A stretch of 64,000 bases of DNA from Chloroflexota bacterium (GTDB lineage: Bacteria > Chloroflexota > Anaerolineae > UBA1429), in the NCBI GenBank assembly GCA_019873625.1, contig JAIOAW010000003.1, positions 39,675 through 103,674 of the forward strand, read 5' to 3'. Of this stretch, positions 1 through 64,000 are shown one piece after another. The notes beneath the pieces were generated by a model, which did not search any database, was not told where the DNA came from, and saw nothing but the letters and a program-made list of their open reading frames with translations. Position numbers and translations under genes: made by a program. Positions within the stretch are counted from its first letter, which is position 1. Every line of letters starts with the position of its first letter.

Positions 1-1427
1 CTCGTCGCCGTTTTCTCACCGGGGCTGCGATCACTGCAGCCGGTATGGCCTTGGCCGCCTGCGCGCCTAAGGCCACCCCAGCGCCGACGCCTGCCCCCAA
101 GCCCGCCGCGGGCCAGCCCACAGCCGCCCCCGCCCAGCCCACGCCCGCTCCGGCCAAGAAAGAGCCCGTGGTGATCCGCGAGCAGGGCGGTGGCAACGCC
201 ATCGTGTTCCCCTTCCATGAAAAGTGCATCAAAGAGAAGTTCATGGCGGAGCACCCGGAGATCAAGGTGGAACTCGAGCCGAACCCCGATGGCTGGGTGG
301 AGAAACTCCTCACCCAGATGGTGGCCGGCACGGCGCCCGATCTCTTTGAGGCGTGGGGGAACATCCTGTACGAGTGGGTGGACCGCAACCTGATCTTTGA
401 CCTCCAGCCCTTAGTGGACCGCGATTTCACAAAGGAGCGAATCGAGGAATACACGGAATTCCAATGGAAGGGGCTGGTGTTCAAGGGGATACGCGCCGGG
501 ATGCCCCGCTACATCAACATCATCCTGATGTACATCCACAAAGATTTGTGGGATAAATACGGCGTGCCCTATCCTCCGGAAGATGGGAACTATACCTTCG
601 ACGACTATACCGGATGGTTGAAGACCCTCACGGAGAAGGCGCGTTCCAAGGGGGATAATAACGTCTGGGCCGGCTGGATTCCTATGGATGATTTGGATCG
701 CTTCTGGACGCCGATCCACTCCTGGGGCGGCAAGGTGGTGGACGAAAAGTACGGCAAGGTTTGCCTGCTCGGCGAGCCGGAGGCTCAGGCGGCGCTCAAG
801 TGGGCCTACGATATGGAGTTCACGTGGAACTATCACTCCCAGCCGGCGCAGGTGGAGAACAAGTGGCCGAGCACCTCGTTTGGGCCAGGGCTGATTATGT
901 CGGCTATCGAGGGAGTCGGCTGGCTCTTCACCCGCGAAAGGGTCTGGGGTGAGGAGGCCAAGATCCGCTATGACCTTCGCCATCACCCCAAGGGGCCTAC
1001 GGGCAAGCGCAGCACCCTGGGCACCACGGACTGCTGGTCGGTGAACAAGGCGACCAAGCACCCCGAAGAGGTCTGGACGCTCCTCCAGTTCCTGGCCGGG
1101 CCGGTCTACCAGATGGATGTGGCGATTAAAGTGAATGGCCAGATCCCGGTCCTCAAGAGCCTGATCAAGGACTATCCCAAGTTGCTCCGCGAGGTCAAGC
1201 CGCGCCTTGAAGATGTCCGCTTGGAGACCGTTACAGAGGCCATCGAGTGGGGCTACCCGGAGGATGGCCCGTGGTTCTGCGACCAGTTGGAGGCTTTCAA
1301 CACCTATCTCGGCCCTGCGCTGCAGAAGGTCTATACCGTCGGCGATGTTGGCCCGGATTACCTCATTGAGGTAGCGAACCAAATTACCGAGGCCCAGAAT
1401 GATTGCGTCGTCACGTGGCCCAAATAG
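1..1427 (+). CDS. ABC transporter substrate-binding lipoprotein (extracellular solute-binding family 1, carbohydrate type). Partial at the 5' edge: the frame is open from nt 3.
   Basis: The frame is open from the window edge. The in-window N-terminus reads RRRFLTGAAITAAGMALAACA, a twin-arginine (Tat) motif followed by a lipobox LAAC. A Pro/Ala-rich linker then leads into a typical sugar-binding-protein body. The gene is followed by two MalF/MalG-type permease genes. Confidence 0.8.
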   Translation, partial: RRRFLTGAAITAAGMALAACAPKATPAPTPAPKPAAGQPTAAPAQPTPAPAKKEPVVIREQGGGNAIVFPFHEKCIKEKFMAEHPEIKVELEPNPDGWVEKLLTQMVAGTAPDLFEAWGNILYEWVDRNLIFDLQPLVDRDFTKERIEEYTEFQWKGLVFKGIRAGMPRYINIILMYIHKDLWDKYGVPYPPEDGNYTFDDYTGWLKTLTEKARSKGDNNVWAGWIPMDDLDRFWTPIHSWGGKVVDEKYGKVCLLGEPEAQAALKWAYDMEFTWNYHSQPAQVENKWPSTSFGPGLIMSAIEGVGWLFTRERVWGEEAKIRYDLRHHPKGPTGKRSTLGTTDCWSVNKATKHPEEVWTLLQFLAGPVYQMDVAIKVNGQIPVLKSLIKDYPKLLREVKPRLEDVRLETVTEAIEWGYPEDGPWFCDQLEAFNTYLGPALQKVYTVGDVGPDYLIEVANQITEAQNDCVVTWPK

Positions 1428-1437
1428 CCTAAGAAAG

Positions 1438-1473
1438 CCAGGCCTGAAAGGCCGAAGAGCCTTTCAGGCCTGG
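1438..1473. other. Perfect 15-bp inverted repeat with a 6-nt loop, lying between the binding-protein gene and the first permease gene.
   Basis: The repeat is ccaggcctgaaaggc-cgaaga-gcctttcaggcctgg, read directly. The ribosome-binding site AAAGGAGGG and the GTG start of the permease follow. Confidence 0.7.
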
Positions 1474-1496
1474 GTGTATGAAAAGGAGGGAGTACT

Positions 1497-2423
1497 GTGG
1501 CACAGGAGATTGCGGTCAAAGGGCGGCGCCTCAATTTACGCCAGCGCGAATCGCTCGTGGGGTTCCTTTTTTGCCTGCCGTGGCTTATCCACTTTACGTT
1601 GCTCATCGCCGGGGCGATGATTTTTTCGTTCGTGATCAGCCTGAGCCGAACGGATTTGTTGACGGGTTGGAAGTTCATCGGCTTTCAAAACTATAGTAAC
1701 CTTTTTAAAGATTTTCTCTTTTGGAAATCCCTACGAGTAACTGCTTATTACACTTTTCTCGTAGTGCCTTTGGGGATAATTTTGGCGCTTTCCATCGCGC
1801 TGTTACTTAACAGCAAGGTGGTAGCCTTTTTAGGGTTTTGGCGGCTAATCTATTATCTCCCCTCCGTGGTTTCTGGAGTTGCCGTGGCCATCTTGTGGAT
1901 GTGGGTGCTCAACCCGCGTTTTGGCCTGCTCAATGCGACCCTCATATCGCTCGGCGTGAAAAATCCACCGCGCTGGCTATATTCAGAGGAATGGGCCATT
2001 CCGGGGTTCGTCTTGATGGGCCTCTGGGGGGCAGGCGGCGCGATGCTCCTTTATCTGGCTGGCCTGCAGAGCATCCCAACGCACTTGTATGAGGCAGCCG
2101 AGATTGACGGGGCGGGGAGTTGGGCCAAGTTCTGGCGCATCACGCTGCCTATGTTGACGCCCACCATTTTCTTTAACTTGATTATGAGCATCATCGGATC
2201 TTTCCAGGTTTTTACGCAAGTCTATGTTATGACGAACGGGGGACCTAACAATGCGACCTTGACGATGGTGTTCTATCTATACCGTTTGGCGTTCCTTGAA
2301 TTTAAATTCGGCTATGCCTCTGCGTTAGCCTGGGTATTGTTTTTCATTATCTTGTTCTTTACGATGCTGGTCGTCCGATCCTCTGCCGCTTGGGTGTATT
2401 ACGAGGGAGAATTGAGGAAATGA
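1497..2423 (+). CDS. Carbohydrate ABC transporter permease (MalF/UgpA-like).
   Basis: The gene starts with GTG, 6 nt after AAAGGAGGG. It has six predicted transmembrane segments and an EAA-like loop (EAAEIDGAGSWAKFWRITLPM). Its stop overlaps the start of the next permease (ATGA). Confidence 0.9.
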   Translation: MAQEIAVKGRRLNLRQRESLVGFLFCLPWLIHFTLLIAGAMIFSFVISLSRTDLLTGWKFIGFQNYSNLFKDFLFWKSLRVTAYYTFLVVPLGIILALSIALLLNSKVVAFLGFWRLIYYLPSVVSGVAVAILWMWVLNPRFGLLNATLISLGVKNPPRWLYSEEWAIPGFVLMGLWGAGGAMLLYLAGLQSIPTHLYEAAEIDGAGSWAKFWRITLPMLTPTIFFNLIMSIIGSFQVFTQVYVMTNGGPNNATLTMVFYLYRLAFLEFKFGYASALAWVLFFIILFFTMLVVRSSAAWVYYEGELRK

Positions 2424-3319
2424 ACACATCCACTTTGGCATCCCGCATCGAGAGGATACGCCTTACGACGGATTGGCAAGTCGTGTTCTGGCGCGTTCGG
2501 CGCATTATCGCCAAGATCATCATCCACCTGATCCTCGTGGCAGGGGCGATTGTGTTTGCTGCCCCCTTTGTGTGGATGCTTTCGACATCTTTCAAGACGG
2601 AGGCAACCGCGTACAAAATCCCTGTGGAATGGATCCCCAAGCCCATCCGTTGGCAAAACTATATCGAAGCCTGGCAGATGCAGCCCTTCCCCATATTCTA
2701 CCGGAACACGATTTTTCTAACGGTTGTGAACATTATCGGCATCGTCCTCTCGAGTTCGCTGGTAGCATTTGCCTTTGCGCGCGTGAGGTTCTGGGGGAGA
2801 GACGTGCTGTTTCTCATTTTGCTCGCAACGATGATGCTCCCTGGGCAAGTTACCCTGATTCCGATCTATGTCATTTGGTCACGCCTTAAGGCAGTCAACA
2901 CGTTTTGGCCGCTCATTATTCCCGAATGGCTCTCCAACGCCTATAACGTTTTCTTGCTCAGGCAGTATATGATGACCATCACGCCGGAGATGGACGATGC
3001 CGCGCGCATTGACGGGGCGAGTTGGTTCCGCATCTATTCGCAGATTATCATCCCTATGTCTGCGCCGGCCCTGGGCGTGGTGGCCATCCAGGCCTTCTCT
3101 TGGAACTGGAACTCCTTTATGGGGCCGCTCATCTATCTGAACACGCGCAACAAGTTCACCATTGCCATCGGCCTTCGCCTTTTTCAATCGCAGATGTCTC
3201 AATATATGCCCTATACGATGGCTATGTCCGTCGTCGCGTTGATCCCGGTGCTCATCGTCTTCTTTATCGCACAACGATACTTCATCCAAGGCATCGTCAT
3301 CACAGGTGTGAAGGGCTAA
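2420..3319 (+). CDS. Carbohydrate ABC transporter permease (MalG/UgpE-like).
   Basis: ATG at 2420 follows GAGG and overlaps the upstream stop. It has the permease signature DDAARIDGASWFRIYSQIIIPM. Confidence 0.9.
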   Translation: MNTSTLASRIERIRLTTDWQVVFWRVRRIIAKIIIHLILVAGAIVFAAPFVWMLSTSFKTEATAYKIPVEWIPKPIRWQNYIEAWQMQPFPIFYRNTIFLTVVNIIGIVLSSSLVAFAFARVRFWGRDVLFLILLATMMLPGQVTLIPIYVIWSRLKAVNTFWPLIIPEWLSNAYNVFLLRQYMMTITPEMDDAARIDGASWFRIYSQIIIPMSAPALGVVAIQAFSWNWNSFMGPLIYLNTRNKFTIAIGLRLFQSQMSQYMPYTMAMSVVALIPVLIVFFIAQRYFIQGIVITGVKG

Positions 3320-3341
3320 TACGTGAAAGGGAAGGAGCATT

Positions 3342-4142
3342 ATGATCAAGACGTCTATTCGTGCAGAGATGCGGCCACGACGGGGGAGCGATGTCCATCC
3401 ACTCAAGTGGGCCTTTGAGCAGGCCTCAGCGATGGGGTTCGACGGGCTGGAGTTGTGCACCCAAGCCGGGCGATGGGGCCAGTTCTCCACGTGGATGACC
3501 CCTGAACTCCGCCAAGGCATCAAAGACCTGGCCCAGGAATACAAGATGTCCGTCTTCTCCCTTTCGGCAGATTGGGCCTGGGAGTACTCCATCTTTTTCC
3601 CCGATTACAAGGATTGGGGAAAGGCCGTCGAGTTCCTGGCTGAGGATGCCAAACTGGCGAAGGAACTGGGCGCCCATACCATTCTCATCCACTTTGGAGA
3701 TGCCAAGGGCACTTGGGATCAGGCGAAGGCGCTCCTGAAAGACGTCGCCCAAGCCGGCGCGCAGTACGGCGTGCGCTTTGGCTTTGAGGCGAACATCTGG
3801 GCCTACACGACCGGCTTTGGCGGGATGGATAGCCTCATCCGTATGGTGGATGAGATCGGCAGCCCCTATTTCGGGGTGTACCTGCACAATGCCTGGCCGC
3901 GCGGCCAGGGGCGAGGTGGGGGCTTCCCCCTGCATGAGGAGATCGAAATGTGCGGCGAGAGGCTCGTCCAGGCTATGCACTCCTCCTCGCTCGTGGATGG
4001 GCGGGTGGAGATAGACTGGCCCAAGGCCTTTGCGGCTATGAAGAAGTACTTCCCGGAAGGGGCCTATACGTTCGAGGTCTCTTGGGAGGCCGTGGCGGAG
4101 AGCAAGAAACTCTTGGATGAGATGCTCGCCAAGTACTGGTAG
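3342..4142 (+). CDS. Sugar phosphate isomerase/epimerase (xylose-isomerase-like TIM barrel).
   Basis: 266 aa. The N-terminus and the segment 'gfdGlEL' match the AP endonuclease 2 / TIM-barrel family pattern. A ribosome-binding site GGGAAGGAG is present. Confidence 0.55.
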   Translation: MIKTSIRAEMRPRRGSDVHPLKWAFEQASAMGFDGLELCTQAGRWGQFSTWMTPELRQGIKDLAQEYKMSVFSLSADWAWEYSIFFPDYKDWGKAVEFLAEDAKLAKELGAHTILIHFGDAKGTWDQAKALLKDVAQAGAQYGVRFGFEANIWAYTTGFGGMDSLIRMVDEIGSPYFGVYLHNAWPRGQGRGGGFPLHEEIEMCGERLVQAMHSSSLVDGRVEIDWPKAFAAMKKYFPEGAYTFEVSWEAVAESKKLLDEMLAKYW

Positions 4143-4167
4143 CCCCGCCCGATTCGCAAAAAATAAA

Positions 4168-4194
4168 AGCGCCCCCGCATATTACGGGGGCGCT
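4168..4194. terminator. Bidirectional intrinsic terminator between two convergent genes.
   Basis: The stem is agcgcccccg-catatta-cgggggcgct. An A-run lies upstream and a T-rich run downstream. It sits between the isomerase (+) stop and the glycyl radical enzyme (-) stop. Confidence 0.75.
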
Positions 4195-4207
4195 TTGCTT
4201 ATAAACG

Positions 4208-6460
4208 TTACTCTTCCGCCAGGATGCGATCCACAATGGGCTGGCGGTATTCGCGCGAGAGGGTGCGGAAGTAGGCGCTGTAGCCCGTGACGCGGATCAT
4301 CAAATCGGGGTGGGTCATTGGGTTTTCGTGGGCCTCCAGCACCTGCTCTTTGGAGACAACGTTCATATTGATGAGCGTGCCGCCCTGCTGGTTGTGCGTG
4401 AGGATGAGCGACTCGATGGCCTCTATCCCGCCCAGGCTCTCGATGAGTTTGCGATCGAACTCGATTTGGAGGGGCGTCGTATTCCCATAGCCGGATTGCA
4501 CCGAGGCCACGGCGTTGGCCTTGGCCGTGATGGCGATGCCGCCGTTCGGCACAAAACCGGGGTCGGGGTCCGCGCTGTGGGAGATGGGTTCGCCGGCGTG
4601 GCGGCCGTTGGGCGTGGCGCCCACCGTCTCGCCCCAGCGGTTCGTGGCGCCGTGCGAAAAGAGGCCCGGCACGCAACGGAAGCCCTTGGGCGTGGGCGTA
4701 TCCCACACGAGGTGCGTCCACAAATCAGCAATGCGGCGCGCCCATTCATCCGCCTTGGTGCCGCCGCGCCCATAGCGCGGGATGCTGTTGAGCATCAAGC
4801 GGACGGGTTCGGCGCCGGCGAAATCCGTATCGAGATAGTGTTTGAGTTCATCCCACGTCAGGCGTTTTTCCTCCACCACGCGCTGTTCGATGGCCGCGAA
4901 AGAATCCGCCGCGGTGGCCAGGCCGATGCCGTCCATAGCCAAGTCCACGATATCCACCCCGCCGGCGGAGACGTCCACCCCCCGCTCGATGGGGCCGTGG
5001 CAAAAGAGGTTCAGGACGATCTCCGGCCAGTTGCGCGCCTGGCGCTCCATATGGATATCTTTGCCCACTTTGACGATATCCACCGAGGTTTTGAGGTGGA
5101 AGGTATAGCGCGCCCACAGGGCCTCCATAGTGCGGGGGGCCTGCGGATCATTCATAATATCCTCCAGGGCGAGGAGGAGGGGCGTCACCAAGCAGACGCG
5201 CGTGACATCCTGCAAGCAGTATTCGATGCCGGGCAGGGCCGTCCAGTTGCAACCGACCTTGGCGCGCATCCGGGCTAGGCCCAGCGGGAACCCCTGCCGC
5301 ATAAAGCCCTCGTCCAGCCCTTTGGAGAGGGCGAACGAAACCCCCGTGCCATCTTGATAGATGTATTCGATGGCCCTGCGCAACAGGCGGCGATCCATCC
5401 CCTCATAGACGCGCAGGGCGATGTTAGAGGGGATGCGCAGTTTGTGCATCGCATCGAGGATGATGAACGAGACGTCGCTCGTGAGGTCGGTGCCATCGGG
5501 CGCTTGGCCGCCGATTTGCGAATAGTGCGGATCGTTGAAAAAGAGGCTGGCCACATGCCACACGCAGGAATCGTAGGTCTCGAGGCCGGCCGCTACGTCG
5601 CGCTCGTAATAAGGGCGCAGGAGTTCGTCCAACTGGCCGAGCGCCCCGCCCAAGGCCCACATCCGGTCAATGCACTGGAACCAGGCCAGGAATTGGCAGG
5701 CCTCGCGGAAGGTGCGCGGCGGGTTCTCGATGAGCCACTCGTTCGTCTCGGCGATGGCGAGGAGGTTCTCTTTGAGGACGGGGTGCGTCTCTTGGGCGGC
5801 CATCTCACGGGCCTTTTCTACGTGGCGGCGAATCCAGGTTTGAACGCCCAAGACGAGGTCCTCTTCGCCATCGTAAAATGAGGTGTCTACGGGGTGGTTC
5901 AGGGCACGGTATTTGCGGATCTTGTTCAAAATCCCGCCCCAGCCGAGTTCCAAGCCGATGCTCATATCTGGCCCGATGTGGTTGGGCGACCCGATGCCCG
6001 GCGAGTAGATATTGTATTTGCGGTGGAGCGGGATGAGGTGAAGCGGCCGATCCTCCGGCCGCCAACTCCGAAAATGCTCGTCCTCCTCGCCCTTGCCGGC
6101 CACGGGTTTGGAATTGGCGCGCATACTCTCCAGCCGCCAGCCGCCCACGCCGGGAATGCCCTTGTAGATCCAGGCGCCGGCGAGGGAACTCATCGGGTTG
6201 ATGTAAACGGGGTGCACCTCCAGCCAGCGGCGAAAGTTCTGGCCGATGGCCCGAATGCCCCACACGCCCCCGGAGGGGTGACTGGGGATGGGTTCGAAGG
6301 GGATTTCCTCATCCCAGGGGATGTAGCCGTGATCGTCCGTATCAAAGTAGCCGAAGCGCTGGACTTTGATATCCGTATGGGCGTTTTTCACCTCTCGCAG
6401 CGCCGCGATGCGTTCATCATAGGTCAGTTCGCCGATTTCGAGTGCACTTTGGGTCGTCAT
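4208..6460 (-). CDS. Pyruvate-formate-lyase-like glycyl radical enzyme (divergent).
   Basis: 750 aa. The C-terminal glycyl-radical motif is MIRVTGYSAYFRTL, about 30 aa from the end. A TPDGR-like motif ATPNGRHAGEP and a single-Cys loop VGCNW are present. A ribosome-binding site AAGAGG precedes the ATG. Confidence 0.75.
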   Translation of the reverse strand: MTTQSALEIGELTYDERIAALREVKNAHTDIKVQRFGYFDTDDHGYIPWDEEIPFEPIPSHPSGGVWGIRAIGQNFRRWLEVHPVYINPMSSLAGAWIYKGIPGVGGWRLESMRANSKPVAGKGEEDEHFRSWRPEDRPLHLIPLHRKYNIYSPGIGSPNHIGPDMSIGLELGWGGILNKIRKYRALNHPVDTSFYDGEEDLVLGVQTWIRRHVEKAREMAAQETHPVLKENLLAIAETNEWLIENPPRTFREACQFLAWFQCIDRMWALGGALGQLDELLRPYYERDVAAGLETYDSCVWHVASLFFNDPHYSQIGGQAPDGTDLTSDVSFIILDAMHKLRIPSNIALRVYEGMDRRLLRRAIEYIYQDGTGVSFALSKGLDEGFMRQGFPLGLARMRAKVGCNWTALPGIEYCLQDVTRVCLVTPLLLALEDIMNDPQAPRTMEALWARYTFHLKTSVDIVKVGKDIHMERQARNWPEIVLNLFCHGPIERGVDVSAGGVDIVDLAMDGIGLATAADSFAAIEQRVVEEKRLTWDELKHYLDTDFAGAEPVRLMLNSIPRYGRGGTKADEWARRIADLWTHLVWDTPTPKGFRCVPGLFSHGATNRWGETVGATPNGRHAGEPISHSADPDPGFVPNGGIAITAKANAVASVQSGYGNTTPLQIEFDRKLIESLGGIEAIESLILTHNQQGGTLINMNVVSKEQVLEAHENPMTHPDLMIRVTGYSAYFRTLSREYRQPIVDRILAEE

Positions 6461-6505
6461 ACCTCTTGCCTTTCGATGCGTGAAAACGCGGATACCTCGC
6501 CGCGC

Positions 6506-6534
6506 ATCATATCCCCAAGCGAGCGCTGTGTCAA
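6506..6534 (-). promoter_or_regulatory. Sigma70-type promoter for the glycyl radical enzyme gene.
   Basis: On the minus strand it reads TTGACA-17 nt-TATGAT, about 45 nt upstream of the ATG. It lies in the 100-bp gap after the murQ stop. Confidence 0.6.
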
Positions 6535-6562
6535 AGAAGAGGATCGCAGGGCCGTTTGCGGC

Positions 6563-7492
6563 CTACCGGGCCGGCCCAATGACCCGCGCGAGGATCCCCT
6601 CGGCGGCCTCCAAACGGGCCTCGGCCTCGGCCAAGGAGAGGCCGAGTACGGCCATCACGATGGCCGGTTTGACGCGGTATGCCGTCTCCTCAAGGAGGGC
6701 GCGCGCCTCTTCGGGGCGTAGGCCCGTTACCTCCGAGACGATGCGCTCGGCGCGGTTTTTGAGTTTGCGGTTCGTGGGGCGCACGTCCACCATCAGGTTG
6801 CCGTAGACCTTGCCCCAACGGATCATACTCGCCGTACTGAGCATATTGAGCACCATCTTTTGCGCCGTGCCCGCCTTTAGGCGCGTGGAGCCGGCGATGG
6901 CCTCCGGCCCGACGAGCACGAGGATGCCGATGTGCACCCTCTCGAGCAAGGGGCAAGGCGCATTGCAGGCGAGGCCCACGGTGCAGGCTCCCCGTTCTCG
7001 GGCCAAGGCCAAGGCGCCGAGGACGTAGGGCGTGCGCCCGCTCGCGGCGAGGCCCACCACCACGTCCCTCGCAGAAGGGGAAAGCGCTTCCAGGTCGCGC
7101 CGACCCGCCTCGGCGTCATCCTCCGCGCCCTCGATGGAGCGCGTAAGGGCCGCAGGGCCGCCCGCGATGAGGGCGACGACTTGGGAGGGGTCTGTGCCGA
7201 AGGTGGGCACGCACTCGACGGCGTCGAGCATCGCCAGGCGGCCGCTGGTGCCCGCCCCCACGTAGATGAGCCGCCCCCCTTGGCGAAAGGCCGCCACGAT
7301 GGCCTCTACCGCTTGGGCGATCTGCGGCAGGGCGGCGCGCACCGCCTCGGCGACGGTGGCATCCTCGGCGTTGAGGCGGCGCAGGATCTCGAGCGTGTCG
7401 CACTGGTCAATATCCGAGGTGCGGGGGTTGCGCGCCTCGGTGAGGGCGCGCTCTAAACCCTCCGCATCCGGCGCGGGCTGCTCATCGTTCAT
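6563..7492 (-). CDS. murQ: N-acetylmuramic acid 6-phosphate etherase (SIS domain).
   Basis: The most likely start is the internal ATG (MNDEQ...) preceded by GGAGAG. The upstream 155 codons of the ORF overlap the previous gene. A SIS motif LIYVGAGTSGRLAMLDAVECVPTFG and the etherase C-terminus are present. Confidence 0.85.
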   Translation of the reverse strand: MNDEQPAPDAEGLERALTEARNPRTSDIDQCDTLEILRRLNAEDATVAEAVRAALPQIAQAVEAIVAAFRQGGRLIYVGAGTSGRLAMLDAVECVPTFGTDPSQVVALIAGGPAALTRSIEGAEDDAEAGRRDLEALSPSARDVVVGLAASGRTPYVLGALALARERGACTVGLACNAPCPLLERVHIGILVLVGPEAIAGSTRLKAGTAQKMVLNMLSTASMIRWGKVYGNLMVDVRPTNRKLKNRAERIVSEVTGLRPEEARALLEETAYRVKPAIVMAVLGLSLAEAEARLEAAEGILARVIGPAR

Positions 7493-8400
7493 TTGCCCGA
7501 TCTCTCCTGGTGGCGCCGAAGCGCCTCCTGGGCAAGGAGGATAGCCCCGATGGCCGGCGGGTGCAAGGGGCGCGGGAACTCGGGCAGGCCCAAGCGCCGC
7601 TGAAGCGCCTCGCTCAAGGGGTTCGGTTCGCGGAGCACGCCGCCGGCAAAGGCGATGGGAAGAGAATCCATCCCCAAACGGCAAAGGGCCGCTTGGGCCA
7701 TCTCGGCCAACCTTTCTGCGCCCTGCGAGGCGATGGCGCAGGCCACCGCATCGCCCTCTTGCGCGGCAGAGAGGACGAGGGGCGCTAGGCCGGCGATCGT
7801 TGGGATGGGAGGCGCCCCCTGGCCATAGAGTCGCGGGATGAGGTCGCGCGGCGAACCCACCTGCAAAGCGTTGAGGAGCAAAGTGCGCAGGGCCGTCGGC
7901 GGGCCTAGCCCCTCTTCGGCGCGGATGACGGCGCGGAGGCCCTCGCGCCCCAGCCAATAGCCGCTGCCCTCATCGCCCAAAAGGTAGCCCCAGCCGCCGA
8001 TGAGCACGCCCGGCCCCTCGGCTAGGGCGCCGTATACGAGCGACCCCGTACCGGCGAGGACGAGCACGCCCTCGCGTCGGCCTACGGCGCCCACCAGGGC
8101 GATTTCATAATCGGCGCTGGGCACCACCAAGGCCTGGGGCAAAACGGTATGCACCACCTCGATGAGCCACGGGGTCGAATGGCTGGCCGCCGCCCCGGCG
8201 ATGCCGATGCCCACCGCGGCCACGCGTTCAGGAGGCACCGCTCCTAGGGCAGCGCGCATAGCGCGGTGGATGATCTCGGCGGCGCGCTCGCGCCCGATGG
8301 AGGAGGGGTTGGCCGCCGGCCCATAGGCCTCACCGCAAAGGGTGAGGTCCCTCTCCGCCAGGAGGACGCGCAGGCCGCTCCCACCGCCGTCAATGCCCAT
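7489..8400 (-). CDS. BadF/BadG/BcrA/BcrD-family ATPase (N-acetylglucosamine / N-acetylmuramic acid kinase-like).
   Basis: The N-terminus MGIDGGGSGLRVLLAE is the actin-like ATPase phosphate-1 motif. There is a 4-nt overlap with the murQ start. The context suggests a MurK-like sugar kinase. Confidence 0.6.
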   Translation of the reverse strand: MGIDGGGSGLRVLLAERDLTLCGEAYGPAANPSSIGRERAAEIIHRAMRAALGAVPPERVAAVGIGIAGAAASHSTPWLIEVVHTVLPQALVVPSADYEIALVGAVGRREGVLVLAGTGSLVYGALAEGPGVLIGGWGYLLGDEGSGYWLGREGLRAVIRAEEGLGPPTALRTLLLNALQVGSPRDLIPRLYGQGAPPIPTIAGLAPLVLSAAQEGDAVACAIASQGAERLAEMAQAALCRLGMDSLPIAFAGGVLREPNPLSEALQRRLGLPEFPRPLHPPAIGAILLAQEALRRHQERSGK

Positions 8401-8474
8401 CCACAGGGGCGGTATCGCTCTTCCTTGCCTTGAGGTGCCCATTTCCCCCAGGGTCTTTGCGGCGCGGCCCACGC

Positions 8475-9575
8475 CTACGGCGTGATGACGGCCTTCACAG
8501 ATTCTTGCCGTTCCGTGGCGATGAGCGCCTCGTTGACCTCATCGAGCGTAAAGCGCGGCCGCACGAGTTTGCTCAGGGCCTCGGGCGAGAGTTTGCGCAG
8601 GAGCGCCAACCCCCGCAGGAAGTGGCTGTTATCGGCCGACCAGGCGCCGGTGATGGTAACCTGCTTGCGGTTAATGAGATGCGGGTTCAAAGGCACCGTG
8701 CCGGCATCGCCATAATGCCCGGCGATGACGTAGCGCCCGTTGATGCGCACCATCTCCAGGCCCTCGGCCACCGCCGAGGGCACGCCGGTCGCCTCTAGCA
8801 CCACATCGGCCCCACGGCCGCCCGTCATTTCCAAGACCCGCGCGATGCGCTCGGGCGCCTTGGCCTGGAAGATGTCAATCACGGCATCAGCGCCCAGTTC
8901 GCGCACTAGGTCAAGCCGGGGGGCAGGGCCGCCCACCACGATGACTTGGCTGGCCCCCGCGTCTTTGGCGAGGAGCGCCCCCATCACGCCCACCGCACCC
9001 GACCCCTGTACGACGACGGCATCCCCATAATCCAGGCCGCCGATGCGGTCGAGCGCGTGCACCATCACGCGCAAGGCGTCTCCTAACACCACGGCCTCCG
9101 GCGCCACATCGTTCACCACCACAATGTCGCTCCCCGGCAGGAGCCAGACGTACTCGGCAAACCCGCCCACGAGGTAGGGGTGTTCCCAAGCGGGGATCCA
9201 ACCGCCATAGCCCAGGCGCCGTTCGCATTTGGAGGGGTCTTTGAGGATGGTGCAGTTGTAGCACTGCATACAGGATTTCGGCAGCCAAGTGATGAGGTCG
9301 CCCACCTGGATGGGTTTGCCCGTAATATCGCGCAGGGGCTTTTCGCCGCCGATCTCCTCGACGCGGGCCACGTTCTCATGCCCCAAAATGGCTGGCACTT
9401 GGATGGGCACCTGGCCGCGGAGGATGTGCACGTCGGTGCCGCACACGCCGGCCATCACCATACGGGCGAGGATGGCCCCTTCTGTAAGCGGGGGAATCTC
9501 GACTTCTTCGATTCGAAACGGCCGCTCTTGGGGCGGCCGAATTTCGCGCAGCATAGCCACTCGCGCTGTTCTCAT
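8475..9575 (-). CDS. Zinc-dependent alcohol/polyol dehydrogenase (medium-chain dehydrogenase family).
   Basis: The catalytic-zinc motif GHENVARVEEIG and the structural-zinc cysteines CMQCYNC are present. A Rossmann motif VVVQGSGAVGVMGALLAKDAGA is present. Confidence 0.85.
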   Translation of the reverse strand: MRTARVAMLREIRPPQERPFRIEEVEIPPLTEGAILARMVMAGVCGTDVHILRGQVPIQVPAILGHENVARVEEIGGEKPLRDITGKPIQVGDLITWLPKSCMQCYNCTILKDPSKCERRLGYGGWIPAWEHPYLVGGFAEYVWLLPGSDIVVVNDVAPEAVVLGDALRVMVHALDRIGGLDYGDAVVVQGSGAVGVMGALLAKDAGASQVIVVGGPAPRLDLVRELGADAVIDIFQAKAPERIARVLEMTGGRGADVVLEATGVPSAVAEGLEMVRINGRYVIAGHYGDAGTVPLNPHLINRKQVTITGAWSADNSHFLRGLALLRKLSPEALSKLVRPRFTLDEVNEALIATERQESVKAVITP

Positions 9576-9618
9576 CGTATCATCCTTTTCGACAGGTTTG
9601 GAGGGTTCGGCGGCGCTC

Positions 9619-10029
9619 CTAGGGCATCACGCCGAAACGATCCCAATCGGTCAAATCGGCCTCGGGCGCGGTAAGGAGCCACACCTGGCAAAAAGAGAGG
9701 ACCCGACAGCCCTCTTCTAGGTGGCCGCCCATCGTCAGGTTGAGGCCCGAAAAACTGATGTGCGCATGGACGCGCCCATTCATAATGACGCCGTTCATCG
9801 AGAGGATGTCAAGCGGCTCCTCGCCCTTCAGAAAGGCGTCTTTGGGGGGCAGGTTGGGCGTCTCGACCACGTGAACGTGGTAATGCGTGACGGACCCTAT
9901 GGCCCCTAGGATGAGGGCGTGCTTGATTTGATGCTGGGCCACGGCCTCGCGGATGGCGAGGAGGATATCCTCGCCGGAGTTGATGCGGATGACGATAATC
10001 TCGCCCACTCGACTGCGTTGGGTTTTCAT
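9619..10029 (-). CDS. PPC (DUF296) domain protein.
   Basis: 136 aa. The pattern GEDILLAIREAV...HALILGAIGSVTHYHVHV...LSMNGVIMNG...AHISFS is typical of PPC/DUF296. Confidence 0.5.
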   Translation of the reverse strand: MKTQRSRVGEIIVIRINSGEDILLAIREAVAQHQIKHALILGAIGSVTHYHVHVVETPNLPPKDAFLKGEEPLDILSMNGVIMNGRVHAHISFSGLNLTMGGHLEEGCRVLSFCQVWLLTAPEADLTDWDRFGVMP

Positions 10030-10054
10030 AGTTCGGCCTTTCTTGGGGGGATAA

Positions 10055-10954
10055 TCAACCCTGGGCCTTTAGGTCCACGCCGGTGGCCTCGGTGTAAAGT
10101 TCGCAGATGCCGATGGAATCCAGGTCTCCCTTGCCCAAGCCCAGGGCTTGGGTGTACAGTTGGTAAATAAGCGCCGTAACGAACACGGGCACCCCTTGTG
10201 CTTTGGCGAAATCCACGGCCAGGCCCACGTCTTTATGCATAAGCGACAGTTTGAAGCCGGGCTTGAGATCCCCCTTCAAAATGCTCGCGGCCACCTTTTC
10301 TTCCAGAATCCAACTGCGCGCCGTGGCGCCGGAAAGGATCCTGTGCACGAGGCCCGTATCAATCCCCGCCTTTTTGGCGATGGTGAGTGCCTCGGCGATG
10401 GCCACGGCCTCTGCCGCCACGATGAGGTTATTCCCCAGTTTGACGACGAGTGCCGACCCGTTCGGCCCAACGTAGGTGATGCTCTTGCCCACGGCCTCGA
10501 GCACGGGTTTGACCTTGTGGAAGGCTTCCTCTGGCCCGCCCACCATAATGGCCAGCGTGCCGGCGATAGCGCCCGTCTGCCCGCCGCTCAGGGGGGCATC
10601 GAGGAGGGTCATCCCCTTTTGGGCGGCGGCCTTGGCTAGGCGCTGTGAGGTGAGGGGGGAGATGGTGCTCGTATCTACGATGATGAGGCCCTCGCGCCCA
10701 CCCGCTAGCACGCCGTCTGGCCCCAAGACGATCTCTTCGACCACGGCGTCATTGGGCAGGCAGAGCATCACCACTTCCGTTTGGGCGGCGACTTCGGCGG
10801 GCGTATTCACCTTTTGAGCGCCGGCCGCGATGAGGCGCTCCACGGGGGCCGGGTTGCGGTGCCCCATAATGACGACCTCGAACCCCGCCTTGAGCAAATT
10901 GGCGGCCATCGGCTCGCCCATCGTGCCGACTCCGATGAACCCTATACGCTTCAT
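10055..10954 (-). CDS. NAD(P)-dependent 3-hydroxyisobutyrate / tartronate-semialdehyde-reductase-like oxidoreductase.
   Basis: The N-terminal Rossmann motif is MKRIGFIGVGTMGEPMAANL. Length is 299 aa, typical of beta-hydroxyacid dehydrogenases. The ribosome-binding site is AAGGAGGG. Confidence 0.8.
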   Translation of the reverse strand: MKRIGFIGVGTMGEPMAANLLKAGFEVVIMGHRNPAPVERLIAAGAQKVNTPAEVAAQTEVVMLCLPNDAVVEEIVLGPDGVLAGGREGLIIVDTSTISPLTSQRLAKAAAQKGMTLLDAPLSGGQTGAIAGTLAIMVGGPEEAFHKVKPVLEAVGKSITYVGPNGSALVVKLGNNLIVAAEAVAIAEALTIAKKAGIDTGLVHRILSGATARSWILEEKVAASILKGDLKPGFKLSLMHKDVGLAVDFAKAQGVPVFVTALIYQLYTQALGLGKGDLDSIGICELYTEATGVDLKAQG

Positions 10955-10975
10955 ATGGATTCCCTCCTTTTTCTT

Positions 10976-12058
10976 TTATGGTGCCATCGTGGCCGGGGGC
11001 GCCACCCCAAGGCCCTCGCCGATGCGGCAGATTTCCTGATAGACGGGGGCCTCAAAGGGGATGCCCTCCACCTCATAGCGCGCCTGGCAGCGCCGCTCCA
11101 GTTCGCCGGGCATCAAGATTTCTTCCACGCCGGCCTGCCGGGGGATGGCCTTGATTTCGGCCACCAGGGTATCCATCCGCTCCAAGAAGGCCTCTTTCGG
11201 CCCGAAGGCAGAGACGTCAAGCGCGCCGAACGAATGGCCCACGTTCTGCCCCCGGTGAAAGTCTCCGTACAGAGCGCCCAGGTGCGGGCCGAAATCGGCG
11301 CCCGAAAGGAGGGCGCTCAGAATCTCCACCATCAATGCGAGGCCGTACCCCTTGTGCCCGCCCACGGGGAGCATCATCCCGCTCAGGGCGGCTTGCACAT
11401 CGGTGGTGGGGTTGCCGTCGGCGTCGAGCGCCCAGCCAGGGGGGATGGTCTTACGGCCTTCTTTGGCCATCAGGAGGATCTTGCCCTTGGCGACGACGCT
11501 GGTGGCCATATCGAGCAAGATCGGCCCATAGGAGCCGCTTGGCACGGCCAGGGCGAGGGGATTCGTGCCCAGGTACGGTTTGCGCCCGCCCCAAGGGGGC
11601 ATATTCGGCGGGGCGTTCGTGGTGGTGAAGCCGATCATCCCGGCCTCCACCGCCTGATGCAGGAAGAAGGCCGCCGCGCCATAGTGGCTGCTATGACGCA
11701 CGGCCACGAAACTCACGCCGTGCTCCTCGGCCAGGCGAACGGCCACGCCCATAGCGTAATGCCCCACCACTTGGCCGGGGCCGTTGTCGCCATCCACCAA
11801 GGCCGTGCCGCCGCGTTGGGCTGCGATGTGCACGTTCGGGCAGGGGTTCATCGCCCCGCTCTGCAAGCGCTTGACATAAATATCAAGCAAGCGCGAGACG
11901 CCGTGGCTCCCCTGGCCGCGCAGTTCCGCCTGCACCAAGGAATCGGCCATAATGGCGGCGTGTTCCGCGCTCACGCCCAGGGCCTGGAACACCTCGCGCG
12001 TGAAACGGCGCAAATCCTCCGCCAAGAGGCGATACTCTTCGGAAGAGGGCGCTGTCAT
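10976..12058 (-). CDS. Ldh2-family malate / L-lactate / sulfolactate-type dehydrogenase.
   Basis: The segment AELRGQGSHGVSRL and the Ldh_2 fold pattern are present. The likely start is the ATG at 12058 preceded by AAAGGAG. The earlier GTG start would overlap the upstream gene. Confidence 0.75.
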   Translation of the reverse strand: MTAPSSEEYRLLAEDLRRFTREVFQALGVSAEHAAIMADSLVQAELRGQGSHGVSRLLDIYVKRLQSGAMNPCPNVHIAAQRGGTALVDGDNGPGQVVGHYAMGVAVRLAEEHGVSFVAVRHSSHYGAAAFFLHQAVEAGMIGFTTTNAPPNMPPWGGRKPYLGTNPLALAVPSGSYGPILLDMATSVVAKGKILLMAKEGRKTIPPGWALDADGNPTTDVQAALSGMMLPVGGHKGYGLALMVEILSALLSGADFGPHLGALYGDFHRGQNVGHSFGALDVSAFGPKEAFLERMDTLVAEIKAIPRQAGVEEILMPGELERRCQARYEVEGIPFEAPVYQEICRIGEGLGVAPPATMAP

Positions 12059-12059
12059 A

Positions 12060-12800
12060 TCACTCCTTTTCACCGAGGGATGGGTCTTTTTCTAGCGGTT
12101 TGACCGTCTCATCTTCGGGGAGGCCGGCCTTTTTGTACAAGGCCCGCCGAGCGGCTCGATCCCCTTCCGCGACGACGCGCGCCCATTGGGCCACCTCCTC
12201 GGCGATTTCGATGGGCACCACGACGACGCCGTCGCCATCGGCCACTACGACGTCGCCGGGGCGCACCTGAACTCCCCCGCAGGTGATGGTGCGCTGCTCG
12301 CTTTCCCATTCCAAGCGGAAGGGGCGAATCGTCTTTTCGATGTGGTGGCTATACACGGGCACGCGCTGGCGAATGAGTTCGTCCGTATCGCGGCAGCCGC
12401 CGTTTGTTACAATGCCCACGGCCCCGCTCAGAATCCACGAAAAACCGTTGTTCGAGCCGATGTACCCGACGTGCACATCCGTCCCATCAATGACGATGAC
12501 GTCTCCCTCCTCGATGGGCATTTTGGGGCCGGGCGCGAGTTCGCGGTACCAGCGAGAGATTGCCTCGCGGTTTTCTTCAGGGGTGCCGTTGAGGATGGGT
12601 TTATTCGTGGGCACAAAGCGCACGGTGTGAGCAAACCCCACAAAACAGTGGGCAAAGGTCTCGACATCCCGCCACAAGGGGCGAATGTTATAATCCATAT
12701 TCCCGCGATCTTGCCGCCCGAGGATGTCCATCGCATCCGAGACGTCCGTCACGCGCAGGCCCCGGTAAAGGGCCATCAGCCGTTTTCTCGTTTCGTCCAT
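12060..12800 (-). CDS. RraA-family protein (aldolase / decarboxylase-like), paralog 1.
   Basis: The RraA/HMG-CHA-aldolase fold pattern is GDVIVIDG...GYIGSNNGF...GAVGIVTNGGCRDTDEL. It is a paralog of the gene at 23954-24676. Confidence 0.7.
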   Translation of the reverse strand: MDETRKRLMALYRGLRVTDVSDAMDILGRQDRGNMDYNIRPLWRDVETFAHCFVGFAHTVRFVPTNKPILNGTPEENREAISRWYRELAPGPKMPIEEGDVIVIDGTDVHVGYIGSNNGFSWILSGAVGIVTNGGCRDTDELIRQRVPVYSHHIEKTIRPFRLEWESEQRTITCGGVQVRPGDVVVADGDGVVVVPIEIAEEVAQWARVVAEGDRAARRALYKKAGLPEDETVKPLEKDPSLGEKE

Positions 12801-12812
12801 AAGCGGCCTCCA

Positions 12813-13481
12813 TTAGAGCGTGATGCCGCTATCGGTGAGCGCCTTGCGAAAGCCCAAGATGTCGAGCGTCAACTCGCCTCGCTCAAGGCGCTGCATCACC
12901 ACGGCCTCGTTGGCCTCTCGGGCACGGGCCTTTTCCAGCACCTGGGCGAGTTTCGCTTGGGGCACCACCACGACGCCGTCGTCATCCCCCAAGATGAGGT
13001 CGCCCGGATGCACCGTGACGCCCCCCACCACCACGGGGTGGTTGATCCAGCCCAAGGTCTTTTTCACCGTGGCGCGCATACAGATGGCCGACGACCAGAT
13101 GGGGAACCCCCGCTTGACGATGACCTCTCGATCTCGGATGCCCCCGGCGATGACCAGGCCCGCCACGCCGCGCGCTATGGCCGCCACTGTGGTGATCTCG
13201 CCCCAATAGCCGGCATCCTTCAGGTCGCCGACATCGGCCACGATGACATCGCCCGGCTGGGCAAGGGCGATGGCCGTGTGGAGCATGAGGTTATCGGCTG
13301 GGAAGCAGCGCACGGTAATCGCCGTGCCGCAGACGTGCTGGCCCCAGGCGATGGGCCGGATGGTGTGATCCATCGCGCCGGATTGGTCGTTCGCCTCGTA
13401 CACGGTGGCCGCCCCTAGGGCGGCGTAGGCCTCTACGATTTCTCGGGGGATGCGGGGAACGTCTCGGATGATGCGATCCAT
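12813..13481 (-). CDS. RraA-family protein, paralog 2.
   Basis: The pattern is GDVIVADVG...GYWGEITT...GVAGLVIAGGIRDREVI. The ribosome-binding site is AGGAGAG. Confidence 0.7.
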   Translation of the reverse strand: MDRIIRDVPRIPREIVEAYAALGAATVYEANDQSGAMDHTIRPIAWGQHVCGTAITVRCFPADNLMLHTAIALAQPGDVIVADVGDLKDAGYWGEITTVAAIARGVAGLVIAGGIRDREVIVKRGFPIWSSAICMRATVKKTLGWINHPVVVGGVTVHPGDLILGDDDGVVVVPQAKLAQVLEKARAREANEAVVMQRLERGELTLDILGFRKALTDSGITL

Positions 13482-13490
13482 AATTCTCTC

Positions 13491-14501
13491 CTAATAGCGT
13501 TTGATGTTCGCGACCTGATCCATCAGGTCGCGGCGGTTCGCCCGAAAGGCCTCCAGGTTGCCCAGGAGGCAATCCATCACGGCCGTTTGGTAATCCGGCC
13601 GGCCGCCCGAACAGTGCGGCGTGATGAGGACGTTGGGGAGGTCCCACAAAGGGCTATCGGCGGCGAGGGGTTCCACCTCGAAGGTATCGAGGGCAGCGCC
13701 CGCGATGCGACCCGCCTGCAAGGCCCGGATGAGGTCGCGCTCGACGATCAGCCCGCCGCGCGAGGGGTTGATGATAAAGGCGGTGGGCTTCATCCGCGCC
13801 AGGCGTTCGGCGTGGATCATCCCGCGTGTGGCCTCCACGAGGGCCGTGGTGCAGATCACGTAATCGGCGCGCGGCAAGAGGGCGTCGAGATGCTGGAGGG
13901 TGTACGTCTCGTCGAAATACTCGACGGGGCGGCCGTCGCTATTGACCCCGAGGGTGCGCATATGAAAGGCCAGTTTGAGTTTGCGGCCCGTCTCGGCGCC
14001 CACGTGCCCCGTGCCGATGATGAGCGCCGTTTTGCCCTCCAAGAGGATGTTGGAAAGGCGCTCTTCATCGTGGTAGATGTGCGCCTTTTGCCGTTCGGCA
14101 TAGCGCTTCAAATTCTTCGAGAGCGCCAACATCGCCGCTAGGATCCATTCCGAGATGGGCACGGCGTGGATTTTGGCCGTGGTTACGACGATTTGCCGGG
14201 ATTCGAGGAGATCCCAAGGCGTCCAGAATTCGCCCGAATTCACGCCCGCGCCGGGGTGGTGCACCCATCGCAGGTTGGGCAGGGCCTCGAGAAGGCGCGC
14301 TGTCACGTGAAACGAAGGCGTTACCAGGATGCGCACCTCGGTGCGCAAGGCCTCGGGCAGGGCATAGACGTTCGCGTGAAAGAGATCGGACGGCGCCGTG
14401 TGGGGGTCTCCGCCTGGCTCGACGTAGGTGTACGTGCAGCCGGCCGCCTCCAAACGGGCGATATCTTCTGGCCCGAACCGTTGGGTTGAGAGGACGCGCA
14501 T
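13491..14501 (-). CDS. D-isomer-specific 2-hydroxyacid dehydrogenase.
   Basis: The NAD-binding motif GKTALIIGTGHVGAE is present. Catalytic residues R..E..H are in the segment PHCSGGRP. The start is ATG (MRVLST) preceded by AAGGAG. Confidence 0.8.
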   Translation of the reverse strand: MRVLSTQRFGPEDIARLEAAGCTYTYVEPGGDPHTAPSDLFHANVYALPEALRTEVRILVTPSFHVTARLLEALPNLRWVHHPGAGVNSGEFWTPWDLLESRQIVVTTAKIHAVPISEWILAAMLALSKNLKRYAERQKAHIYHDEERLSNILLEGKTALIIGTGHVGAETGRKLKLAFHMRTLGVNSDGRPVEYFDETYTLQHLDALLPRADYVICTTALVEATRGMIHAERLARMKPTAFIINPSRGGLIVERDLIRALQAGRIAGAALDTFEVEPLAADSPLWDLPNVLITPHCSGGRPDYQTAVMDCLLGNLEAFRANRRDLMDQVANIKRY

Positions 14502-14526
14502 CGGGATTCGCTCCTTCGGTCGAAAA

Positions 14527-17043
14527 TCATTCCTCCAAGGCGAGGGAAAGGCGTTCCCCGTCAAGGGTCGAGATGGTCAACTGCCCGCCGCTGGGTTCCC
14601 CCTCCAGCGCGGATATCCATACCTCTTTGGGGGCAAGGAGCGTCAGGGTAAAGTCATTATCGCCATAGAGGAGGCGGCGGTCGGATTCGATTTCGACGAG
14701 CATCGTCGGCGCAGAGGCTTTGAGGGTCAACCGCCAGGCGCTCGGGCCGGCCGGTTCGAGGGCGGCCTGGAGGCCGGCCTTTTCTTCGCGGAACTCGGCC
14801 AAAGGGCAAAAGAGGAGGCGATCCTCGGCGAGCACCTTCCCCTCGACCACGAATTGGGCATAGGCGAACTCGCGTGTGCGATCTATGACGCGCGGATAAA
14901 AGTCGGCCACGTCGAACAGGCGTACGCTCTCGCCCCGTTCCAGGGTGGCCGGGATCTCCCAATAGCGGCGCACCTGACCCTGGGCATCCAGGTGCCATAG
15001 GCGCAGCGTGCCCTGGAGCGGACGGGCACCGGCATTGGCGCCGACCACCCGCAGGGCCTCAATATCTCGATAGAGGTGGATGGCCGCATCGGCAAAGAGG
15101 CGCCGCAGGGCGTAATAGGCCATCAGCGGCCGCTGGCCGTAGTCAATGCAGCCGAACCCAAAGAGCGGCCCGCCCTTGTTCAGCGGCCAATAGAGGATGC
15201 CCTTGCAGGAAGGGCTGCGAAATCGCAAATACGCAAGGGCTTGATAATCCGCCTCGAGTTGCTCGATTTCGAGGGCGCGCAGATAACCGCGCAGGCTGGA
15301 AACATCATAATAATGTGTGAAAGGGAACTTGGTAAAGAGCGAAAGGCCGGTGCGCTCCTTCCAACGGTGGTGCCAGCCCTTTGAGGCAAAGGCCTCCACG
15401 TCGAGGGCCATAGATTCTCGCAGCGTCTCCGGGCGCGAGTAACTATCGTAAATCCAGCACGTCTCGGTGACAAAGAGGGGGTCTTTTGTGGCGTTGTAAT
15501 AGTTGCCCCAGGTATGGGTATCCCCTACCGTGGGAGATTGCCCGCCGATGCCCCCGTGCGGCGAGTTGGGGATGTAGGGGATGTGAGGGGCCTCCTCCTG
15601 GCAAACGCGCGGCAGGAGATTATGGATAAGCCGTTCGCCATAAAAGCGATCCATTTCGGCCTTCCAGTTCCACTCATCCCAACCCTGTTGCTGTTCGTTC
15701 CCGCCGCAGAGGAGGCTCAAACAGGCGTGGCGGCGCATCTTGCGGATGAGGTCGCGCGCCTCGGCCTCCGCCTCGGCCATAAAGAGGGGGTCATCATCGG
15801 GGTAGGTGCCGCTATGGTACAAGAAATCTTGCCAGACCATCACCCCCGCCTCATCGCAGAGGTCGAGAAACTCCTCGTCTTCCGGCACGCCGCCGCCCCA
15901 AAGGCGGATCATATTCATATGCGCGAGGAGCGCTAGGCGCACGATGCGGCGGTATGCCTCGGAGGTGCCCCGTCCCTTGATGGCATCGAGGGGCATCAGG
16001 TTGCCGCCGCGCGCATAAACCTCTTGGCCGTTCACGCGGAATTGAAAGATGGGCCGCCCATTGGGGAGGGATGTAACGAGTTCCACCGTCTTGATGCCGA
16101 TGCGCCGCTCCAGGGTGTGGATAACCCCCTCCCTCGACGAGAGGGTTGCGCGAAGGCGGTACAAATGGGGTTCGCCGTAGCCGGCGGGCCACCACAACCG
16201 CGCCTGGGGGAGGGTGAGCGTGGCCTCAAGGCGCTCCCTCGCTACGGGGAGGCACATTTCGGCTGCCGGTTCCTCTCGGCCAGCCTCGTACAGGGCGACT
16301 GAGCAGGTGAGGGGGGCTGGCTTGCCTTTGGCCCCTTGGACCTCAAGGCCCAGCCGCACGGTCGCACGGCCATCCTCGTGAAGGGCCTCGGTGATGGCAT
16401 AGGCATCGGTGATATAGGCCAATGGGTAAAAGCACAGCCGCACCGGGCCGGGGATGCCGATGCCGATGACGTTCTCGCCGAGGTTCAAGAGGCTTGTATT
16501 GTAACTGCGCTGGTAGCGGCGGATGAGGGCGCGTTCCTGATGCGCCGTGGGGTTGCTGGAGACCGCGATGCGCTCAACATCCGGGTACTGTTGCGAGACG
16601 ATGCGGCGGTGCGCTTTGACCTGCACCAAAAGGGTATTTTCGCCGGGGCGCAACGGCCCTTGCCCGAGCGGAAAGGCATAGGGGCGGAACATATTGCCCG
16701 CCCTGCCAACCAAGGCGCCATTCAGCCACACCTGGGCAAAAGTATCTATGCTCTCGAACTCGAGTGCGGCCTGCGGCAGCCCCGCAGGCGGCGCCTCACA
16801 GGTGAAGCGGCAACGATAGAGCCAATCGCCCTGGGGCACCCAGGCCGCCTTGGCCGCCGCCTCCCGGCTGGCCAAGGGGTTCTCTAGCCTCCCGGCCGCC
16901 ATCAGATCGTACTGCACGGCCCCCGGCACCGAGGCCGGGATCCAATCCAGGCCGTCGAGCGCCGGAGGCTCTGCGCCATCATAGGGGGGCAGGGCAGCGA
17001 CTTCCCAGCCCCTTGCGAGAGGGAAGCAATATTCTTGGGGCAT
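14527..17043 (-). CDS. Glycoside hydrolase family 2, beta-mannosidase-like.
   Basis: The GH2 catalytic TIM-barrel segment is NMIRLWGGGVPEDEEFLDLCDEAGVMVWQDF. Length is about 838 aa. The ribosome-binding site GAGGTG precedes the ATG at 17043. Confidence 0.7.
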   Translation of the reverse strand: MPQEYCFPLARGWEVAALPPYDGAEPPALDGLDWIPASVPGAVQYDLMAAGRLENPLASREAAAKAAWVPQGDWLYRCRFTCEAPPAGLPQAALEFESIDTFAQVWLNGALVGRAGNMFRPYAFPLGQGPLRPGENTLLVQVKAHRRIVSQQYPDVERIAVSSNPTAHQERALIRRYQRSYNTSLLNLGENVIGIGIPGPVRLCFYPLAYITDAYAITEALHEDGRATVRLGLEVQGAKGKPAPLTCSVALYEAGREEPAAEMCLPVARERLEATLTLPQARLWWPAGYGEPHLYRLRATLSSREGVIHTLERRIGIKTVELVTSLPNGRPIFQFRVNGQEVYARGGNLMPLDAIKGRGTSEAYRRIVRLALLAHMNMIRLWGGGVPEDEEFLDLCDEAGVMVWQDFLYHSGTYPDDDPLFMAEAEAEARDLIRKMRRHACLSLLCGGNEQQQGWDEWNWKAEMDRFYGERLIHNLLPRVCQEEAPHIPYIPNSPHGGIGGQSPTVGDTHTWGNYYNATKDPLFVTETCWIYDSYSRPETLRESMALDVEAFASKGWHHRWKERTGLSLFTKFPFTHYYDVSSLRGYLRALEIEQLEADYQALAYLRFRSPSCKGILYWPLNKGGPLFGFGCIDYGQRPLMAYYALRRLFADAAIHLYRDIEALRVVGANAGARPLQGTLRLWHLDAQGQVRRYWEIPATLERGESVRLFDVADFYPRVIDRTREFAYAQFVVEGKVLAEDRLLFCPLAEFREEKAGLQAALEPAGPSAWRLTLKASAPTMLVEIESDRRLLYGDNDFTLTLLAPKEVWISALEGEPSGGQLTISTLDGERLSLALEE

Positions 17044-17127
17044 AACACCTCGTGCCAAAAGGACGGTATCTGGCCAGCCCTAAGGCGCCTCCAGGGCCTT
17101 TTTTTATGAACTCGCCGGCCCGCAGGT

Positions 17128-17574
17128 TCACTGCTGGATGGGCACGGCCCCCGCTTTTTTGTAATCGAACCCCTCGGGCCACTTGGTGGTGGCGGGGCGG
17201 TAGCGCGTGCCGAGCAGGTTTGCGCCCTCCAAGTTGGCGCCTGTAAGGTCGGCCTTATCGAGGTTGGCAAAGCGCATATCGGCCCCTCGGAGGTCGGCGT
17301 TCGTCAGGTTCGCGCCGGTCATATCGGCGTAGCACAAGATGGCGCCCTGAAGGTTCGTGTTTGTAAAGTTGACCCCCCTTAGGAAGGCGCGGGTCAGGTC
17401 GGCCTTGCTGAAATCGGCGTTGCTCAAGTCGAGGTTGTTCAGTTTGTACTGGTAAAGATACAAGCCCGAGCACTTGGGCGGGCACCCCTCCGGCAGTTTC
17501 TGCGTACCACAGCCCACCAGCGCGATGGTGAAGAGGAGAACTCCCACAAGGATAAGGATGCTCTTGCGCGTCAT
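17128..17574 (-). CDS. Pentapeptide-repeat lipoprotein.
   Basis: A signal peptide with lipobox LVGC is followed by about 16 tandem A(D/N)LxG pentapeptide repeats (NLDLSNADFSKADLTRAFLRGVNFTNTNLQGA...). Confidence 0.8.
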   Translation of the reverse strand: MTRKSILILVGVLLFTIALVGCGTQKLPEGCPPKCSGLYLYQYKLNNLDLSNADFSKADLTRAFLRGVNFTNTNLQGAILCYADMTGANLTNADLRGADMRFANLDKADLTGANLEGANLLGTRYRPATTKWPEGFDYKKAGAVPIQQ

Positions 17575-17704
17575 AGCTCACCTCCCTGGCTGCATCAACC
17601 CGTGCTCTGCGATGAATATCTCAAGCGCCGGTTCTATCCTATGGCAGACCTCCCGAGGCGTCAACTCGCCTTATGCCTCGCGCGCGGAAGGCGCACTTCA
17701 AGGC

Positions 17705-19489
17705 CTAGCACTGGGGGCCTTTCGCGGGCTCCGCCGTGCGCACGAGTTTCAAGGCCCAATCGTCGTCATCGGGCTTGGGGGGTAGGGCGATTTCCCCATC
17801 GGCATTGGCCCTCAGGGTAAAAGGCTCTCCCCAAGCGCCGGTGCGCGGGTCAAACCAGCGCGCCGTGTACTCGCCCAGGTGCGCGGCGCCCCGCAGGCGC
17901 ACGGCGGGGCATTCCGCCTCAAAATAGACCATAAACAGGTCTCGTTCGGGCGTGCGCGCGCAATAGGCCCAGCCCACGTTCCCTTCGAGTTGATGCGTCC
18001 GGTTGGGCTCGACGAGGTCGGCGATGGGCACGAGATCCTGAAAGCGCGGCCCTTCGGACCATACGAAATCGTAAAAGTAGCGCATTTGCGTGCCAGAAGG
18101 CCACTGGAGGCTCTCCCACATCTGGTACGGCGCCTCCGGTTCGATATCGCCGCCCCACAGGCCGCCGGCGCCGTAGATGTGCCCGGCCAGCCCGCCCGAA
18201 AGAAAACTCCCGTACGCCCCCGAACGGCAGTAGCGCGCCGTCTCCGCCGTGCCGGGGATGACGCCCGGCGGCCAGCCCACGTCATAGGGGCTGCTCAACG
18301 CGTCATAATACGGTTCGCCGTTGAGGGCTGGCTTGGGCGGCTTGGATTCGAAAAAGATCTCGGTCAACAACCAGTGGCTGTTGTGGTGCCGCCGGTTGCC
18401 GATTTGGTGCAAGGTCAACCAAGGGGCCTCGTCGGAGTTGCCAAAGTTATTTAGGCTGGAGCCGGCCGCGTTGCACGAAAGGAGCGTGCCAAAGGCCGGC
18501 ACGCCTTTGGCCACCACGGCGTTGGCCGCCGCGTTGAACGCCCGCGAAGGGAGGGTGGCGTGGCCGTAGTCGAAATGGATGGGGCTGAGGATGACGTTAT
18601 TCGCCTGGTAACGCGCAAAGACGTACTCTACATAGCGGGCGTAGGAATCCGGCCAGCCATAGTACTTGGCCCAGACGGCCATACCGTCTCGTCGGGCGGC
18701 CTCGATGAAGGGGATGAACCCCTGGGCGTTCAGGTAATCCACCTTGCGATCCATATATTGAAAGTAGGCCGGGTTGATGCGGTTCACATCGGGGTAGACG
18801 TGTTCATAGCCCGGCACCTTGCCAGGGAAGAGGAAAGGACGGCCGCCCTCGTTATGCATATCCTTGGCGCTTTGAGTGCCAGCCTGGCGCCAGGCGGAGC
18901 GCAAAAAGGTGCCATCGGTCAGTTCGATGCGGTGGGGATGGCCGTCATTAGCCCAATTGGGGAAGGCCGCAATCATCGCGATGCAGTTGTACCCCTGGGC
19001 CTTGCGGTAGCGCACCATATCTTTGAAGCCCATCTCCGGGCCGATGGGGCGTTCGAGATCGTCGTCATCCCAGCGAAAGCGATGGGTGGGCACGGCCCAC
19101 CAGGTATCGCCGAGCAGAAAGCAGGGCGTGCCATCGGCGTATTCCAGGGCGTGGCCGCTCGGCGTGGGGCGCAGGAATCCACGCCGGCAGGGATTCGCGG
19201 CGAGTTCCTCCTCGCTCCAAGGGATGGCCTCAAAGCGCCCCGATTGACCACTGAGGCCCGGGTCCTCCGTGTTCGAGCCGCTCTCCCAATGCCATTCGCC
19301 GGGAGAGGTGGCCACCAGCCGCACGCGGAAGGTTCGGCCACCATCCCAAAAGCCATACACGCGCCGTTCAAAGCCAGGTCCTTTGAGGTTTACCCACACC
19401 TCGACCTCGGTGTAGGGGTTATCGTAATTTCCCTCGGCGTTCAGGGTGATTTCGACCTTCTCCCAAGGGTGGAATAGCCCAGAAGACAT
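17705..19489 (-). CDS. DUF5060/DUF4038-type putative glycoside hydrolase (GH140-like).
   Basis: The N-terminal beta-sandwich reads FHPWEKVEITLNAEGNYDNPYTEVEVWVNL...RVYGFWDGGRTFRVR, followed by a TIM-barrel-like body. The start is the ATG at 19489 preceded by AAGGAGG. The assignment rests on domain-pattern memory only. Confidence 0.4.
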   Translation of the reverse strand: MSSGLFHPWEKVEITLNAEGNYDNPYTEVEVWVNLKGPGFERRVYGFWDGGRTFRVRLVATSPGEWHWESGSNTEDPGLSGQSGRFEAIPWSEEELAANPCRRGFLRPTPSGHALEYADGTPCFLLGDTWWAVPTHRFRWDDDDLERPIGPEMGFKDMVRYRKAQGYNCIAMIAAFPNWANDGHPHRIELTDGTFLRSAWRQAGTQSAKDMHNEGGRPFLFPGKVPGYEHVYPDVNRINPAYFQYMDRKVDYLNAQGFIPFIEAARRDGMAVWAKYYGWPDSYARYVEYVFARYQANNVILSPIHFDYGHATLPSRAFNAAANAVVAKGVPAFGTLLSCNAAGSSLNNFGNSDEAPWLTLHQIGNRRHHNSHWLLTEIFFESKPPKPALNGEPYYDALSSPYDVGWPPGVIPGTAETARYCRSGAYGSFLSGGLAGHIYGAGGLWGGDIEPEAPYQMWESLQWPSGTQMRYFYDFVWSEGPRFQDLVPIADLVEPNRTHQLEGNVGWAYCARTPERDLFMVYFEAECPAVRLRGAAHLGEYTARWFDPRTGAWGEPFTLRANADGEIALPPKPDDDDWALKLVRTAEPAKGPQC

Positions 19490-19503
19490 AGGGTGATCCT
19501 CCT

Positions 19504-20304
19504 TCACGTGGCGAGCCATCCGCCATCCACCACCAAGACGTGCCCATTGACAAAGTTCGAAGCCTCCGAGGCTAAAAACACGATGGGGCCGAACAAGTCA
19601 TCCAACTCGCCGATGCGCTTCATCGCGATGCGGCTCAGCACCCAATCCATCGTCTTGGGGTCATCGAGCACGGGCGCGGACATCGCCGTGCGCGTGAAGA
19701 CGGGCGCCAGCGCGTTCACGTTGATGCCCCGTGGCCCCCACTCGATGGCCATCGAATGGGTCAACTGGTTCACCGCTCCTTTGCTCGGGGCATAGGCCGC
19801 GTCATGCAGGCGCCCCTGGAAGGCGCGCACGGAGGAGATATTGATGATCTTCCCCTTACCCTGTTTGAGCATCACGCGGGCCACGTGCTTGCAGCACAAA
19901 AAGACCGATTTGACATTTACGTCCATCACGCGTTCCCAGGCCGCCGTATCGAATTCCTCGATGGGCTGGAGGTGCACCACGCCTTGGCTATTCACCAAGA
20001 TGTCAATACGGCCAAAGGTGTCGAGCATATAGTGCACCATCGCCTCTACCTGGGCCTCGTCCGTCACATCGGCGGCGAAAAAGGCGCCCCGGCGCCCCAG
20101 GCTTTGGATGGCCTTGGCCGTCTCTTCCAGGCCGGCCGGCCCTCGGCTCGCCACGCAGACGTCGGCCCCGGCGGCGGCCAGGGCGAGCGCCATCGCTTGG
20201 CCCAAGCCCTTCGTCCCGCCCACCACGAGCGCCACTTTGCCATCGAGGCGAAAGCGGTCCAAAGTCGAAGGGGCAAGCGCAAGGATCTTTTCCAAATCGG
20301 ACAT
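19504..20304 (-). CDS. Short-chain dehydrogenase/reductase (KduD/gluconate-5-dehydrogenase-like).
   Basis: The cofactor-binding motif is GKVALVVGGTKGLGQAMALALAAAGADV. The catalytic SxnY-xxxK triad and the typical PG motif are present. Confidence 0.85.
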   Translation of the reverse strand: MSDLEKILALAPSTLDRFRLDGKVALVVGGTKGLGQAMALALAAAGADVCVASRGPAGLEETAKAIQSLGRRGAFFAADVTDEAQVEAMVHYMLDTFGRIDILVNSQGVVHLQPIEEFDTAAWERVMDVNVKSVFLCCKHVARVMLKQGKGKIINISSVRAFQGRLHDAAYAPSKGAVNQLTHSMAIEWGPRGINVNALAPVFTRTAMSAPVLDDPKTMDWVLSRIAMKRIGELDDLFGPIVFLASEASNFVNGHVLVVDGGWLAT

Positions 20305-20324
20305 ACCAACCCTCCCAAATGGTT

Positions 20325-20340
20325 TTGATAGAATAGGGGG
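20325..20340. promoter_or_regulatory. Conserved upstream motif, copy 1 (TTGATAGAATAGGGGG). It lies 24-35 nt upstream of the short-chain dehydrogenase ATG.
   Basis: The 12-mer ATAGAATAGGGG is identical to that at 24694-24705. On the sense strand of the downstream gene it reads CCCCTATTCTAT. Confidence 0.5.
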
Positions 20341-20388
20341 CAGAGCGCCGCCCGAGCCGGACTCTGCCCCCCGAGGAGAAGGTCCCCC

Positions 20389-21285
20389 CTAACGCCCAGT
20401 GATGCCCGTCATCACCACGCCTTTAAGGAAATAACGTTGGCCGAAGAAGAAGATGATGATCATCGGCAGCGTGAGGTAAAAGGCGGCGGCCATATTCAGG
20501 TGATACGAGGCCAAATAGGGGTCCACAAAGGCCCGCAGGCCCAAGGCGAGCGTCTTTTTCTCTTCGGAAAAGAGGTAGATGAGCGGCCCCATAAATTCGT
20601 TCCAGTGCCCCACGAAGGAAAAGATGCCGATGGCCGTAAGGACGGGTGCGTTCAACGGGAGCATAATGCGCAACCAGATGGTCCAGTTATTCGCGCCGTC
20701 AATGCGGGCGGCGTCATCGAAATCGGTTGGGATGGTCAGGTAGAACTGCCGCACGAGGAAGATATTATACGCACCCCCGCCAAAATAGGAAGGGACGATC
20801 AGCGGGAGGAAGGTATCGAGCCAGTTAATCGTCTTGAATAGGATGAAGGTGGGGATCATCGTGACGATGCCGGGCAGCATCATCGTGGCAAGGAGCAGGC
20901 CAAAGAGAAAGCCCCGCCCAGGGAAGCGCAGGCGCGCGAACCCAAACCCCACCATCGAACTGGAGACAAGGGTGCCCAAGGTGGCGCTCACCGTGACGAT
21001 GAAGGTGTTGCTCAACCAACGCAGGATGGGGGCTACGGAGAGCACCTCGATATAGTTCTGCCACATAATAGGCCGGGGAATCCATATCGGCGGGTTAGCA
21101 AACACCTGGCCCTGCGTCTTGAGGGAGGTGGAGAGCATCCAGGCGAGCGGCACCATAAAGATGGCGCTCAGTACGAGCATAATGATGTATAGGAAGAAGC
21201 GCTTGACGTAATAGGGCCAAGGCTTCAACCGCCCGCCCAACGCCCTTTTGGCGGGCTGCATTTCAGTTGCTGTGGCTGTGGCCAT
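20389..21285 (-). CDS. Carbohydrate ABC transporter permease (MalG-like).
   Basis: Six transmembrane segments. The signature is DDAARIDGANNWTIWLRIMLPL. Confidence 0.9.
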   Translation of the reverse strand: MATATATEMQPAKRALGGRLKPWPYYVKRFFLYIIMLVLSAIFMVPLAWMLSTSLKTQGQVFANPPIWIPRPIMWQNYIEVLSVAPILRWLSNTFIVTVSATLGTLVSSSMVGFGFARLRFPGRGFLFGLLLATMMLPGIVTMIPTFILFKTINWLDTFLPLIVPSYFGGGAYNIFLVRQFYLTIPTDFDDAARIDGANNWTIWLRIMLPLNAPVLTAIGIFSFVGHWNEFMGPLIYLFSEEKKTLALGLRAFVDPYLASYHLNMAAAFYLTLPMIIIFFFGQRYFLKGVVMTGITGR

Positions 21286-21290
21286 CCGAC

Positions 21291-22238
21291 TCAGCCTCCT
21301 TCGTAATAGACCCAGGTTTCCGCGAGCCGCAATTGGATGATCGTAAAACCGAGGATGATAAAGAACAGCAGCCAGGCCAGCGACGAGGCATAGCCCATAT
21401 TGAACTGCTCGAACGCGAGCCGGTAGAGGTAAAGGACGGTGAACAACGTCGAGTTGGCCGGCCCACCCGCCGTCATCAAGAAGGCGCCCGTGAATACTTG
21501 GAACGAGCCGATGATGCCCATCACCACGTTAAAGAGCATCACGGGCGAGAGCATCGGCATAGTCACGTGCCAGAACTGCGCCCAAGCGTTTGCCCCGTCA
21601 ATCTGGGCAGCCTCATAGAGCGACTGCGGGATGTTCTGCAGCCCGGCGAGGAAGATGATCATACGGTTCCCACCTGCACCCCAGAGGCTCATCAGGACGA
21701 AGGTGGCCTTGGAGGTCTTGGCGCTCCAAATCCATTGCGAAGGCGGCAGGCCGATGGCTTTGAGGACCATATTCGCCAGGCCCACTTCAGGGTTCAGAAT
21801 CCAGAACCAAACGATGGCCGAGGCCACGGCAGGGGTGAGCGAAGGCATATAGAAGAAGGTGCGGAACCAGGCCCGTCCATACATCTCTTGGACGCATAAC
21901 AGCGCCAAGATGAGCGAGGCGATGATCCCCAGCGGCACGCTGAGGAAGGTATAGTAAGCCGTGTTCCACAGAGAGATGCCGACGAAACGGTCGGCAAACA
22001 GTTGGCGGATATTCTCCAGCCCCACCCATTCGGGGGGCATAAAAAGGTTCCAACGCGTGAAGGCAAGCCAAAGCGAGGCGAGCATTGGCCCGGCCGTCCA
22101 AAGGATGAACCCCAACAGCCAAGGGAAGATAAAGATGTAGCCGTCTATGGCTTCTCGGATGGCTAGTTTGGAACGGCGCCTTTTGCCCGCTGCCTTGGCC
22201 AGCATGCCGGCTTGCGGCACGCGCGTTACGGTGGCCAT
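21291..22238 (-). CDS. Carbohydrate ABC transporter permease (MalF-like).
   Basis: The permease signature is EAAQIDGANAWAQFWHVTMPM. The likely start is ATG (MATVTRV) preceded by AGGAGGG. Confidence 0.85.
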   Translation of the reverse strand: MATVTRVPQAGMLAKAAGKRRRSKLAIREAIDGYIFIFPWLLGFILWTAGPMLASLWLAFTRWNLFMPPEWVGLENIRQLFADRFVGISLWNTAYYTFLSVPLGIIASLILALLCVQEMYGRAWFRTFFYMPSLTPAVASAIVWFWILNPEVGLANMVLKAIGLPPSQWIWSAKTSKATFVLMSLWGAGGNRMIIFLAGLQNIPQSLYEAAQIDGANAWAQFWHVTMPMLSPVMLFNVVMGIIGSFQVFTGAFLMTAGGPANSTLFTVLYLYRLAFEQFNMGYASSLAWLLFFIILGFTIIQLRLAETWVYYEGG

Positions 22239-22371
22239 TCTGTCGTTCCCTCCTGATCCATTTTGCCCGGACACTAAGGCTGCAATGAGCAGAGGGGGAC
22301 CGCTGCTCTGCCTCATCTGCAATCGAGGCAGAGCAGCGGGTTCCTGCGCATCTACTCGCGGTGCCCGGCCA

Positions 22372-23850
22372 TTACCACTTGGCCTCGGCCAAGACCTTAT
22401 CCGCCTCTTCCTTCATCTTGCGGGCCGCGCCGGCCACATCTTCGGATTGGCACGTGAAGACAGGATCCAGGTACGTGGAGTACAGTTGCTTGAGTTTGCC
22501 CATCCCCACGGGCGCCTTCATAGCGATCCGCTTGAGAGGGCCGGTGTAGTCGGTCTTCCACGGCTTGATGTGGACGTCCGCATAGTGCTCGGGGATGCCG
22601 TCCGTCGGCGCAATCACATCCAGGATATTCGGCCGGTTGACGCTCCAACGCTTCTGCTCGCCGATCCACTTTTGGATTTCCTCGCTGGTGAGGAACTTGA
22701 CCAACCGCCAACCCTCTTCTTTGTGCGCCGCCTTGGCCGTTACGCCAAAGGCCGAGCAGGCCGCTGGCGCATACTGGCCGAAGGGGCCAGCGGGCAGAGG
22801 CGTTACGTCATACTTGAACTGCACCGCCTCTTGCTTGGCAAAGAAAGTGTTCTGCTGGTGGTCATACTTCATCGCCACGAGGCGGGCGTTGCGCCACAAG
22901 TCGCCCTGGCCCACGGCCTGCGCAGGGGTGGGCATACAGTTGATGACACAACGCAGTTTGCGGCACAGTTCCCAATACTGGATGACTGCGTCGCTATCAA
23001 AGTTGGAGGTCTTCATATCCGGCTCGAACCAGTGCTTGCCGAAGGCGTTGACGAACCCCGCCGGGATATCGGCGGCCATGGTCGGATCCACCCAGGCGCA
23101 ACCGAAGACCTTGATCTTGGTCTTGTCGAACTTGGGATCATTGGCGGGGCGGCCGTTCTCGTCTCGCGTGAGGAGCGTGGCCGTCTCGACAAAGTCGTCA
23201 ATCGTCCAGGTGAGCGACGGATAGGGCACGCCGTACTGATCGAACATATCCTTGTTGTAGTAGCAGCCGTACAGCGCGCTATCTTTGGGGATGAGGTACT
23301 GCTTGCCGCCGTGGGCGAACTCGTCCATCAGTTCGATAATGAAATCCTCGCGCTTGATCCCATCGCGCTCCATATACGGCATATGGTCAATGAAGGCGCC
23401 GTTGTAGATATAGTCCATCGCGATGGTCCAGTGCGCGTGGCATACGTCGGGCGTTACGCCAGCGGCGAGCACCGTCGGCAGTTTCGTCATATAGTCGCTC
23501 CAGGATTCGAAACTGACGTTCACCCGAACGTCTGGGTTCTCATCCATAAAGCGGTAGATAAAGTTCGTGTACATCGTGCGCTCGAGGCCCACGCCTGCGG
23601 GGGTGAAGAAATCAATCTGCACCTTCTCTTTGGGCGTGGCTTGCACGACCTTGGTGACCTCCACGACCTTTTCCACCACTTGGGGCGTGCCTTGGACGAC
23701 GACGGTCTCTTTGACCACCTCTTGGACGACCTTGGTGACCTCGACGACCTTTTCTACCACTTTGGGCTGGCAGCCCGCCAAGACGGCTGCGCCGAGGCCA
23801 ATACCGGATAGGCGTAGCAACTGTCGGCGAGAAATCTTGTCGGTGAACAT
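22372..23850 (-). CDS. ABC transporter substrate-binding lipoprotein with a Tat signal.
   Basis: The N-terminus is MFTDKISRRQLLRLSGIGLGAAVLAGC (a twin-arginine motif plus lipobox). A repetitive (KVVEVTKVVQ)n linker leads into the binding-protein family-1 body. Confidence 0.85.
   Translation of the reverse strand: MFTDKISRRQLLRLSGIGLGAAVLAGCQPKVVEKVVEVTKVVQEVVKETVVVQGTPQVVEKVVEVTKVVQATPKEKVQIDFFTPAGVGLERTMYTNFIYRFMDENPDVRVNVSFESWSDYMTKLPTVLAAGVTPDVCHAHWTIAMDYIYNGAFIDHMPYMERDGIKREDFIIELMDEFAHGGKQYLIPKDSALYGCYYNKDMFDQYGVPYPSLTWTIDDFVETATLLTRDENGRPANDPKFDKTKIKVFGCAWVDPTMAADIPAGFVNAFGKHWFEPDMKTSNFDSDAVIQYWELCRKLRCVINCMPTPAQAVGQGDLWRNARLVAMKYDHQQNTFFAKQEAVQFKYDVTPLPAGPFGQYAPAACSAFGVTAKAAHKEEGWRLVKFLTSEEIQKWIGEQKRWSVNRPNILDVIAPTDGIPEHYADVHIKPWKTDYTGPLKRIAMKAPVGMGKLKQLYSTYLDPVFTCQSEDVAGAARKMKEEADKVLAEAKW
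23647..23765. repeat. Two near-identical 39-nt direct repeats (36/39 identity) inside the linker region of the binding-protein gene.
   Basis: The two copies are gaccttggtgacctccacgaccttttccaccacttgggg and gaccttggtgacctcgacgaccttttctaccactttggg. On the minus strand they encode QVVEKVVEVTKVVQ twice. Confidence 0.7.
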
Positions 23851-23953
23851 ACTCCTCTCCTTTACCTTCTAGGCCGTAGAGCACTCCAAACCGTTCATGA
23901 GATGAGAATTCGCTTTGCTCCACCTCCTTTCTGCTCGCGTGAGCCTGCCCGCG

Positions 23954-24676
23954 TTACTTGAACTGGGCGTAATAGGCCTCGACCTTTTCCACGTCCACCG
24001 TTTCATCCATCGGCAGGCCCAGGCGCTCGTACAGACGGCGGCGGCCACGCATATCGGCGAGGAGGATGGCGATGGCATGCCGCGCCACTTCTTCCGCCAA
24101 ATCCGAAGGCACCACGATGACGCCGTCATCGTCGCAGCCGACGATGTCTCCAGGGCGCACCTGGGCGCCGCCGCAGGCGATGACCGTGTTCGCCTCCACC
24201 TCCATAATGCGGCCGGGGATGATGGTGCGGCCGCGCTTGCGGCAGGCGACGGGCGTCTTCTGCAGGCACACCTCGTAGGTATCGCGGCAGTAGCCATCCG
24301 TGACGATGCCCACGGCGCCGGCGGCGATCATCGCGAGCGAGTTGTTAGACCCCCAATACCCCACCTCTTTGGATTCGCCCGTATCCGTGACGATGACGCA
24401 GCCCGGGGTGATAAGTTCGCGCAGATGCACGGGGCTGGGGTACTTGGCATACCAGTGGGCATGGTCGCGGACGATATCCTCGGTCGTTTCGAGTTTCCAC
24501 ATCGGCCGGTTCGAGGGCACACAACGCAGGGTAACGGCTGGCCCCCAGAACTTCATACCAGACCAGAGGGGGCGGATCTCGGGGGACATCAGGCCGATGT
24601 CGAAATAGCCAATGCCGTCCATCGCGTCGGCCACGTCCACCACTCGCAAGTACTTGTACAGGTCTACGACGTTCAT
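23954..24676 (-). CDS. RraA-family protein, paralog 3.
   Basis: The pattern is GCVIVTDTG...GYWGSNNSL...GAVGIVTDGYCRDTYEV. Overall similarity to the gene at 12060-12800 is clear. Confidence 0.7.
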   Translation of the reverse strand: MNVVDLYKYLRVVDVADAMDGIGYFDIGLMSPEIRPLWSGMKFWGPAVTLRCVPSNRPMWKLETTEDIVRDHAHWYAKYPSPVHLRELITPGCVIVTDTGESKEVGYWGSNNSLAMIAAGAVGIVTDGYCRDTYEVCLQKTPVACRKRGRTIIPGRIMEVEANTVIACGGAQVRPGDIVGCDDDGVIVVPSDLAEEVARHAIAILLADMRGRRRLYERLGLPMDETVDVEKVEAYYAQFK

Positions 24677-24691
24677 TCTCCACTCCTGCCT

Positions 24692-24707
24692 TTATAGAAT
24701 AGGGGCC
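24692..24707. promoter_or_regulatory. Conserved upstream motif, copy 2 (TTATAGAATAGGGGCC). It lies 18-29 nt upstream of the RraA paralog 3 ATG.
   Basis: It shares the 12-mer ATAGAATAGGGG with copy 1, in the same position relative to the start codon. Confidence 0.5.
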
Positions 24708-24892
24708 AGGTTTTGCGTCACGGCCCCGCGTGACCGGGGGATGTGCCCTAGGCGCCCCAAGGGCGCACGTAGACCGAAAGGCGGCCCCAAAGGCCGTTAG
24801 GCATTTTAGGGCCTTTCTCCTATAATCATTGTAGCAGGTTTTTCAATAAATGAAGCGTCAAGTTGAGGACAATTACAGGCCAAAGAGGGGAC

Positions 24893-26149
24893 ATGCTCCA
24901 CGATGAGACGTTGCTCCGGGCGCTTCGCTCGGCCTTGCGCCACCTTTATGAGACGCCGGCCCTCCAGGAAAACGCCCTGGTGGAGTATTTCGGCTTGGCC
25001 GGTTCGCCCAACGCGGCGTCGGAGTTGAGGCGCATCCTCATCGAGGCCATCCGTTCGCTCCAGCCGGAGGATACGGTGCCGGCGGATGCCGAAATCTGGC
25101 GCGTGTATGAAATCCTCCAGTATCGCTATGTGCAGCAGTGTACCCAGGCCGAGGTTGCGCGCCAGTTAGGGCTGAGCATCCGGCATTTGCGGCGCGAGGA
25201 GATGCGCGCCGCCGAGGTGCTTGCCCTGGCCCTCCAAGCGCGGTGGGAGAAGGAATCCGCCCAGCAGGGCGAACCCGCCGAAGGGAGAAACGATTCCTTC
25301 GCCAAGGAGTTGGCCTGGCTAGAACAGTCGCCCGCCCACGAACAGTTCGACCTTTGCGCCCTGCTCGAGGCCCTTGGGGAACTCGTGCGACCTATGGCGC
25401 AAGCCCACCATACGCGGGTCGAGATGGCTCTCCCGGAGGCCCCTTGTGAAATCCTCTCTCAACCTGTGGGGTTGAGGCAGATCGTCCTGAGCCTCCTTAC
25501 TTTGGCCATCGATCGCGCCGTAGGGGGGAGTGTACACGTGAGTGCGCAACCGCACCAAAGGCACGCACGCCTGACGCTTACGGCGGAGGGCACCGGCACA
25601 ACGTGCGCTAGCAGTCCCCCCGATGCGCGAGAGCACATCGCTATGGTCGAGCGGCTGGCCCGCCTGTGCGGGGCCAAGGTGGAGGTGACCCTGAGGGATG
25701 GGGCCTTCCAGGCCGTGGTGGACCTCCCCATTCCCCAACAAATCCCCGTCCTGGTCATTGACGATAACCAAGATACCTTGCGCCTTCTGGAGCGCTACGC
25801 GGCCGACACGCCCTTTCGCCTGATGGGGGTGCGCGATGTGGAGCAGGCCTTTCAAGTGGCCGCGACTACCCCGCCGAGCATCATCGTGCTTGATGTGATG
25901 ATGCCCCGCGTAGATGGTTGGGAAGTGCTGGGGCGGCTCAGGCAGCACCCCCTGACCTGCCGCACGCCGATTATTGTGTGTACGATTCTGGCCCAGGAGG
26001 AACTGGCGCGCTCTCTGGGCGCGAGCGATTATCTTCGTAAGCCACTGTCTCGAGAGGCCTTTCTGAAGGCTCTGGAGCGCCAGTGCGCTCTGGCGGGGCC
26101 AGAAGGGCCGTCAAAGCCTCTGTACAGCGCAAGAACTCCTGCAGGCTGA
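24893..26149 (+). CDS. Response-regulator-like protein with an unusual architecture: a sigma70 region-4-like helix-turn-helix, a histidine-kinase-like ATPase segment, and a C-terminal receiver domain.
   Basis: The helix-turn-helix is WRVYEILQYRYVQQCTQAEVARQLGLSIRHLRR. The canonical receiver is PVLVIDDNQD...LDVMMPRVDGW...SDYLRKP. The ATG at 24893 is preceded by AAGAGGGG; a TTG lies at 24863. Confidence 0.55.
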   Translation: MLHDETLLRALRSALRHLYETPALQENALVEYFGLAGSPNAASELRRILIEAIRSLQPEDTVPADAEIWRVYEILQYRYVQQCTQAEVARQLGLSIRHLRREEMRAAEVLALALQARWEKESAQQGEPAEGRNDSFAKELAWLEQSPAHEQFDLCALLEALGELVRPMAQAHHTRVEMALPEAPCEILSQPVGLRQIVLSLLTLAIDRAVGGSVHVSAQPHQRHARLTLTAEGTGTTCASSPPDAREHIAMVERLARLCGAKVEVTLRDGAFQAVVDLPIPQQIPVLVIDDNQDTLRLLERYAADTPFRLMGVRDVEQAFQVAATTPPSIIVLDVMMPRVDGWEVLGRLRQHPLTCRTPIIVCTILAQEELARSLGASDYLRKPLSREAFLKALERQCALAGPEGPSKPLYSARTPAG

Positions 26150-28250
26150 TTCCCCCGCCGCGCGTCACGTTGAGAAAACTCGTGGCATAGCCTCCCGGCG
26201 CGGCATCGAGCGCGGAGATGGCGATGACGGGAATATCGCGGATGGCCTCCTCTTGGCGCTTTTGCCTGAGCACGGCGAACCCATCCATCCCCGGCATAAT
26301 GAGGTCCAAGAGCATCACATCGGGCCGCCGCGAGCGCAAGAGCGCCAAGGCGCGTTCGCCGCTCGTGGCGCGGTAAATCTGGTAGCGGCGTTCCCCGGTC
26401 GAGAGCATACGCCCAAAGAGTTGCAGGGCCTCGGGGTTATCGTCCACCAAAAGGATGGATTTCACGCCGTTGGGGATGCGATCCAGCGCGGCCAAGAGAT
26501 CCTCTTGCTGGATGGGCTTGAGCAGGTAGGCCACGACGCCGAGGTGGTCGGCGGCCTCCTGCTTTTCTGGGATGAAGCAATGGATGACCGGCGTGCCGAA
26601 GGGGAGGCGCGCGGCCGTGCTGACATCCTCTAGCCCCTCGGGGGGCAGGGCCTCGTTGATGAGGAGCGCCCGCGCCGGCACGCGCGAGACCTCCCGGATG
26701 GCCTCTTCCAGTGTGTGCACGGGGGCGACTTCTACCTCTGGCTCGTGGCGGGCCAGGATGCGCTTGAGCGTATCGGATGGCTCCAGCACCACCAGGCGGG
26801 GCCGTACGTTCGGCTGGGGCGCCTGCGAGGGCCGCGTGCGCGGCTCATAGGTTTGATAAGGGTTGAACCAGCGCATCCCCTCGCGCACGGGTAAAGGGGC
26901 GAGCACGTCGAGGGGCAGCCGAGCGTAAAAGGTGGAGCCCTTGCCGGGTTCGCTTTCCACCCACATCTTGCCGCCGTGGAGTTCCACAAAGCGCCGGCTG
27001 ATGGCCAACCCCAGGCCAGACCCCCCATATAGGCGGCTGATGCTCCCATCATACTGTTCAAATGGCTCGAAGATGCGCTCCTGATCCTCTTTGGGGATGC
27101 CTGGCCCCGTATCGGCCACGCTGATGACCATCGTTTGGTCTTCTACGCGCGCGCGGACGTGGGCGCCGCCCCGTTCGGTAAAGCGCCCAGCGTTGCTCAA
27201 GAGGTTGATGATCACCTGGCGAATGCGCGTCTTGTCGCAATACACGAGGGGCAACCCTTCCGGCACGTCCATAGTCAGCGAGAGGCCTTTGGATTGGAAG
27301 AGGGGCATCACAGCGGTGAGGGCCGATTCGACGATCTCGCGCATCGAGACCTTTTCTCTCACCAAGGCCAGCCGGCCGGCCTCGGTGCGGCTCAGGTCGA
27401 GCACATCATCTACCAGGCTGGCCAGGTGCTTGCTGTTGCGCTGGATGACCTCGATATCCGCCAGGAGTTGCGGCGGCAGTTCGCGGCCGTAAAGGCGCGG
27501 GTTCTGGGTGATGATCTCGCTGAAGCCGATGATCATATTGAGGGGCGTGCGCAGTTCGTGGCTCACGTTGGCCACGAATTCCTCTTTGGCGCGGCGGGCC
27601 TCCTCGGCCACGCGGTACATCGCCCGCAGCCGATCGGAGATGCGCGCCAGTTCGGCATTGGCCTGGTTCAAATCCTGCTGGACCTCTTTGAGATGGAGCC
27701 GCTGCGTGCGCGCCTCTTCCAAGAGGGCGCGCATATAGTCAAAGTTCGCCCAAGACCATTGCGTGCTCGTCTGCGCAAAGCGGAGCGCCACCCACACCAC
27801 TCCCCACGTAACCCAGACCATCTCGATGGCCACGAGGTGCGAAAAGGCCAGGTCTCGCCGCAAAAGAAAGAGGGTCAAGAGGGCAGCGAGCACCGCGCCA
27901 TAGGCCGGGCCTGAGGCAAGTGCCGCCAGCCCTACGGGCAGGCCGATGAGGCCCAGGATCATCAGGCTCCCTTGCTGCCAGGCGGCCAAAGGCAAAATGG
28001 TGTAAAAGACGATGAGGAGCCATAGGCAGAGGTTGGGGTGCTGGCGCGTGAGGAGCCAAATGCCAAGCGGCACGAGGAGGATGAGCATCCCCAACGCGCT
28101 GGTGCTCGCCTCGAAGCGGCGCATCTCGGCCAAAAGGATGAGCAATTGCCCAAAGACCAGGGAACCGATCACGGCCAGGCCCAGGGCGCGCGAACGCGTT
28201 TCTTCGCGCATCTCTTGGTAGAAATCTGCCCGCGAACCCAATTCCAGCAT
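25971..28250 (-). CDS. Hybrid sensor histidine kinase (transmembrane sensor, HisKA, HATPase, a degenerate receiver and a canonical receiver).
   Basis: The H-box is [10 protein letters not shown]. The G-boxes are DTGPGIP and [18 protein letters not shown]. The receiver is [10 protein letters not shown]...[10 protein letters not shown]. The C-terminal 60 codons overlap the 3' end of the convergent regulator gene. Confidence 0.85.
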
Positions 28251-28328
28251 AAGCACTCCTTGCCGGCGGCCTTGCCGATGAGGCGCCGGCGCCTCGTTGG
28301 GGCGATAGCCCTTCGCGCTTGAAACGCG

Positions 28329-29420
28329 CTAGGGCTGTCTCTTCAACTCGGCCTCAAAGAAGGCGACGATCTCGCGCATCCCAGGGAGCATCGCCTGGAG
28401 CATCTCGATGATGGGCAGGCCGTATGGGCAGCGCGCCTCACAGGCCCCGCAGCGCGTGCAGGCCTCGAGGGCCTCAATGCGCGCCTTGCGGTAGGCGAGG
28501 TCGGCCTCCATCCCCGCGCGGCCCCAGGGATGCGCCCGGAACCCCTCCGGCCCCATCGTGCGGTAGTGATCGTACATCATATCGGTGCCCAAGTGCATAT
28601 GGATGGGGATGCCCACGGGGCAAGGGAGGCACTCGCCGCAGATGCGGCAGCGCGTGTGGTCCAATTTCTTTTGCCAGAGGGCCACCTCTTTTTCCTCGGC
28701 GGGCGTGAGGGTGGGATCGCCCTCCCCCGCGCTGAGGTCTTCATCCACCTCCGCCAGGGTGCTCACGCCGGGCACGGCCACGTCAATGGGCTGAGTGCGC
28801 AGCCACTTGAGCGCCAAACGCGCTGGGAGCAGCCCCGTGGCCACCGGTTTCATAATTGTGATGCCCACACCGTGCGCCCGGCAGTAGGGGATGAGCGCCT
28901 CCAGCGGCTGGCGCTCGACGAGGTTCATCGGCACGAGGATGAGGTCGAACGGGAAGCGCTGCAGCGCCTTGAGGAGAATATCCGCCCGGTGTGAGGTGCA
29001 GCCGATGTACTGCGTCATCTTTTCCTCGCGGGCGCGAAGCAAGGCTTGCAGGGCACCGCCTGGCCCTAGCCGCCGCGCGATATCCTCATCGGATTCCAGC
29101 GAGTGGAGGTGGATATTATTGACATAATCAAAATGTAAGCGCTCCAGCGATTCGTTGATTTGCCGCCAGGCGCCCTCTTCGGTGGGGTCGTTCGTTTTGG
29201 TCGAGATGAAAACGCGGTCACGCACATCCTGCAAGGCGAGGCCCAGTTTGATTTCCGAATCTCCATAGATGCGCGCCGTGTCGAAATAGTTCACGCCCCA
29301 CTCGAGTTCGCGCCGCACAAGGCGCAACCCGTGTTCCATGCCAAAGTTACCGAGCATAGCACAGCCCATACCGATGACCGAAACCTGCCAGCCTGTGCGC
29401 CCTAGGGTGCGGTATTCCAT
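28329..29420 (-). CDS. Aldo/keto reductase fused to a 2x[4Fe-4S] ferredoxin domain.
   Basis: An aldo/keto reductase TIM barrel at the N-terminus is followed by CRICGECLPCP and CTRCGACEARCP clusters. A paralog lies at 44799-45962. Confidence 0.7.
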   Translation of the reverse strand: MEYRTLGRTGWQVSVIGMGCAMLGNFGMEHGLRLVRRELEWGVNYFDTARIYGDSEIKLGLALQDVRDRVFISTKTNDPTEEGAWRQINESLERLHFDYVNNIHLHSLESDEDIARRLGPGGALQALLRAREEKMTQYIGCTSHRADILLKALQRFPFDLILVPMNLVERQPLEALIPYCRAHGVGITIMKPVATGLLPARLALKWLRTQPIDVAVPGVSTLAEVDEDLSAGEGDPTLTPAEEKEVALWQKKLDHTRCRICGECLPCPVGIPIHMHLGTDMMYDHYRTMGPEGFRAHPWGRAGMEADLAYRKARIEALEACTRCGACEARCPYGLPIIEMLQAMLPGMREIVAFFEAELKRQP

Positions 29421-29506
29421 CGTCTTCTCCTCTGGATGAACGAACGCGCTGGGCCGCCTTGGCGCGCCAGCGCGTTCGATGGTTCCTCGATGTGCCGAAT
29501 CGTCGC

Positions 29507-30709
29507 TCAGCGTTTGGGCACCATATACTTGGAGAGGCGCGCATAAAGCGGGAGCGGCCCGCCGATCAGCGGCCGGGCATAATCCAAGAAGGCGGGCGTT
29601 ACGCCGTTCCCCTCGGCATTGATGTACTCATCGGGCAGGTGCCGTTCGCGGTTGGCCACCTCCTCCAAGGGGACGAGTTTCATATCCACGGTATACACAG
29701 GCCCTGGCATACGGACGAAGGCGACCATCTTACCCGTCTCGCCGCGCAGGGCGGCGCGCACCGCCTCGCCGCCCGCCTGGTAGGCCTCGTCGCGATCCAC
29801 CGGCGACTGGAGTTCGGCGAACGAACGCTGGAGGTAGCCCGGCTTATCGAACCGCGCGCGGATGCCGAGGTGTTTGCGGATGACCTCCGCTACGGCTTCC
29901 ACCACGCCCAACTTGGCGCGATGGCCAAAGGCATCCACGTCGCCGGGGCCGGCCGTGCCGAAATCTTCGCCCTTTTCGTTGCGCAGGCCCTCGCTCACGC
30001 CCACCACGCAATAACCGTAGCGATTGTACACCTGCTCGACATCGGCGGCGAGTTTCTCTTCGGATACGGGCCGCTCGGGGAAGTAGAGGAGATGCGGCGC
30101 GTCCTCCTCATGGGCGCGCGCCAGCGCCGCGGCGGCCGTAAGCCAACCCGCGTTGCGCCCCATAATCTCCATCAATTTGATGGGGCCGCTATCGCCCATC
30201 GCCTCGGTATCGAAGGCCGTGTTGCGGATGGCCGAGGCCACAAAACGAGCTGCGCTCCCGTAGCCGGGACAGTGATCCGTGAGGACGAGGTCGTTATCAA
30301 TCGTCTTGGGCACGCCGATGCAATAGAGTTCATACCCCACCGATTTGGCCACCGTGTCAATCTTGTGGGTGGTATCCATCGAGTCGTTCCCGCCGATGTA
30401 GAAAAAGTAGCGCACGTTGTACTTTTTCATCACTTCCACCAGGCGGGCGTAATCCTCCTCTTTGACCCTGTAACGCACAGTGCCCAAGGCCGAAGCGGGC
30501 GTGTTGCGCAGAATTTCCAGCGTGAGGGGCGCCTCGCGGCGCAGGTCATAGAACTCCTCCTGGAGCATTCCTTGGATGCCGTGGGCCATACCCCAGATGC
30601 CTTCGATTTGGTCTGAGGCCATGGCCTGGTGGATGACGCCCACGAGGCTGTTGTTGATGACGGCCGTCGGCCCGCCAGATTGCCCTACGACGAGATTACC
30701 TTTCACCAT
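29507..30709 (-). CDS. pfp: 6-phosphofructokinase, probably pyrophosphate-dependent.
   Basis: A GGNDS motif (Asp at the position equivalent to E. coli Gly104) and PKTIDND (Lys at the position equivalent to Gly124) both match the rule that distinguishes pyrophosphate-type from ATP-type enzymes. Length is 400 aa. Confidence 0.8.
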   Translation of the reverse strand: MVKGNLVVGQSGGPTAVINNSLVGVIHQAMASDQIEGIWGMAHGIQGMLQEEFYDLRREAPLTLEILRNTPASALGTVRYRVKEEDYARLVEVMKKYNVRYFFYIGGNDSMDTTHKIDTVAKSVGYELYCIGVPKTIDNDLVLTDHCPGYGSAARFVASAIRNTAFDTEAMGDSGPIKLMEIMGRNAGWLTAAAALARAHEEDAPHLLYFPERPVSEEKLAADVEQVYNRYGYCVVGVSEGLRNEKGEDFGTAGPGDVDAFGHRAKLGVVEAVAEVIRKHLGIRARFDKPGYLQRSFAELQSPVDRDEAYQAGGEAVRAALRGETGKMVAFVRMPGPVYTVDMKLVPLEEVANRERHLPDEYINAEGNGVTPAFLDYARPLIGGPLPLYARLSKYMVPKR

Positions 30710-30841
30710 TCCATCCTCCCATATGACGCAATCTGCGCATAGTCTTATACATCATAACGCAGAAAGCACAGAAGGGCAAACTATCGCGTGCTGAGGCGTT
30801 GCCTCAGCGCACCATCGGGGGAGTGGAGACTGTGAGGCATC

Positions 30842-30871
30842 GGGAGTGCGGAGCAGCATGTCCGCACTCCC
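30842..30871 (-). terminator. Perfect 11-bp stem hairpin downstream of the nitroreductase gene.
   Basis: The hairpin is gggagtgcgga-gcagcatg-tccgcactccc. A second imperfect 12-bp hairpin lies at 30786-30812. Confidence 0.55.
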
Positions 30872-30877
30872 GAACGA

Positions 30878-31507
30878 TCATTCCACCCAACGCGTAAAGG
30901 CCTCTACCGGCTCGCGCGGGGAGCGAAAGCGGTTGATGGGTGCAGCGGGGTCTGGGTAGCCGAGGGCGATCACGGCGGCGGGCTGCTCGTCTACGGGGAT
31001 TTGGGCATATTCGCGCAAAAGGTCGCCTTGGCCCATTACAAACCCCAGCCAGCAGGTGCCTAAACCCATCTCATAGGCAGCAAGCATCAAGGTTGTAACA
31101 AAGGCAGGGATAGCCTCCGGCACGCGCGCGCCCTCTTGGCCGCGGAAGGAAAGCACCACCGCCACCGGGGCGCCGTAAAAGCGGTTACTCCCTTCCACCA
31201 GAGTCTCATAGGCGCTGCGGCCGGCCAGGCCCACGAGTTCGGCCAGGCTCCCCGTGCGCACGCGCACCTCATAGGCTCGGCGGCGCGCCTCATCCCACGG
31301 GTTCTCGGCCAGCCGGGCAAGGAGGGCCTGGCGCCAGGCCTCCAGGCGCGCCCCTTGAACGATGGTTACGCGCCAGGGCTGGCTGTTCGCGCCCGAGGGC
31401 GCCCATCGGGCGATCTCTAAAAGGTTCGCGATGACCTCGCGCGGTATGGGGTCCGCTCTAAAGGCGCGGATGCTGCGCCGCCCTTTGATGGCTTCGATTA
31501 ACTCCAT
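30878..31507 (-). CDS. Nitroreductase-family protein.
   Basis: The N-terminus MELIEAIKGRRSIRAFR is the classic nitroreductase start. An FMN-binding pattern is present. The ribosome-binding site is GGGGGAAAG. Confidence 0.8.
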   Translation of the reverse strand: MELIEAIKGRRSIRAFRADPIPREVIANLLEIARWAPSGANSQPWRVTIVQGARLEAWRQALLARLAENPWDEARRRAYEVRVRTGSLAELVGLAGRSAYETLVEGSNRFYGAPVAVVLSFRGQEGARVPEAIPAFVTTLMLAAYEMGLGTCWLGFVMGQGDLLREYAQIPVDEQPAAVIALGYPDPAAPINRFRSPREPVEAFTRWVE

Positions 31508-31528
31508 ACGTTCTTTCCCCCAGATCAT

Positions 31529-33901
31529 TTAGCGCCGCGCCAGGGCTACGATCCAGCCGATGAACCCCATCACGAGGATGGCGCCCAAGGCCAACACCAA
31601 GATGGGATCCGCCGGCCAATTGCGCCCGTAGTGCAGTTTCGGCGCAGGTTTGTATTTCAGAGAGGGGTCATCGGGCGATTTCAGCGAGGCCTCTTCCCCG
31701 GCCTTGACGGCGCCCTTTGGCCCCTTGGCCTCGGTGATGGTGCCCTTTTCATCAATGCGCTGATAGGTCGTCTCGAATTTTTGTGGTTTGGCCTCCGCGC
31801 GGAAGGCCGGGTTGGCCTTCAAGAACTGCTCTGTCTTGTAGGCGCTCACCTCAAAACGCACGGCCGTTCCCTCGGGGACGTAAATCCACTCCGGCGCGTC
31901 TTTGAGGTCGCCGGAAAAGACGGCCCCCGGAATCTGCGACTCGTATTCGCCCGTCTGATAGTTCAGCCCCACGTGGCGGCCTTGATCATCATAGGCGTGC
32001 AGGTCAATATCCGGCAAGGGGCCATCCACATTTGCCGTGACGGTGGGCGGCGCGGCGGGGGCGGGCACAGCGGCCGGGGCCACGACGGCGCCTACCAGGT
32101 TGGCGGGCGTGTACACGCGCGTGCTGACCACGGCCGTGTAGCCGTTGGCCGTGCTCTCGGAGTGAAGCACGAACTCTAACTTGCCCGCTGCCCATTGCAT
32201 CGTTTTCGAACCCGAGTGAAATGTGGGACGACGGTACTGCCGGCCGGCCGGCCCTGTGCCGGTAGTGCCCCCCGTTTGTGGCGTGATGGCGTTCACCACA
32301 TGGTGGGCATGGGTATTATCCCACGTGACCTGATAAAGGACGACGCCGCTTTCCGGGGCACCATACCAACCGCCCGCCTGGCGCGCCTCCAGAATGAAAT
32401 AACGTTCCGGGTGGGCCGAGGTGGGGTCATCTATGCGCAGCACCGTGCCCCCGTAGGATTGGTTCTCCAGCGCGGTGAGCGTGTACTCTTTGCCTAATTC
32501 GGCATCTACATAGTTCAGGTATTCGGCGGCGACTTTGGTGAAGGAGGACATATGGACTGGGTTCGAGGCAGCCGGGTCCCCCCACCAGTTGCCAGAACCC
32601 ATCAGGCCCCAGTTATTGATATTCCCATACTGGCCCCACGGCTGTTGATAGTTGTAACGGTCGCTGATGCGGTTCCACTTGCCCCATAGGATGTATTTGC
32701 TGTGGAGCGAGTGGCCTACCTCATGCGCCCAGAGGCCCAGGCCATCCTCCTCGGCCACGACGATGAGGCTCCCGGCGAAGACCTTGGCTCTAGCATCGGG
32801 CGGGCCTACTTCGATTTCGTGCCACATCCCGTTCGGCGGCCAAGAGCACAACGTCGAAAGCGGAGCGGGCGTTGCGGCATTATGGGCGGCCTGCTTCGAA
32901 GGCCCCGCATAGACGACGATAACCCGCGCCACGTTTATCTCCTCGCGAGGGGCGCCCGCCTCGAAGGCCTTTTTCACGGCGGCGATGGCGAAATCCCCTT
33001 CTTTGTTTTGGAAGTCGCTCAACCGCGGCCCCACGTTGTACCAATCCTGCGAACCGGTGTCGCCATCGGCATCCAGAAAGGTATAAGAGAGCACCACGCG
33101 GCCATACGAGTTCTTGCCGTAATAAGAGTTCACGTCTTGGGCGATCTTTTGAAAATGGCTGATGGGCTTGGCGCCGGGGACGTCGTCCGTCCCAGCGAGG
33201 ATGACCAGCGTATCGCCCAGGTCGCACAGGCCTTGGCGCTGAGCCGCCATATAGAGCGCGGCGGCGATATCATCCTCTGCGCCCTGGCCGGTGTCATCGC
33301 GCGCTACGAAGGTATGCGAGCCACACGTCCAGGCGATGTAGCCGGCTGTGGCCGTGGGGCAAGAGTCTGAAACGGCCTCTTCGCCGAAGGTATCCGTGAA
33401 AAACTTGCGGATGGCCTCGCTAAGGTAGCCCAATAGCCCGCCTGGGTTGCAGATTTGCTCGCCCGGCCGAAGGATGACCGCCTCGCGCCCCTGGTAGGAG
33501 GAATGCGGGAAGCCGTTCTCGACCATCTTATCTATGTAAAAGCGCCCGCCCTCTTCGCCCAGGGCGAGGATGCGGGCGTACTGGATGGTCTCTTCCTCAT
33601 AAGAGCCGCCGTTCGTAACCACGAATTTGCGCTTCAAGAAGTAACGTGCGGCGTTCTCCGGGGGCCAGAGCATAAAGACCGTGTCATCATCCGGGTCGAG
33701 TTGGTACAGCGGTTTGTGGGTGACGTTGTTTGGCCAGCCCAAGTTTTTGGCCACCTCGCGGAGGACGCGTTCCTCCGGCGAGCCGGGAGTTTCATCCGCT
33801 GGCCCTTGGGCCAGAGCGCCGGGCGCCACGAACACGATGATCGCCGGAATGCACAACAGGAGAAGCAAAACGGCTAGAAGAAAGCCGGGGTACCGCCTCA
33901 T
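31529..33901 (-). CDS. Secreted HExxH zinc metalloprotease (possibly M6/InhA-like) with a C-terminal transmembrane segment plus an Arg-Arg anchor.
   Basis: The start is taken at MRRYPGFLLAVLLLLLCIPAIIVFVAPGALAQG (signal peptide; ribosome-binding site AGGAGAG). The zinc-binding motif is GLWAHEVGHSLH. The C-terminus is PADPILVLALGAILVMGFIGWIVALARR. Confidence 0.5.
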   Translation of the reverse strand: MRRYPGFLLAVLLLLLCIPAIIVFVAPGALAQGPADETPGSPEERVLREVAKNLGWPNNVTHKPLYQLDPDDDTVFMLWPPENAARYFLKRKFVVTNGGSYEEETIQYARILALGEEGGRFYIDKMVENGFPHSSYQGREAVILRPGEQICNPGGLLGYLSEAIRKFFTDTFGEEAVSDSCPTATAGYIAWTCGSHTFVARDDTGQGAEDDIAAALYMAAQRQGLCDLGDTLVILAGTDDVPGAKPISHFQKIAQDVNSYYGKNSYGRVVLSYTFLDADGDTGSQDWYNVGPRLSDFQNKEGDFAIAAVKKAFEAGAPREEINVARVIVVYAGPSKQAAHNAATPAPLSTLCSWPPNGMWHEIEVGPPDARAKVFAGSLIVVAEEDGLGLWAHEVGHSLHSKYILWGKWNRISDRYNYQQPWGQYGNINNWGLMGSGNWWGDPAASNPVHMSSFTKVAAEYLNYVDAELGKEYTLTALENQSYGGTVLRIDDPTSAHPERYFILEARQAGGWYGAPESGVVLYQVTWDNTHAHHVVNAITPQTGGTTGTGPAGRQYRRPTFHSGSKTMQWAAGKLEFVLHSESTANGYTAVVSTRVYTPANLVGAVVAPAAVPAPAAPPTVTANVDGPLPDIDLHAYDDQGRHVGLNYQTGEYESQIPGAVFSGDLKDAPEWIYVPEGTAVRFEVSAYKTEQFLKANPAFRAEAKPQKFETTYQRIDEKGTITEAKGPKGAVKAGEEASLKSPDDPSLKYKPAPKLHYGRNWPADPILVLALGAILVMGFIGWIVALARR

Positions 33902-34470
33902 GGTGTAATCTCTCCTTGCACTGCGCGTCGGCGCCCCATAAGGCGCACCCAGAAAAAGAGGGATACGGCCGCTAAAATCGCGAGGCCCACATAAGCCCAC
34001 ACGTAACGGGGGCCAGCCCACCGATAGAGGGCATAGATGGCGCCCAACCATACGAGGTCCCACAGGAGGATGCGCAACGTTACGCCGAAGCACCCCATCC
34101 TGCGGCGCACGCGCACCCGCCCGCGGCGGCGCGCCTCACCGGCCTGCACGGGCTGAGCGGCGTAGGCTGGCGCACCGGGTGGGGCGGCGTACCCTTGGTA
34201 GGGGGCAGGCTCCACCGCCTGAGGTGGAGGCTGGGGCGCTGTGTAGGCGGGGGCCGGCGCTTGCTGGCCCGGCGGCGTGGCGGCCACCCATTGGCCTTCA
34301 TAGAAAACGAACCACTGCCCCGTGCGCTCCTGGATCATCCATAGGCGGCCCCATTCGTCCGTCACTTGGAGGGCGGCCAGTTGGGCGCGGTACTCCTCTT
34401 CGGTGAGGAACCCCGTCTGGCGCAGTTCCTCAAGGCGGCGAAATTCCCGTTCGGCCCGTTTGTAATCCAT
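33898..34470 (-). CDS. SHOCT-like domain membrane protein.
   Basis: The N-terminus MDYKRAEREFRRLEELRQTGFLTEEEYRAQLAAL is SHOCT-like. A Pro/Ala/Gln-rich linker and two C-terminal transmembrane helices follow. The stop overlaps the ATG of the protease gene. Confidence 0.4.
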   Translation of the reverse strand: MDYKRAEREFRRLEELRQTGFLTEEEYRAQLAALQVTDEWGRLWMIQERTGQWFVFYEGQWVAATPPGQQAPAPAYTAPQPPPQAVEPAPYQGYAAPPGAPAYAAQPVQAGEARRRGRVRVRRRMGCFGVTLRILLWDLVWLGAIYALYRWAGPRYVWAYVGLAILAAVSLFFWVRLMGRRRAVQGEITP

Positions 34471-34591
34471 AGATGACCTTCTTTCTCGAATCCATAACGC
34501 TTCTTGAACGCTATCATACTGTATTTCAAGGGGAAATGCTATGCCACGCGTTGGCGCGCCCCTCATTCCCCTTGCGTAACGCGCCCTCCGG

Positions 34592-35428
34592 TTACGCCGG
34601 CCAGGTCTGTTTGCCCCCATCTACGCGCAGGACTTGCCCGGTGATGTAAGAGGCAGCCGGAGAACAGAAAAAGGCCACCACGCGGGCGATCTCGATGGGG
34701 CGGCCGTAGCGCTCTAACGTGCCATCCGTTACGAGTTTTTCTTCCTCGATGGGGCGGCTGGCCACAAAGCGCGGGGTTACCGTATCTCCTGGGGCCACCA
34801 CGTTCACATAGACGTTGTAAGGCCGCATATTGAGCGCGAGGCAGCGCGAGTACTCGTGCACGGCGGCCTTGGCCGTGGAATAGATGGCCGATTGGGGGTT
34901 CCCGCCCAGCCCGGCGATGCTCCCGATGTTGACGATCCACCCCCGGCGGCGGGCCATCATCTCGGGGGCCACGGCGCGGCAGCAGAGGATGCAGGTGAGC
35001 AGATTGCGGTCCAGCACGGTGCGCAGGTCTTCGATGGAGATGTGGATGGCGTCGTTCCCCTCCGGTTTGCCGGCCAGGGGGGCGTTCACGCCGCGCGCCC
35101 CCACGTCGCCCCCGGCGCAGTTGACCAGGATGTCAATCTCCCCAAGGCCGGCGTGGATTTCTTCCACCAGGCGCTCTACGACCTCCGGCTGGGTCAAGTC
35201 GCCATATACCGGGAGCACGCGCACCCCGTGGGCGGCGGCCATTTGGCGCGCCACGGCCTCGAGCGATTCTCCCTCGCCAAAGGCCCGCGGCGAGGTGGGC
35301 GTAGTGCCGTGGATGGCGACGTCGGCGCCGAGTTCCGCTAGGTGGTCGGCGATGGCCCGCCCGATGCCGCGCGAAGAGCCGGTTACCCAGGCGATGCGCC
35401 CCGTCAAAAAGCGAACGGTCTCGATCAT
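34592..35428 (-). CDS. Short-chain dehydrogenase/reductase (3-oxoacyl-ACP-reductase-like).
   Basis: The cofactor-binding motif is [29 protein letters not shown]. The catalytic YxxxK is present. The start is ATG (MIETVRF) preceded by GGGAGG. Confidence 0.85.
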
Positions 35429-35570
35429 CCGCCCTCCCCGATCTTTACAGAATGTTTCATCCCAGGGGGCCAAAGGGGGTTGCCTTGCCCCTCGGTTGAT
35501 GATATAATCGCCGCACATAGGTAGAGTGTCAAGGTACCTTTTCCGCTCCCCGTAGCGATTGGAGAGACCC

Positions 35571-37097
35571 ATGGCAGAAGAGACCGCACCTATTGAGCGT
35601 TCGACGCGCCCACAGACGCTCCTTGAGGAGGGCATTGCCTTGGCCCGCAGTGGAGATCGCGCCGGGGCGCGCGAGGTCTTTCGCGGGCTGATCCAGAAGA
35701 ACCCCTACGATGAAGACGCCTGGCTGTGGCTAGCCTGGGTGGCGGAATCAAAAGAGAGCGCCCTGCGCTGTTTGGAGGAGGCCCAGCGCCTGCTGCCCGA
35801 AAGCCCCCGCGTGGCCGAGGCCATCGCCTGGGCCAAGGAGCAACTCGCCGCTGAAGCGCCGCCCCCCGCACCGAAGCCCTCGCTCAAGCCCCAAGCCAAA
35901 GTGGAGCCGCTGCTGAGCCGTTTGGATGGCGCGGCGCGATCCGTCCACGAGGCGGCTGCGCAAACGCTGGATGATCTCAAAGACCGGGTGGCCCTTTCGG
36001 CGTCGCTGGCCAAAGTGTCGCCCGGGTTGAGGGGATGGGCCGTCTCGGCCCTTTCGATGGCGGCGCTGATCTTGCTTGCCTTTTTGATCTTCCTGGCGGC
36101 CTCGCAGTTCCGGCGGAACGTGCCCGTGGTGCGTGCCCTGGAGTTGCCTCCGCCGACCCTGGTCGAGGCCACGCCCACGCCCTCTGTGGCCCAACGCACA
36201 AGCGCCCTGTGGACCAAGGTGGATGTGGCCTGGGTGCGGCAAGATTGGGAGTCGGTCATCGCCAGCCTGGAGCAGATCCGCGCCCTTGACCCGCGCAATG
36301 AGGAGGCCCGCCAACGCTTGGCGGAAGCGTATCATCAACAGGGGTTGGTGTATATCGCCAAGAACGACCTGGACGCGGCGGCGGACGTCTTGAACAAGGC
36401 CATTCGGCTGGATGCCTCTAGCCCAAGCCTGCAAAAGACGCATGCTGACCTGCAACTGTATCGCCAGGCGCTAGATGCCTATTGGGCCAAAGATTGGAGC
36501 AAGGCCGTGTCGCTCCTTCAGCAAGTGTATCAAACGGCGCCCGCCTTCCGCGATACGCGCACCCTCCTCGGCCAGGCTTACTGCTACCTGGGCGTGGAGA
36601 TGATGAAAAAAGAGGAACTAGAGTCGGCGCGCAATGCCTTGCGCACCTCGGTAGAACTCTTGCCCGATTGGCCAGAGGGCCAAGCGCGCCTTACGGAGGT
36701 GGAGAACCTCATCACGCCGCCGCGCCGCATCGAAGTGGACCTTTCGGACAAGATCGTAACCGTATATGAGGATGGCAAGGTCATCAAGACCTTCCGTGCC
36801 TGCACGGGGCGCCCCTCCGCGCCCACCGTGGCTGGCCGCTACAAGGTCAAGACGAAACTCGATATGGCCTATGCCTCCCGTTGGGATCTGCAAATGCCCT
36901 ACTGGCTTGGCATTTACGATGCCGGCGGGAGCGAGAACGGCTTCCACGCCCTGCCGATCTTGAGCAATGGGCAGACCCTGTGGCGCAGCGCCCTGGGCAC
37001 GGGTTGTTCTTATGGGTGCATCGTCCTCGATACGCCCGATGCCAAATGGCTCTACGACTGGGCGGATATCGGCACAGTGGTCATCGTGACCAAGTGA
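35571..37097 (+). CDS. TPR-repeat / transmembrane / L,D-transpeptidase (YkuD) fusion protein.
   Basis: N-terminal TPRs are followed by one transmembrane helix and more TPRs. The C-terminal YkuD domain has the catalytic segment FHALP...[12 protein letters not shown]. The ATG follows GGAGAG. Confidence 0.75.
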
Positions 37098-37137
37098 TGT
37101 TCTGAAAATATTCTATGCGACGTAAAGGGGTAGCCGA

Positions 37138-38370
37138 ATGACTGTGGTAACCAGTGGGCCGAACCTCGCCTGGCTCGATGAGGAACTCCGCAAAGAGAAA
37201 GCCCTCGTTGAAGAACTGCGCAACCTGGTGGATAAGCAGCAGGTGATGCTCGTGGACCAAACCCAGCGCATCCTTGCGCTGGAAGATCGCCTGACGAAAC
37301 TGCAAGGGCAGTTGGGGCGCATTGGCGATGTGGAAGAGGCCCTTCAGCATACGCGCGATGAGATCGTCCTGCTCGTCTCCGAGATGAAGCAGGATTTCCA
37401 AAAGCGCGAGACAGAATCTCTTCGCCTACGCCAGGCCGAGAGGGAAAAGGACCAAAAGACCATCCAGGAGATTCTGCTCGCCCTTGACCGCATCGCGCCC
37501 CTTGAACAGGCCCTGGCCGTGCGCCAGGCCGAAGATCAGCGCTTGAACGAGGCGATTTTGCGCCTCCAGCAGGACGTGCAATCCCTGGCCAAACTGCCCA
37601 GCGCGGTGGAGGAGTGGCGACGCCAGTTGGCCGATGGGATTGCAAAGAATACCGTCGAGATTCGCCAGACGCAGGGGGAGATGGCCGAACTCCGCAAGGC
37701 CCAACAGGAAAGCGCCTCGCGGTTGCTCGTGGTCAACGATGCACTGGCCAAGGTGGAGCAGGCTGTCGCCGAACTACAGGTGATGCGCCAGGAGATCGCG
37801 GCCCAGCAGGAGCAGATGGCCGAACGCCAGCGGCGCGAGGATCGTTCTCGCGCCCAGACGATGACGGAGTGGGGCCGCCGCCTGGACGGTTTTGCCCATC
37901 AGATGGAGGCCTGGGCCGATCAACTGCGCCTATTTGCCGATCAGCACGAAAAGAACCGCCGCGTGTTGAGGGATATCCAGTCCCTCGCGCAAGAGGTCAG
38001 CCAACAGCAGGATCGGCTCCAGCAGTTGCAGCGCCTGGCCGAGGAGCAACTGCGCCGCGAAATGCGCGAGATGCGCGGCGAGAATGATCGCCGTTGGGCG
38101 CAAGAGATGGAACGCCGCGAGCAGATTTTAGCGGCCCAAGCCCAGCGCGATGACGCCCAAGACCTTCGGCTGACCGATCTCGAGCAGGGCCACGAAGATC
38201 ACACCGCCGCCCTGGCTAGCCTGGAGGAACGGTTGGCCGCCCTGCGCACCGAGTTGGAGGCCTTGGCCGCGCGTCAGCAGCGCTTCCACCGGCAGGTCCT
38301 GCAAGCCTTCCAAAAACAGATGGAGGCGTTCGTGGCGCAAGCCATTGCCGACCTCGGCCCGGAGGGGTAA
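37138..38370 (+). CDS. Long coiled-coil protein (rich in Gln, Glu, Arg and Leu).
   Basis: 410 aa with an almost continuous heptad-like pattern. No enzymatic motif is visible. Its stop lies 2 nt before the selB GTG. Confidence 0.5.
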   Translation: MTVVTSGPNLAWLDEELRKEKALVEELRNLVDKQQVMLVDQTQRILALEDRLTKLQGQLGRIGDVEEALQHTRDEIVLLVSEMKQDFQKRETESLRLRQAEREKDQKTIQEILLALDRIAPLEQALAVRQAEDQRLNEAILRLQQDVQSLAKLPSAVEEWRRQLADGIAKNTVEIRQTQGEMAELRKAQQESASRLLVVNDALAKVEQAVAELQVMRQEIAAQQEQMAERQRREDRSRAQTMTEWGRRLDGFAHQMEAWADQLRLFADQHEKNRRVLRDIQSLAQEVSQQQDRLQQLQRLAEEQLRREMREMRGENDRRWAQEMERREQILAAQAQRDDAQDLRLTDLEQGHEDHTAALASLEERLAALRTELEALAARQQRFHRQVLQAFQKQMEAFVAQAIADLGPEG

Positions 38371-38372
38371 CC

Positions 38373-40268
38373 GTGTTCGTCATCGGCACGGCGGGGCATG
38401 TGGATCATGGCAAATCGGCGCTCGTCCGTGCTCTGAGCGGCATCAACCCAGACCGCCTGCGCGAGGAGCAAGAGCGCGGTATGACCATTGACCTGGGGTT
38501 TGCCTGGATGACCCTGCCCAGCGGCCGCGAGGTGAGCATTGTGGATGTGCCGGGCCATGAGGATTTCATCAAGAATATGCTCGCGGGCATCGGCGGCATT
38601 GACGTGGCGCTCCTGGTGGTGGCGGCCGATGAATCGGTGATGCCGCAGACGCGCGAGCATTTGGCCATCCTCGATCTCCTGGGCATCGCGCAGGGCGTGG
38701 TGGCCCTGACCAAGTGCGACCTGGTAACCGACCCCGAATGGCTTGCCCTCGTCGAAGAGGAAGTGCGAGAGACGCTGGCGGGCACCACGCTCGAGGGGGC
38801 GCCCATCATCCCCGTCTCCGCAGTGCGGGGCGATGGGCTGGAGGCGCTCTTGGCTGCGCTGGATGCGGCGCTTGATCGCGCACAGCCGCGGCCAGACCTC
38901 GGCAGGCCCCGGTTGCCCATTGACCGCGTGTTCACCATCGCCGGTTTCGGCACGGTGGTTACGGGCACCCTTTCGGATGGCTCGCTGCGGGTGGGCGAGG
39001 AGGTCGTCATCCAGCCGGGAGAGATCAAGGCGCGCATTCGCGGCTTGCAGAGCCATCGCACGCGGGTGGAGGAGGTTCACCCTGGGGCGCGCGTGGCCGC
39101 GAACCTGGTTGGCCCCAGCACGGAGGCCCTCTATCGCGGCCAAGTCCTCTCGCGGCCGGGGACCTTTCGCCCCACCCAGTGGGTAGACGCCCAGTTGCGC
39201 CTCCTGCGCGAGGTGCCGTGGCCGCTCAAGCACAACGCGCTGGTGGATTTTTACAGCGGCGCGGCGCGCGTGCCGGCGCGCCTTCGCCTGCTCGATGCGG
39301 AGGCCCTGCAGCCTGGCCAGGTGGGCTGGGCACAGTTCGTTTTGCAGGAACCCATCGTTTTGGCGCGGGGCGACCGTTTTGTCATCCGGCTCCCCTCGCC
39401 GAGTATGACGCTGGGCGGGGGCGTGGTCATCCAGCCGCACTCGGCGCGGCGCCACAAGCGCTTCCGCCCCGAGGTCATCGCGACCTTGGAGGCGCTCGCG
39501 CGGGGTAACCCGGAGGAAATCCTCCTTCACCAGGCGGGGCAGGGGGTCATCCCTTTGGGCGCTTGGCTCAAGGGTTCGGGGCTAGGCGAGGAGACGGCGA
39601 GCGCCGCCGCGAGGGCGCTCGTCGAGCGGGGCGAGATGATCCTCCTCGCCGAGGGCTGGCCCGAAAATCCCTTGCAAAGCACCGTGGGTGTCCTTTCTCG
39701 CGCTGCTTGGCAAGCGCTCACGGCCAAGGCCGAGGAGGAGTTGCGGGCTTACCATGCCCGTTACCCCCTGCGGGCGGGTATGCCCCGTGAGGAATTCAAG
39801 AGCCGCCTGGGGTTGAACGGCGCCTTTTTGGGGGCCTTTGTAGATCGCGCCGTGCGCGAAGGACTATTGGGGGCCACGCCCGGCGAAGTGCACCTGGCCT
39901 CGTTCGCCGTGCGGCTCGAGGGGGCCGCTCAAGAGGTCGTGGAACGCACTTTGGCGGCGTTCTCAGCCAACCCCGCTCAACCTCCCACGGAGGACCAAGT
40001 GCAAGCCTGGCTGGGGCCAGACCTCTTGCAGTACCTCGTCGAATCGGGGCGGCTCATCCGTTCGGGCGAGGGAGTGCTCTTTGAGCGGGAGGCCTTTCAA
40101 CAGATGGTGAACGCCGTGACGGCCTATGTGCAGGAGCACGGCAAGATCACGGTGGCCGAAGCGCGAGACCTCTTGGGCACAAGCCGCAAGTACGCCTTGG
40201 CCCTCTTGGAGGAGATGGATCGCCTGCGCCTGACAAAACGTCTGGGAGATGTGCGCGTATTGCGCTAG
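38373..40268 (+). CDS. selB: Selenocysteine-specific translation elongation factor.
   Basis: The N-terminus MFVIGTAGHVDHGKSALVRAL is the G1 motif, and DVPGHEDF is G3. The EF-Tu-like domains are followed by a C-terminal extension that SelB uses to bind the selenocysteine insertion element (about 630 aa total). The start is GTG, 5 nt after GGAGGGG. Confidence 0.9.
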   Translation: MFVIGTAGHVDHGKSALVRALSGINPDRLREEQERGMTIDLGFAWMTLPSGREVSIVDVPGHEDFIKNMLAGIGGIDVALLVVAADESVMPQTREHLAILDLLGIAQGVVALTKCDLVTDPEWLALVEEEVRETLAGTTLEGAPIIPVSAVRGDGLEALLAALDAALDRAQPRPDLGRPRLPIDRVFTIAGFGTVVTGTLSDGSLRVGEEVVIQPGEIKARIRGLQSHRTRVEEVHPGARVAANLVGPSTEALYRGQVLSRPGTFRPTQWVDAQLRLLREVPWPLKHNALVDFYSGAARVPARLRLLDAEALQPGQVGWAQFVLQEPIVLARGDRFVIRLPSPSMTLGGGVVIQPHSARRHKRFRPEVIATLEALARGNPEEILLHQAGQGVIPLGAWLKGSGLGEETASAAARALVERGEMILLAEGWPENPLQSTVGVLSRAAWQALTAKAEEELRAYHARYPLRAGMPREEFKSRLGLNGAFLGAFVDRAVREGLLGATPGEVHLASFAVRLEGAAQEVVERTLAAFSANPAQPPTEDQVQAWLGPDLLQYLVESGRLIRSGEGVLFEREAFQQMVNAVTAYVQEHGKITVAEARDLLGTSRKYALALLEEMDRLRLTKRLGDVRVLR

Positions 40269-40325
40269 AGCGCCCTGGGCACACGGAGCGGCTCAGGGGC
40301 ACCTTTTGCATAGGTGAGGGAAGAG

Positions 40326-41585
40326 ATGCCCGATCGAACCATACAGTTTCCGCTCGATGAGTCCATCGCCCGCCGCGCGCGGGCGCGGGCGGCCTTTTTG
40401 GGCGAGAGCCTCGACGCCATCCTACAACGGAGTGTAACCACCTGGCTAGGAGATTGGGGGCTGCGGTTCGTCGAGCATACCGTCAAGGCGGGAGAGACGC
40501 TCTCCCTCATCGCGCGGATGTACTATCAGGATGGGACGAAAGCCTCCGTCATCGCCGCCTTCAACGATATTGAGAACCCCAACCTCCTGCGCGTGGGGCA
40601 GGTGCTGCGCATCCCCGAGGCCGCGCCGCTCCAACCCCCGCCCAAGGGCGAATCGCCCTATATCTTTGGGCTGCACGATCGCGGCGGGGAGTATCTTATG
40701 GCCTGGGCGGGCCGCAAGGGGTGGGTCCTGTGCACCGAAGAGATCGGTGCCAACCGCAACGATTGGACGGGCCGTTCCTATGCCGATTTGGCCGAGGCGG
40801 GTTACGGCGTCATTGTGCGGCTGAATCACGGTTACGGCGCCAAGGGGACGCTCCCCTATTCCCAATACTATACGGATTTTGCCATACGCTGCGGCAACTT
40901 TGTGGAGCGTTCGCCGGGGTGCCACATCTGGATCATCGGCAACGAGATGAACTTGGCTGTGGAACGCCCCGGCGGCCCGGCCAACGGCGAGTGGATCACG
41001 CCGGAAAAGTACATCCGCGCCTTTCGCGCCTGCCGCCAGGAGATTCGTCGCCGCCCCGGCCACGCCAACGATCAGGTCATCCCCGGGGCGGTGGGGCCGT
41101 GGAATGTGCAAACGCCCTACCCCGCCAACCCTAGCGGCGATTGGATCATCTATTTTCGAGATATCCTCCTGGGCCTGGAGGGCGAACTGGATGGCATCGC
41201 CCTGCACACCTACGCTCGAGATAGCAACCCGGCGAACATCGTGAGCGAACTCAAGATGGACCCGCCCTTTCAGCATCGCCGCAAGATGTTCCGCACCTAT
41301 ATTGATTTTATGGAGGCCATCCCCACCTCTTTGCGGCATTTGCCCGTGTACATTACCGAGACGAACCAGAACATCGCCTGGGATAACGCGAACCGTGGGT
41401 GGATCCAGCAGGCCTATGCCGAGATCAACCGCTGGAACAGCGACCCCACCCGCCAAAAGATTCGGGCGCTCATCCTTTACCGCTGGGAGCAATATCCGGG
41501 GGATATTTGGTACATCCGCGGCAAGAACGGGGTCATCGAGGATTTCCGTGCGGCCCTGCAATATGACTACCGCTGGTACGGCTGA
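40326..41585 (+). CDS. LysM-domain glycoside hydrolase (clan GH-A-like TIM barrel) with an N-terminal ribbon-helix-helix-like segment. Putative cell-wall hydrolase.
   Basis: The LysM domain is HTVKAGETLSLIARMYY...LLRVGQVLRIP. Candidate acid/base and nucleophile motifs WIIGNEMN and VYITETN lie about 130 aa apart. No signal peptide is present. Confidence 0.55.
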   Translation: MPDRTIQFPLDESIARRARARAAFLGESLDAILQRSVTTWLGDWGLRFVEHTVKAGETLSLIARMYYQDGTKASVIAAFNDIENPNLLRVGQVLRIPEAAPLQPPPKGESPYIFGLHDRGGEYLMAWAGRKGWVLCTEEIGANRNDWTGRSYADLAEAGYGVIVRLNHGYGAKGTLPYSQYYTDFAIRCGNFVERSPGCHIWIIGNEMNLAVERPGGPANGEWITPEKYIRAFRACRQEIRRRPGHANDQVIPGAVGPWNVQTPYPANPSGDWIIYFRDILLGLEGELDGIALHTYARDSNPANIVSELKMDPPFQHRRKMFRTYIDFMEAIPTSLRHLPVYITETNQNIAWDNANRGWIQQAYAEINRWNSDPTRQKIRALILYRWEQYPGDIWYIRGKNGVIEDFRAALQYDYRWYG

Positions 41586-41603
41586 TCACGAGGAGCCAAC
41601 GAT

Positions 41604-42587
41604 ATGGACAAAATCAAGGATCTTTTGGGAGGAAGCGGGCGGCGAGGCGAGAAAGAGCGCGCGGCGGGAGGAGGCGTCATCAAAGAGCCGCCGATGGAGA
41701 TTGATGGCCGCGTGATGACCGTGGAGGAATTCGCAGCCTATGTGGAGGGGCTGGATTTCCCGCCCCCCTTGCCTAACCGCATCTTTTTGCACCACACGTG
41801 GAAGCCTACGGTGGAGAGTTGGCGGGGGCGTTCGACCATCCTGGCGATGAAGGCCTATTACGAAAAACAACTCTGGTATGATAACCAGGGGAACCTGCAC
41901 GAGGGATGGACGGCCGGGCCGCATATCTTTGTCGCGCCGGATGGCATTTGGCTCTTTAGCGATCTCCGCTATGACGGTGTGGGCGTCTACGGTAACAACT
42001 ACCGCTCGCGCCATGTGGAGATGGTGGGGAACTATGACCAGGTGTTACCCAGCGGGGCGGTGCTCGAGAATACGATCGCTGTGCTCGGCATCTTGCACGA
42101 CCGGCTGGGGCTGGACCCCAAGAAACTCGCCTTCCACCGCGATTTTTCGACGAAATCCTGCCCAGGGTGGGCCGTCAAGAAGGAGTGGATCATCCCCCAG
42201 GTGGAGGCCTGGATGGAGGCCTACCGGCGGGCAAAGGAGGCCGAGGAGAGCACCCTGCGCCGTGCCCTCAAGCGCTTGCTCAAGGATTGGCTCAAATCTC
42301 CCAATGGACAGGCCGCTTTAGCCCAAGAGGCGGCGCGGCGCGGCTTCTTGGGCCCGATGACGGACGAAATCCCTATGGAGATTGACGACAAGGGCTATAT
42401 CGTCCAGGTGTTTGCCGAGGCACTCATCGTCCCGGCCAATGAGTGGGAACGCGTTCAGAGCCTCAAGGAATACGAAGAGGCCCAAAAGGCCGAAAAGGAG
42501 GCCCCGCCGGCCGTCTCGGGCAGTTCTGCGCCGAGTGTCGTAGCGCCGCCGACGGACCCCTATGATTTCACGGGCGAAATCCGCTAA
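41604..42587 (+). CDS. N-acetylmuramoyl-L-alanine amidase (Amidase_2 / PGRP domain).
   Basis: The PGRP/amidase_2 signature is IFLHHTW...HIFVAPDG...HVEMVGNYD...LAFHRDFSTKSCPG. No signal peptide is present. An acidic Lys/Glu-rich C-terminal tail follows. Confidence 0.8.
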   Translation: MDKIKDLLGGSGRRGEKERAAGGGVIKEPPMEIDGRVMTVEEFAAYVEGLDFPPPLPNRIFLHHTWKPTVESWRGRSTILAMKAYYEKQLWYDNQGNLHEGWTAGPHIFVAPDGIWLFSDLRYDGVGVYGNNYRSRHVEMVGNYDQVLPSGAVLENTIAVLGILHDRLGLDPKKLAFHRDFSTKSCPGWAVKKEWIIPQVEAWMEAYRRAKEAEESTLRRALKRLLKDWLKSPNGQAALAQEAARRGFLGPMTDEIPMEIDDKGYIVQVFAEALIVPANEWERVQSLKEYEEAQKAEKEAPPAVSGSSAPSVVAPPTDPYDFTGEIR

Positions 42588-42605
42588 GGGCGCCGCAGAG
42601 GCACC

Positions 42606-43166
42606 TTAGGCGAGGTCAATGAGGAAGCGCCACAGGGCGCGGTGGGCCGCCGCGAGGAGGAGGACTGCTGCCGCCACGAAAAGGAGCGTGTTCACCGTCC
42701 ATGGGCGCACCACCAAACTGAGTGCCACCCCGGCGGCAGGGGGGTGCTCCGTATTCGTAACCACCATAGCCAAAATCGCCAGGCCGACGGCCAACCCGCC
42801 GAAAAGGATATCCTGAGCGCGGCTGGAGAGGGCGACCTGCTGGAGGGGGAGGCGGTCGGCCAGGGCACAACACGCCGCGCCGGCCACAATGCCCCAGAAA
42901 TAGCCCCCCAAAAGGGCACGTGGCCTTGCCCCATGAGACGTAGGCAGGGCAAAGAGGATAAAGGTCGTGGCGCCCAGGGTGGCGATGATTTCGGTGTGCA
43001 AAAGGGCGTCGAGGAAGAGCATCGTGGCGCCGATGGTCACGGCGGCGAGGGCGCACTGGGCCACATAGCGCCAAGGGTGCGCCCTCGCTTTTGCATCGAG
43101 CAGGCCGTCTATGTGCAGCCATCGGCCAAGGGGCCGTCGAGGCCAGGTTCTCACCGCTTTCCCCAT
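42606..43166 (-). CDS. HPP-family membrane protein.
   Basis: Four or five transmembrane helices and the eponymous motif TEHPPAAGVALS. Confidence 0.7.
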   Translation of the reverse strand: MGKAVRTWPRRPLGRWLHIDGLLDAKARAHPWRYVAQCALAAVTIGATMLFLDALLHTEIIATLGATTFILFALPTSHGARPRALLGGYFWGIVAGAACCALADRLPLQQVALSSRAQDILFGGLAVGLAILAMVVTNTEHPPAAGVALSLVVRPWTVNTLLFVAAAVLLLAAAHRALWRFLIDLA

Positions 43167-43198
43167 CGTGCTTTCGAGATATCGCCTATTCGCCCATC

Positions 43199-44518
43199 TC
43201 AGCGGGTGCGCCCCTTGCCGCTAAAGAGCATCTGCAAGAGGACGGTGAGGCATCCCTCGCCGAGGGCTGGGCCGGAACTGGGCGGCGGTTGAGGCGGCTC
43301 GACCGGCTTGGGAGAGGGTTCGCTTTGATAGGCGCGCCAGGCATCCAGCCGGCCATAGCCCTGGACGTATGGCCCATCGCCGAGATCCAAGGCGCTGCTG
43401 AGCAGGCGATCGCGGATCTCTTGAGGGGTGAGCGAGGGGTAGGCCTGGAGGAGGAGGGCCACCACGCCTGCCGCGAGCGGCGTAGCCATACTCGTCCCTT
43501 GGGCGCTGGTGTAGTAATCATCCACCACGCGGCCCATCGCGGTGCCCTTGGCGCGGGGCGCGATGATATCTACCCCTGGCACGACGAGATCCGGTTTCTG
43601 GCGGCCGTCTGCCGTGGGGCCGCGCGAGGAGAAACTGGCCACGCGGTCTTGATCATCGCAGGCGCCGATGGTGAGGGCCAGCCGAGAGGCCCCCGGCGAC
43701 CCGATGGTGCGCGGGGCAGGGCCATCGTTGCCAGCCGCGACCACCACGTTGATGCCCCTTTCTACGGCGGCGTCGCACGTCTCCGAGAGGGGGTCTCGGC
43801 CATCGCTGGGGCCGGTGCTCCCCAGAGAGAGGCTGATAACCTGCACGCCCTTTTCCACCGCCCATTCGACGCCGGCGATGACGTCGCTCATCATCCCCTC
43901 GCCGTTGGCCCGCAGCACTTTGGCGCTGTACAGCGTCGCCTTGGGCGCCACGCCCCGGTAGCGCCCCCCGCTAGCCACCCCAGAGCCGGCGGCGATCCCC
44001 GCGCAGTGCGTGCCGTGGCCGTGGGCATCGCCAAGGCCCTCGCCCGAGAAATCGGCCATATCGGCCACACGCCCGGCGAAATCCGGGTGTTCGGCATCCA
44101 ACCCCGTATCCACGATGGCGATAGCCACGCCTTCGCCGGTCAGGCCGTTATCCCACAAGAGGGGCACGCCCACATGGGGTAGGGCAGTATCCAGAAAGGC
44201 GCGCACGGGCACATCTTCGTAGATGCGCACCACCTCGGGGTCCAGCGCCAGGCGCTCGATGGCCTCGGGCGTGGCGCGGAGGTGCGCAAAGGGGCGCAGG
44301 CGATACAGATAACTCTCGCGCACCCCGGCGATGTGCTCGCGGTGGCGCATCATACGCCGTGAGGCGCTGTAACGCACGATGACGGAAATGGGTTGATCGC
44401 TCGGCGCTTGCTGAAGCGCCCGCATAAGGCCGTCGGTCACCTTGGGCTGGATGCTCTCCACGGTGCTTACCTCCCAAAGATGCGCAGTTTGCGATCGGCA
44501 TCCACCGCTTTGACCCAA
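43199..44518 (-). CDS. Subtilisin-like serine protease (S8) with an N-terminal I9 propeptide. No signal peptide is recognisable.
   Basis: The catalytic triad segments are DTGLDAEHPDF, HGTHCAGIAAG and GTSMATPLAAGVVALL. The propeptide reads ISVIVRYS.... The start is uncertain, either 44518 or the ATG at 44425 (GGTGA ribosome-binding site). Confidence 0.85.
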   Translation of the reverse strand: MGQSGGCRSQTAHLWEVSTVESIQPKVTDGLMRALQQAPSDQPISVIVRYSASRRMMRHREHIAGVRESYLYRLRPFAHLRATPEAIERLALDPEVVRIYEDVPVRAFLDTALPHVGVPLLWDNGLTGEGVAIAIVDTGLDAEHPDFAGRVADMADFSGEGLGDAHGHGTHCAGIAAGSGVASGGRYRGVAPKATLYSAKVLRANGEGMMSDVIAGVEWAVEKGVQVISLSLGSTGPSDGRDPLSETCDAAVERGINVVVAAGNDGPAPRTIGSPGASRLALTIGACDDQDRVASFSSRGPTADGRQKPDLVVPGVDIIAPRAKGTAMGRVVDDYYTSAQGTSMATPLAAGVVALLLQAYPSLTPQEIRDRLLSSALDLGDGPYVQGYGRLDAWRAYQSEPSPKPVEPPQPPPSSGPALGEGCLTVLLQMLFSGKGRTR

Positions 44519-44727
44519 GATAGCCTAGCCACCTTGAGCGCCACGCGCGCGGGGCACGTGCCGCTGACGGAGGAGGTCAGCCGGTAGCGCCGTTTGACCT
44601 CCACCCCCATCTTTTGGAGCGCCTCTGCGCGGGCGTCCGCATCGCCTTCAAAGCGCACGATGATCGAGACGGTCTCATCGGGGTGCTCCTGCCAATATTT
44701 GCGCGTTTCGGCATCGAGCGTGGCCAT
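44467..44727 (-). CDS. Stand-alone peptidase-inhibitor I9 (subtilisin propeptide-like) protein.
   Basis: 86 aa. It reads VSIIVRFEGDADARAEALQKMGVEVKRRYRLTSSVSG. A strong ribosome-binding site AAGGAGAG is present. Its 3' end overlaps the longest S8 ORF by 52 nt in another frame. Confidence 0.55.
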   Translation of the reverse strand: MATLDAETRKYWQEHPDETVSIIVRFEGDADARAEALQKMGVEVKRRYRLTSSVSGTCPARVALKVARLSWVKAVDADRKLRIFGR

Positions 44728-44798
44728 CGTTCTCTCTCCTTTGCCGGTGTGGGCCTCTAGGGCACATCATAATCTCCCCGGCGCCCCTGTCAAAGGGG

Positions 44799-45962
44799 TT
44801 AGGGCTGCGGGCAGGCTTGGGGATCGTACGGCTGCCCCTCTTCGAGCACGCCCCGCACGATGAGCATCCATTCGCTGATGGGGATGTTCTGTGGGCATTT
44901 CGGCTCACAGGTGCGGCACTGGATGCATGCCGAGGCACGCCTCTCTTGAGAGAAAAAGCGCGCATAGAAACGCCGCGTCTCCTCGATTTGGTTGAACATC
45001 ACAGCGTTGTTAAATGTCGTGAAATTCTCGGGGATATCCACGCCGTTGGGGCAGGGCATACAGTAGTGGCAGGCCGTGCACGGGATGGGGCACAGCGAAC
45101 GGTAGCGGTCGCGGGCGCGATGGATCGTCTCCAGTTCCTCTGGGGTGAGCGTGCCCACGCCCGAGCGTTCGGCGCTGGCCACGTTCTCGATGACTTGTTG
45201 GAGGGTGCTCATCCCGCTCAAGACCACCGAAACCTCCGGCTGGTTCCACAGCCACTGGAGTGCCCAGTCGGCGGGCGTGCGCCGCACGGGGGCTGATTCC
45301 CACACTTCTTGGACGGCCGGCGGCGGGGTGACGAGCCTCCCGCCCAAAAGCGGCTCCATAACCACAACGCCCATCCCTTTCGAGGCGGCATAGCGCAGGC
45401 CCCGCGTGCCCGCCTGGTATTCCTCGTTCATATAGTTGTATTGGATTTGGCACATATCCCAATCGAAGGCATCCACGATCTCGCGAAAGGCCTCGAACGT
45501 ATCGTGGAAGGAAAAGCCCGCCAGGCGGATGCGCCCTTCGCACCGCTTTTTATCTAAAAAGTCGAGCACGCCCAGATTGTATGCGGCCAGCCAACGTTCG
45601 CGGCGCAGGCCGTGGAGGAGATAACAGTCGAGGTGATCCGTCTGCAAGCGTTCCAACTGCTCGTTGAAGAGGCGGTCAAAATCCTCGTACGTTTGCGCGG
45701 CGGGCAGCCACAACTTGGTGGCCAGCACCACGCGGTCGCGGCGCCCTTGGAGGACGCGCCCCAGGAATCGTTCGCTATTGCCCCCATGGTAGCCGTAAGC
45801 CGTATCGAAATAGTTCACGCCGTGCTCGATGGCGTAATCCACCATACGGGTCGCCTCGGGTTCATCAATCACATCGTGCGTGCCGCGAATCGGCAAGCGC
45901 ATACAGCCGAACCCCAGCGCCGAAACGCGCACTCCAGAACGCCCTAATACACGGTACTGCAT
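44799..45962 (-). CDS. Aldo/keto reductase fused to a 2x[4Fe-4S] ferredoxin domain (paralog of 28329-29420).
   Basis: An aldo/keto reductase barrel is followed by CPIPCTACHYCMPCP and CIQCRTCEPKCP. The ribosome-binding site is AGGAGGTG. Confidence 0.7.
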   Translation of the reverse strand: MQYRVLGRSGVRVSALGFGCMRLPIRGTHDVIDEPEATRMVDYAIEHGVNYFDTAYGYHGGNSERFLGRVLQGRRDRVVLATKLWLPAAQTYEDFDRLFNEQLERLQTDHLDCYLLHGLRRERWLAAYNLGVLDFLDKKRCEGRIRLAGFSFHDTFEAFREIVDAFDWDMCQIQYNYMNEEYQAGTRGLRYAASKGMGVVVMEPLLGGRLVTPPPAVQEVWESAPVRRTPADWALQWLWNQPEVSVVLSGMSTLQQVIENVASAERSGVGTLTPEELETIHRARDRYRSLCPIPCTACHYCMPCPNGVDIPENFTTFNNAVMFNQIEETRRFYARFFSQERRASACIQCRTCEPKCPQNIPISEWMLIVRGVLEEGQPYDPQACPQP

Positions 45963-46034
45963 CGGACACCTCCTATCGGTGATGAGTCAAAGAGCGCCCC
46001 TCTTTTATATTCCATTTTGCCCGCCTAGGCAAAG

Positions 46035-46063
46035 GCAAAGCGCTTGACGTTCGAACGCTTGTT
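46035..46063 (+). promoter_or_regulatory. Sigma70 promoter TTGACG-17-TATACT, with a Cheo-type LexA SOS box CGAACGCTTGTTCG (46043-46056) inside the spacer.
   Basis: Read directly from the sequence. The box is a perfect match to CGAAC-N4-GTTCG. It lies 33 nt upstream of the first helicase-like gene. Confidence 0.65.
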
Positions 46064-46095
46064 CGCTATACTGCGCGCACTGATCAGGTGGAGAA

Positions 46096-48246
46096 ATGGC
46101 CCCATTTGATGACCTGGCCCAGGAATTGACGCCCGAACAGCGGCGCGTCGTCTCTTTCGCCCGCGAGGGGGGTGCGAGCCTCTTGGTGCGGGGCCTGCCC
46201 GGCACGGGCAAGACGACGGCCCTGGTGCGCCGCTTGGCCGCGATGGTGAGCGAGGGGCGCCGGCCGTATGAAATCCTCGTCTTGGTACCCCAACGCGCCC
46301 CTGGAGACCGCTTCGAGCGCGCCCTCTCGGTGCTGCAAGCGCCCACGCGCGGCGGCGCCGAAATCGTTACATTCTACAGCCTCTCGCGCCGGGGCGTGGC
46401 CCTCTTTTGGCCGCTGGTGGCCGCTCAGGCGGGTTTTGCCCACCCGGAGCGCGAACCCGTCTTCCTCACGTTGGAGACGGCCCAATATTATATGTGGCGC
46501 ATCGTCGAGCCGCTCATCCGTGAACAGGGCTATTTTAACGATTTGGCCATCCCACGGGGGCGGCTCCTTTCGCAACTCATTGATAACTTGAACAAGTCGG
46601 CGCTCGTCGGGTTTGACCATACGGATATCTATGCCCGGCTGCGGGGGGCTTGGGTGGGCGCCCAAGATCGCCTCCATCGCTTTTGGCAGGCCCAAGATTG
46701 CGCGACGCGCTTTCGCGCCTTTTGCTTGGAGCACAATCTGCTCGATTTCTCGCTGACGACGGAGGTCTATTGCCGTTACCTCCTGGCGAACCTCGTCTAT
46801 CGGCGCTACGTGCAGGCGCGCTATCGCCACCTCATCGTAGATAACCTGGAAGAAAACGTCCCCGTGGCCCAAGATTTCATCGCTTGGATGCTCACCTGGT
46901 GCCAGTCGGCCGTGCTGGCCCTCGACGAGCGGGGCGGGCATCGCATCTTCTTGGGGGCCGATGCCGAGGGCGCCCTGGAGGTGGGGCAGCGCTGCCAAGA
47001 GACCCTCTCCCTATCGCGCCTCCTGAAGCCTACCGAGCACCTGCTGGCCTTTGTGGATGCGGTGAACGCCAATATCGGCGCGCGCGCCGCGCCGGCTGCG
47101 CCCCAAGGCGAGGCGCACCGCGCCACGGTGGTGAGCGGCGGCGGAGAGACGCGCTATTGGATCAGTATGCTCCGTTGGGTGGCCGAGCAAGTGGCCGCTT
47201 TGGTGGCCCAGGGCACGGCCCCTGGCGAGATCGCCCTCATCGCGCCCTATGTGAGCGATGTGATGCGCTTTGCCGTGGAAGAAGAACTCGCCCGTTACGA
47301 TATCCCCGTGCACCTTCTGCGCCCGGCCACCCCTTTGCGCGATGACCCCATCGTCCGCGGACTCCTCATTCTCCTCTGCCTGGCGCACCCCCATTGGGCG
47401 CTAGAGTTCGGCGGGGAACCGTATGCCCTCTCTGAGGAGGACGTGGCGCTCGCCCTCAAGGTGGCGCTCGCCGGCCTGGACCCCCTCCGCGCGCGCTATC
47501 TGGCGCTGGAGGCCTGGCGCGGCGAAGGCCTTCTTCCCTTGGCCGATTCGGCCCCAGCCCGTTTGTGGGAGCGCGTGGGCTTTCAGGTGCGCGAGCCTTA
47601 CGAGACCTTGCGCTCGTGGTTAGAGACGTACCGCCAAGGCCCGCCAGAACCGCTGGATATCCTCCTCAGCCGCCTGTTCGGCGATCTCCTTTCGCGGCCG
47701 GGGTTCGGCTTCTATCAGCAGCCGGAAGCGGCGCGCGCCTACGGCCGGCTGGTCGAATCCACGCGCAAATTCCGCGAGGCGGTAATGAGCGATGGCGAGG
47801 ACCCCACGCGCGTGGCGCGCGAGTACGTTCAACTCGTCCTGCGGGGGGTAGCGAGCGCCGAATACCTTCTGGATTGGCCTCGCCCGCCTCGCCCCGATGC
47901 GGTCATCCTTGGGCCAGCCTATGCCTACATCACGCGCGATATGCGCTCCGAGTACCAATTTTGGCTCGACCTCGGCTCCGATGGCTGGCTGAACCGCCCC
48001 AATCAGCCGCTGACGCACCCTTACGTCCTCTCGCGGCGCTGGCCCATTGGCCGGCCCTGGCGAGATGTGGAGGAAGAGGAGGCGCGCCGCGAAACCTTGG
48101 CCCGCGTCCTCACGGGGTTGGCGGCGCGCTGTAACCGAGGGCTGTATTTGGCCTTCAGCGAACTCGGCCTGGACGGTGCGGAGCAGCGCGGGCGCTTGCA
48201 AATGGCCATCGTAACCGTCTTGGCGAGGATAAAGCGCTATGCCTGA
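46096..48246 (+). CDS. UvrD-like helicase-family protein with a degenerate motif II (AddB-like ATP-binding subunit lacking a nuclease domain).
   Basis: Walker A is GLPGTGKTT and motif Ia-like is LVLVPQRAP. The motif II position reads HLIVDNLEEN instead of DExx. Length is 716 aa. The stop overlaps the next gene's ATG by 8 nt. Confidence 0.6.
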   Translation: MAPFDDLAQELTPEQRRVVSFAREGGASLLVRGLPGTGKTTALVRRLAAMVSEGRRPYEILVLVPQRAPGDRFERALSVLQAPTRGGAEIVTFYSLSRRGVALFWPLVAAQAGFAHPEREPVFLTLETAQYYMWRIVEPLIREQGYFNDLAIPRGRLLSQLIDNLNKSALVGFDHTDIYARLRGAWVGAQDRLHRFWQAQDCATRFRAFCLEHNLLDFSLTTEVYCRYLLANLVYRRYVQARYRHLIVDNLEENVPVAQDFIAWMLTWCQSAVLALDERGGHRIFLGADAEGALEVGQRCQETLSLSRLLKPTEHLLAFVDAVNANIGARAAPAAPQGEAHRATVVSGGGETRYWISMLRWVAEQVAALVAQGTAPGEIALIAPYVSDVMRFAVEEELARYDIPVHLLRPATPLRDDPIVRGLLILLCLAHPHWALEFGGEPYALSEEDVALALKVALAGLDPLRARYLALEAWRGEGLLPLADSAPARLWERVGFQVREPYETLRSWLETYRQGPPEPLDILLSRLFGDLLSRPGFGFYQQPEAARAYGRLVESTRKFREAVMSDGEDPTRVAREYVQLVLRGVASAEYLLDWPRPPRPDAVILGPAYAYITRDMRSEYQFWLDLGSDGWLNRPNQPLTHPYVLSRRWPIGRPWRDVEEEEARRETLARVLTGLAARCNRGLYLAFSELGLDGAEQRGRLQMAIVTVLARIKRYA

Positions 48247-50506
48247 AACCCTCTTTGGCTATCGGCTGAGGCGCGCGCAAGAGGCGGTGATGCGCTACGA
48301 AGGGGGGCGCATGGCCATCTCGGCGGTGCCCGGCAGCGGCAAGACCCTGACCTTGGCGCTCTTGGCGGCCAAGTTGATCATCGAGGGGAAGGTCGGCCCT
48401 GCGAGCGAGGTCTTGGTGGTTACGGTACAAAATTCGGCGGTGGATAACATCTCTCAGCGCATCCGCCGCCTATTGACGGAACAAAAACTGCCGCCGGTGG
48501 GCTACCGCGTGTGTACGTTGCACAAATTGGCGAGCGACATCCTACGCCGGCGGATGGATTTGGCGGGTGTGGCCGATGACCTCGTCATCGTGGATGATGC
48601 GGAATCCGACCGGATGATGCGCAACGCCGCTGAGGTGTGGCGGCTCAACCACGCGGCCCTGTGGGCGAGTTTCCTCCCGGTGGATTGGCAAGGGGGGCGC
48701 GATCGGCTGGAAAAGGAGTGGCTTGAGGAGATGGTGCGCATCGGCAAGGAGGTGACAAAACTCTGCAAGCACCTGCGCTTTACCCCGGAACGGGCACGGG
48801 AGTTTGTCGAGGCGCACCTTGCCGATGCCGAGATGACGCGCCTGGGCGTGGCCTTGTATGACCATTACGATCGCACGCTTAGGGCGAGGGGGGGCTTGGA
48901 TTTCGACGACCTCATCTGGCGGGCGATTGACGCGCTGGAGCAAGACCCCTCCTTTGCCGAAAACTTGCGCCAGCGCTGGCCGTACATCCTGGAAGATGAG
49001 GCGCAGGATAGTTCCCCCTTGCAGGAAAGCATCTTGCGCCTCCTTTGCGGCGCAGATGGCCACTGGGTGCGGATGGGCGACCCGAACCAGGCCATCAACG
49101 CCACCTTCACCGCCGCCGACCCGCGCTTCTTCCGGCGCTTTCTCGAAGAGCCGCACGTGCGGCGGCTGACCCTCCCCGAATCGGGCCGCTGCGCCCGGCC
49201 CATCCTAGAGATGGCCAATGCGCTCGTCCGTTGGGCGAGCCGCGAGCACCCCGAGAGGGCCATCCGTGAGATGGCCTTCGAACCGCAGGAGATCATCCCC
49301 ACCACGCCAGAAGATGCCCAGCAAAATCCGCCAGCCGAGGAGTGCCGCATCTATTTTCGGGCCGAGCCGTTCGACAAGGTGGATGAGGAGGCCCAGTTTG
49401 TGGCCAGGGCGGCGGCGAATTACATCAAGCGATATCCCCATCACGCTGTGGCCGTCCTGTGCCCGGCGGCGTGGCAGGGCGCCAAGGTGGTGGAGGAGTT
49501 CAAGCGCCTGCCCAAGGTGCCCTATGAGGACCTTTTGCGCACCACGCCCGAGGCGCGCAACGTCGCCCGGCTCTTGGCTGCCGCCTGCCGTTACGTCGGA
49601 GACCCCACCCAAACGCGCCCTTTGGTGGCGCTCTGGCGCGAGTTGGCGTTAGCGGGCCTCTGGGGAGAGGTGCCTGCGAGCCGAGTGCGAGACGTTTCGA
49701 CCATCTTGCGCAGTGTAGCGTTCCCCGAGTTCTTTTTCCCTAGGGCGACGTTAACGCTCGCCGAACGCTTGCCCGAGAACGTCTCCCTCTCGCCGGAGGA
49801 TGAGGCGCTCTTGGGGCGCTTTACCGCCTTAGTGGGGCGCTGGCTGAGGGCCGCCGATTTGCCCATAGACCAGATGCTCCTCGCGATGGGGCAAGACCTC
49901 TTTGGCGAGCGCGATGAGGACCTGGGGGCGCTGGCCATCTGCCACACCCTGGCGCTCAAGATGCGCACCCTCGCGCAGATTCACCCCGAAATGCGCCCCC
50001 ACGAGTATGCCAGCGAGTTGGAGGCCATCGCCCAGAACCGCCGCACCCTGCAAGAACTTGCCCTGCCCGATGCGGCCTACCTGACCAAGCCGGGCGTCAT
50101 CGTGGTAACCACGATGCACAAGGCCAAGGGGTTGGAGTGGGATGCGGTGTACCTGATGTGCGTGGATAGCCTGGAATTCCCCGCCACGGTGGATGACCCC
50201 TCGCGCGACGAACCGTACTATATGCCGGGCCGGGCGCCCGCCCTGGAGGCGCGCAAACGCCTGGAACGGGCCGCTGAAGAGGGAGTCTACACGGAAGGGA
50301 CGGATGAGGTGATCGCCCAGGGGCGGTTAGAGACGATCGCCGAGCGCCTTAGGCTGCTCTACGTTGCCATCACGCGGGCGCGGCGCAACCTGGCCTTCAC
50401 CTGGAGCCGGCACAATGGGAGCCGCCCCGTGGAGCCAGCCCTGGCGCTGAGCGTGCTACGCGCTTGGGCGGAGACAGCCCGTGCGGAGGAGGGGCTATGG
50501 CCTTGA
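48239..50506 (+). CDS. UvrD/PcrA-family ATP-dependent DNA helicase.
   Basis: Walker A is AVPGSGKT, motif II is ILEDEAQDSS, motif III is GDPNQAI and motif VI is VAITRARR. Length is 755 aa. No nuclease domain is present. Confidence 0.85.
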   Translation: MPETLFGYRLRRAQEAVMRYEGGRMAISAVPGSGKTLTLALLAAKLIIEGKVGPASEVLVVTVQNSAVDNISQRIRRLLTEQKLPPVGYRVCTLHKLASDILRRRMDLAGVADDLVIVDDAESDRMMRNAAEVWRLNHAALWASFLPVDWQGGRDRLEKEWLEEMVRIGKEVTKLCKHLRFTPERAREFVEAHLADAEMTRLGVALYDHYDRTLRARGGLDFDDLIWRAIDALEQDPSFAENLRQRWPYILEDEAQDSSPLQESILRLLCGADGHWVRMGDPNQAINATFTAADPRFFRRFLEEPHVRRLTLPESGRCARPILEMANALVRWASREHPERAIREMAFEPQEIIPTTPEDAQQNPPAEECRIYFRAEPFDKVDEEAQFVARAAANYIKRYPHHAVAVLCPAAWQGAKVVEEFKRLPKVPYEDLLRTTPEARNVARLLAAACRYVGDPTQTRPLVALWRELALAGLWGEVPASRVRDVSTILRSVAFPEFFFPRATLTLAERLPENVSLSPEDEALLGRFTALVGRWLRAADLPIDQMLLAMGQDLFGERDEDLGALAICHTLALKMRTLAQIHPEMRPHEYASELEAIAQNRRTLQELALPDAAYLTKPGVIVVTTMHKAKGLEWDAVYLMCVDSLEFPATVDDPSRDEPYYMPGRAPALEARKRLERAAEEGVYTEGTDEVIAQGRLETIAERLRLLYVAITRARRNLAFTWSRHNGSRPVEPALALSVLRAWAETARAEEGLWP

Positions 50507-51327
50507 TCGAAGCGGGGCACCTTTTCAGCCAGCACAGCCTCAACACCTATCTGCGGTGCAAGCGCCGTTTTTGGCTGAAATACATCGCACAACAACCCTG
50601 GCCTATGCCCGAGCAGGAAAATCTCTCGGAATATCAGGCGCACCTGGCACGGGGGCGCACCTTTCATCAATGGGTGGCGCGGGCGCTCTTGGGCGTGGAT
50701 GCCGATCTCCTGGGCCAAGCGGCCGCCGCCTGCGGCGATGAGGCGCTCCTTGCGTGGTGGCTGGCCTTTGGGCGGTTTGACCTTTCGATTGTGCCGGAGG
50801 GCCTGCGCGAAGTGGAGTTGCCGCTCATCGTGCCCTTGGGGGAATATCGCCTCTATGCCCGTTATGACCTCGTGGCCTTTTCGCCTTCGGGCGAGGCCGT
50901 CATCGTAGATTGGAAAACCTTGGAACGCCTGCCCTCTTGGCGAGTGATGCGGGAGCGCGTGCAGACGCGCGTTTACCTTTACGTGCTCGCTTCAGCCGGG
51001 CACATCGTAACCGGCGGCGCACCGCTGGACCCCTCCCGCCTGGAGATGATTTACTGGTTCGCCCCCTTTGAAGAGATGTTTCGCATTCCCTATTCGCGGC
51101 GCGAGTTTCAAGCGCATCGGCAGGCCCTGCTACGCCTGGTGGAAGAGATCGCGGCCTCGCCGCCGGAGGCCTTTGTTCCCACCGAAAACCCACGCGAATG
51201 CGCCTTCTGCAACTACCGCAGCCTGTGCGGGCGCCAAGAGGCCCCCAGAGACCCCTCTCTCAACTGGCTCGACGAGGAGATAGATTTCGCCCTCGATCTC
51301 GACGAGGCCATCGAGATGACCTACTAA
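50496..51327 (+). CDS. PD-(D/E)XK nuclease with a Cas4/AddB-type iron-sulfur cluster (four Cys).
   Basis: The Cys pattern is LRCKRRF ... ECAFCNYRSLCG (Cx2Cx5C). The nuclease motifs are RYDLVAF and IVDWKT. The ATG overlaps the upstream stop (ATGGCCTTGA) and follows GGAGGAGGGG. Confidence 0.75.
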
Positions 51328-51356
51328 TCCCCTTGGGCGGCCGTGCCCCGCGGCGC

Positions 51357-52133
51357 TCAGATGAGGAGGTCTTGTAGGCGATTAGCGCGTTTGATGAACG
51401 TGCCGGCCTCCACTTGTTCGCAGCCCCGTGCGAGGTAGGTTTGGGCATCTATATGGCCGCAGGTGCGGATCTCTTGCGTGTAGGGCGGCCCCGCGATGAC
51501 GAAAGGCGCGACCTCGCGATAGTGCGCGGTGGCCTCCGCGGCCACATCGCGGATGAGGTCGCGGGCATCTTCCGGGGCCAAGTGAAGGGCCACCTGCGCC
51601 CCCAGGCCGATCTTGACCTGCGCGCCATAGATGCCTGGGATGAGGGCACGCGCCTCGGCCATCATCTTGTCATCGCCGCTCACAAAGACGGTGGGCACGC
51701 CGAAACTCCCCGCCAGGGCCGCACGGCAGCCGAATTCGCCCAACTCTAACCCATTGATGCGGTACCAGAGGATGGTCGTGGAGGAGTAGGTGTGGGCCAG
51801 GTTTGCGCCGGGCGTGCCGGCCTTGGCGTGCTGGCCGAGGAAAAAGAGGGCGTCAAAAGTCTCATCCAAAAAGGCGGGCGGGGAGACGGGGCCGTTGTTG
51901 ATGAGTTTGGCGCCCCGTGGGAAGCGCTCGAAATCTATCGAGCCGCAGCCGTGGGCATCCCACACCCAGATTTCGCCGGATGGCTCCACGGCCTGAATGC
52001 CCGCGACGCAGGCGCGGAGTTCCTCCGTCATAAGGCGCACGGCCTGCGGGTAACCGGGGGTATCTCGCCCGGTTTGATCCCAGCGGGCCACACCGGCTAC
52101 CCCTTCGAGATCGGTGAGGATATAGATTTTCAT
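51357..52133 (-). CDS. M55-family D-aminopeptidase (DppA-like).
   Basis: The N-terminus MKIYILTDLEGVAGV is typical of DppA. The ribosome-binding site is AAGGAG. Confidence 0.7.
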   Translation of the reverse strand: MKIYILTDLEGVAGVARWDQTGRDTPGYPQAVRLMTEELRACVAGIQAVEPSGEIWVWDAHGCGSIDFERFPRGAKLINNGPVSPPAFLDETFDALFFLGQHAKAGTPGANLAHTYSSTTILWYRINGLELGEFGCRAALAGSFGVPTVFVSGDDKMMAEARALIPGIYGAQVKIGLGAQVALHLAPEDARDLIRDVAAEATAHYREVAPFVIAGPPYTQEIRTCGHIDAQTYLARGCEQVEAGTFIKRANRLQDLLI

Positions 52134-52301
52134 CTCGCGCACTCCTTGGCGTTTTGCCCTATTCTACCAGCGAACGGCTCGCCCGTCAGCCACGAAAACT
52201 CGTGCGCCCCCAGCGCATCGCCGGTGGTCAATAGGGGCTTCTTTCGACAAAATGCGGCGCCTATGCTACCCTACGGGGCAAACGCCTGAGGAGTTCGGAA
52301 A

Positions 52302-53591
52302 ATGGGCGAGGTCATCGAACCGAGGCGATCGCTCGAGGGGTTGGAACTCTATCACCTCCGCCAGCGTTGGGCACAGCCCGATATTGCCGATATCCCCCGC
52401 GCCACGTGGGAGGCGTTAGCCCGCACGGGGGCGCTGGAGCGCATCTCGCCGGGCGATGAAATTGCCATCACCGCGGGGAGCCGAGGCATCGCCTCGATGC
52501 CCACCGTGCTCAAGACGGTGGTGGCCGCCGTGCGCGCCGCAGGCGGCCGGCCGTTCATCTTCCCGGCGATGGGCAGCCACGGCGGCGGCACGGCAGAGGG
52601 CCAGCGCGCCCTCCTGGCCAGCCTCGGCATTGACGAGGCCTCGATGGGGGCGCCCATCCGCGCCACGATGGAGGTCATCCTCATCGGTGAGACGCCCGAG
52701 GGCCTGCCCGTGTATTTGGATGCCTATGCGGCGCGCGCTCAAGGGATCATCCTCGTCAACCGCATCAAAAAACATACGAATTTCGACGGCCCTTATGAGA
52801 GCGGCCTGGCCAAGATGGCCGTCATCGGTATGGGCAAGCACCGCCAGGCCGTGGCCATACACCAATATGGCAATGAGGGCCTGCGCACGCTCATCCCCAG
52901 CGCGGCCGGGGTCGTATTCGCCAAGGCGCCCATCCTCGCGGGGCTGGGGATCATCGAGAACGCCTGGGGCGGCGTGGCGGAACTCGTGGGCCTGCGCGCC
53001 GATGAGATTTTGGCCAAAGAGCCGGCCCTCCTCCAAAAGGCCAAGGCGTGGAGCGCCAAAATCCCTTTCCATACGCTCGATATCTGCATCGTCGAGCGGA
53101 TGGGCAAGGAAATCAGCGGCACGGGGATGGATTGCTACGTCATCGGGCGGCGGCGCATCATCGGCGAGCCGGAATGGCCCGAAGCGCCAGTCATCCGTTC
53201 GCTCGTGCTCCTTGACTTGACGGAGGCCAGCCATGGCAACGGCCTGGGCGTGGGGCTGGCCGATTTCGTTTCAGAGCGGCTCGTGCGCAAGATAGACTGG
53301 CGCGTTACGCGGGCGAATATCCTGACCTCCGGCAACCTGGAGCGCGGCAAACTCCCCCTCGTATACGCCACTGACCGCGAGGCCCTAGAGGCGGCCGCCT
53401 TCCGAGAGCGCCACACGCCCGTGCCGCAACTGCGCCTGGCCTGCATCCGCGATACGCTTCACCTGCGAGATTTGCTCGTCTCCGCGCCGCTGGCTCAGGA
53501 GGCGCGCGAACGCGAGGATCTCGAGGTGTTGGAGGGGCCGTTCCCGCCGCCCTTTGACGCGGAAGGCAACTGGCATTCGCGCTTTCAGTAG
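52302..53591 (+). CDS. LarA-like (DUF2088, lactate-racemase-family) protein.
   Basis: 429 aa. The segments GSRGIA...AMGSHGG...RIKKHTNFDG match a LarA-like pattern. Assignment is by pattern memory only. Confidence 0.45.
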   Translation: MGEVIEPRRSLEGLELYHLRQRWAQPDIADIPRATWEALARTGALERISPGDEIAITAGSRGIASMPTVLKTVVAAVRAAGGRPFIFPAMGSHGGGTAEGQRALLASLGIDEASMGAPIRATMEVILIGETPEGLPVYLDAYAARAQGIILVNRIKKHTNFDGPYESGLAKMAVIGMGKHRQAVAIHQYGNEGLRTLIPSAAGVVFAKAPILAGLGIIENAWGGVAELVGLRADEILAKEPALLQKAKAWSAKIPFHTLDICIVERMGKEISGTGMDCYVIGRRRIIGEPEWPEAPVIRSLVLLDLTEASHGNGLGVGLADFVSERLVRKIDWRVTRANILTSGNLERGKLPLVYATDREALEAAAFRERHTPVPQLRLACIRDTLHLRDLLVSAPLAQEAREREDLEVLEGPFPPPFDAEGNWHSRFQ

Positions 53592-53872
53592 TGCGCGAAA
53601 AGGTCCGTGTTAAGGACGAACACCGTCGCCCGATGGGGCGGATGGGTGGGCGGGGCCAGGGAGGGATCGAGCGGTGGGCCGGCGTTCTTGTCGATGATAT
53701 CGAGCGCCTGAGTCACCCGGTGATCATCCAGCCCGATGAGAAGGGTTACGTATCCCCTTCGCCAGAACCCCCCTGTGGAACTGATGCGAGTTACGCTAAA
53801 CCCCTCTTGGTTCAGCGCAGAAGTCACGTCGGCCGCATAATCATCGCGTACGATGGCAAGGATGAGTTTCAT
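53585..53872 (-). CDS. PII-like cyclic-di-AMP receptor (DarA/PstA, DUF970-like).
   Basis: The sequence MKLILAIVRDDYAADVTSALNQEGFSVTRISSTGGFWRRGYVTLLIGLDD...ATVFVLNTDLFAHY aligns along its whole length with B. subtilis DarA (MKLIVAIVQD...TTGGF...VFV). The ATG follows GAAGGGGGT. Confidence 0.6.
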   Translation of the reverse strand: MKLILAIVRDDYAADVTSALNQEGFSVTRISSTGGFWRRGYVTLLIGLDDHRVTQALDIIDKNAGPPLDPSLAPPTHPPHRATVFVLNTDLFAHY

Positions 53873-53937
53873 GCTGACCCCCTTCTTTGGTTGGGCAGTA
53901 TTCGGTTTTACGGCATTGTTCCGGCGTGGCTCGCGTA

Positions 53938-56900
53938 TCAACTCGGGGAGGATGCGACGATAACAGGTATAAAGAACACCTCCTCACCGCATTGCAGGCC
54001 CAGGCGGCACGGTTCGGTTGGGGGGTAAGGGCCATTCCACTGCACGGCCAGGCGCACGCTCTTGCCGGGTTTGATATCCACCCGATCGCGCGGCAAGGCA
54101 AGGTAGGGCGGTTCGGCCCACAAGGTGATATGCGCGGCGGCCAAACCTCGGTTGTGAAGCACCAGCCGCCCTTGCGGGGCAGCACCCGGCTCGGGCGCCG
54201 TTAAGCGCAGTTCTTGAGGAACCTCGAGTTCGGGGGAGCGTTCGACGCTCAGTGCGGCCTCGATGTTCAGGTCTCCGCCGTTACTTTCCACCGTGATGAG
54301 CGCCACGTCATGAGGGGCTTCGGCGGGGAATTCCTCCATATCGCTCCTCACGTGGATTTCGACGGAGCGCCCTGTGGGGCACTCGAAAGAAACGCGGTCG
54401 AGCACCAGCCAGAGGCGGTCGGCGCGGAGGGTGCCTTTGAGCGTGCCCAGCCCATAATTGAAGAGGCGGAAGGAGCCGCTCACCGGCGCCAGGTTGCGCG
54501 AGGTGCCCAAATCCAGCCGAGGCGTGTCGGTCGAGAGGCGCGGCGAGGCGATGCCGGCCCGCAGGGGGATTTTGGCCCGGCCGCCGTCGCTCGTGATAAT
54601 AAGCGCCCCTTGGGCGCCCTCGGCGCCCGGTTCGATGGCCAGAGCGTAGGCCGTCAGCGTGAGAGGGGCGGCCTCTCCCGGCGCGCAGGTGCCTTCGCGG
54701 GGAGAGATTTCCAGCCAGAGGGCGTCCGTCTGGGCGACCCAGGCAAGAGGCCCTGTGCCCTCGTTGGCGAGGGTGACGATCCGCGTGGCCGGCTCGACGG
54801 GGTCGAGATAGCCGAAATCCACCGCTTCGGGTTCCACGTGCAGGGCCGGCTGTTCGACCAGGAGCGAGGCGCTCACTTCAAAGGTGCGCGGCCCCGCCGC
54901 GATGCGCAGGGCTGCGGGCACCTCTAACGCCTGGCCGCGCGCGAAAAAGGCCGTGTTCGCCCGGATGGAAAGGGTTACACTCCCCTGGGGCGGGCAATGC
55001 ACCCACTCCCGTTCGGGGGAGAGCCACTCCACTTGCGGCTGAAGGTGCGCATCGAACGGGGCGGAGCCTTCGTTCCGCAAAGTCAAGGGGCGCGTCGCGC
55101 TCTCGCCGAGGGGCACGGTGCCAAAATCGAGGTGCCGCGTCTCCAAAATGGGGAGAGGGTTCACCACCTGGGCGCGCAGAGAAAGGGTGGCCGTGCCGCC
55201 GTTCGTTTGCACGCGCACGGCCTGCGGCACTTCGAGGAGGCCATCTCGCACCGCAGAGGCATCCAAGGTGACGGAGCACGGCACGAGTTCCCCTGGCGGG
55301 CAGCGGAACTCTTGCGGCGAGACCGCTAGCCAGGGCACCAGGCTGCGGCAGGTGCCCACAAGCGGGGCATCTCCGGTGTTGCCGATGAAGAGGAGCCGTT
55401 CGGCCGCCTCGCCGCCCCGCACGGTGCCGAAATCCATATGCAGGGCGCCCAGGTCCAATTCGGCCACCTGCCGCCAGGCGCGCACGGCGATGCGCGCTTG
55501 GCCGCCATCCGTATCGAGCAGGAGGCCCTCTTCGACGGCTTGCTGCCCGCGCGGCATTTTGGCCGCCTCGGCGTGCACCTGCAGGCGCAAAGCGCTGCCC
55601 GGCGGGCAGCGGAAGGCCATCGGCTCTGGGCGCAGCCAGGGGAGCCGGGAGACGGCCTGGCCCGTCAGCATCTGCCGGCCGATGTTCTTGACCGTCAAGG
55701 CGAGCGTGCCGCGCCCTTCCCCTTGGAAGGTGCCGAAATCGAGCGCCAACGGTTCCACCTCGAGCACTGGCCCGACGTAGGTCTCCGCCGTAACGCCCAC
55801 CCATTGACGGCCGGCGTTGCCCTCGACGGAGAGGGCCTGCGGTTCGATGGTGCGGCCGGGGGTAAGGCCGTCAGCCAAGAGGGTAACGATGACTTGGGCC
55901 TGTTTGCCCGGCGCTAGGCGAAAGGCCTGGGTGGGCGCGCGCAGCCAGGGGACGTGGCTCACGATATGCCCGGCCCATTCCCCTTCGCCGGCGTTATGCA
56001 ATTTGAGCACGAGCCGGCGTTTTTCGCCCATCTTGAGGTCTGTGGCCTTGAGCGCCAGGGGTTGGATGGATAGCCGGGGCAGGGGTTGCGGTTCCGCTTC
56101 GATAGCCGTCTTGATCGGCGGCGGCGCGGGCTGAACCCCATAGCGCGGGTCTGGGATGAAGCCCAAATCCACCATCGAGGGGATGTCTCCGGCAGTTGCC
56201 GAGGGTGCGAGCACTGGGCGCACGTTGGCGCCGGCCGATGAGGCTTGCGCGAACCAATCGGCCACCGGCGTGAGCGGCCCACGGGGCGGCTCCCAAAGGG
56301 CGTCTCGCAATTCGGCCAGGGAGGCGAAGCGTTGGGCGCTATCGCGCTCGGCGGCGCGGGCGATGGTGCGCACCAGTTGCGCCGAGATGCCCGGCACGGC
56401 CTGCCGCAAGGGAATGGGGCGGGCCAGGCCCCTTTCCAAGGGATATTGGATGAGCAGGGCATAGAGGGTGCGCCCTAGGGCAAAGCCATCGGTGAGCGGG
56501 CTAGGGGGCGTGCGGCCCAATTCGGGGGCCGCATAGCCCGGGAGGCTCCCATAGGGGCCATATGCCGTGGGGTTAAAGAACTGCCCCAGGCCAAAGCCCA
56601 CGATTTTCACCACGCCCTCCGTGCTCACGATAAAGTGGGCCGGCGCCAGGAATGGCGCATAGAGGGGAGGGTTCTGGCTATGCAAGGTGTGGAGCGCATC
56701 CGCCAACTGGGCGCCCCAATTGCGCGCCAGGTCTGGCGTAACGCGCAGGCCGCTCTCTTCGATGAGGCGCTGGCCGCTCCAGCCGTTCACAAATTCCAAG
56801 ATGACATAATATCGGTCGCGTTCGGCGAACCAATCCAAGATGCGCGCGAGGCCCGCGTGCTCTACGCGCCCCCAACGTTCCAGGGCGGTATAGAGGGCGC

Positions 56901-57267
56901 GCTCTGCCTCACGGCGCTCATCGGGCCGGAACATAGCGACGGCCGAAATCTCTTTGACGCAGACCGTTTGGCCCGTTCGGCCATCGGTGGCGCGATAGAC
57001 GGCCGTTACGCGGCCAGAGGCGAGGGGTTCGCGGAGGATGTATCGGTCGCGCAGCGTGCGCTGTTCGGGGGCACCGCGAAAGAGGTCTGCAAACGAACGC
57101 GCATCCGCAGAGGCGGCGTCACAGCGGGCGCAGCGGGGCACATACCACGGCCGGGGCGTTCCGCAAATGGGGCAGTATTGGACGAGGGGCGCGCGGCAAT
57201 AGGCGCAGGCCGTAGCCCCTGGGTCGTTGAGTTGATTGCACTTGGGGCATCGGAGTTTCGTCGCCAT
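53938..57267 (-). CDS. Double zinc-ribbon / Ser-Thr pseudokinase / seven DUF1573 (ASH, PapD-like beta-sandwich) repeats. Cytoplasmic.
   Basis: The zinc ribbons are CPKC..CAYC and CPIC..CARC. The kinase fold has VCVKEI and APEL, but the HRD position reads LYAPFLAPAH and the DFG position reads GFG. Seven repeats of about 100 aa follow the pattern L(D/H)FGTV..G......L.L.N.G. Confidence 0.7.
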   Translation of the reverse strand: MATKLRCPKCNQLNDPGATACAYCRAPLVQYCPICGTPRPWYVPRCARCDAASADARSFADLFRGAPEQRTLRDRYILREPLASGRVTAVYRATDGRTGQTVCVKEISAVAMFRPDERREAERALYTALERWGRVEHAGLARILDWFAERDRYYVILEFVNGWSGQRLIEESGLRVTPDLARNWGAQLADALHTLHSQNPPLYAPFLAPAHFIVSTEGVVKIVGFGLGQFFNPTAYGPYGSLPGYAAPELGRTPPSPLTDGFALGRTLYALLIQYPLERGLARPIPLRQAVPGISAQLVRTIARAAERDSAQRFASLAELRDALWEPPRGPLTPVADWFAQASSAGANVRPVLAPSATAGDIPSMVDLGFIPDPRYGVQPAPPPIKTAIEAEPQPLPRLSIQPLALKATDLKMGEKRRLVLKLHNAGEGEWAGHIVSHVPWLRAPTQAFRLAPGKQAQVIVTLLADGLTPGRTIEPQALSVEGNAGRQWVGVTAETYVGPVLEVEPLALDFGTFQGEGRGTLALTVKNIGRQMLTGQAVSRLPWLRPEPMAFRCPPGSALRLQVHAEAAKMPRGQQAVEEGLLLDTDGGQARIAVRAWRQVAELDLGALHMDFGTVRGGEAAERLLFIGNTGDAPLVGTCRSLVPWLAVSPQEFRCPPGELVPCSVTLDASAVRDGLLEVPQAVRVQTNGGTATLSLRAQVVNPLPILETRHLDFGTVPLGESATRPLTLRNEGSAPFDAHLQPQVEWLSPEREWVHCPPQGSVTLSIRANTAFFARGQALEVPAALRIAAGPRTFEVSASLLVEQPALHVEPEAVDFGYLDPVEPATRIVTLANEGTGPLAWVAQTDALWLEISPREGTCAPGEAAPLTLTAYALAIEPGAEGAQGALIITSDGGRAKIPLRAGIASPRLSTDTPRLDLGTSRNLAPVSGSFRLFNYGLGTLKGTLRADRLWLVLDRVSFECPTGRSVEIHVRSDMEEFPAEAPHDVALITVESNGGDLNIEAALSVERSPELEVPQELRLTAPEPGAAPQGRLVLHNRGLAAAHITLWAEPPYLALPRDRVDIKPGKSVRLAVQWNGPYPPTEPCRLGLQCGEEVFFIPVIVASSPS

Positions 57268-57386
57268 CGCCCTTGATCCCGTAACTGCCTTCTCGTGGAG
57301 ACGTCCTCACGGGGCACATCACGCGGCATCGCCTCCGCTGAGATCACCGAAAAATAAAGGGAACAGCCTTTTTCGAGGCTCGCCTG

Positions 57387-57415
57387 TATTATAGCGATGG
57401 ATGGGGTTGTGTCAA
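57387..57415 (-). promoter_or_regulatory. Consensus sigma70 promoter (TTGACA-17-TATAAT on the minus strand) for the pseudokinase operon.
   Basis: Read directly. It is followed within about 7 nt by a hairpin AGCCU-CGAAAA-AGGCU (57364-57379) and a U-rich tract, at the start of a leader of roughly 110 nt. Confidence 0.6.
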
Positions 57416-57428
57416 AGCACCCCGGTAA

Positions 57429-57458
57429 GGGGCTGCCGAAGGGGAAATCGGCAGCCCC
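57429..57458 (-). terminator. Perfect 11-bp stem hairpin downstream of the flavin reductase gene.
   Basis: The hairpin is ggggctgccga-aggggaaa-tcggcagcccc. It has no obvious U-tract. Confidence 0.5.
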
Positions 57459-57475
57459 AGGCCAATGGAGGAACG

Positions 57476-57994
57476 TCAGGCGCCCGGCACGGCGAAAGTG
57501 CCAAGGATTTCGCCATAGTAGAGGCGGTGGTAGTCTTTCCCGCCGTAGGAGGTGGCCTCGACGGCAGGATCCAGGTGGGCGGGGATGACATCGTTGTAAT
57601 GGATCACGCGGCACTCGTACACGATGGGGCAGGCATCAATCGTGACGGCCTCGACGAGTTGCCCACGGCTTATGGAGATGTTGTAGGCCGCGAATTTATC
57701 CACCGTGCGGCCGCTGCGGCTGCCGCAAAAGCCCACCCATTCGCGGAGCGCCTCGGAGGGCACGTTGACGGTGAACACCTTGGAATCTTCGATGAATTCG
57801 TAGGTATAGCGAGAAGGGCGCACGAGCACCACGAAGCAGGGCCTGCCCCAGATGATGCCCACTGTGCCCCAGCCGATGGTCATCACGTTCGAGGCGCCCG
57901 AGCGCTTTGTCGAGGCCAGGAGAAGGCCGGGGTTGCTCAATAGCGAAAGCGTCTTATCCAATTGGAAGGTAAAGGGCACGCGCGTGCGTTCCAT
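57476..57994 (-). CDS. Flavin-reductase-like FMN-binding split-barrel protein.
   Basis: 172 aa. The segment ASNVMTIGWGTVGIIWGRPCFVVLVRPSRYTYEFI matches the flavin reductase family. The ribosome-binding site is AAAGGAG. Confidence 0.65.
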   Translation of the reverse strand: MERTRVPFTFQLDKTLSLLSNPGLLLASTKRSGASNVMTIGWGTVGIIWGRPCFVVLVRPSRYTYEFIEDSKVFTVNVPSEALREWVGFCGSRSGRTVDKFAAYNISISRGQLVEAVTIDACPIVYECRVIHYNDVIPAHLDPAVEATSYGGKDYHRLYYGEILGTFAVPGA

Positions 57995-58040
57995 AGAATC
58001 TCCTTTCTATACTGGTCGTTCGAGGTGTGCGAAAGAGGCG

Positions 58041-58068
58041 TTGACAACCCTATGGGCGCTATTATAAT
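58041..58068 (+). promoter_or_regulatory. Consensus sigma70 promoter TTGACA-16-TATAAT upstream of dprA.
   Basis: Read directly. It lies 34 nt upstream of the ATG. Confidence 0.6.
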
Positions 58069-58101
58069 CACGCTGAGTAGGGTTCACAACAAGGGTGTGC
58101 G

Positions 58102-59157
58102 ATGGCGTATTCAGAGGCTGCCTATTGGCTGGCGGCGCTTTCGGCGCAAGCGCCCCCTCGGCGCGTGGTCAAACGAGCGCTCTATGCCTGGTGCATCGAG
58201 GGAGGGCGGTCAGCGGCGGACCTTTTCGGGGCTTCCGCTGAGGATATCGCGCAAGAGTGCGCCATACAGCCGGACGAGGCGCGGGCCATCCTAGCGGCGG
58301 GTGCTTTATTAGAACGCGCCCAAAGGTCGCTGGACGAGTTGGCCCGGCGGGGGGCGCGCGTGGTTACGCGGGCCGATGAGGCTTACCCGGACGATTGGGC
58401 GCGCCTCGGCGAGGAATGGCAACCCTATTATGCCGTTTGCCGGGGCGATTTGGCCATCTTGACCGAGCCGGGGGTGGCCGTGCTGGGCGCAACCCACCCC
58501 GATGCGGAGACGGCCAGCCTGGCCCAGGCGCTCGCGCAGTGGCTCGCCGCAGAGGGGCACTACCTCGTGGGCGGGTATGACGAGGGCGTAGACCGCCTCG
58601 CCCTCGAGGCCGCCGCGCAGGCCGGCGGCGCTACGGTGCTCGTCTTGGCGGAGGGGTTGCTGCAGAATCGGCCCCTCCTCGAGGCGGAAGGGGCGCGCCC
58701 AGGGGCCTTGCGGCTTGTGCTCAGCCCATTCGCGCCCGAGGCGCCTCGGCGAGAAAATCAGGCCGTGGCACGGCGGGCGCTCATCTTGGCCCTGTGCGGG
58801 GCTGCCTTTTTCCTGGCGCCCGATGAGGGGCCGGAGCGCTGGCCGCTCATCGGCGAACTTGCGCGCGGGGGGCTGGGCCTTTTTCTGTGGCAAAGGGGTG
58901 AGGAGCCGCTCCCGCCCGAATGGGCTGCGCTCGGCGCGCGGCCCTTCAGGGGGCTGGGGGACCTGCGCTATGCCCCGCCCACGGAGGCGGCGCCCCTCTT
59001 GCGCCTGGGAGAAGCGGAGGCCGAAGGCCCTGAAGCGCCGCCCATCGCCTTTCGAGATGCTCAAGAGGCCATTGCCCGCCTGGGCCAAACGGGCAAGGTG
59101 CCCGAGAAACTGGCCAAACGCCTGCGCGCGACGCTGCCCAAAGGCTCGGCGGAATGA
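58102..59157 (+). CDS. dprA: DNA-processing protein DprA/Smf-like.
   Basis: The Rossmann DprA-domain pattern is GVAVLGATHPDAE...LVGGYDEGVDRLALEAA..AGGATVLVLAEGL...RENQAVARRALILALCGAAFFLAPDEG. Confidence 0.6.
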   Translation: MAYSEAAYWLAALSAQAPPRRVVKRALYAWCIEGGRSAADLFGASAEDIAQECAIQPDEARAILAAGALLERAQRSLDELARRGARVVTRADEAYPDDWARLGEEWQPYYAVCRGDLAILTEPGVAVLGATHPDAETASLAQALAQWLAAEGHYLVGGYDEGVDRLALEAAAQAGGATVLVLAEGLLQNRPLLEAEGARPGALRLVLSPFAPEAPRRENQAVARRALILALCGAAFFLAPDEGPERWPLIGELARGGLGLFLWQRGEEPLPPEWAALGARPFRGLGDLRYAPPTEAAPLLRLGEAEAEGPEAPPIAFRDAQEAIARLGQTGKVPEKLAKRLRATLPKGSAE

Positions 59158-59211
59158 TCGGGTTGGGCCGACCTAGGGATCTGCCCACCACACTGCTCAA
59201 AAGGGGTGACG

Positions 59212-59850
59212 ATGAACTTTCCCGATCGCCTTGATTTGAGCCAGGCCCTTCCGCCCTGGCTGCGGAGTTTGCTTTCGCTGGGGTTGACCATCAGCGCGGC
59301 GGTGCTCTATGCGGGGGTGCTCGGCATCGCCATCGTGCGCACCTGGCAAGAGCCAGACCCAGCCTTCTCTTCGACGATGGTGCGCGCTGCGAGCGTGCTC
59401 AGCGGGTTAGTGGGGGGCGTGGTGGCCGCCGGGTTCTCGCAGAGCCGCCGGCAGGTGCCCATCCAGGTGAAGGCGCAGGCGCCCGATGACCCCTCTCAAG
59501 AGGTCACTTGGACCACATATCGCCCCGTATCCCTCTTTAAGCGCAATTTTCTGGGCCTGGGGCGAACCCTCGGTATGCCGGTGTTCTCGCTTGGCCTCCA
59601 ATTCTCCTCGGATGACGAGGAACCCGCCCTTCCCCCGGAGGAGGCCATCCGCGAGCCGGCAGCCAACAAACTTGTGATGGGGGTGGCCCTCCTCTATTTC
59701 GTGATCTATTTCGTGGTGGGGGTGGCCGCTTTTGCCCTCACCCTTTTGCGCCCCACCGTGCCCGAGATCATCTCCAACGCGGGTTGGGTGTGGCTGGGCA
59801 CGGTGGCTACGGCGGGCTACTCGTTCTTTGCGCTGGATAGCCAGGCCTAG
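59212..59850 (+). CDS. Hypothetical membrane protein.
   Basis: Four predicted transmembrane helices. No recognisable motif. The ATG is 6 nt after AAAGGGG. Confidence 0.3.
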   Translation: MNFPDRLDLSQALPPWLRSLLSLGLTISAAVLYAGVLGIAIVRTWQEPDPAFSSTMVRAASVLSGLVGGVVAAGFSQSRRQVPIQVKAQAPDDPSQEVTWTTYRPVSLFKRNFLGLGRTLGMPVFSLGLQFSSDDEEPALPPEEAIREPAANKLVMGVALLYFVIYFVVGVAAFALTLLRPTVPEIISNAGWVWLGTVATAGYSFFALDSQA

Positions 59851-62048
59851 GCCGCCTCGGAGGCGGGGGATTTGCCCTGGGCAAGGAGGCGCAGGCCGTT
59901 CAGCGTCACCAAGATGGCTGCACCCGTATCGGCCAAAACGGCCATCCATAGCGTGGAATAGCCCGCGATGGCCAACCCTAAGAAGAGGGCCTTGATGACC
60001 AGGGCAAAGGCCACGTTCGCACGGACGATGCGCATAGCCCTTTGGCTAAGGCCCACGGCGAACGGCAAGGCGCGCAGATCGTTTTGCATCAGGGTGATAT
60101 CAGCCGTCTCCAGGGCGGCGTCGGCGCCCGTCTTGCCCATCGCGATGCCCACGGAGGCTTTGGCGAGGGCCGGCGCGTCATTGATGCCATCTCCCACCAT
60201 AGCCAGGGATCCCCATTCCTCCTCTAGGCGAGAGACGAGGCCCTGTTTTTCCTCGGGCAACAGGCCCGCATAGACGGCATCCGCCCGGATGGCCTCGGCC
60301 ACGTGGCGGGCCGCCTGGGCGTGATCTCCGGTGAGGATGGCGACGTGCCGAACGCCCAAGCGCCGCAGGGCGGCGATGCTTTCCGCCGCTTGGGGGCGCA
60401 CGGCATCGGCCACGGCCCAATAGCACCGTTCGCCACAACAGGCATCGTGGGCCACGAGGACCGTGTAACCCTGCCTCTCGGCCTCTTTTACCTGCGAGCA
60501 AAGGGCGTCTTCGCCTTCAACGCCCAAGCACGCGTGGTAGAAGGCGTGGCTGCCGATGGCCACCTCGTGCCCCTGCACGCGCCCCGTTACACCCAGGCCG
60601 GGGTGGGCCATTACCCCTTCTGGGGCGAGATATTGGCCGCGCACCCCTTGGGCCTCCGCATAGGCGACCACGGCCTGCGCCACCAGGTGGCCGGATTGCT
60701 CTTCGATGGCGGCGGCCTTGGCGAGCATATCGCGGCAGAGGGCGCAGTGCGGGTCCGTCTCGCTGTGGAGGGTGCAGGCCCCCCCAACGATTTCTAAGTT
60801 TCCTTCGGTGAGGGTGCCCGTCTTATCGAAGGCGATGGCCTTGACGCGTGCCAGGGCCTCGAGGTAGCGCCCCCCTTTGATGAGCACCCCCGAGCGCGCC
60901 GCGCGCGCCAGGGCGCTGACCAGCGTAACGGGCGTGGAGATGACCAGCGCGCAGGGGCAGGCGATGACCAGGAGCACCAACCCTCGGTAGAACCAGGTGG
61001 CCCAATCTCCCAGGCCGAGAAGGGGCGGCACGCAGGCTACGAGGAGCGCCGCCGCCATCACGGCGGGGGTGTAACGCTGTGCAAAACGGTCTACAAAGCG
61101 CTGGGCGGGGGCGCGTTCGCTTTGGGCCTGTTCCACCAGGCGCAGGATGCGCGCCAGGGTGCTTTCTTGGGCCAGGCGCGTCACGCGGATCGTCAGCGCG
61201 CCGTTGCCGTTGATCGTCCCAGCGTAGACGGCTTCCCCCGGCCCCTTTTCCACAGGCACAGATTCTCCCGTGATGGGCGCCTGGTTGACGGCGGAATGCC
61301 CCTCGACGATCGTGCCATCCATCGCGATGCGCTCGCCGGGCTGGGTGAGGATGAGGTCGCCGACGCGGAGTTCAGCCACCGGCACGCGCTCTCGCGTTTC
61401 GCCATTGAGGCGCGTGGCCTCATCCGGCGCGACGGCCATCAAGGTTCGGATGGCTCGGCGCGCCCGGTCGGCGCTGTAATGCTCGAGGAGTTCGCCCACC
61501 GTAAAGAGGAACATCGTCACGGCGCCTTCGGCATAGTCTCCCAAGGCCACCGCGCCGATGACGGCTACGGTCATCAGGGCGTTCATATCGAGGCTGTGGG
61601 CCGAGCGCAGAGTGGCCCAGGCGGCCTTGGCCACGGGCAGGCCCGCAAGCAGGATAGATGCCCCCAGGAGAAGGCGCGAAAGGAAGAGCGGCGCGCCTAG
61701 CCACTGGGCGGCGAGGCCCGCCGCGAGGGCTACCGCCGCGGCGATGACCCAAAAGGTGTGAGGCGCGTGCTCCGAATCGCCCCCGTGATGATGGGCTTCG
61801 TGGGCGGCGTGCTCATCCGTGAGAGGCTCGATGATGTAGCCCATCTCCTTGCCGAGGCGCTGAACCGACTCGACGAGGGAGGGGGTATCCCCTTGGGGCC
61901 AGATGCGCAGTTGCCCGGCCATAAAGGCGAGTTCGGCGCGGCGCACGCCAGGGAGGGCGGCTACAGCCGCCTCTAGGCGGCGGGCGCAATCGGGGCAATC
62001 TAGGTGGTGGATGGTGAAGGTGAGTGCGGTGGAATCTGTGGTCATCAT
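59847..62048 (-). CDS. Heavy-metal (Cd/Zn/Pb-type) translocating P1B-type ATPase.
   Basis: The N-terminal metal-binding domain has HLDCPDC. A His-rich stretch HEAHHHGGDSEHAPH follows. The transmembrane CPC motif is IACPCALVIS. The phosphorylation motif is DKTGTLT and the hinge is GDGINDAPAL. Confidence 0.9.
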   Translation of the reverse strand: MMTTDSTALTFTIHHLDCPDCARRLEAAVAALPGVRRAELAFMAGQLRIWPQGDTPSLVESVQRLGKEMGYIIEPLTDEHAAHEAHHHGGDSEHAPHTFWVIAAAVALAAGLAAQWLGAPLFLSRLLLGASILLAGLPVAKAAWATLRSAHSLDMNALMTVAVIGAVALGDYAEGAVTMFLFTVGELLEHYSADRARRAIRTLMAVAPDEATRLNGETRERVPVAELRVGDLILTQPGERIAMDGTIVEGHSAVNQAPITGESVPVEKGPGEAVYAGTINGNGALTIRVTRLAQESTLARILRLVEQAQSERAPAQRFVDRFAQRYTPAVMAAALLVACVPPLLGLGDWATWFYRGLVLLVIACPCALVISTPVTLVSALARAARSGVLIKGGRYLEALARVKAIAFDKTGTLTEGNLEIVGGACTLHSETDPHCALCRDMLAKAAAIEEQSGHLVAQAVVAYAEAQGVRGQYLAPEGVMAHPGLGVTGRVQGHEVAIGSHAFYHACLGVEGEDALCSQVKEAERQGYTVLVAHDACCGERCYWAVADAVRPQAAESIAALRRLGVRHVAILTGDHAQAARHVAEAIRADAVYAGLLPEEKQGLVSRLEEEWGSLAMVGDGINDAPALAKASVGIAMGKTGADAALETADITLMQNDLRALPFAVGLSQRAMRIVRANVAFALVIKALFLGLAIAGYSTLWMAVLADTGAAILVTLNGLRLLAQGKSPASEAA

Positions 62049-62059
62049 CCCTCGGCAAT

Positions 62060-62347
62060 CTAGGAATGCTCGACGTGGCGAAGCGCATCGCGAAAGATCA
62101 CGGCGATGTGCTCATCATCCAAACGGTAATAGACGCGCTGGCCCTCTCGGCGCCCGCGCACGATGCGCATACGCCGCAAAATCCCCAGTTGATGCGAGAT
62201 GGCCGATAGGCTCATCTTCAGCGCCTCCGCGAGGTCGCCCACGCTTTGCTCCTTTTCGGCTAAACAGGCGATGAGCCTCAGGCGCGTGGGGTCCCCTAAG
62301 GCGCGAAAGAGTTCGGCAAGGGTTGCGGAGGTTTGCTCATCCAACAT
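62060..62347 (-). CDS. ArsR/SmtB-family metalloregulatory repressor.
   Basis: The helix-turn-helix is LGDPTRLRLIACLAEKEQSVGDLAEALKMSLSAISHQL. It lies upstream of, and is co-oriented with, the P-type ATPase. The ATG at 62347 was chosen over the TTG at 62386 because the operator would otherwise overlap the coding sequence. Confidence 0.8.
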   Translation of the reverse strand: MLDEQTSATLAELFRALGDPTRLRLIACLAEKEQSVGDLAEALKMSLSAISHQLGILRRMRIVRGRREGQRVYYRLDDEHIAVIFRDALRHVEHS

Positions 62348-62362
62348 CGTATGGGCCAACCA

Positions 62363-62394
62363 TTGAATAATTGAACATATCTTCAACTATTCAA
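62363..62394. promoter_or_regulatory. 13-6-13 imperfect inverted repeat (TTGAATAATTGAA-catatc-TTCAACTATTCAA), the putative ArsR/SmtB operator. The -10 TATCCT (62395-62400) and -35 TTGACA (62418-62423) lie on the minus strand.
   Basis: Read directly. 12 of 13 positions are symmetric. It sits between the promoter and the arsR start. Confidence 0.6.
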
Positions 62395-62430
62395 AGGATA
62401 GCACGGCGCCGCCTTTTTGTCAACTCGAAC

Positions 62431-62451
62431 GTATGGGGCCATTCCCCATAC
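62431..62451. terminator. 8-bp perfect hairpin GTATGGGG-ccatt-CCCCATAC, between the O-antigen-ligase-like gene's stop and the arsR promoter.
   Basis: Read directly. A/T-rich flanks lie on both sides. Confidence 0.4.
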
Positions 62452-62466
62452 TTTAAAAGCGCGGTC

Positions 62467-63942
62467 TCAACGCTCCGGCTGGGAGGCGCTTTCGGCTTTG
62501 GCCATCTGGATGGCGCTCGCGCTGAGGCCGGCTGTCATCCACAAAAGGACGGTGGCGTGGGGGAAGGCCAAGTTGAAGAGATAATGGTCGAACAATCCCC
62601 CCACCATACCCCCCAAGATGGCCAGCGAGGTGCCATAAAGGATCGGCTCCAAAGGCGAATCGGCCGGGAGGCGGCGCCGAATGGCGAAAAAGGAGCCGAG
62701 GAGCGCCCCGAAGGTGGCCCAAAAAAGCGCCACGCCGATGATGCCCATCTCCTCGGCGATGAGGAGGTAGACGTTGGAAACGCCCAGATAGGTATCCACC
62801 TCCGGCGTGCCGGCGAACCCCACGCCCAACCACGGGTGCCGGGAGATGAGGATGAGCGCATCCTTGTACTCGCCGAAGCGCATTTGGGTGGCCAGGTCCT
62901 CGCCGCGCACGCCGGCGAGAAAATGCTCGATGTACACCCGCGTGGGCGGGAGAAGGGCCATTATCCCCAGGGCCAGGAGGCCGATCCACAGGAGCCGCCG
63001 ATGCCGCAGAAGGCCGAGCATCCCCAGGGCGACGGCCAGGCCCACGAAAGAACCGCGCGAAAAGGTCAGGATAAGGCAGGCCCCCATAAGCAGCGAACCG
63101 AGGGCCAGCCAGGGCCGGGGGAGCACGGGCCGGCGCCCCATCCACTGTGCCACGGTGATGGTGGTGGCAAAGATCAGAGCGCCCCCCAAGACGTTCGGAT
63201 CTATGGAGGTGGAGATGGCGCGCAGGGGCAACTCGGGGTTATCTTCGATGAAGCGCAAGACGTCTGGCCCGGAGGGATAGCGAACCACCCGCAAGGCCGA
63301 AAGGAGGCGGATGGCCACATTCTGCGGCAGGACGTACAGGACGATGCCGATGGCCGCCGAGGCGGAGGCGGCAAGGATGATGGCGAGGATGATGGCGCGC
63401 AAGGCTTGGGGCGTGCGCACCGTGTTCACCACGACGAAAAAGAACGAGATGCCGAGCACCACCTCAAAGAAGCGGCGCAGGATGTTCGCCGTGAGCGGCG
63501 CATGGCCCAGCCCCGCCACGAAGGCGACGACGGCCATCATCGCGAAGGCAAATACCCCAAGGGAGGGCGAGGGCGCGATGAAACGCTCCTCGCGGTGAGA
63601 GGCGATGCGGCTGATCCACACGAAATAGACGCCAAGGAGCGCCAAATCCAAAAAGGTGGGCGAAAAGCCGATATCTATGGGAAAGGCGGCGAAGGGTAGG
63701 AGGAAGATAATCCCCACGAGCAGCCAAAACCCCACGTGCAGATGGCGCAGCGCGGCATAGGCTAACGCGAGGCCCACGAGGAGCGCGCTCCCGAGGAGGG
63801 CGCCCAAAGCGCCCGTTATGAAGCCGATGGGCGCGGCGATGGCCAAGCACAAGAGGCCCACCGTGAGAAGGCGCACCTCACGCCGGGGATGAAAGAGACA
63901 TCCCTGCCAGAACGCGCGGTCAAATAGTCGAATCTTGGCCAT
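62467..63942 (-). CDS. O-antigen ligase / polymerase-family membrane protein (Wzy_C-like).
   Basis: 491 aa with about 12 transmembrane helices and a periplasmic loop carrying the TFSRGSF...G motif typical of O-antigen ligases. Confidence 0.65.
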   Translation of the reverse strand: MAKIRLFDRAFWQGCLFHPRREVRLLTVGLLCLAIAAPIGFITGALGALLGSALLVGLALAYAALRHLHVGFWLLVGIIFLLPFAAFPIDIGFSPTFLDLALLGVYFVWISRIASHREERFIAPSPSLGVFAFAMMAVVAFVAGLGHAPLTANILRRFFEVVLGISFFFVVVNTVRTPQALRAIILAIILAASASAAIGIVLYVLPQNVAIRLLSALRVVRYPSGPDVLRFIEDNPELPLRAISTSIDPNVLGGALIFATTITVAQWMGRRPVLPRPWLALGSLLMGACLILTFSRGSFVGLAVALGMLGLLRHRRLLWIGLLALGIMALLPPTRVYIEHFLAGVRGEDLATQMRFGEYKDALILISRHPWLGVGFAGTPEVDTYLGVSNVYLLIAEEMGIIGVALFWATFGALLGSFFAIRRRLPADSPLEPILYGTSLAILGGMVGGLFDHYLFNLAFPHATVLLWMTAGLSASAIQMAKAESASQPER

Positions 63943-64000
63943 ATGACAGGGTTCTCAGGCCCGTAGGCCCCTGAAGATGAGCCATCTCCCAGCCCCTTTC

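Follow-up and report, generated by a model that had tools for sequence, protein, structure and literature searches.

Amidase_2 domains are combined with GH73 or GH25 domains in autolysins of the Atl and CwlA types, and these are the sole glycosidase families known to occur with an amidase domain (PMC6403190). The two adjacent genes described here (gene 1 and gene 2) resemble the bifunctional staphylococcal Atl (Amidase_2 with a GH73 glucosaminidase) and CwlA-type enzymes of Bacillus subtilis (Amidase_2 with GH25) in apparently bringing together an amidase, a wall glycosidase and wall-binding repeats, and in Anaerolineae, too, the activities occur either fused or split. However, Atl is secreted by means of a signal peptide and a propeptide whereas this pair is leaderless, its GH73 glycosidase has an α/β lysozyme-like fold instead of a GH-A barrel, and it contains no ribbon-helix-helix (RHH) domain. 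The autolysin LytA of Streptococcus pneumoniae is a leaderless chromosomal Amidase_2 enzyme with C-terminal choline-binding repeats that stays in the cytoplasm until it is released. Gene 2 likewise encodes a leaderless chromosomal Amidase_2 protein with a C-terminal repeat domain, although the two C-terminal domains are unrelated, and LytA is not known to have a glycosidase gene as its partner or to share an operon with selB or a gene for an L,D-transpeptidase. Multi-catalytic phage endolysins (combinations of amidase, M23 and muramidase domains) are leaderless and modular, and Chloroflexota phages use the same barrel as gene 1; unlike the phage genes, the two genes lie outside any phage and without a holin, and their RHH-LysM head is absent from the phage proteins.

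Families of clan GH-A (GH39, GH26, GH128, GH5 and GH79) share with gene 1 a (β/α)8 fold, an N-E acid/base pair after β4 and a nucleophile after β7, as well as a conserved Arg, His, His-x-Tyr and Trp; however, the identity is 11-15%, and the barrel is joined to wall-lytic partners instead of modules directed at plant or algal glycans. With regard to ParG and the Arc/MetJ fold, the N-terminal β-α-α module of gene 1 matches ParG by sequence profile. In PutA, an RHH at the N terminus precedes a TIM-barrel enzyme within one protein, and gene 1 also has an RHH ahead of a barrel enzyme, but here the RHH is fused to LysM and a wall hydrolase, and its strand residues are not conserved.

A conserved gene cluster around selB

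The DNA analyzed, referred to as the window, comprises 64,000 nt of contig JAIOAW010000003.1 (GCA_019873625.1; positions 39,675-103,674, forward strand) from a filamentous member of the Chloroflexota (Anaerolineae, UBA1429). Its features are listed in Table 1. An independent gene call on the public contig also gave products of 419 and 327 amino acids for genes 1 and 2. The ATG start of gene 1 is preceded by a GGTGAGG Shine-Dalgarno sequence and lies 57 nt downstream of the selB stop codon (TAG, 40266-40268); the 45 bp given in the first-pass annotation apply only if gene 1 starts at the in-frame GTG at 40314. The 18-nt gap before the amidase gene was the same on rechecking, and this gene has a GAGGAG Shine-Dalgarno sequence. 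The successive gaps within the operon (41, 2, 57 and 18 nt) leave no space for an additional gene.

Table 1. Features of the selB-linked cluster (positions in the window)
Feature	Positions	Strand	Remarks
Sigma-70-like promoter candidate TTGCCT-17-TATAAT with TG	35480-35508	+	consensus scan, match only; upstream of first operon gene
TPR / membrane helix (~residues 161-180) / TPR / YkuD L,D-transpeptidase	35559-37097	+	Pfam YkuD 2.5e-20, TPR families
410-aa coiled-coil protein, no family assignment	37138-38370	+	no Pfam match; stop 2 nt from selB start
selB, selenocysteine-specific elongation factor	38373-40268	+	TIGR00475, Pfam domains; canonical by sequence
Gene 1, RHH-LysM-GH-A barrel protein, 419 aa	40326-41585	+
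ParG-like RHH module	40329-40451	+	residues ~6-46 (GTG-40314 numbering); ends in invariant W-x-G-x-W
LysM domain	40476-40616	+	residues 55-101; PF01476, 3.4e-12
(β/α)8 barrel, clan GH-A type, unclassified family	40641-41576	+	AlphaFold2 fold, catalytic residues
Acid/base N210-E211	40941-40946	+
Nucleophile E349	41358-41360	+
Gene 2, Amidase_2 (N-acetylmuramoyl-L-alanine amidase type) protein, 327 aa	41604-42587	+
Amidase_2 catalytic domain	41772-42167	+	residues 57-188; PF01510
Amidase C-terminal domain	42171-42503	+	conserved in 29 orthologs; motif LGxxTxEIPMEIDDxGYxVQxFAEAL

Two arrangements of the cluster were found. In type 1, represented by the window, the order YkuD transpeptidase / coiled-coil protein / selB / RHH-LysM-barrel / amidase is kept with short gaps at ~22 Anaerolineae loci, and this five-gene order together with its housekeeping neighbors extends over ~22 species-level genomes, between which the proteins are 53-78% identical. 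Type 2 keeps the coiled-coil, selB and barrel genes and has the RHH-LysM unit in duplicate. The operon-like linkage to the coiled-coil gene and selB proposed in the first-pass annotation is borne out by short gaps conserved in more than 20 genomes. By synteny, the conserved type-1 cluster opens with the YkuD gene, an upstream operon member that was absent from that annotation. In all of 27 loci the coiled-coil gene immediately precedes selB, at a distance of -1 to 8 nt, and its product has only weak SMC/JetC coiled-coil matches. Genes 1 and 2 are single-copy, syntenic core genes and do not belong to a variable island; the GC content of the region is unremarkable.

The selB product scores 337 bits against the equivalog model TIGR00475 (cut-off 242), contains the GTP_EFTU domain, the SelB beta-barrel and SelB winged-helix domains 2 and 3 (Pfam), aligns over its full length to Escherichia coli SelB (5lzb, E=2.5e-71) and has the invariant Sec-pocket residues D184, R185 and R240. 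A search for tRNA-Sec near selB gave nothing, either in the window or at any of 27 related loci.

Gene 1: an RHH-LysM head on an unclassified GH-A barrel

The peptides RTIQFPLDES, WIIGNEMN and VYITETN highlighted in the first-pass annotation are present in the gene 1 translation, and the domains proposed there were all recovered. In a profile search against PDB, the N-terminal 46 residues match ParG (1p94, E=1.3e-7); Pfam ParG is matched individually by 16 of 30 members, and other members match FitA-like_RHH, RHH_10 and RHH_1. The AlphaFold2 model places the RHH helices at residues 16-29 and 33-45. In the ortholog alignment, read in the ParG register, the strand positions that would face DNA vary among the proteins and are often occupied by acidic residues. 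RHH and LysM are duplicated as one unit in the 540-aa variants. The LysM domain passes its Pfam model (46.5 bits against a cut-off of 20.9), shows a strand-helix-helix-strand (βααβ) order in the AlphaFold2 model and matches Ecp6 and a Thermus endopeptidase in PDB.

The barrel is modeled with a mean pLDDT of 90, and a fold search returned clan GH-A barrels only. The acid/base Glu of an N-E pair ends β4 and the nucleophile Glu ends β7, as is characteristic of clan GH-A, and among 138 family members N210-E211 and E349 are kept in 98-100%. The barrel reached the threshold of none of the GH models in Pfam and NCBIfam, and only DUF5722 scored below threshold (12 bits, cut-off 30.5). The nearest solved structures are those of GH39 on top, including the Psl hydrolase PslG, followed by GH26 and GH128. 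With identities of 11-15%, these neighbors neither place the barrel in a non-peptidoglycan GH family nor refute a role on peptidoglycan, an issue that the first-pass annotation had raised. Sequence and structural model mark the gene 1 product as a retaining β-glycosidase whose GH-A barrel had not been classified before; the barrel is attached to a wall-binding LysM domain and a ParG-like RHH.

Within Chloroflexota, the barrel is part of a large family, with 1064 cluster representatives, for which Pfam, NCBIfam and PHROG have no model. Elsewhere it is fused to Amidase_2, LysM, SH3 (SH3_3), Peptidase_M23 and Muramidase (PF11860) domains, as well as to discoidin and Ig-like modules of the wall or surface. 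Barrel and amidase form a single polypeptide elsewhere in the phylum: P0343 and P0384 contain barrel, Amidase_2 and the gene 2 tail motif, P0269 contains barrel, LysM and Amidase_2, and the P0247, P0255 and L054 proteins contain barrel, coiled coil and three Amidase_2 domains. In L107 and P0315 the barrel is joined to a bona fide muramidase domain. Other architectures are EAD1, membrane helix, SH3 and barrel (P0290), an nSTAND1 NTPase, membrane helix and barrel (P0388), and a STAND-like ATPase or WD40 domain with barrel and Amidase_2 (P0276, P0312). About 15 of 148 family representatives have signal peptides and others have an N-terminal ATPase or EAD1 followed by a membrane helix; the barrel is therefore outside the cell in some relatives.

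Twenty-nine IMG/VR phage contigs carry the barrel, and the presence of DNA polymerase, primase and terminase genes identifies them as real phages. Their barrel proteins are leaderless, with the barrel at the N terminus and an M23 or muramidase domain behind it, which substantiates the likeness to phage endolysins noted at first; small membrane ORFs directly adjoin the barrel gene in L096, L099, L102, L104 and L107. These fusions and this lysin use suggest that the barrel may be a peptidoglycan glycosidase. Among the papers searched, none combined a GH-A barrel with a peptidoglycan endolysin, and searches for endolysins of Chloroflexota phages and for selB in Chloroflexi yielded nothing about the barrel module.

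Gene 2: an Amidase_2 enzyme with a C-terminal domain

Gene 2 passes the Amidase_2 model (35.3 bits, cut-off 26), and H63, E139, H178, K184 and C186, invariant in 29 orthologs, represent the Amidase_2 catalytic set, in keeping with the proposed Amidase_2/PGRP type. By analogy, His/His/Cys would be the zinc ligands and Glu and Lys the catalytic residues. Fold matches include amidase endolysins, PGRPs, T7 lysozyme and AmpD, with AmpD ranking below endolysins and PGRPs, and the best PDB sequence match is an endolysin (7f5i). The third zinc-ligand position is Cys, compared with Asp in the AmpD type, and there is no NCBIfam AmpD match. In a by-eye alignment, the GPH motif apparently has Pro where T7 lysozyme (Y46) and PGRP-LB (Y78) have Tyr.

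The acidic, charged tail described previously corresponds to the last ~30 residues, a low-confidence segment; residues ~190-300, in contrast, form a conserved folded domain with pLDDT mostly ~80-94 and one block at 61. Its motif recurs in tandem copies after barrel and Amidase_2 in P0343 and P0384 and gives a weak Pfam LGFP match, and the domain is probably a wall-binding repeat. Residue signature and predicted fold mark the gene 2 product as a zinc N-acetylmuramoyl-L-alanine amidase that has a repeat-type domain of its own at the C terminus.

Leaderless proteins in a phage-free neighborhood

By hydropathy, no signal peptide or membrane helix was detected in the two products or in their 34 and 29 orthologs; the maximum Kyte-Doolittle value over 19 residues is at most 1.5 in all of them, compared with 2.68 for the YkuD membrane helix (residue 161) and 3.53 (12-residue window) for a genuine signal peptide encoded in the window. 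The same organism thus uses normal signal peptides for other proteins. A Tat or Sec signal hidden in the N terminus of gene 1 was rejected, the segment being a duplicated folded RHH and not a leader. The flanking genes within ~10 kb of the pair include no phage, holin or integrase gene. The initial description of both proteins as leaderless and of the neighborhood as phage-free stands. The barrel protein, the amidase, SelB and YkuD matched no PADLOC model, and the coiled-coil protein gave only weak JetC coiled-coil noise; membership in a defense system was rejected on these grounds. MurQ is encoded 33 kb from the pair.

Function of the pair

On balance, genes 1 and 2 probably form a chromosomal, vertically inherited, endolysin-like autolysin pair (glycosidase plus amidase) of Anaerolineae. 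Of the three settings initially considered for such a pair, the autolysin is the best reading; a spore-cortex role and a prophage lysis cassette are unsupported. Both enzymes would attack the same wall at two bonds, in the glycan strand and at the stem-peptide link. Since they have no export signals, as in phage endolysins and pneumococcal LytA, they probably stay cytoplasmic until the membrane is breached or a non-Sec route delivers them. Their likeliest job would be controlled autolysis or septal-wall remodeling in the filament, whether to separate cells, to fragment the filament or to lyse cells sacrificially, and the L,D-transpeptidase would be co-expressed with them and re-crosslink the wall. 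The RHH most likely serves for dimerization, by which LysM would become bivalent, with type 1 acting as a homodimer and type 2 as one chain with two RHH-LysM units. Bond specificity, timing and the route to the wall are inferred. Several observations count against an autolysin pair, among them the apparent absence of the Tyr from the GPH motif of the amidase. The operon includes no holin or exporter, and the model accounts for neither wall access nor the embedded selB. The presence of MurQ indicates that cytoplasmic muropeptide catabolism exists in the organism, and the RHH, a typical cytoplasmic DNA-binding fold, and the missing leaders fit an intracellular role equally well. Finally, the solved barrels closest to it have xylans, mannans, glucans and Psl as substrates instead of peptidoglycan; thus, the substrate of the gene 1 barrel could be another wall polymer.

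That last possibility can be framed as a division of labor, in which the barrel cuts a wall-attached or sheath/exopolysaccharide polymer, LysM anchors only and the amidase does the peptidoglycan work. The top structural neighbors (GH39 including PslG, GH26, GH128) point in this direction, and the barrel-muramidase fusions in L107 and P0315 suggest a different, complementary bond specificity; however, identity to those families is just 11-15%, complementary specificity would suit an N-acetylglucosaminidase equally well, and the recurrent partners (Amidase_2, M23, LysM, SH3) are all peptidoglycan-directed, which makes such a substrate unlikely, if well worth keeping in mind. We regard as rather improbable a cytoplasmic recycling of peptidoglycan fragments, with an AmpD-like amidase acting on imported muropeptides, a NagZ-like barrel removing sugars and a PutA-like RHH enzyme-repressor with a muropeptide-sensing LysM. 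The lack of leaders in both proteins and their orthologs, the RHH as a genuine ParG-type DNA-binding fold (as far as its sequence indicates), the precedent of PutA for RHH plus TIM-barrel enzyme, the Amidase_2 fold of AmpD and its place among the structural matches, and MurQ in the window all agree with recycling. But the barrel is a phage lysin domain accompanied by M23 or muramidase, is fused to SH3, discoidin and Ig-like modules and is extracellular in relatives with signal peptides or membrane helices; the His-His-Cys ligands of the amidase are those of endolysins, PGRPs and T7 lysozyme, with AmpD ranking well below endolysins; the DNA-facing RHH strand residues are variable and often acidic; and the operon has no permease, kinase or etherase, MurQ being 33 kb distant.

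EAD1-linked effectors that attack peptidoglycan have been described (PMC7159879). With this precedent, and with barrel paralogs tied to conflict modules (P0290, P0388, P0276, P0312), the pair might be imagined as a suicide or abortive-infection effector that is kept inactive in the cytoplasm until infection or damage triggers lysis of the cell, a programmed death in a multicellular filament; genes 1 and 2, however, have no EAD, STAND or sensor domain and no PADLOC match, and are single-copy syntenic core genes rather than part of a variable island, so that we consider this distinctly improbable. A prophage or lysis cassette was rejected on flanking gene content and synteny: a remnant of one would explain the leaderless enzymes, the pairing of glycosidase and amidase and the phage homologs of the barrel, but the flanks are free of phage genes, GC content is unremarkable and the five-gene order persists in ~22 species-level genomes at 53-78% identity, leaving this origin with hardly any probability and effectively refuted by synteny.

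The septal-channel biogenesis genes of Chloroflexota are unknown (PMC7332563). A speculative and quite doubtful extension is that the conserved coiled-coil/selB/RHH-LysM-barrel core, with YkuD and the amidase in type 1, is a septal-wall remodeling device of Anaerolineae for septal channels or filament breakage, with the leaderless lysins delivered by a non-Sec route or acting only in sacrificial cells, and with regulatory coupling through the RHH and/or SelB and the coiled-coil protein. Should peptidoglycan prove to be the substrate of the barrel, the few known families of wall glycosidases (GH3, 22, 23, 24, 25, 73 and a few others) would be joined by one with a GH-A fold, and the lysins from phages of this abundant and poorly cultured phylum would gain a new catalytic module. 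Another question, one of cell biology, is how two conserved, housekeeping-looking wall hydrolases reach the wall, or are kept from it, without an export signal, and the RHH-LysM fusion and near-invariant selB linkage are concrete, testable oddities.

Other features of the cluster

A scan for terminators inside the operon gave nothing convincing, and the 57-nt gap was rejected as the site of a SECIS-like hairpin or of a terminator, the fold being no better than that of shuffled sequence (z = -0.85). Two selB-linked copies in GCA_040960625.1 (L003 and L004) were likewise not taken to prove paralogy: their contigs have unlike GC contents (0.607 versus 0.666) and none of the species-representative genomes (80 kept loci) has both types, so the assembly is likely a mixed bin. 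A read-through fusion of selB and gene 1 was rejected because the selB stop TAG is followed by a second in-frame TAG and the frames of the two genes differ in L004 and L005; in the window and in L001 they are in the same frame.

Gene cluster and conserved context

Genes 1 and 2 are the last of five closely packed plus-strand genes, with intergenic gaps of 41, 2, 57 and 18 nt in order. The first-pass annotation had placed gene 1 and the amidase gene after gaps of 45 and 18 bp; the second value is confirmed, while the gap to selB measures 57 nt. A sequence scan located a candidate sigma-70-like site upstream of the first gene of the cluster, no convincing terminator was found within the cluster, and Shine-Dalgarno sequences precede both gene 1 and gene 2 at the expected spacing. 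Their products (419 and 327 aa) are identical in an independent gene call on a public contig, and exact or near-identical copies from Chloroflexota MAGs carry no annotation beyond 'LysM domain-containing protein' and 'N-acetylmuramoyl-L-alanine amidase'. GC content (0.63 in the window) is even over the region.

Coordinates of features in the window and in related loci fetched for comparison (L numbers)
Feature	Sequence	Position	Strand
TPR / membrane helix / YkuD L,D-transpeptidase gene	window	35559-37097	+
Coiled-coil protein gene (410 aa, family-less)	window	37138-38370	+
selB	window	38373-40268	+
Gene 1, first of hydrolase pair	window	40326-41585	+
Gene 2, second of hydrolase pair	window	41604-42587	+
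Amidase residues 1-40	window	41604-41720	
Subtilase (Peptidase_S8) gene	window	43199-44518	-
Conserved 86-aa ORF	window	44467-44727	-
murQ	window	6563-~7450	-
Aldo/keto reductase genes	window	28329-29420, 44799-45962	-
UvrD / UvrD / PD-(D/E)XK genes	window	46096-51327	+
NurA/HerA insert	L003	4498-7987	
100-aa ORF	L036	7649-7951	+
Giant barrel paralogs	L054	7665-12113	
	L072	8031-12206	
	L037	2718-9795	

Loci from species-representative genomes, all Chloroflexota and mostly Anaerolineae, show two arrangements. In about 22 loci (type 1) the order is YkuD, coiled-coil, selB, RHH-LysM-barrel (RHH, ribbon-helix-helix) and amidase, with protein identities of 44-78% and frequently a convergent subtilase next after the amidase. 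Seven loci (type 2) have coiled-coil and selB genes, usually followed by genes for NurA, an unknown 227-aa product and a HerA-type ATPase, and then a 540-aa protein with a duplicated RHH+LysM unit; no amidase gene adjoins it in any of the seven. The insert, which separates selB from the doubled RHH-LysM barrel gene in L003, L028, L029, L032 and L033, is not universal in type 2, since L031 lacks it and has a selB-barrel gene spacing of only ~716 nt. The subtilase of the window has no hydrophobic leader and is preceded by a conserved ORF without a family match; this pair is convergent to the amidase in many type 1 loci (L001, L012-L017, L020-L024 and L115).

Of the 30 loci with sufficient flank, 29 have selB upstream of the RHH-LysM-barrel gene. 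In the exception, L036, an ORF whose N-terminal segment is strongly hydrophobic directly precedes the barrel gene and could encode a holin-like partner. In all loci that extend far enough (the window and L001-L034), the coiled-coil gene and selB are -1 to 8 nt apart, even where the coiled-coil proteins share only 24-28% identity, and translational coupling of the two genes is predicted. SelB passes the equivalog model, aligns end to end with E. coli SelB and retains invariant D184, R185 and R240, which we take to be selenocysteine-pocket residues; judged from its sequence, the SelB of the window looks canonical. No tRNA-Sec was found near selB in the window or in related loci.

The gene 1 product

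LysM is the sole Pfam match in the gene 1 product (residues 55-101, 46.5 bits). The AlphaFold2 model, built from 34 homologs (mean pLDDT 90), has a (β/α)8 barrel in its C-terminal 310 residues, and Foldseek matched this barrel to GH26, GH128, GH39, GH5 and GH79 enzymes; no GH model of Pfam or NCBIfam reached threshold. N210-E211 directly follow β4 and E349 lies within β7. These residues, together with H121, R169, N171, H298, Y300, W374 and R390, show 93-100% conservation in 138 barrel-family members, a set that takes in 24 phage proteins. The fold matches, the conserved residues and the lack of a GH model at threshold indicate that the barrel is probably an active retaining glycosidase of the clan GH-A type and, by the Pfam and NCBIfam models, outside the described GH families.

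A 46-column profile of the N-terminus matched ParG (PDB 1p94; E=1.3e-7) and then the viral RHH protein E73; Pfam ParG is matched singly by 16 of 30 members, and others match FitA-like_RHH, RHH_10 and RHH_1. The LysM segment and GH-A-style barrel proposed in the first-pass annotation are thus upheld, and its possible ribbon-helix-helix is genuine. Among gene 1 orthologs, the positions that would face DNA in the ParG register vary and are often acidic; we therefore favour a dimerisation role for this module.

The amidase

Pfam Amidase_2 spans residues 57-188 of the gene 2 product, and H63, E139, H178, K184 and C186 are invariant in all 29 orthologs. Structural matches of the model (pLDDT 81) are amidase endolysins, PGRPs of insects and mammals and T7 lysozyme, with AmpD lower down, in agreement with the earlier Amidase_2/PGRP assignment; the top PDB sequence match is a Clostridium perfringens amidase endolysin. 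The tail is charged, as had been described, but is not merely a tail: residues ~190-300 form a conserved domain in the 29 orthologs, with a mostly confident modelled fold. The tail motif LGxxTxEIPMEIDDxGYxVQxFAEAL is weakly repeated near the N-terminus of the same amidase and occurs as 2-4 tandem copies, with one weak LGFP-repeat match, after barrel+Amidase_2 in P0343 and P0384 (barrel-family cluster representatives). Such recurrence is typical of wall-binding repeats, and by sequence these two proteins are one-chain equivalents of exactly gene 1 plus gene 2, tail motif included.

Amidase orthologs of alignment set A3 share an N-terminal motif, M-D-x-L-K-A-F-W-x-G-F, amphipathic by eye, followed by a variable basic linker and a conserved IKEPPMEIDGR. 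The segment is disordered in the model and may contact membrane or wall.

No hydrophobic leader or membrane helix was detected in either product, in 34 gene 1 orthologs or in 29 amidase orthologs, which bears out the view that the pair is made without signal peptides. Far higher scores than for both proteins were obtained for the membrane helix of YkuD and for a signal peptide encoded in the same window.

Barrel family and phages

An exhaustive barrel-only search gave 1064 cluster representatives (601 below 1e-30); those with a source name are from Chloroflexota. In most members the barrel comes first, with no leader ahead of it (signal peptides in ~15 of 148 representatives), and several have an N-terminal cytoplasmic module, a membrane helix and then the barrel. 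Partners include Amidase_2 (1-3 copies), coiled coils, discoidin, Ig-like domains, WD40 and STAND-type ATPases, and combinations such as LysM and Amidase_2 (P0269), SH3 and muramidase (P0315), EAD1, membrane helix and SH3 (P0290), and nSTAND1 and membrane helix (P0388). In P0290, P0388, P0276 and P0312 the barrel is the output domain after conflict-system modules (EAD1, nSTAND1, STAND-like ATPase, WD40), usually with a membrane helix between, an architecture that would imply regulated wall attack in multicellular Chloroflexota.

Giant leaderless paralogs (900-1480 aa) occur in L054, L072 and, as two tandem genes, L037; that of L054 combines the barrel with Ig-like domains, coiled coils and three Amidase_2 domains. 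They share a chromosomal position, with an aspS-like gene on one side (L054, L072) and a scpA-like gene on the other (L054, L072, L037), these neighbours being named from N-terminal motifs only.

The barrel is also carried by 29 IMG/VR contigs, and both phage contigs examined encode DNA polymerase, primase, thymidylate synthase and large terminase. The phage proteins (550-770 aa) are leaderless and join the barrel to a Peptidase_M23 or PF11860 muramidase domain; the barrel part is not covered by any PHROGs family. An ORF of 60-100 aa with 1-2 predicted membrane helices abuts the barrel gene in the phage contigs L096, L099, L102, L104 and L107 (raw count), apparently placed as a holin would be.

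Proposed role and alternatives

That genes 1 and 2 encode a cell-wall hydrolase pair is well supported: the fold and catalytic residues fit, the domain partners are all directed at the wall, and both the gene fusions and the use by phages point the same way. By analogy with endolysins and LytA, we lean slightly towards both enzymes being kept in the cytoplasm; they would reach the wall at a membrane breach or via an unknown route and would serve in autolysis or in remodelling the septa of the filament. A prophage remnant as the source of the pair was excluded.

The RHH of gene 1 and the missing leaders of both proteins would also fit a cytoplasmic recycling or regulatory role, as would the MurQ (N-acetylmuramic acid 6-phosphate etherase) encoded in the window (TIGR00274, 374 bits; cut-off 302), whose presence indicates that the organism can catabolise or recycle MurNAc. 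The EAD1/STAND-linked barrel paralogs, like PMC7159879, suggest instead a possible programmed-death effector role, and a further alternative is that the barrel acts on a substrate other than peptidoglycan. murQ lies 33 kb from the operon, beside genes for a glycyl-radical enzyme and a sugar ABC transporter.

The pair would work like Atl-/CwlA-type autolysins and multi-domain endolysins, but differs in the catalytic fold of its glycosidase, its RHH-LysM head, and its lack of leaders and location in a selB-containing operon. Among wall hydrolases, one review names glucosaminidases of families GH3 and GH73 and lysozymes of families GH22, GH24 and GH25, and reports amidase-domain association only for GH25 and GH73 (PMC6403190); within the literature collection searched, no paper united endolysin, GH-A, peptidoglycan and barrel. 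Cryo-tomography of filamentous Chloroflexales revealed septal channels through the shared wall, whose biogenesis genes are unknown (PMC7332563); thus, the conserved hydrolase/transpeptidase operon is worth testing for a role in these channels.

Other genes in the window

A pair of UvrD-family helicase genes and the PD-(D/E)XK nuclease gene that comes after them resemble an AddAB/AdnAB-like end-resection set. The window also encodes two aldo/keto reductases, paralogs of each other, that carry fused 4Fe-4S dicluster domains.

Follow-up and report, generated by a model that had tools for sequence, protein, structure and literature searches.

The operon lies in an uncultured Anaerolineae (Chloroflexota) bacterium and is composed of three coupled plus-strand genes, g1, g2 and g3, within a 64-kb window (the whole stretch of DNA that was analysed). 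The first gene, g1 (46096..48246), encodes a 716-residue protein with a UvrD fold and no nuclease domain, predicted to be an ATP-binding, non-motor subunit. It is followed by g2 (48239..50506), encoding a 755-residue UvrD/PcrA-type SF1A helicase that also has no nuclease domain and is a predicted 3'–5' motor, and by g3 (50497..51327), encoding a stand-alone RecB/Cas4-family PD-(D/E)XK nuclease with an iron–sulfur signature. A Shine–Dalgarno-like GGTGGAG (46087..46093, plus strand), read from the sequence, is positioned just 5' of the g1 start codon. The first-pass annotation of this DNA had described translational coupling at both junctions. The 8-nt g1/g2 overlap (ATGCCTGA) stands, but the g2/g3 overlap (ATGGCCTTGA) is 10 nt rather than 11, and g3, although a genuine gene, has 276 residues from its ATG at 50497 and not 277. 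Every motif quoted there for the three proteins is present in the translations. The window neighbours are ordinary metabolic genes (aldo-keto reductase, peptidases, kinase); no GajA, Argonaute, CRISPR or cas gene adjoins the operon there, and lexA and recA are both absent from the 64-kb window.

Transcription is predicted to start from TTGACG-17-TATACT, the only sigma-70-like site in 45900–51500 and the promoter originally proposed. Its −35 hexamer (46044..46049) and −10 hexamer (46067..46072) are on the plus strand, with TTGAC invariant in seven orthologous upstream regions and ATACT invariant in the orthologous promoters. The 17-nt spacer contains a Cheo-type LexA box, CGAACGCTTGTTCG, a perfect palindrome assigned to neither strand. 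The box and its position within the spacer had been noted correctly, but it occupies 46052..46065 and not 46043–46056. It is the only perfect match to the box in the 64-kb window and contains the only GAAC-N4-GTTC core there; shuffled sequences average 0.67 cores per window. Its placement in the spacer is supported mainly because it is conserved in relatives, rather than because it is a single site: TTGAC-N3-CGAAC-N4-GTTC-N3-ATACT is shared unchanged by the window and six close relatives, with variation in N4 and the flanks.

This promoter–operator pattern recurs in metagenomes, where 94 of 120 matches are full palindromes. The pattern adjoins lexA in 41 of the 120 and lies 5' of g1 homologues in 11, and other matches precede genes for DinB/ImuB-type (IMS-family) and DnaE2-type polymerases and DUF222/HNH proteins. 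The LexA on which the first reading depended does exist in Anaerolineae, and an Anaerolineae-type lexA carries the same promoter-embedded operator. One LexA encoded beside the pattern shares 74% identity with the Phototrophicus methaneseepsis protein, and the names given to its relatives are Anaerolineae or Chloroflexota. For Chloroflexi, variant forms of GAAC-N4-GTTC have been reported (PMC4951493). A palindrome that overlaps the promoter, is conserved in orthologous promoters and is common to lexA and SOS genes has the properties of a LexA (SOS) regulon operator, and we predict that function here. The operator is confined to the window's own sub-clade and is missing in most relatives at 40–45% identity.

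The g1 protein is a degenerate member of the UvrD superfamily, with a weak PF00580 match (E 1e-7) over residues 11–250. Its Walker A motif (GLPGTGKTT) is intact and nearly invariant across the family. Motif II has DNLEE where DExQD is expected, and degeneration extends to motifs III and IV. In an alignment to UvrD, Asn takes the place of the catalytic motif II Glu and Gly that of the motif III Gln, with no conservation of the motif IV Arg. This alignment, together with an invariant D249-N250-x-E252-E253 signature in the g1 family, backs the earlier suggestion that the P-loop is kept and hydrolysis lost; g1 would accordingly bind ATP without hydrolysing it. The AlphaFold2 model (pLDDT 87) is a plain four-domain SF1A fold, and the chain ends at helicase motif VI. 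Neither domain searches nor an additional scan of the inner stretches left unassigned matched a nuclease or any other further family, in line with the proposed absence of a cryptic RecB nuclease domain. NCBIfam AddB models give no match at E ≤ 0.1. In sequence and fold together, g1 lies equally near Rep/UvrD/PcrA and AddB; in structure it is closer to Rep and PcrA. Many of the invariant residues fall outside the ATP site, and this strong purifying selection does not fit a vestigial gene.

The g2 protein matches PF00580 (1.8e-42) and PF13361 (2.1e-18) only. Across 15 orthologues there is no variation in motifs I, II (DEAQD), III (GDPNQ), IV (SGR), V and VI, so that g2 combines the two families with intact motifs I–VI, as expected of a UvrD/Rep/PcrA (SF1A) helicase. 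In sequence it matches UvrD1, PcrA, Rep and UvrD best, with AddA and RecB ranking below, and the two NCBIfam AddA models, whose cut-offs are 707.65 and 860.75 bits, score only 70 and 66 bits, respectively. No nuclease family was matched by the whole protein or by its inner segment, which upholds its description as a complete helicase lacking a nuclease.

The third protein, g3, matches PF12705 with an E-value of 9e-28 (98.3 bits against a cut-off of 22). Its cysteine signature, C-X(n)-C-X2-C-X5-C, consists of one N-terminal Cys followed by a C-terminal C-X2-C-X5-C. All four cysteines (C21, C235, C238 and C244) are invariant in the 21 family sequences, as are D124, D138 and K140 and the Q...Y motif (Q156, Y160). 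As first described, g3 is a RecB-fold nuclease; judged by these residues, it belongs to the PF12705 branch of PD-(D/E)XK nucleases and has a predicted iron–sulfur cluster. The best Foldseek match to its AlphaFold2 model (pLDDT 85) is the AdnA nuclease domain, followed by ACE1, Cas4, Dna2, Exo5 and AddB; g3 also resembles MGME1. Identification as Cas4 itself was rejected, given a TIGR00372 score of 33 bits (cut-off 65), a PF01930 score of 14.9 (cut-off 22.7) and no cas neighbours.

The g1 family comprises more than 2000 proteins from at least 579 species genomes, almost all of them Anaerolineae, in which the family is near-universal and mostly syntenic rather than patchy. A neighbourhood search, which the first-pass annotation had suggested, found the unit again with the g1–g2–g3 order kept in most of 80 loci. 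Start and stop codons overlap at g1/g2 in 37 of 69 loci (about 20 with the identical 8-nt ATGnnTGA) and at g2/g3 in 20 of 43. Retained in relatives down to ~40% identity, the order and overlaps argue for stoichiometric co-production. Exceptions are ~6 of 60 informative loci in which no g2 or g3 lies within 6 kb of g1, and ~19 loci with unrelated genes inserted between g1 and g2.

The strongest functional clue comes from most other Anaerolineae, where g3 is succeeded by recJ, lying directly 3' of it in ~30 of 43 related loci and either abutting it or translationally coupled. These are bona fide recJ genes (TIGR00644 479–499 bits, cut-off 396.9). In the window's sub-clade recJ is unlinked and the LexA operator is present instead. 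The g1–g2–g3–recJ cassette also occurs on the Salinibacter ruber plasmid pSR56, beside toxin–antitoxin and recombinase genes, showing that it moves as a unit to another phylum. This was the single cassette among 72,556 plasmids, and phages yielded no match. Taken with the many species genomes that carry a g1 relative and the metabolic genes around the operon, this suggests a housekeeping system. Both the recJ linkage 3' of g3 and the four-gene plasmid cassette are new here.

We consider it probable (about 0.6) that the operon encodes a LexA-repressed, three-subunit SF1A helicase–nuclease that acts on broken DNA ends to prepare RecA-dependent repair. The starting points are computed features, namely domain content, motif states, gene order and coupling, linkage to recJ, and an operator footprint associated with lexA and other SOS genes; from there we infer a complex, its nuclease strand polarity and damage induction. 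DNA damage would cause LexA to cleave itself and leave the operator overlapping the promoter spacer, so that g1–g2–g3 are transcribed and co-translated. As the sole working motor, g2 would track 3'-to-5' on one strand and unwind the duplex. Its non-motor partner, g1, may be a scaffold, strand guide or regulator, like the helicase-like parts of AddB, AdnA and RecC. The displaced 5' strand would be cut by g3, as by the nuclease domains of AdnA and AddB. The 3' strand would be left as a single-stranded tail, since the set has no nuclease directed against it. In most Anaerolineae RecJ, a 5'–3' single-strand exonuclease encoded by the next gene, would extend removal of the 5' strand. If these genomes also carry canonical AddAB, RecBCD or AdnAB, the role of the cassette may be narrower or different.

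A role mainly as a barrier to foreign DNA, in which the cassette degrades incoming linear or plasmid DNA or feeds a defence pathway, is rather unlikely, although several observations fit it. RecBCD degrades phage DNA, and Cas4-like, UvrD and RecJ-type proteins appear to act alongside Argonaute in cyanobacteria; g3 is as similar to Cas4 and the Argonaute-associated Cas4-family ACE1 as to the AdnA and AddB nucleases. The one plasmid copy lies near toxin–antitoxin and recombinase genes, and in Synechococcus elongatus, which has a gene set with a similar parts list, RSF1010 maintenance and transformation both improve when uvrD, recJcy, a cas4-like gene or Synpcc7942_0992 is lost (Taton et al. 2023, PMC10653904). 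Three of those mutants have near-equal fitness values (PMC10653904). The PADLOC GajB and Cas4 models do match g2 and g3, but they are generic helicase and nuclease models, and no partner of a known system adjoins the operon. Gabija and other known defence systems were rejected on the same grounds, as these matches stand alone with no system-specific partner such as the GajA OLD-family nuclease. Near-universal, mostly syntenic occurrence in one class, absence from phages and near absence from plasmids also speak against a defence cassette, as does a predicted operator common to lexA and translesion polymerase genes. A barrier function would in any case be compatible with, and not opposed to, an end-degrading enzyme.

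Somewhat less probable still is that the products form no single machine and are merely co-expressed. Here g2 would be an accessory UvrD/PcrA paralogue that clears replication forks, takes part in excision repair or removes RecA filaments; g3 would act independently as a flap or end nuclease of the Exo5/Cas4 type, and g1 would be a regulatory or vestigial paralogue. The ranking of AddA and RecB below UvrD1, PcrA, Rep and UvrD would suit such a g2, the resemblance to Exo5 and MGME1 such a g3, and some genomes do separate g1 from its partners or carry inserted genes. Conserved order and overlapping codons, transfer of the set as a unit and purifying selection on g1 weigh on the other side. The idea of a local artefact, either a pseudogene or a canonical addAB or adnAB split up by frameshifts, has the overall domain inventory as its sole support and can be set aside with near certainty. 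In every locus examined there are three separate, never fused ORFs, with the same sizes in each related locus and invariant catalytic and structural residues. Full-length g1 relatives among the best 150 cluster representatives have ~650–770 residues, none of them of AddB or AdnA length. All 120 g3 homologues among the matches listed (120/120) are stand-alone proteins of ~275 residues, never joined to g1, and the cut-off is reached by none of the NCBIfam models for AddA or AddB. The first-pass annotation had named a frameshifted addAB and a g3 otherwise always fused to g1 as grounds for abandoning its reading; these conserved sizes, residues and separate ORFs refute both.

To our knowledge, the helicase–nucleases that resect broken ends are of three kinds (RecBCD, AddAB and AdnAB), each with its nucleases fused to helicase-like chains. 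The Anaerolineae cassette departs from these in being class-wide, in its free nuclease subunit and in a lead motor without a nuclease; its dead helicase is nearer UvrD than AddB or RecC, and its genes are usually predicted to be co-transcribed with recJ. We tentatively raise the further idea, on balance short of even odds, of a fourth, unrecognised class of bacterial double-strand break resection machine. In such a heterotrimer, an active UvrD-type motor would be joined by a UvrD-like subunit that was inactivated independently and by a free iron–sulfur nuclease; the machine would ancestrally have been co-expressed with RecJ and would serve as the main end-resection system of Anaerolineae. With a single 5'-strand nuclease, it would produce 3' tails without need of a Chi-type switch, and the cyanobacterial uvrD/0992/recJcy/Cas4-like set may be its dispersed counterpart. 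Anaerolineae are abundant yet poorly studied bacteria of sediments, digesters and hot springs. If the end-processing reading is correct, it reveals how recombinational repair begins in a large bacterial class, supplies a natural 'one-nuclease' design that should give 3' tails without Chi control, and adds another case of a helicase turned non-motor subunit. The conserved promoter-embedded operator is an entry point to the Chloroflexota SOS regulon.

The first-pass annotation compared the operon with AddAB but recognised none of the canonical architectures, and the assignments agree. As in Bacillus-type AddAB, the motif states predict a single active motor (all g2 motifs invariant) beside an inactivated helicase-like subunit that retains Walker A and has Asn for the catalytic Glu, and the iron–sulfur RecB nuclease has one N-terminal Cys and a C-terminal C-X2-C-X5-C. 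In contrast to AddA, which joins an SF1A helicase and its own C-terminal RecB nuclease in one chain, g2 has no nuclease and scores far below the AddA cut-offs. AddB fuses its inactivated helicase and iron–sulfur nuclease, parts that are split here over g1 and g3. Neither g1 nor g2 is closer, in sequence or fold, to AddA, AddB or AdnAB than to UvrD/Rep/PcrA. The AddAB-like reading rests on architecture and not on descent, and 'AddB split in two' is an analogy. RecBCD, with a RecB motor and nuclease, a RecC dead helicase and dead nuclease fold and a RecD SF1B motor, does not correspond to this set.

AdnAB, the mycobacterial helicase–nuclease, offers parallels for the individual parts. AdnA is a motor-like ATP-binding subunit whose iron–sulfur nuclease cuts the 5' strand (PMC13000450). 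Its N-terminal part, a trailing ATP-binding subunit without demonstrated motor activity, may be compared with g1, whose profile matches AdnA residues 247–432, and AdnB, the one lead SF1A 3'–5' motor, with g2. The C-terminal iron–sulfur RecB-type nuclease of AdnA is the best structural match of g3, and g3 matches the AdnB nuclease domain in sequence. However, AdnA and AdnB each fuse a UvrD-like motor and a RecB-like nuclease in ~1050–1100 residues, whereas the cassette has three genes, a single nuclease in a separate 276-residue protein and none in g1 or the lead motor g2. Unlike AdnAB, it is linked to recJ in most relatives, and this operon has a LexA operator.

Pairing of RecQ or UvrD with RecJ, as in the RecF-type pathway, likewise combines a 3'–5' helicase with a 5'–3' single-strand exonuclease to give a 3' tail. 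We know of no dedicated operon for that pathway that joins helicase and RecJ with a dead helicase paralogue and an iron–sulfur nuclease, and in the window itself recJ is unlinked. Unfused UvrD and Cas4-like (PF12705) genes form predicted operons in a non-defence context in Clostridiales, for which a repair role was proposed (Hudaiberdiev et al. 2017, PMC5704561). By description these resemble g2 and g3, but they are two genes in another phylum, and the description mentions no degenerate second helicase, recJ or LexA operator. The S. elongatus set (a UvrD helicase, the 665-residue COG0210 protein Synpcc7942_0992, a 775-residue RecJ paralogue and a Cas4-like nuclease) is alike in parts list, but its genes are dispersed, and the phenotype common to its mutants concerns how plasmids are maintained and taken up in transformation rather than repair. 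The best reading of the Anaerolineae operon is a new variant, analogous to AddAB and AdnAB yet a member of neither family.

The operon is composed of three plus-strand genes encoding a UvrD-like protein (g1, 46096–48246, 716 aa), a UvrD/PcrA-type helicase (g2, 48239–50506, 755 aa) and a stand-alone iron-sulfur nuclease (g3, 276 aa, from an ATG at 50497 to 51327). The first two genes share the 8 nt ATGCCTGA, as the first-pass annotation had described. The coupling of g3 as a third ORF also stands, with its dimensions revised: g2 and g3 share 10 nt (ATGGCCTTGA) rather than 11, and the product is one residue shorter than the 277 aa first given. Each start codon is served by a purine-rich ribosome-binding site. 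The unit is a variant of the bacterial helicase–nuclease theme that is uncharacterised, linked to SOS and spread across its class.

A divergent aldo-keto reductase gene and a convergent M55 peptidase gene flank the operon, and the rest of the window carries ordinary metabolic and signalling genes, with no mobile-element, CRISPR or defence-island marks around the operon or more widely in the window. A known defence system is also rejected, PADLOC having returned only generic helicase and Cas4 matches. About 7 kb downstream lies a gene of the DprA/Smf family of recombination mediators (DNA_processg_A, 3e-19; 58102–59157, plus strand), which has no LexA box. The window also encodes an 1108-aa protein (53938–57267, minus strand) composed of an N-terminal zinc ribbon, a Ser/Thr kinase domain and several Ig-like (HYDIN/ASH/BACON-type) repeats. 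Four well-supported ORFs with high third-position G+C are unmatched in Pfam at E ≤ 1e-4: 31529–34093 (minus, 853 aa), 34884–35507 (plus, 207 aa), 25319–25948 (minus, 208 aa) and 59206–59850 (plus, 214 aa).

As an SF1A helicase of the UvrD/PcrA type, g2 is complete. It matches PF00580 (1.8e-42) and PF13361 (2.1e-18), its nearest solved structures are UvrD1, PcrA, Rep and UvrD, and Walker A, DEAQD, GDPNQ, the motif IV Arg, motif V and motif VI are invariant in 15 orthologues. The match of g1 to PF00580 is weak (1e-7); AlphaFold models it with confidence (pLDDT 87) as the full four-domain SF1A fold. In a profile alignment of g1 with UvrD, HLIVD-N-L-E-E lies over ILVD-E-F-Q-D, so that the catalytic Glu is replaced by Asn; Gly takes the place of the motif III Gln, and the Arg position of motif IV lacks conservation. 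Thirty members of the g1 family show almost no variation in the Walker A residues, and little or none at D249, N250, E252 and E253. This combination of degenerate motifs II, III and IV with retained nucleotide-binding residues marks g1 not as a decaying gene but as a conserved paralogue, probably nucleotide-binding and non-hydrolysing. BLASTP aligns g1 with g2 in the P-loop region only, which rules out a recent duplication as the source of the pair. The absence of nuclease domains from both proteins, as first annotated, held in Pfam, NCBIfam and a separate scan of unassigned inner segments, and the structure model of g1 likewise shows no cryptic nuclease there.

The g3 protein matches PF12705 (9e-28), with Cas4 models below their cut-offs. 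Cys residues 21, 235, 238 and 244, in the pattern C-X(n)-C-X2-C-X5-C, do not vary among 21 sequences, and neither do D124, D138, K140, Q156 and Y160. The best structural match to its model (pLDDT 85) is the iron-sulfur nuclease domain of AdnA, followed by ACE1, Cas4 SSO0001, Dna2, Exo5 and AddB; in sequence, g3 also matches the AdnB nuclease domain. All 120 of the listed g3 homologues are stand-alone proteins.

More than 2000 relatives of g1 are present in the protein collection, annotated as ‘hypothetical’ or ‘UvrD-helicase domain-containing’ and, where named, assigned to Anaerolineae, Anaerolineales or Chloroflexota. At E ≤ 1e-30 an exhaustive search yielded 312 clusters, and the 150 best of these contain full-length proteins of about 650–770 aa, none with the length of AddB or AdnA. 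At least 579 genomes, scanned at one per species, carry a g1 relative, and the best 80 of these include the cultured Anaerolinea thermolimosa. Most of the best 80 loci with enough sequence keep the order g1–g2–g3, and about six have g1 alone within 6 kb. The g1/g2 overlap recurs in 37 of 69 loci (in the identical 8-nt arrangement in about 20) and the g2/g3 overlap in 20 of 43; no fusion of any pair was found in the loci compared. The unit is thus conserved rather than a local accident. A frameshifted addAB or pseudogene is ruled out by the ORF structure across the family, and the local split that the first-pass annotation had raised against its own reading is refuted by unfused g3 homologues, uniform g1 sizes and separate ORFs elsewhere.

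In about 19 relatives, unrelated genes occupying 0.65–3.3 kb separate g1 from g2 (including loci L015, L021, L025, L026, L029, L034, L036, L041, L042, L044, L048, L055–L057, L061, L065, L069 and L076). These inserts interrupt translational coupling, and both genes are still kept. The inserted ORFs differ by locus and are unrelated to one another, so they do not represent a fourth conserved gene. Two typical Anaerolineae-type cassettes lie on contigs labelled ‘uncultured Pleurocapsa sp.’ (L017, 62.5% G+C) and ‘uncultured Thermotogae’ (L071; 62–69% G+C for the two). Both contigs are probably mis-binned rather than evidence for the cassette in the labelled phyla; L017, probably of Anaerolineae origin, was discarded as support for cyanobacterial orthologues.

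Clustering of neighbouring genes over the 80 loci revealed one further recurrent family, positioned directly 3′ of g3 on the same strand and often abutting or overlapping it. This family is a bona fide RecJ (TIGR00644, 479–499 bits against a cut-off of 396.9), represented for example at L013 7377–9713, L033 6744–9107 and L063 11156–13459. By tblastn, about 30 of 43 g3-bearing loci have recJ downstream of g3, which makes the four-gene arrangement g1–g2–g3–recJ the most frequent form of the cassette. The window and its closest relatives (L002–L009) lack the recJ link, and this sub-clade has the LexA operator in its place.

The four-gene form is also found, in unchanged order, on the 56-kb plasmid pSR56 of Salinibacter ruber M8 (Rhodothermota; NC_014028.1, 7950–15833), where the genes are annotated as hypothetical protein, ATP-dependent helicase, PD-(D/E)XK nuclease and recJ. 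Its g1 homologue aligns over 96% of the protein at 36.6% identity and keeps every g1 signature residue. An XRE-family regulator gene precedes the plasmid cassette, and toxin–antitoxin and recombinase genes are nearby. The occurrence of the cassette there is evidence that it has been transferred whole from one phylum to another. Only this one plasmid among 72,556 carries g1 and g3, and the cassette had no phage match.

Upstream of g1, TTGACG (46044–46049) and TATACT (46067–46072), separated by 17 nt, form a sigma-70-like site, and no other occurs between 45900 and 51500. The spacer contains the palindrome CGAACGCTTGTTCG at 46052–46065, a perfect Cheo-type LexA box (CGAAC-N4-GTTCG) that was correctly recognised in the first-pass annotation and placed 9 nt too far to the left. 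It is the sole perfect site, and the sole GAAC-N4-GTTC core, in the 64-kb window, which contains neither lexA nor recA. Among the eight closest relatives whose upstream sequence is available, the window counted, seven have the box between −35 and −10 (the window, L002–L005, L008 and L009). In the alignment of these promoters TTGAC, CGAAC, GTTC and ATACT are invariant and the N4 core and flanks vary, a classic phylogenetic footprint. The box is mostly absent from relatives at 40–50% identity. One relative at 42% identity (L065) has a one-mismatch box, CGAACGACTGTTCT, about 20 nt before the g1 start and right after a TAAAAT −10-like hexamer, suggesting that LexA control may have more than one origin within the family. 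Perfect boxes also occur inside g2 at the same conserved peptide position in two distant relatives (L021 5323–5336, L041 11853–11866), where they probably arise incidentally from the coding sequence and do not act as operators.

LexA motifs that are variants of GAAC-N4-GTTC have been published for Chloroflexi (PMC4951493). Scanning metagenome contigs with TTGAC-N3-CGAAC-N4-GTTC-N3-ATACT gave at least 120 matches (L082–L201). Among the 120 listed, the G completing the palindrome, left unspecified in the pattern, is present in 94, lexA adjoins the site in 41, and g1 homologues (52–71% identity) lie downstream in 11. The site is also upstream of genes for DUF222/HNH (18), LexA (9), LysM-domain (8), NrdR (6) and IMS-family polymerase (3) proteins in the listed matches, and of genes for a DnaE2-type polymerase, AlkZ, RmuC, TetR regulators, HigB toxins and phage-type integrases. 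The LexA of L085 is 74% identical to that of Phototrophicus methaneseepsis, with relatives named Anaerolineae or Chloroflexota; exact look-up of several operator-linked LexA proteins identified one as Planctomycetota, and many operator-bearing contigs, at 69–73% G+C, may come from other phyla. The promoter-embedded pattern could seed a survey of the SOS regulon.

The domain content, conserved separate ORFs and operator footprint support the overall interpretation first proposed. The parts list, motif states, conserved coupling, recJ linkage and operator are established. The most likely working is that g1, g2 and g3 act as one enzyme that leaves a 3′ tail for RecA. The g2 helicase would translocate 3′–5′ and unwind the duplex with g1 as a non-motor partner, g3 would cleave the displaced 5′ strand, and RecJ, where linked, would remove more of that strand. 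The presence of a recJ partner in most relatives strengthens this end-resection reading. In the clade of the window, LexA would repress expression until DNA is damaged.

Searches of the open-access literature for Anaerolineae or Chloroflexi helicase–nucleases, an Anaerolinea SOS regulon and ‘AddAB-like’ systems found nothing relevant. An unfused pair of UvrD and a PF12705 nuclease in Clostridiales has been proposed to act in repair (PMC5704561). In a transposon screen of Synechococcus elongatus, inactivation of uvrD, recJcy, a cas4-like gene or the gene for a 665-aa COG0210 protein raised plasmid maintenance and transformation in the same way (PMC10653904). This set resembles the cassette by description and, as a lead only, keeps open a role against foreign DNA. 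None of the three proteins comes anywhere near the cut-off of an equivalog model. Because g1 resembles Rep or UvrD at least as closely as it does AddB, it may have been inactivated independently of AddB and RecC. The likeness to AddAB and AdnAB is one of working on paper, and their defining features are unmet: those systems have two genes and this operon has three, the lead motor g2 has no nuclease, and the inactive helicase g1 has none fused to it. In AdnAB, AdnB is the lead motor, and AdnA is an ATP-binding, motor-like subunit whose motor activity has not been shown and whose iron-sulfur nuclease cuts the 5′ strand (PMC13000450). By analogy, AdnAB provides the nearest working model for g1–g2–g3.

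What the first reader, a model, noticed from the sequence alone, without database searches (positions are those of the whole stretch)
53585..57475. Giant cytoplasmic zinc-ribbon pseudokinase with seven DUF1573/ASH repeats, in an apparent operon with a DarA-like PII protein
The 1109-aa product starts with two zinc ribbons (CPKC..CAYC; CPIC..CARC). A Hanks-type kinase fold follows, retaining the beta3 lysine (VCVKEI) and the APE motif. The catalytic HRD Asp and the DFG Asp are both replaced (LYAPFLAPAH and GFG), so it is predicted to be catalytically dead. Seven tandem beta-sandwich repeats of about 100 aa follow (L.FG.V..G......L.L.N.G ... C.PG). There is no signal peptide and no transmembrane segment.

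The next gene, 65 bp downstream, is a 95-aa PII-fold protein. It aligns with the cyclic-di-AMP receptor DarA/PstA (MKLI.AIV.D...TGGF...VFV).

This combination (nucleotide-second-messenger receptor plus a scaffold-like pseudokinase) is not a combination I recognise. It could be a signalling or scaffolding module.
Basis: partly seen in the sequence, partly recalled or inferred. Interest (0 to 1): 0.65.

Follow-up and report, generated by a model that had tools for sequence, protein, structure and literature searches.

The report
Dead kinase paired with c-di-AMP receptor
A giant, catalytically dead, membrane-less kinase-like protein in uncultured Anaerolineae (Chloroflexota) is always encoded just upstream of its own short subtype of the DarA/PstA cyclic-di-AMP receptor, which gives a testable candidate partner for a receptor family whose targets have been hard to find.

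Summary

65 bp downstream, 53585..53872(-) encodes a 95-aa PII-fold protein of Pfam CdAMP_rec. Its best structural matches are PstA/DarA.

New here: about 80 full-length relatives exist, all in Anaerolineae/Chloroflexota MAGs, and all DarA-linked ones lack the catalytic Asp. The pair is strictly conserved:
- 25/25 testable kinase-anchored loci have the DarA-like gene downstream.
- 62/62 testable loci anchored on the small gene have the pseudokinase upstream.
- The median spacer is 53 bp, and six loci have overlapping stop/start codons.

Relatives with the same architecture that keep the Asp lack the DarA gene. A second DarA subtype (85-88 aa) never has the pseudokinase.

Best reading: a co-transcribed sensor-scaffold pair. 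Direct binding and the ligand are inferred, not shown. I found no published description.

The parts
57388..57415 (-). Sigma-70-type promoter-like site TTGACA-16-TATAAT (12/12), upstream of the pseudokinase gene
   Evidence: scan. Both hexamers are invariant in the two closest relatives L115 and L116. A GC-rich hairpin lies between the flavin-reductase stop and this site. Consensus match only; function not shown.
57268..57381 (-). Putative 5' leader of about 113 nt
   Evidence: Sequence. No Rfam family. Folding is no better than shuffles, z = 0.23. The terminator-like hairpin plus T-run at 57380..57365 is not conserved in L115/L116.
53938..57267 (-). Pseudokinase gene, 1109 aa (zinc ribbons, kinase-like domain, linker, seven Ig-like repeats)
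   Evidence: About 84 full-length relatives at 29-86% identity, all from Anaerolineae/Chloroflexota MAGs or metagenomes.
57112..57255 (-). Double zinc ribbon, aa 5-52 (CPKC..CAYC and CPIC..CARC)
   Evidence: Eight Cys conserved in the DarA-linked clade. Pfam DZR 21.4 bits, below its cutoff. AF2 predicts short beta-hairpins, pLDDT 74-90. Some outgroups have one ribbon only.
56248..57060 (-). Hanks-type kinase fold without catalytic residues, aa 70-340
56635..56667 (-). Degenerate catalytic loop PLYAPFLAPAH, aa 201-211 (HRD Asp to F206, Lys to A208, Asn to H211)
   Evidence: HMMER alignments to PknG and Stk1. P-[FH]-[LVM]-x-[PA]-x-H is found in every DarA-linked homologue.
56590..56598 (-). GFG in place of DFG, aa 224-226
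   Evidence: alignment. This position is D or G across the family, so it is not under catalytic constraint.
56137..56178 (-). Conserved short motif SMVDLGFIPDPRYG (aa 364-377) inside an otherwise variable, low-confidence linker
   Evidence: The AF2 linker has pLDDT 45-63. The motif SM.xLGFxxDPR[FY]G is present in the DarA-linked clade and absent in outgroups. It is a candidate docking site (inference).
53953..56076 (-). Seven tandem Ig-like (ASH/PapD-like/HYDIN-type) repeats of about 102 aa, aa 398-1105
   Evidence: Invariant N.G...W register. Pfam PF22544 65 bits, ASH 43.4, BACON_2 39.3. NCBIfam choice-of-anchor D 56.5 bits against a cutoff of 45. Repeats 5-7 carry many clade-specific charged invariants.
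53873..53937 (-). 65-nt intergenic spacer with Shine-Dalgarno GAAGGGGG; no promoter or terminator match
   Evidence: Conserved in L115/L116. Across 63 pairs the spacer median is 53 bp, six loci have a 4-nt overlap, and 56/63 are 130 bp or less.
53585..53872 (-). DarA/PstA-like PII-fold protein, 95 aa, short-B-loop subtype
   Evidence: CdAMP_rec 71.2 bits. Best PDB sequence hit is B. subtilis YaaQ/DarA, E 4e-12. AF2 pLDDT 88. Foldseek top hits are PstA + c-di-AMP 4rww, then 4wk1, 4d3h and 4rle.
53753..53773 (-). T-loop GGFWRRG (aa 34-40), equivalent to the c-di-AMP-binding 34-GGFL-37 turn of PstA
   Evidence: G34, G35, F36, R38 and G40 are invariant and W37 and R39 nearly invariant in alignment A3. 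Ligand contacts in LmPstA are from PMC4475381.
53630..53683 (-). Shortened Pro-rich B-loop (aa 64-81, AGPPLDPSLAPPTHPPHR)
   Evidence: About 14 aa shorter than B. subtilis DarA (alignment). AGP and HPPHR are conserved in the 95-aa subtype and different in the 85-88-aa subtype.

Best explanation
The two genes form one transcription unit: its own promoter, an unstructured leader, the pseudokinase, then a short spacer with a strong ribosome-binding site, then the DarA-like gene.

The large protein is a cytoplasmic, catalytically dead Hanks-kinase homologue that serves as a scaffold. It consists of two zinc ribbons, a kinase-shaped module, a flexible linker carrying one conserved short motif, and seven Ig-like protein-interaction domains.

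The small protein is a (by family, presumably trimeric) PII-like nucleotide sensor of the DarA/PstA family. It most probably binds cyclic di-AMP in the inter-subunit clefts.

Proposed mechanism: the sensor binds the pseudokinase, and ligand occupancy changes that binding. Candidate contact sites are the pseudo-active site, the clade-specific linker motif, or Ig repeats 5-7. The second-messenger level would then control what the Ig array recruits or how the scaffold assembles, possibly by bringing three chains together on one trimer.

Shown: the domain anatomy, loss of catalytic residues across the clade, membership of the small protein in the CdAMP_rec fold family, and strict two-way co-occurrence with operon-like spacing.

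Inferred: co-transcription, direct binding, the identity of the ligand, and the downstream output.
For: Anatomy and dead active site.

Family-wide loss of the catalytic Asp. All DarA-linked homologues carry P[FH]L.P.H. The DFG position is freely D or G, the G-loop is degenerate, and K105 is Q or T in a few members.

Control. Canonical paralogues on the same contigs show HxDIKPAN, DFG and GxGxxG in the same tblastn alignments to the query.

Pairing.
- 25/25 testable species-level genome loci have the DarA-like gene directly downstream on the same strand.
- 62/62 testable loci (genome, metagenome and assembly contigs pooled, own contig excluded, not deduplicated) whose DarA-like gene is at least 57% identical have the pseudokinase upstream.
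- The other neighbours are kept less often: LarA-like 29/40 and flavin reductase 14/32.

Spacing. Median 53 bp, six loci with ATGA-type stop/start overlap, and a strong SD sequence in almost all loci. No promoter or terminator match in the spacer.

Specificity in both directions.
- Same-architecture relatives that keep the Asp (P0076, P0083), and P0084, have other genes downstream. For P0079 the contig ends 175 nt after the gene, with only a convergent gene fragment there, so it is not informative.
- The 85-88-aa DarA subtype never has the pseudokinase (0/42; about half of these contigs hold enough upstream sequence to tell). In 5 of 8 loci inspected it sits directly after a second CdAMP_rec-like gene.

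Ligand site. T28, G34-G35-F36, G47, T83 (= T97), F85 (= F99) and H94 (= H108) match the c-di-AMP contacts of LmPstA.

Partner surface. The B-loop, the element thought to contact partners in PstA (PMC12435418), is the part that differs between subtypes.

Weak co-evolution signal. Partial r(PsK, DarA | LarA) = 0.32, against r(DarA, LarA | PsK) = 0.07.
Against: - No physical-interaction, expression or ligand-binding data exist. All organisms are uncultured MAGs.
- The whole block (flavin reductase, pseudokinase, DarA-like, LarA-like, M55 peptidase) is inherited vertically with congruent distances. r(PsK, LarA) = 0.94 is higher than r(PsK, DarA) = 0.76, so part of the adjacency could be inherited synteny.
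- Residue 41 is Tyr here and in 11 of the 37 sequences in alignment A3. Asn41Ala in LmPstA weakens binding to a Kd of about 140 uM.
- The B-loop is about 14 aa shorter, and the NCBIfam DarA equivalog cutoff is missed (70 against 140).
- No diadenylate cyclase could be sought in the genome. None was found in the 0.97 Mb held, using a query recalled from memory.
- Seven of 63 spacers are 247-343 bp and could hold an internal promoter.
Confidence: 0.58

Rival explanations
1. Inherited synteny only. The two genes are neighbours because the whole chromosomal block is conserved by descent within one bacterial class. The DarA-like protein acts on other targets (for example GlnR/GlnA-type targets, as recently proposed for S. 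aureus PstA), and the pseudokinase works independently.
For: Neighbouring genes that cannot be in the same operon are also often retained: the convergent LarA-like gene in 29/40 loci and the M55 peptidase. Distance matrices of all three proteins are congruent. A different kind of PstA partner is reported in PMC13484208.
Against: The pair is retained 100% of the time from both anchors, while the other neighbours are kept in 44-72% of loci. The genes share a strand, have short spacers, and overlap stop and start codons in six loci. The DarA subtype boundary coincides exactly with presence or absence of the pseudokinase. Three Asp-retaining or otherwise divergent relatives of the same architecture lack the small gene.
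Confidence: 0.2
2. The pair is functional, but the small protein senses a ligand other than c-di-AMP (for example ATP/ADP, cAMP or another nucleotide), as some other PII-like proteins do.
For: Position 41 is Tyr/Asn-variable, R26 is replaced by Ser, the B-loop is shortened, and the score is below the DarA equivalog cutoff. c-di-AMP synthesis in these organisms was not verified.
Against: The GGF turn, T28, G47, and the beta4 Thr/Phe and C-terminal His/Arg contacts are conserved. The best sequence and structure matches are all c-di-AMP-binding PstA/DarA, ahead of the canonical PII proteins. By established knowledge of the PII family, the Walker-A-like B-loop motif of ATP-binding PII proteins is absent.
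Confidence: 0.2
3. The large protein is not dead. It is an atypical enzyme (a kinase with migrated catalytic residues, or a SelO/SidJ-like AMPylase or glutamylase) that modifies the DarA-like protein or another substrate.
For: The beta3 Lys, alphaC Glu and APE are largely conserved, and a His is nearly invariant at the Asn position. Pseudokinase folds with alternative chemistry are known (reviewed in PMC12599244).
Against: No acidic residue is conserved at either the HRD or the DFG position, and DFG is Gly in about half of members. The Gly-rich loop is absent family-wide, and K105 is Gln or Thr in several members.
Confidence: 0.07
4. An anti-phage defence kinase of the PD-T4-6 or MADS Mad6 type.
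For: PADLOC PD-T4-6 and mad6 models hit aa 67-330 at about 75 bits. NCBIfam MADS6 scores 42 bits.
Against: The scores are at the level of the generic Pkinase match and far below the NCBIfam cutoff (42 against 460). The catalytic residues such kinases need are missing. The context is conserved housekeeping chromosome (SelB, UvrD-like helicases, DprA, P-type ATPase) with stable vertical synteny. The small protein has no PADLOC hit.
Confidence: 0.02

Closest known systems
DarA (B. subtilis YaaQ) / PstA (S. aureus, L. monocytogenes): PII-like c-di-AMP receptors, Pfam PF06153
   Same: It has the same ferredoxin-like PII fold, with best sequence hit 4rle and best structure hit 4rww. The N-terminal 64 residues align at about 50% identity. 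The T28, GGF turn, G47, beta4 Thr/Phe and C-terminal His ligand contacts are conserved. It is a small stand-alone protein.
   Different: - It is 95 aa against about 109.
- The B-loop is about 14 residues shorter and Pro-rich.
- S26 replaces R26, and residue 41 is Tyr or Asn.
- It scores half the NCBIfam DarA equivalog cutoff.
- It is found in Chloroflexota rather than Firmicutes.
- It is always encoded after a giant pseudokinase. From my own knowledge, not checked here, the Firmicute gene lies in the tmk-yaaQ-yaaR-holB region.
Bacterial Hanks-type Ser/Thr kinases PknB/Stk1/PpkA, and soluble PknG
   Different: There is no Gly-rich loop and no catalytic Asp, Lys or Asn, and the DFG Asp is dispensable. 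There is no TM segment and no PASTA or TPR. The C-terminal part is seven Ig-like domains.
Described bacterial pseudokinases: EssB/YukC, the MviN pseudokinase domain, and the ActPs1-3, GLW, CP1, DYD and DLHK families (review PMC12599244)
   Same: It has a kinase fold that has lost its catalytic motifs and is conserved as a family, with a presumed scaffold or recruitment role.
   Different: The review mentions none of the following: Chloroflexota, zinc ribbons, Ig-like arrays or PII partners (term search). GLW members lack the beta3 Lys and are membrane-anchored, whereas this family keeps the Lys and has no TM. Formal assignment to those families could not be tested because no models were available.
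Classical PII-target pairs (GlnB/GlnK with AmtB, NAGK or PipX; SbtB with SbtA or GlgB)
   Same: The logic is the same: a small trimeric nucleotide sensor encoded next to the protein it regulates (glnK-amtB, sbtA-sbtB). This rests on established knowledge and on PMC10117731 as listed.
   Different: Here the neighbour is a non-enzymatic kinase-fold scaffold rather than a transporter or enzyme. The interaction is not shown.

Membership tests
Protein kinase superfamily (Pfam PF00069, Hanks/ePK fold) | Profile match above the curated cutoff and a bilobal kinase fold | tested here: met
Catalytically competent Hanks kinase | HRD catalytic Asp, catalytic-loop Lys and Asn, DFG Asp, and a GxGxxG loop | tested here: not met
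   F206, A208, H211 and G224; the G-loop is LASGRVTAV. The same loss is seen in all DarA-linked homologues, while neighbouring paralogues are canonical.
Catalytically competent Hanks kinase | beta3 Lys, alphaC Glu and the APE motif | tested here: met
   K105, E117 and A247-P248-E249 are at least 90% conserved. K105 is Q or T in four aligned members.
DarA/PstA c-di-AMP receptor (Pfam PF06153 CdAMP_rec) | Profile match above the Pfam cutoff and a PII-like fold | tested here: met
   71.2 bits against a cutoff of 27, covering profile positions 1-64 of 109. AF2 pLDDT 88. The top 14 Foldseek hits are PstA, DarA or the homologue PEPE_1480.
DarA/PstA c-di-AMP receptor | NCBIfam DarA equivalog score | tested here: not met
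   70.1 bits against a cutoff of 140. It is a divergent subfamily, not an equivalog.
DarA/PstA c-di-AMP receptor | Ligand-contact residues: T28, 34-GGF(L)-37, N41, G47, T97, F99, H108 (LmPstA numbering, PMC4475381) | tested here: inconclusive
   T28, G34, G35, F36, G47, T83 and F85 are conserved, and H94 is H or R. Residue 41 is Tyr here and Asn in 26 of the 37 aligned sequences.
DarA/PstA c-di-AMP receptor | Long B-loop (about 30 aa) | tested here: not met
   The B-loop is about 18 aa, roughly 14 shorter than in B. subtilis DarA.
DarA/PstA c-di-AMP receptor | Binds c-di-AMP as a homotrimer | not testable with these tools
   Needs DRaCALA or ITC and SEC-MALS on recombinant protein. Only monomer prediction was available.
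Double zinc ribbon (Pfam PF12773 DZR) | Profile score above cutoff; four CxxC pairs | tested here: inconclusive
   21.4 bits against a cutoff of 27.3. All eight Cys are conserved in the clade.
ASH/PapD-like Ig domains (PF22544, PF15780; NCBIfam choice-of-anchor D) | Profile matches above cutoffs | tested here: met
   PF22544 65 bits against 25.5, ASH 43.4 against 27, BACON_2 39.3 against 25, and choice_anch_D 56.5 against 45.
   21.4 bits against a cutoff of 26.1. I take it to be a related Ig-like family (my assignment, not checked here), so the label is approximate.
Published bacterial pseudokinase families (ActPs1-3, GLW, CP1, DYD, DLHK) | Family-specific constraint patterns | not tested
   No models were available. 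The review text has no mention of Chloroflexota, zinc or Ig-like domains.
Defence kinases PD-T4-6 / MADS Mad6 | Specific profile score, active kinase, defence-island context | tested here: not met
   Only generic hits at about 75 bits. MADS6 scores 42 against a cutoff of 460. Catalytic residues are absent and the context is housekeeping.

The most novel reading that the evidence does not exclude
This is a previously undescribed second-messenger output module. A c-di-AMP-loaded or c-di-AMP-free DarA/PstA-type trimer docks directly on a giant cytoplasmic pseudokinase, through its pseudo-active site or the SM.xLGFxxDPR[FY]G linker motif. That docking would switch the assembly or cargo-binding of a seven-Ig-domain scaffold in filamentous Anaerolineae. 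It would be the first genomically hard-wired partner of a DarA/PstA protein and the first pseudokinase regulated by a PII-like protein. The loss of the catalytic Asp in this clade would have coincided with recruitment of the sensor.
Probability: 0.35. Interest if true: 0.78.

Novelty: new variant of a known kind. Interest (0 to 1): 0.6.

Why it matters
DarA/PstA proteins are conserved c-di-AMP receptors. A 2023 review says their interaction partner 'has escaped its identification' despite extensive efforts (PMC10636490). A 2025 paper still calls the partners unknown (PMC12802241). A first candidate, GlnR/GlnA in S. aureus, appears only in a July 2026 preprint (PMC13484208).

A DarA subtype that is encoded with one specific protein in every testable locus gives a concrete hypothesis that can be tested in vitro: which surface a DarA-type protein reads, and how ligand state is transmitted. 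The B-loop differs between the partner-linked and unlinked subtypes, which fits that idea.

For the pseudokinase field, it adds a conserved bacterial family with an unusual all-cytoplasmic architecture (zinc ribbons, dead kinase, Ig array). It also offers a natural evolutionary series from Asp-retaining relatives without the sensor gene to Asp-less ones with it.

The limits are real. The organisms are uncultured, and the link to Firmicute DarA biology is indirect.

Tried and rejected
- **Riboswitch or structured leader upstream of the operon.** Rfam at gathering threshold on the whole window gave nothing. The permissive scan of 53400-58200 gave only chance-level hits, with E at least 0.76. The 117-nt leader folds no better than shuffles, z = 0.23. 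The terminator-like hairpin at 57380..57365 is not conserved in L115/L116. Rejected.
- **tRNA genes as integration markers.** None in the window.
- **Defence-system reading.** PADLOC and NCBIfam hits are generic kinase-domain matches. Rejected.
- **Misaligned active kinase.** Rejected by two HMMER alignments and by canonical paralogues in the same alignment frame.
- **Hidden TM segment.** The hydropathy maximum is 1.29 in the query. The 12 family members above 1.6 have their peak at non-conserved positions, 11 inside the Ig repeats and one in the kinase domain, and never in the kinase-Ig linker. Rejected.
- **Mirror-tree co-evolution test.** Only a weak signal, confounded by shared phylogeny and the short length of the small protein. 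Reported as inconclusive.
- **Diadenylate cyclase search.** tblastn with a DAC sequence recalled from memory found nothing in the window or the 0.97 Mb of fetched loci. This is uninformative about the genome.
- **Technical dead ends.** The first genome-contig scan with the 44-sequence alignment failed for lack of a conserved stretch, and was repeated with 13 sequences. The afdb50 fold library was unavailable. One Pfam call failed because of a wrong frame.
- **Profile search of 1.84 billion representatives.** Only about a dozen 50%-identity clusters match the full-length profile in one stretch. It gave useful outgroup sequences, but their genomic context could not be looked up.

Full report
**1. 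What is in the sequence**

The minus strand of 53585-57475 holds two genes.

- The large gene runs 57267 to 53938 and encodes 1109 aa. It starts at an ATG, and its MATK.RCPKCN N-terminus is shared by homologues.
- The small gene starts at ATG 53872 and ends with its stop at 53585, giving 95 aa. The gap between the genes is 65 nt and carries a GAAGGGGG Shine-Dalgarno sequence.
- The longer TTG-initiated 118-aa ORF is an artefact of mechanical ORF calling. Nearly all of the 187 homologues found are 95-98 aa.
- Upstream of the large gene lies a 12/12 match to TTGACA-16-TATAAT (57415..57388). It is preceded by a GC-rich hairpin that follows the stop of the flavin-reductase gene at 57476..57994. 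The large gene therefore appears to have its own promoter.
- Both hexamers are invariant in the two closest relatives.
- The roughly 113-nt leader has no Rfam match and folds no better than shuffled sequence.

**2. The large protein**

Pfam gives Pkinase at 65.1 bits (cutoff 31.7), aa 80-277. It also gives HYDIN_VesB_CFA65-like_Ig at 65 bits, ASH at 43.4 and BACON_2 at 39.3. DZR and DUF1573 are sub-threshold. NCBIfam adds choice-of-anchor D at 56.5 bits against a cutoff of 45.

An AF2 model of aa 1-400, built on 40 homologues, has mean pLDDT 86:
- above 90 through most of aa 70-340;
- short beta-hairpins for the two Cys4 ribbons;
- a low-confidence linker at aa 350-400.

HMMER alignments to C. 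glutamicum PknG and S. aureus Stk1 put A204-P-F206-L-A208-P-A-H211 on H-R-D-L-K-P-x-N, and G224-F-G on D-F-G. The glycine-rich loop reads LASGRVTAV. K105 (beta3), E117 (alphaC) and A247-P-E are present.

Seven Ig-like repeats follow, in a strict register of about 102 aa. They are marked by invariant N.G plus Trp at N425, N528, N630, N732, N835, N937 and N1039.

The highest 19-residue hydropathy window is 1.29. The N-terminus is a zinc ribbon, so there is no signal peptide and no TM helix. In relatives, the few windows above 1.6 lie at varying positions, nearly all inside the Ig repeats, and never in the kinase-Ig linker.

**3. A conserved family, dead throughout the relevant clade**

A search of 5.8 billion proteins found about 84 full-length relatives of about 1100 aa at 29-86% identity. 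Wherever a source names them, they come from Anaerolineae/Chloroflexota MAGs.

A profile search of 1.84 billion 50%-identity representatives found only about a dozen clusters matching the whole profile in one stretch. The family is therefore small and sharply bounded.

In the core clade:
- The catalytic loop is P-[FH]-[LVM]-x-[PA]-x-H.
- The DFG position is Asp in some members and Gly in others.
- The G-loop is degenerate.
- K105 is occasionally Gln or Thr.

As an internal control, paralogous zinc-ribbon kinases a few kb away on six related contigs show SKGGMG, HxDIKPAN and DFG in the same alignment frame.

More distant proteins of the same architecture keep an Asp: FSDLKPGH, FADLKPGH, FGDLTPSH and [FL]RDLK[MP]SH. 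They already have the degenerate G-loop and His in place of Asn. This gives an evolutionary series that ends in the Asp-less clade.

**4. The small protein**

- Pfam CdAMP_rec scores 71.2 bits, over profile positions 1-64 only. The NCBIfam DarA equivalog model scores 70 against a cutoff of 140.
- The best PDB sequence hits are B. subtilis YaaQ/DarA (4rle, E 4e-12), L. monocytogenes PstA and S. aureus PstA.
- The AF2 model (pLDDT 88) is a ferredoxin-like PII fold.
- The first 14 Foldseek hits are PstA/DarA-family structures, led by c-di-AMP-bound 4rww, ahead of the canonical GlnB/GlnK proteins.

I compared it with the ligand contacts described for LmPstA in PMC4475381, using alignment A3:

| LmPstA contact | This protein / subfamily |
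|---|---|
| T28 | conserved |
| G34-G35-F36 | conserved |
| G47 | conserved |
| T97 | T83, conserved |
| F99 | F85, conserved |
| H108 | H94 (His or Arg in the subfamily) |
| R26 (dispensable) | Ser |
| N41 | Tyr here; Asn in 26 of 37 aligned relatives |

The B-loop is about 14 residues shorter than in DarA and is Pro-rich, with conserved AGP and HPPHR.

**5. The pairing**

Anchored on the large protein, a scan of one genome per GTDB species returned 27 loci, all Anaerolineae/Chloroflexota MAGs. In 25 of them the DarA-like gene lies immediately downstream on the same strand. In the other two the contig ends at or inside the large gene.

Anchored on the small protein, a metagenome scan returned 80 loci.
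- Every locus whose DarA-like gene is at least 57% identical and has more than 500 bp upstream has the pseudokinase there.
- Pooled over all held loci except the window's own contig, the count is 62/62.
- All 42 loci with the more distant subtype (85-88 aa, 44-53% identical) lack it, although only about half of those contigs hold enough upstream sequence to tell.
- In 5 of 8 such loci inspected, that subtype sits directly after a second, 114-138-aa PII-like gene (confirmed as CdAMP_rec for L072). In four of those five an upstream protein of about 800 aa is present, with an MGH1-like glycoside-hydrolase domain in L072.

Other neighbours are kept less often: the convergent LarA-like nickel-pincer isomerase in 29/40 loci and the flavin reductase in 14/32.

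Across 63 pairs:
- the spacer median is 53 bp;
- six loci have the small gene's start overlapping the large gene's stop by 4 nt;
- 56 spacers are 130 bp or less;
- nearly all have a strong SD sequence.

No promoter or terminator match lies in the window's spacer, and the spacer is conserved in close relatives.

I looked up four divergent same-architecture relatives. P0076 and P0083 keep the Asp, and P0084 has PNLAARH. All three have unrelated genes downstream. P0079's contig ends 175 nt after the gene, with a convergent gene fragment, so it is not informative.

The DarA-linked clade also uniquely carries a short conserved motif, SM.xLGFxxDPR[FY]G, in the otherwise variable linker. It also has clade-specific charged invariants in Ig repeats 5-7.

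**6. Interpretation**

Shown:
- a conserved, cytoplasmic, catalytically disabled kinase-fold protein with zinc ribbons and seven Ig-like domains;
- a divergent DarA/PstA-family PII-like protein;
- strict, bidirectional, subtype-specific co-occurrence with operon-like spacing.

Inferred:
- The two are co-transcribed and act together.
- The small protein senses c-di-AMP.
- Its ligand state controls binding to the pseudokinase, and through it whatever the Ig array recruits. Candidate binding sites are the pseudo-active site, the linker motif, and Ig5-7.

The B-loop is the element thought to contact partners in PstA (PMC12435418). It is exactly what distinguishes the partner-linked subtype from the unlinked one.

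A mirror-tree test gave only a weak signal: partial r = 0.32, against 0.07 for the control. It also showed that the whole block is vertically inherited. The main rival, inherited synteny without direct interaction, therefore cannot be dismissed.

An alternative-chemistry enzyme is unlikely, because no acidic residue is conserved at either catalytic position. A defence-kinase reading is rejected.

**7. Comparison with what is known**

The small protein works like, and belongs to the Pfam family of, DarA/PstA. It fails the equivalog cutoff and the long-B-loop feature, so I file it as a new subfamily.

The large protein belongs to the kinase fold superfamily, but it is a pseudokinase.

Its layout recalls PknG: soluble, with a Cys4 module, then the kinase domain, then repeats. 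There is no activity and no TPR.

A 2025 review of bacterial pseudokinase families lists ActPs1-3, GLW, CP1, DYD and DLHK. It does not mention Chloroflexota, zinc ribbons, Ig arrays or PII partners.

Full-text searches found no paper that holds both Anaerolineae and c-di-AMP. They also found nothing relevant that holds both pseudokinase and c-di-AMP.

Reviews and papers up to 2025 state that DarA/PstA partners are unknown. A July 2026 preprint proposes GlnR/GlnA in S. aureus.

**8. Verdict**

The module is a new variant built from known parts, with a strong comparative-genomic case for functional coupling and no experimental evidence yet. Interest is 0.6.

Noticed in passing
L072:3185-6954 (also L078, L089, L093; L103 lacks the upstream ~800-aa gene): In other Chloroflexota-like metagenome contigs, a second DarA subtype (85-88 aa) sits directly after another PII-like gene of 114-138 aa (5 of 8 loci inspected). 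In four of those five the pair follows a protein of about 800 aa and is followed by a ~220-aa protein and an AMMECR1-like gene. Pfam on L072 gives MGH1-like (mannosylglycerate-hydrolase-type) glycoside hydrolase, CdAMP_rec, DUF4013 and AMMECR1. A compatible-solute hydrolase next to c-di-AMP receptor homologues fits the messenger's osmolyte role. I found no description of this arrangement.
   Followed up: partly
L014:1020-2543, L017:1509-3050, L018:1873-2769, L023:2585-3475, L027:2610-3359, L028:278-1063 (opposite strand): A canonical Hanks kinase with intact GxGxxG-like loop, HxDIKPAN and DFG lies about 5-7 kb upstream of the pseudokinase in six related contigs; tblastn alignments to the query begin at aa 8-32, suggesting an N-terminal zinc-ribbon region, not checked. 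No such paralogue is present in the 64-kb window. It could be an active partner or ancestor of the pseudokinase.
   Followed up: partly
window 52302-53591 (+): The convergent neighbour is a LarA-like protein that passes the NCBIfam model 'nickel pincer cofactor-dependent isomerase, group 22' (475 bits against a cutoff of 400). Its stop overlaps the 3' end of the DarA-like gene by 7 bp. It is retained next to the pair in 29/40 loci.
   Followed up: partly
window 58041-58068 (+) and 58061-58089 (-): A second perfect 12/12 sigma-70 consensus (TTGACA-16-TATAAT) lies upstream of the DprA-like gene (58102..59157). It overlaps a 10/12 site on the other strand that faces the flavin-reductase gene. Five promoter-like sites were found in 5.5 kb, against 1.0 expected.
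   Followed up: no
window 46096-51327 (+): Two consecutive UvrD-like helicase genes (716 and 755 aa) are followed by a PD-(D/E)XK nuclease gene that overlaps the second helicase. This is an AddAB/AdnAB-like arrangement.
   Followed up: no
window 38373-40268 (+): A SelB selenocysteine-specific elongation factor (GTP_EFTU plus SelB winged-helix domains) implies selenoprotein use in this organism.
   Followed up: no
window 53938-57267 (-), aa 893-902, 975-981 and 1064-1072: Ig repeats 5-7 carry clade-specific invariant charged patches (SDGGRAK.PLR, TDMEEFP, DIKPGKSVR). These are absent from the outgroups that lack the DarA-like gene.
   Followed up: partly
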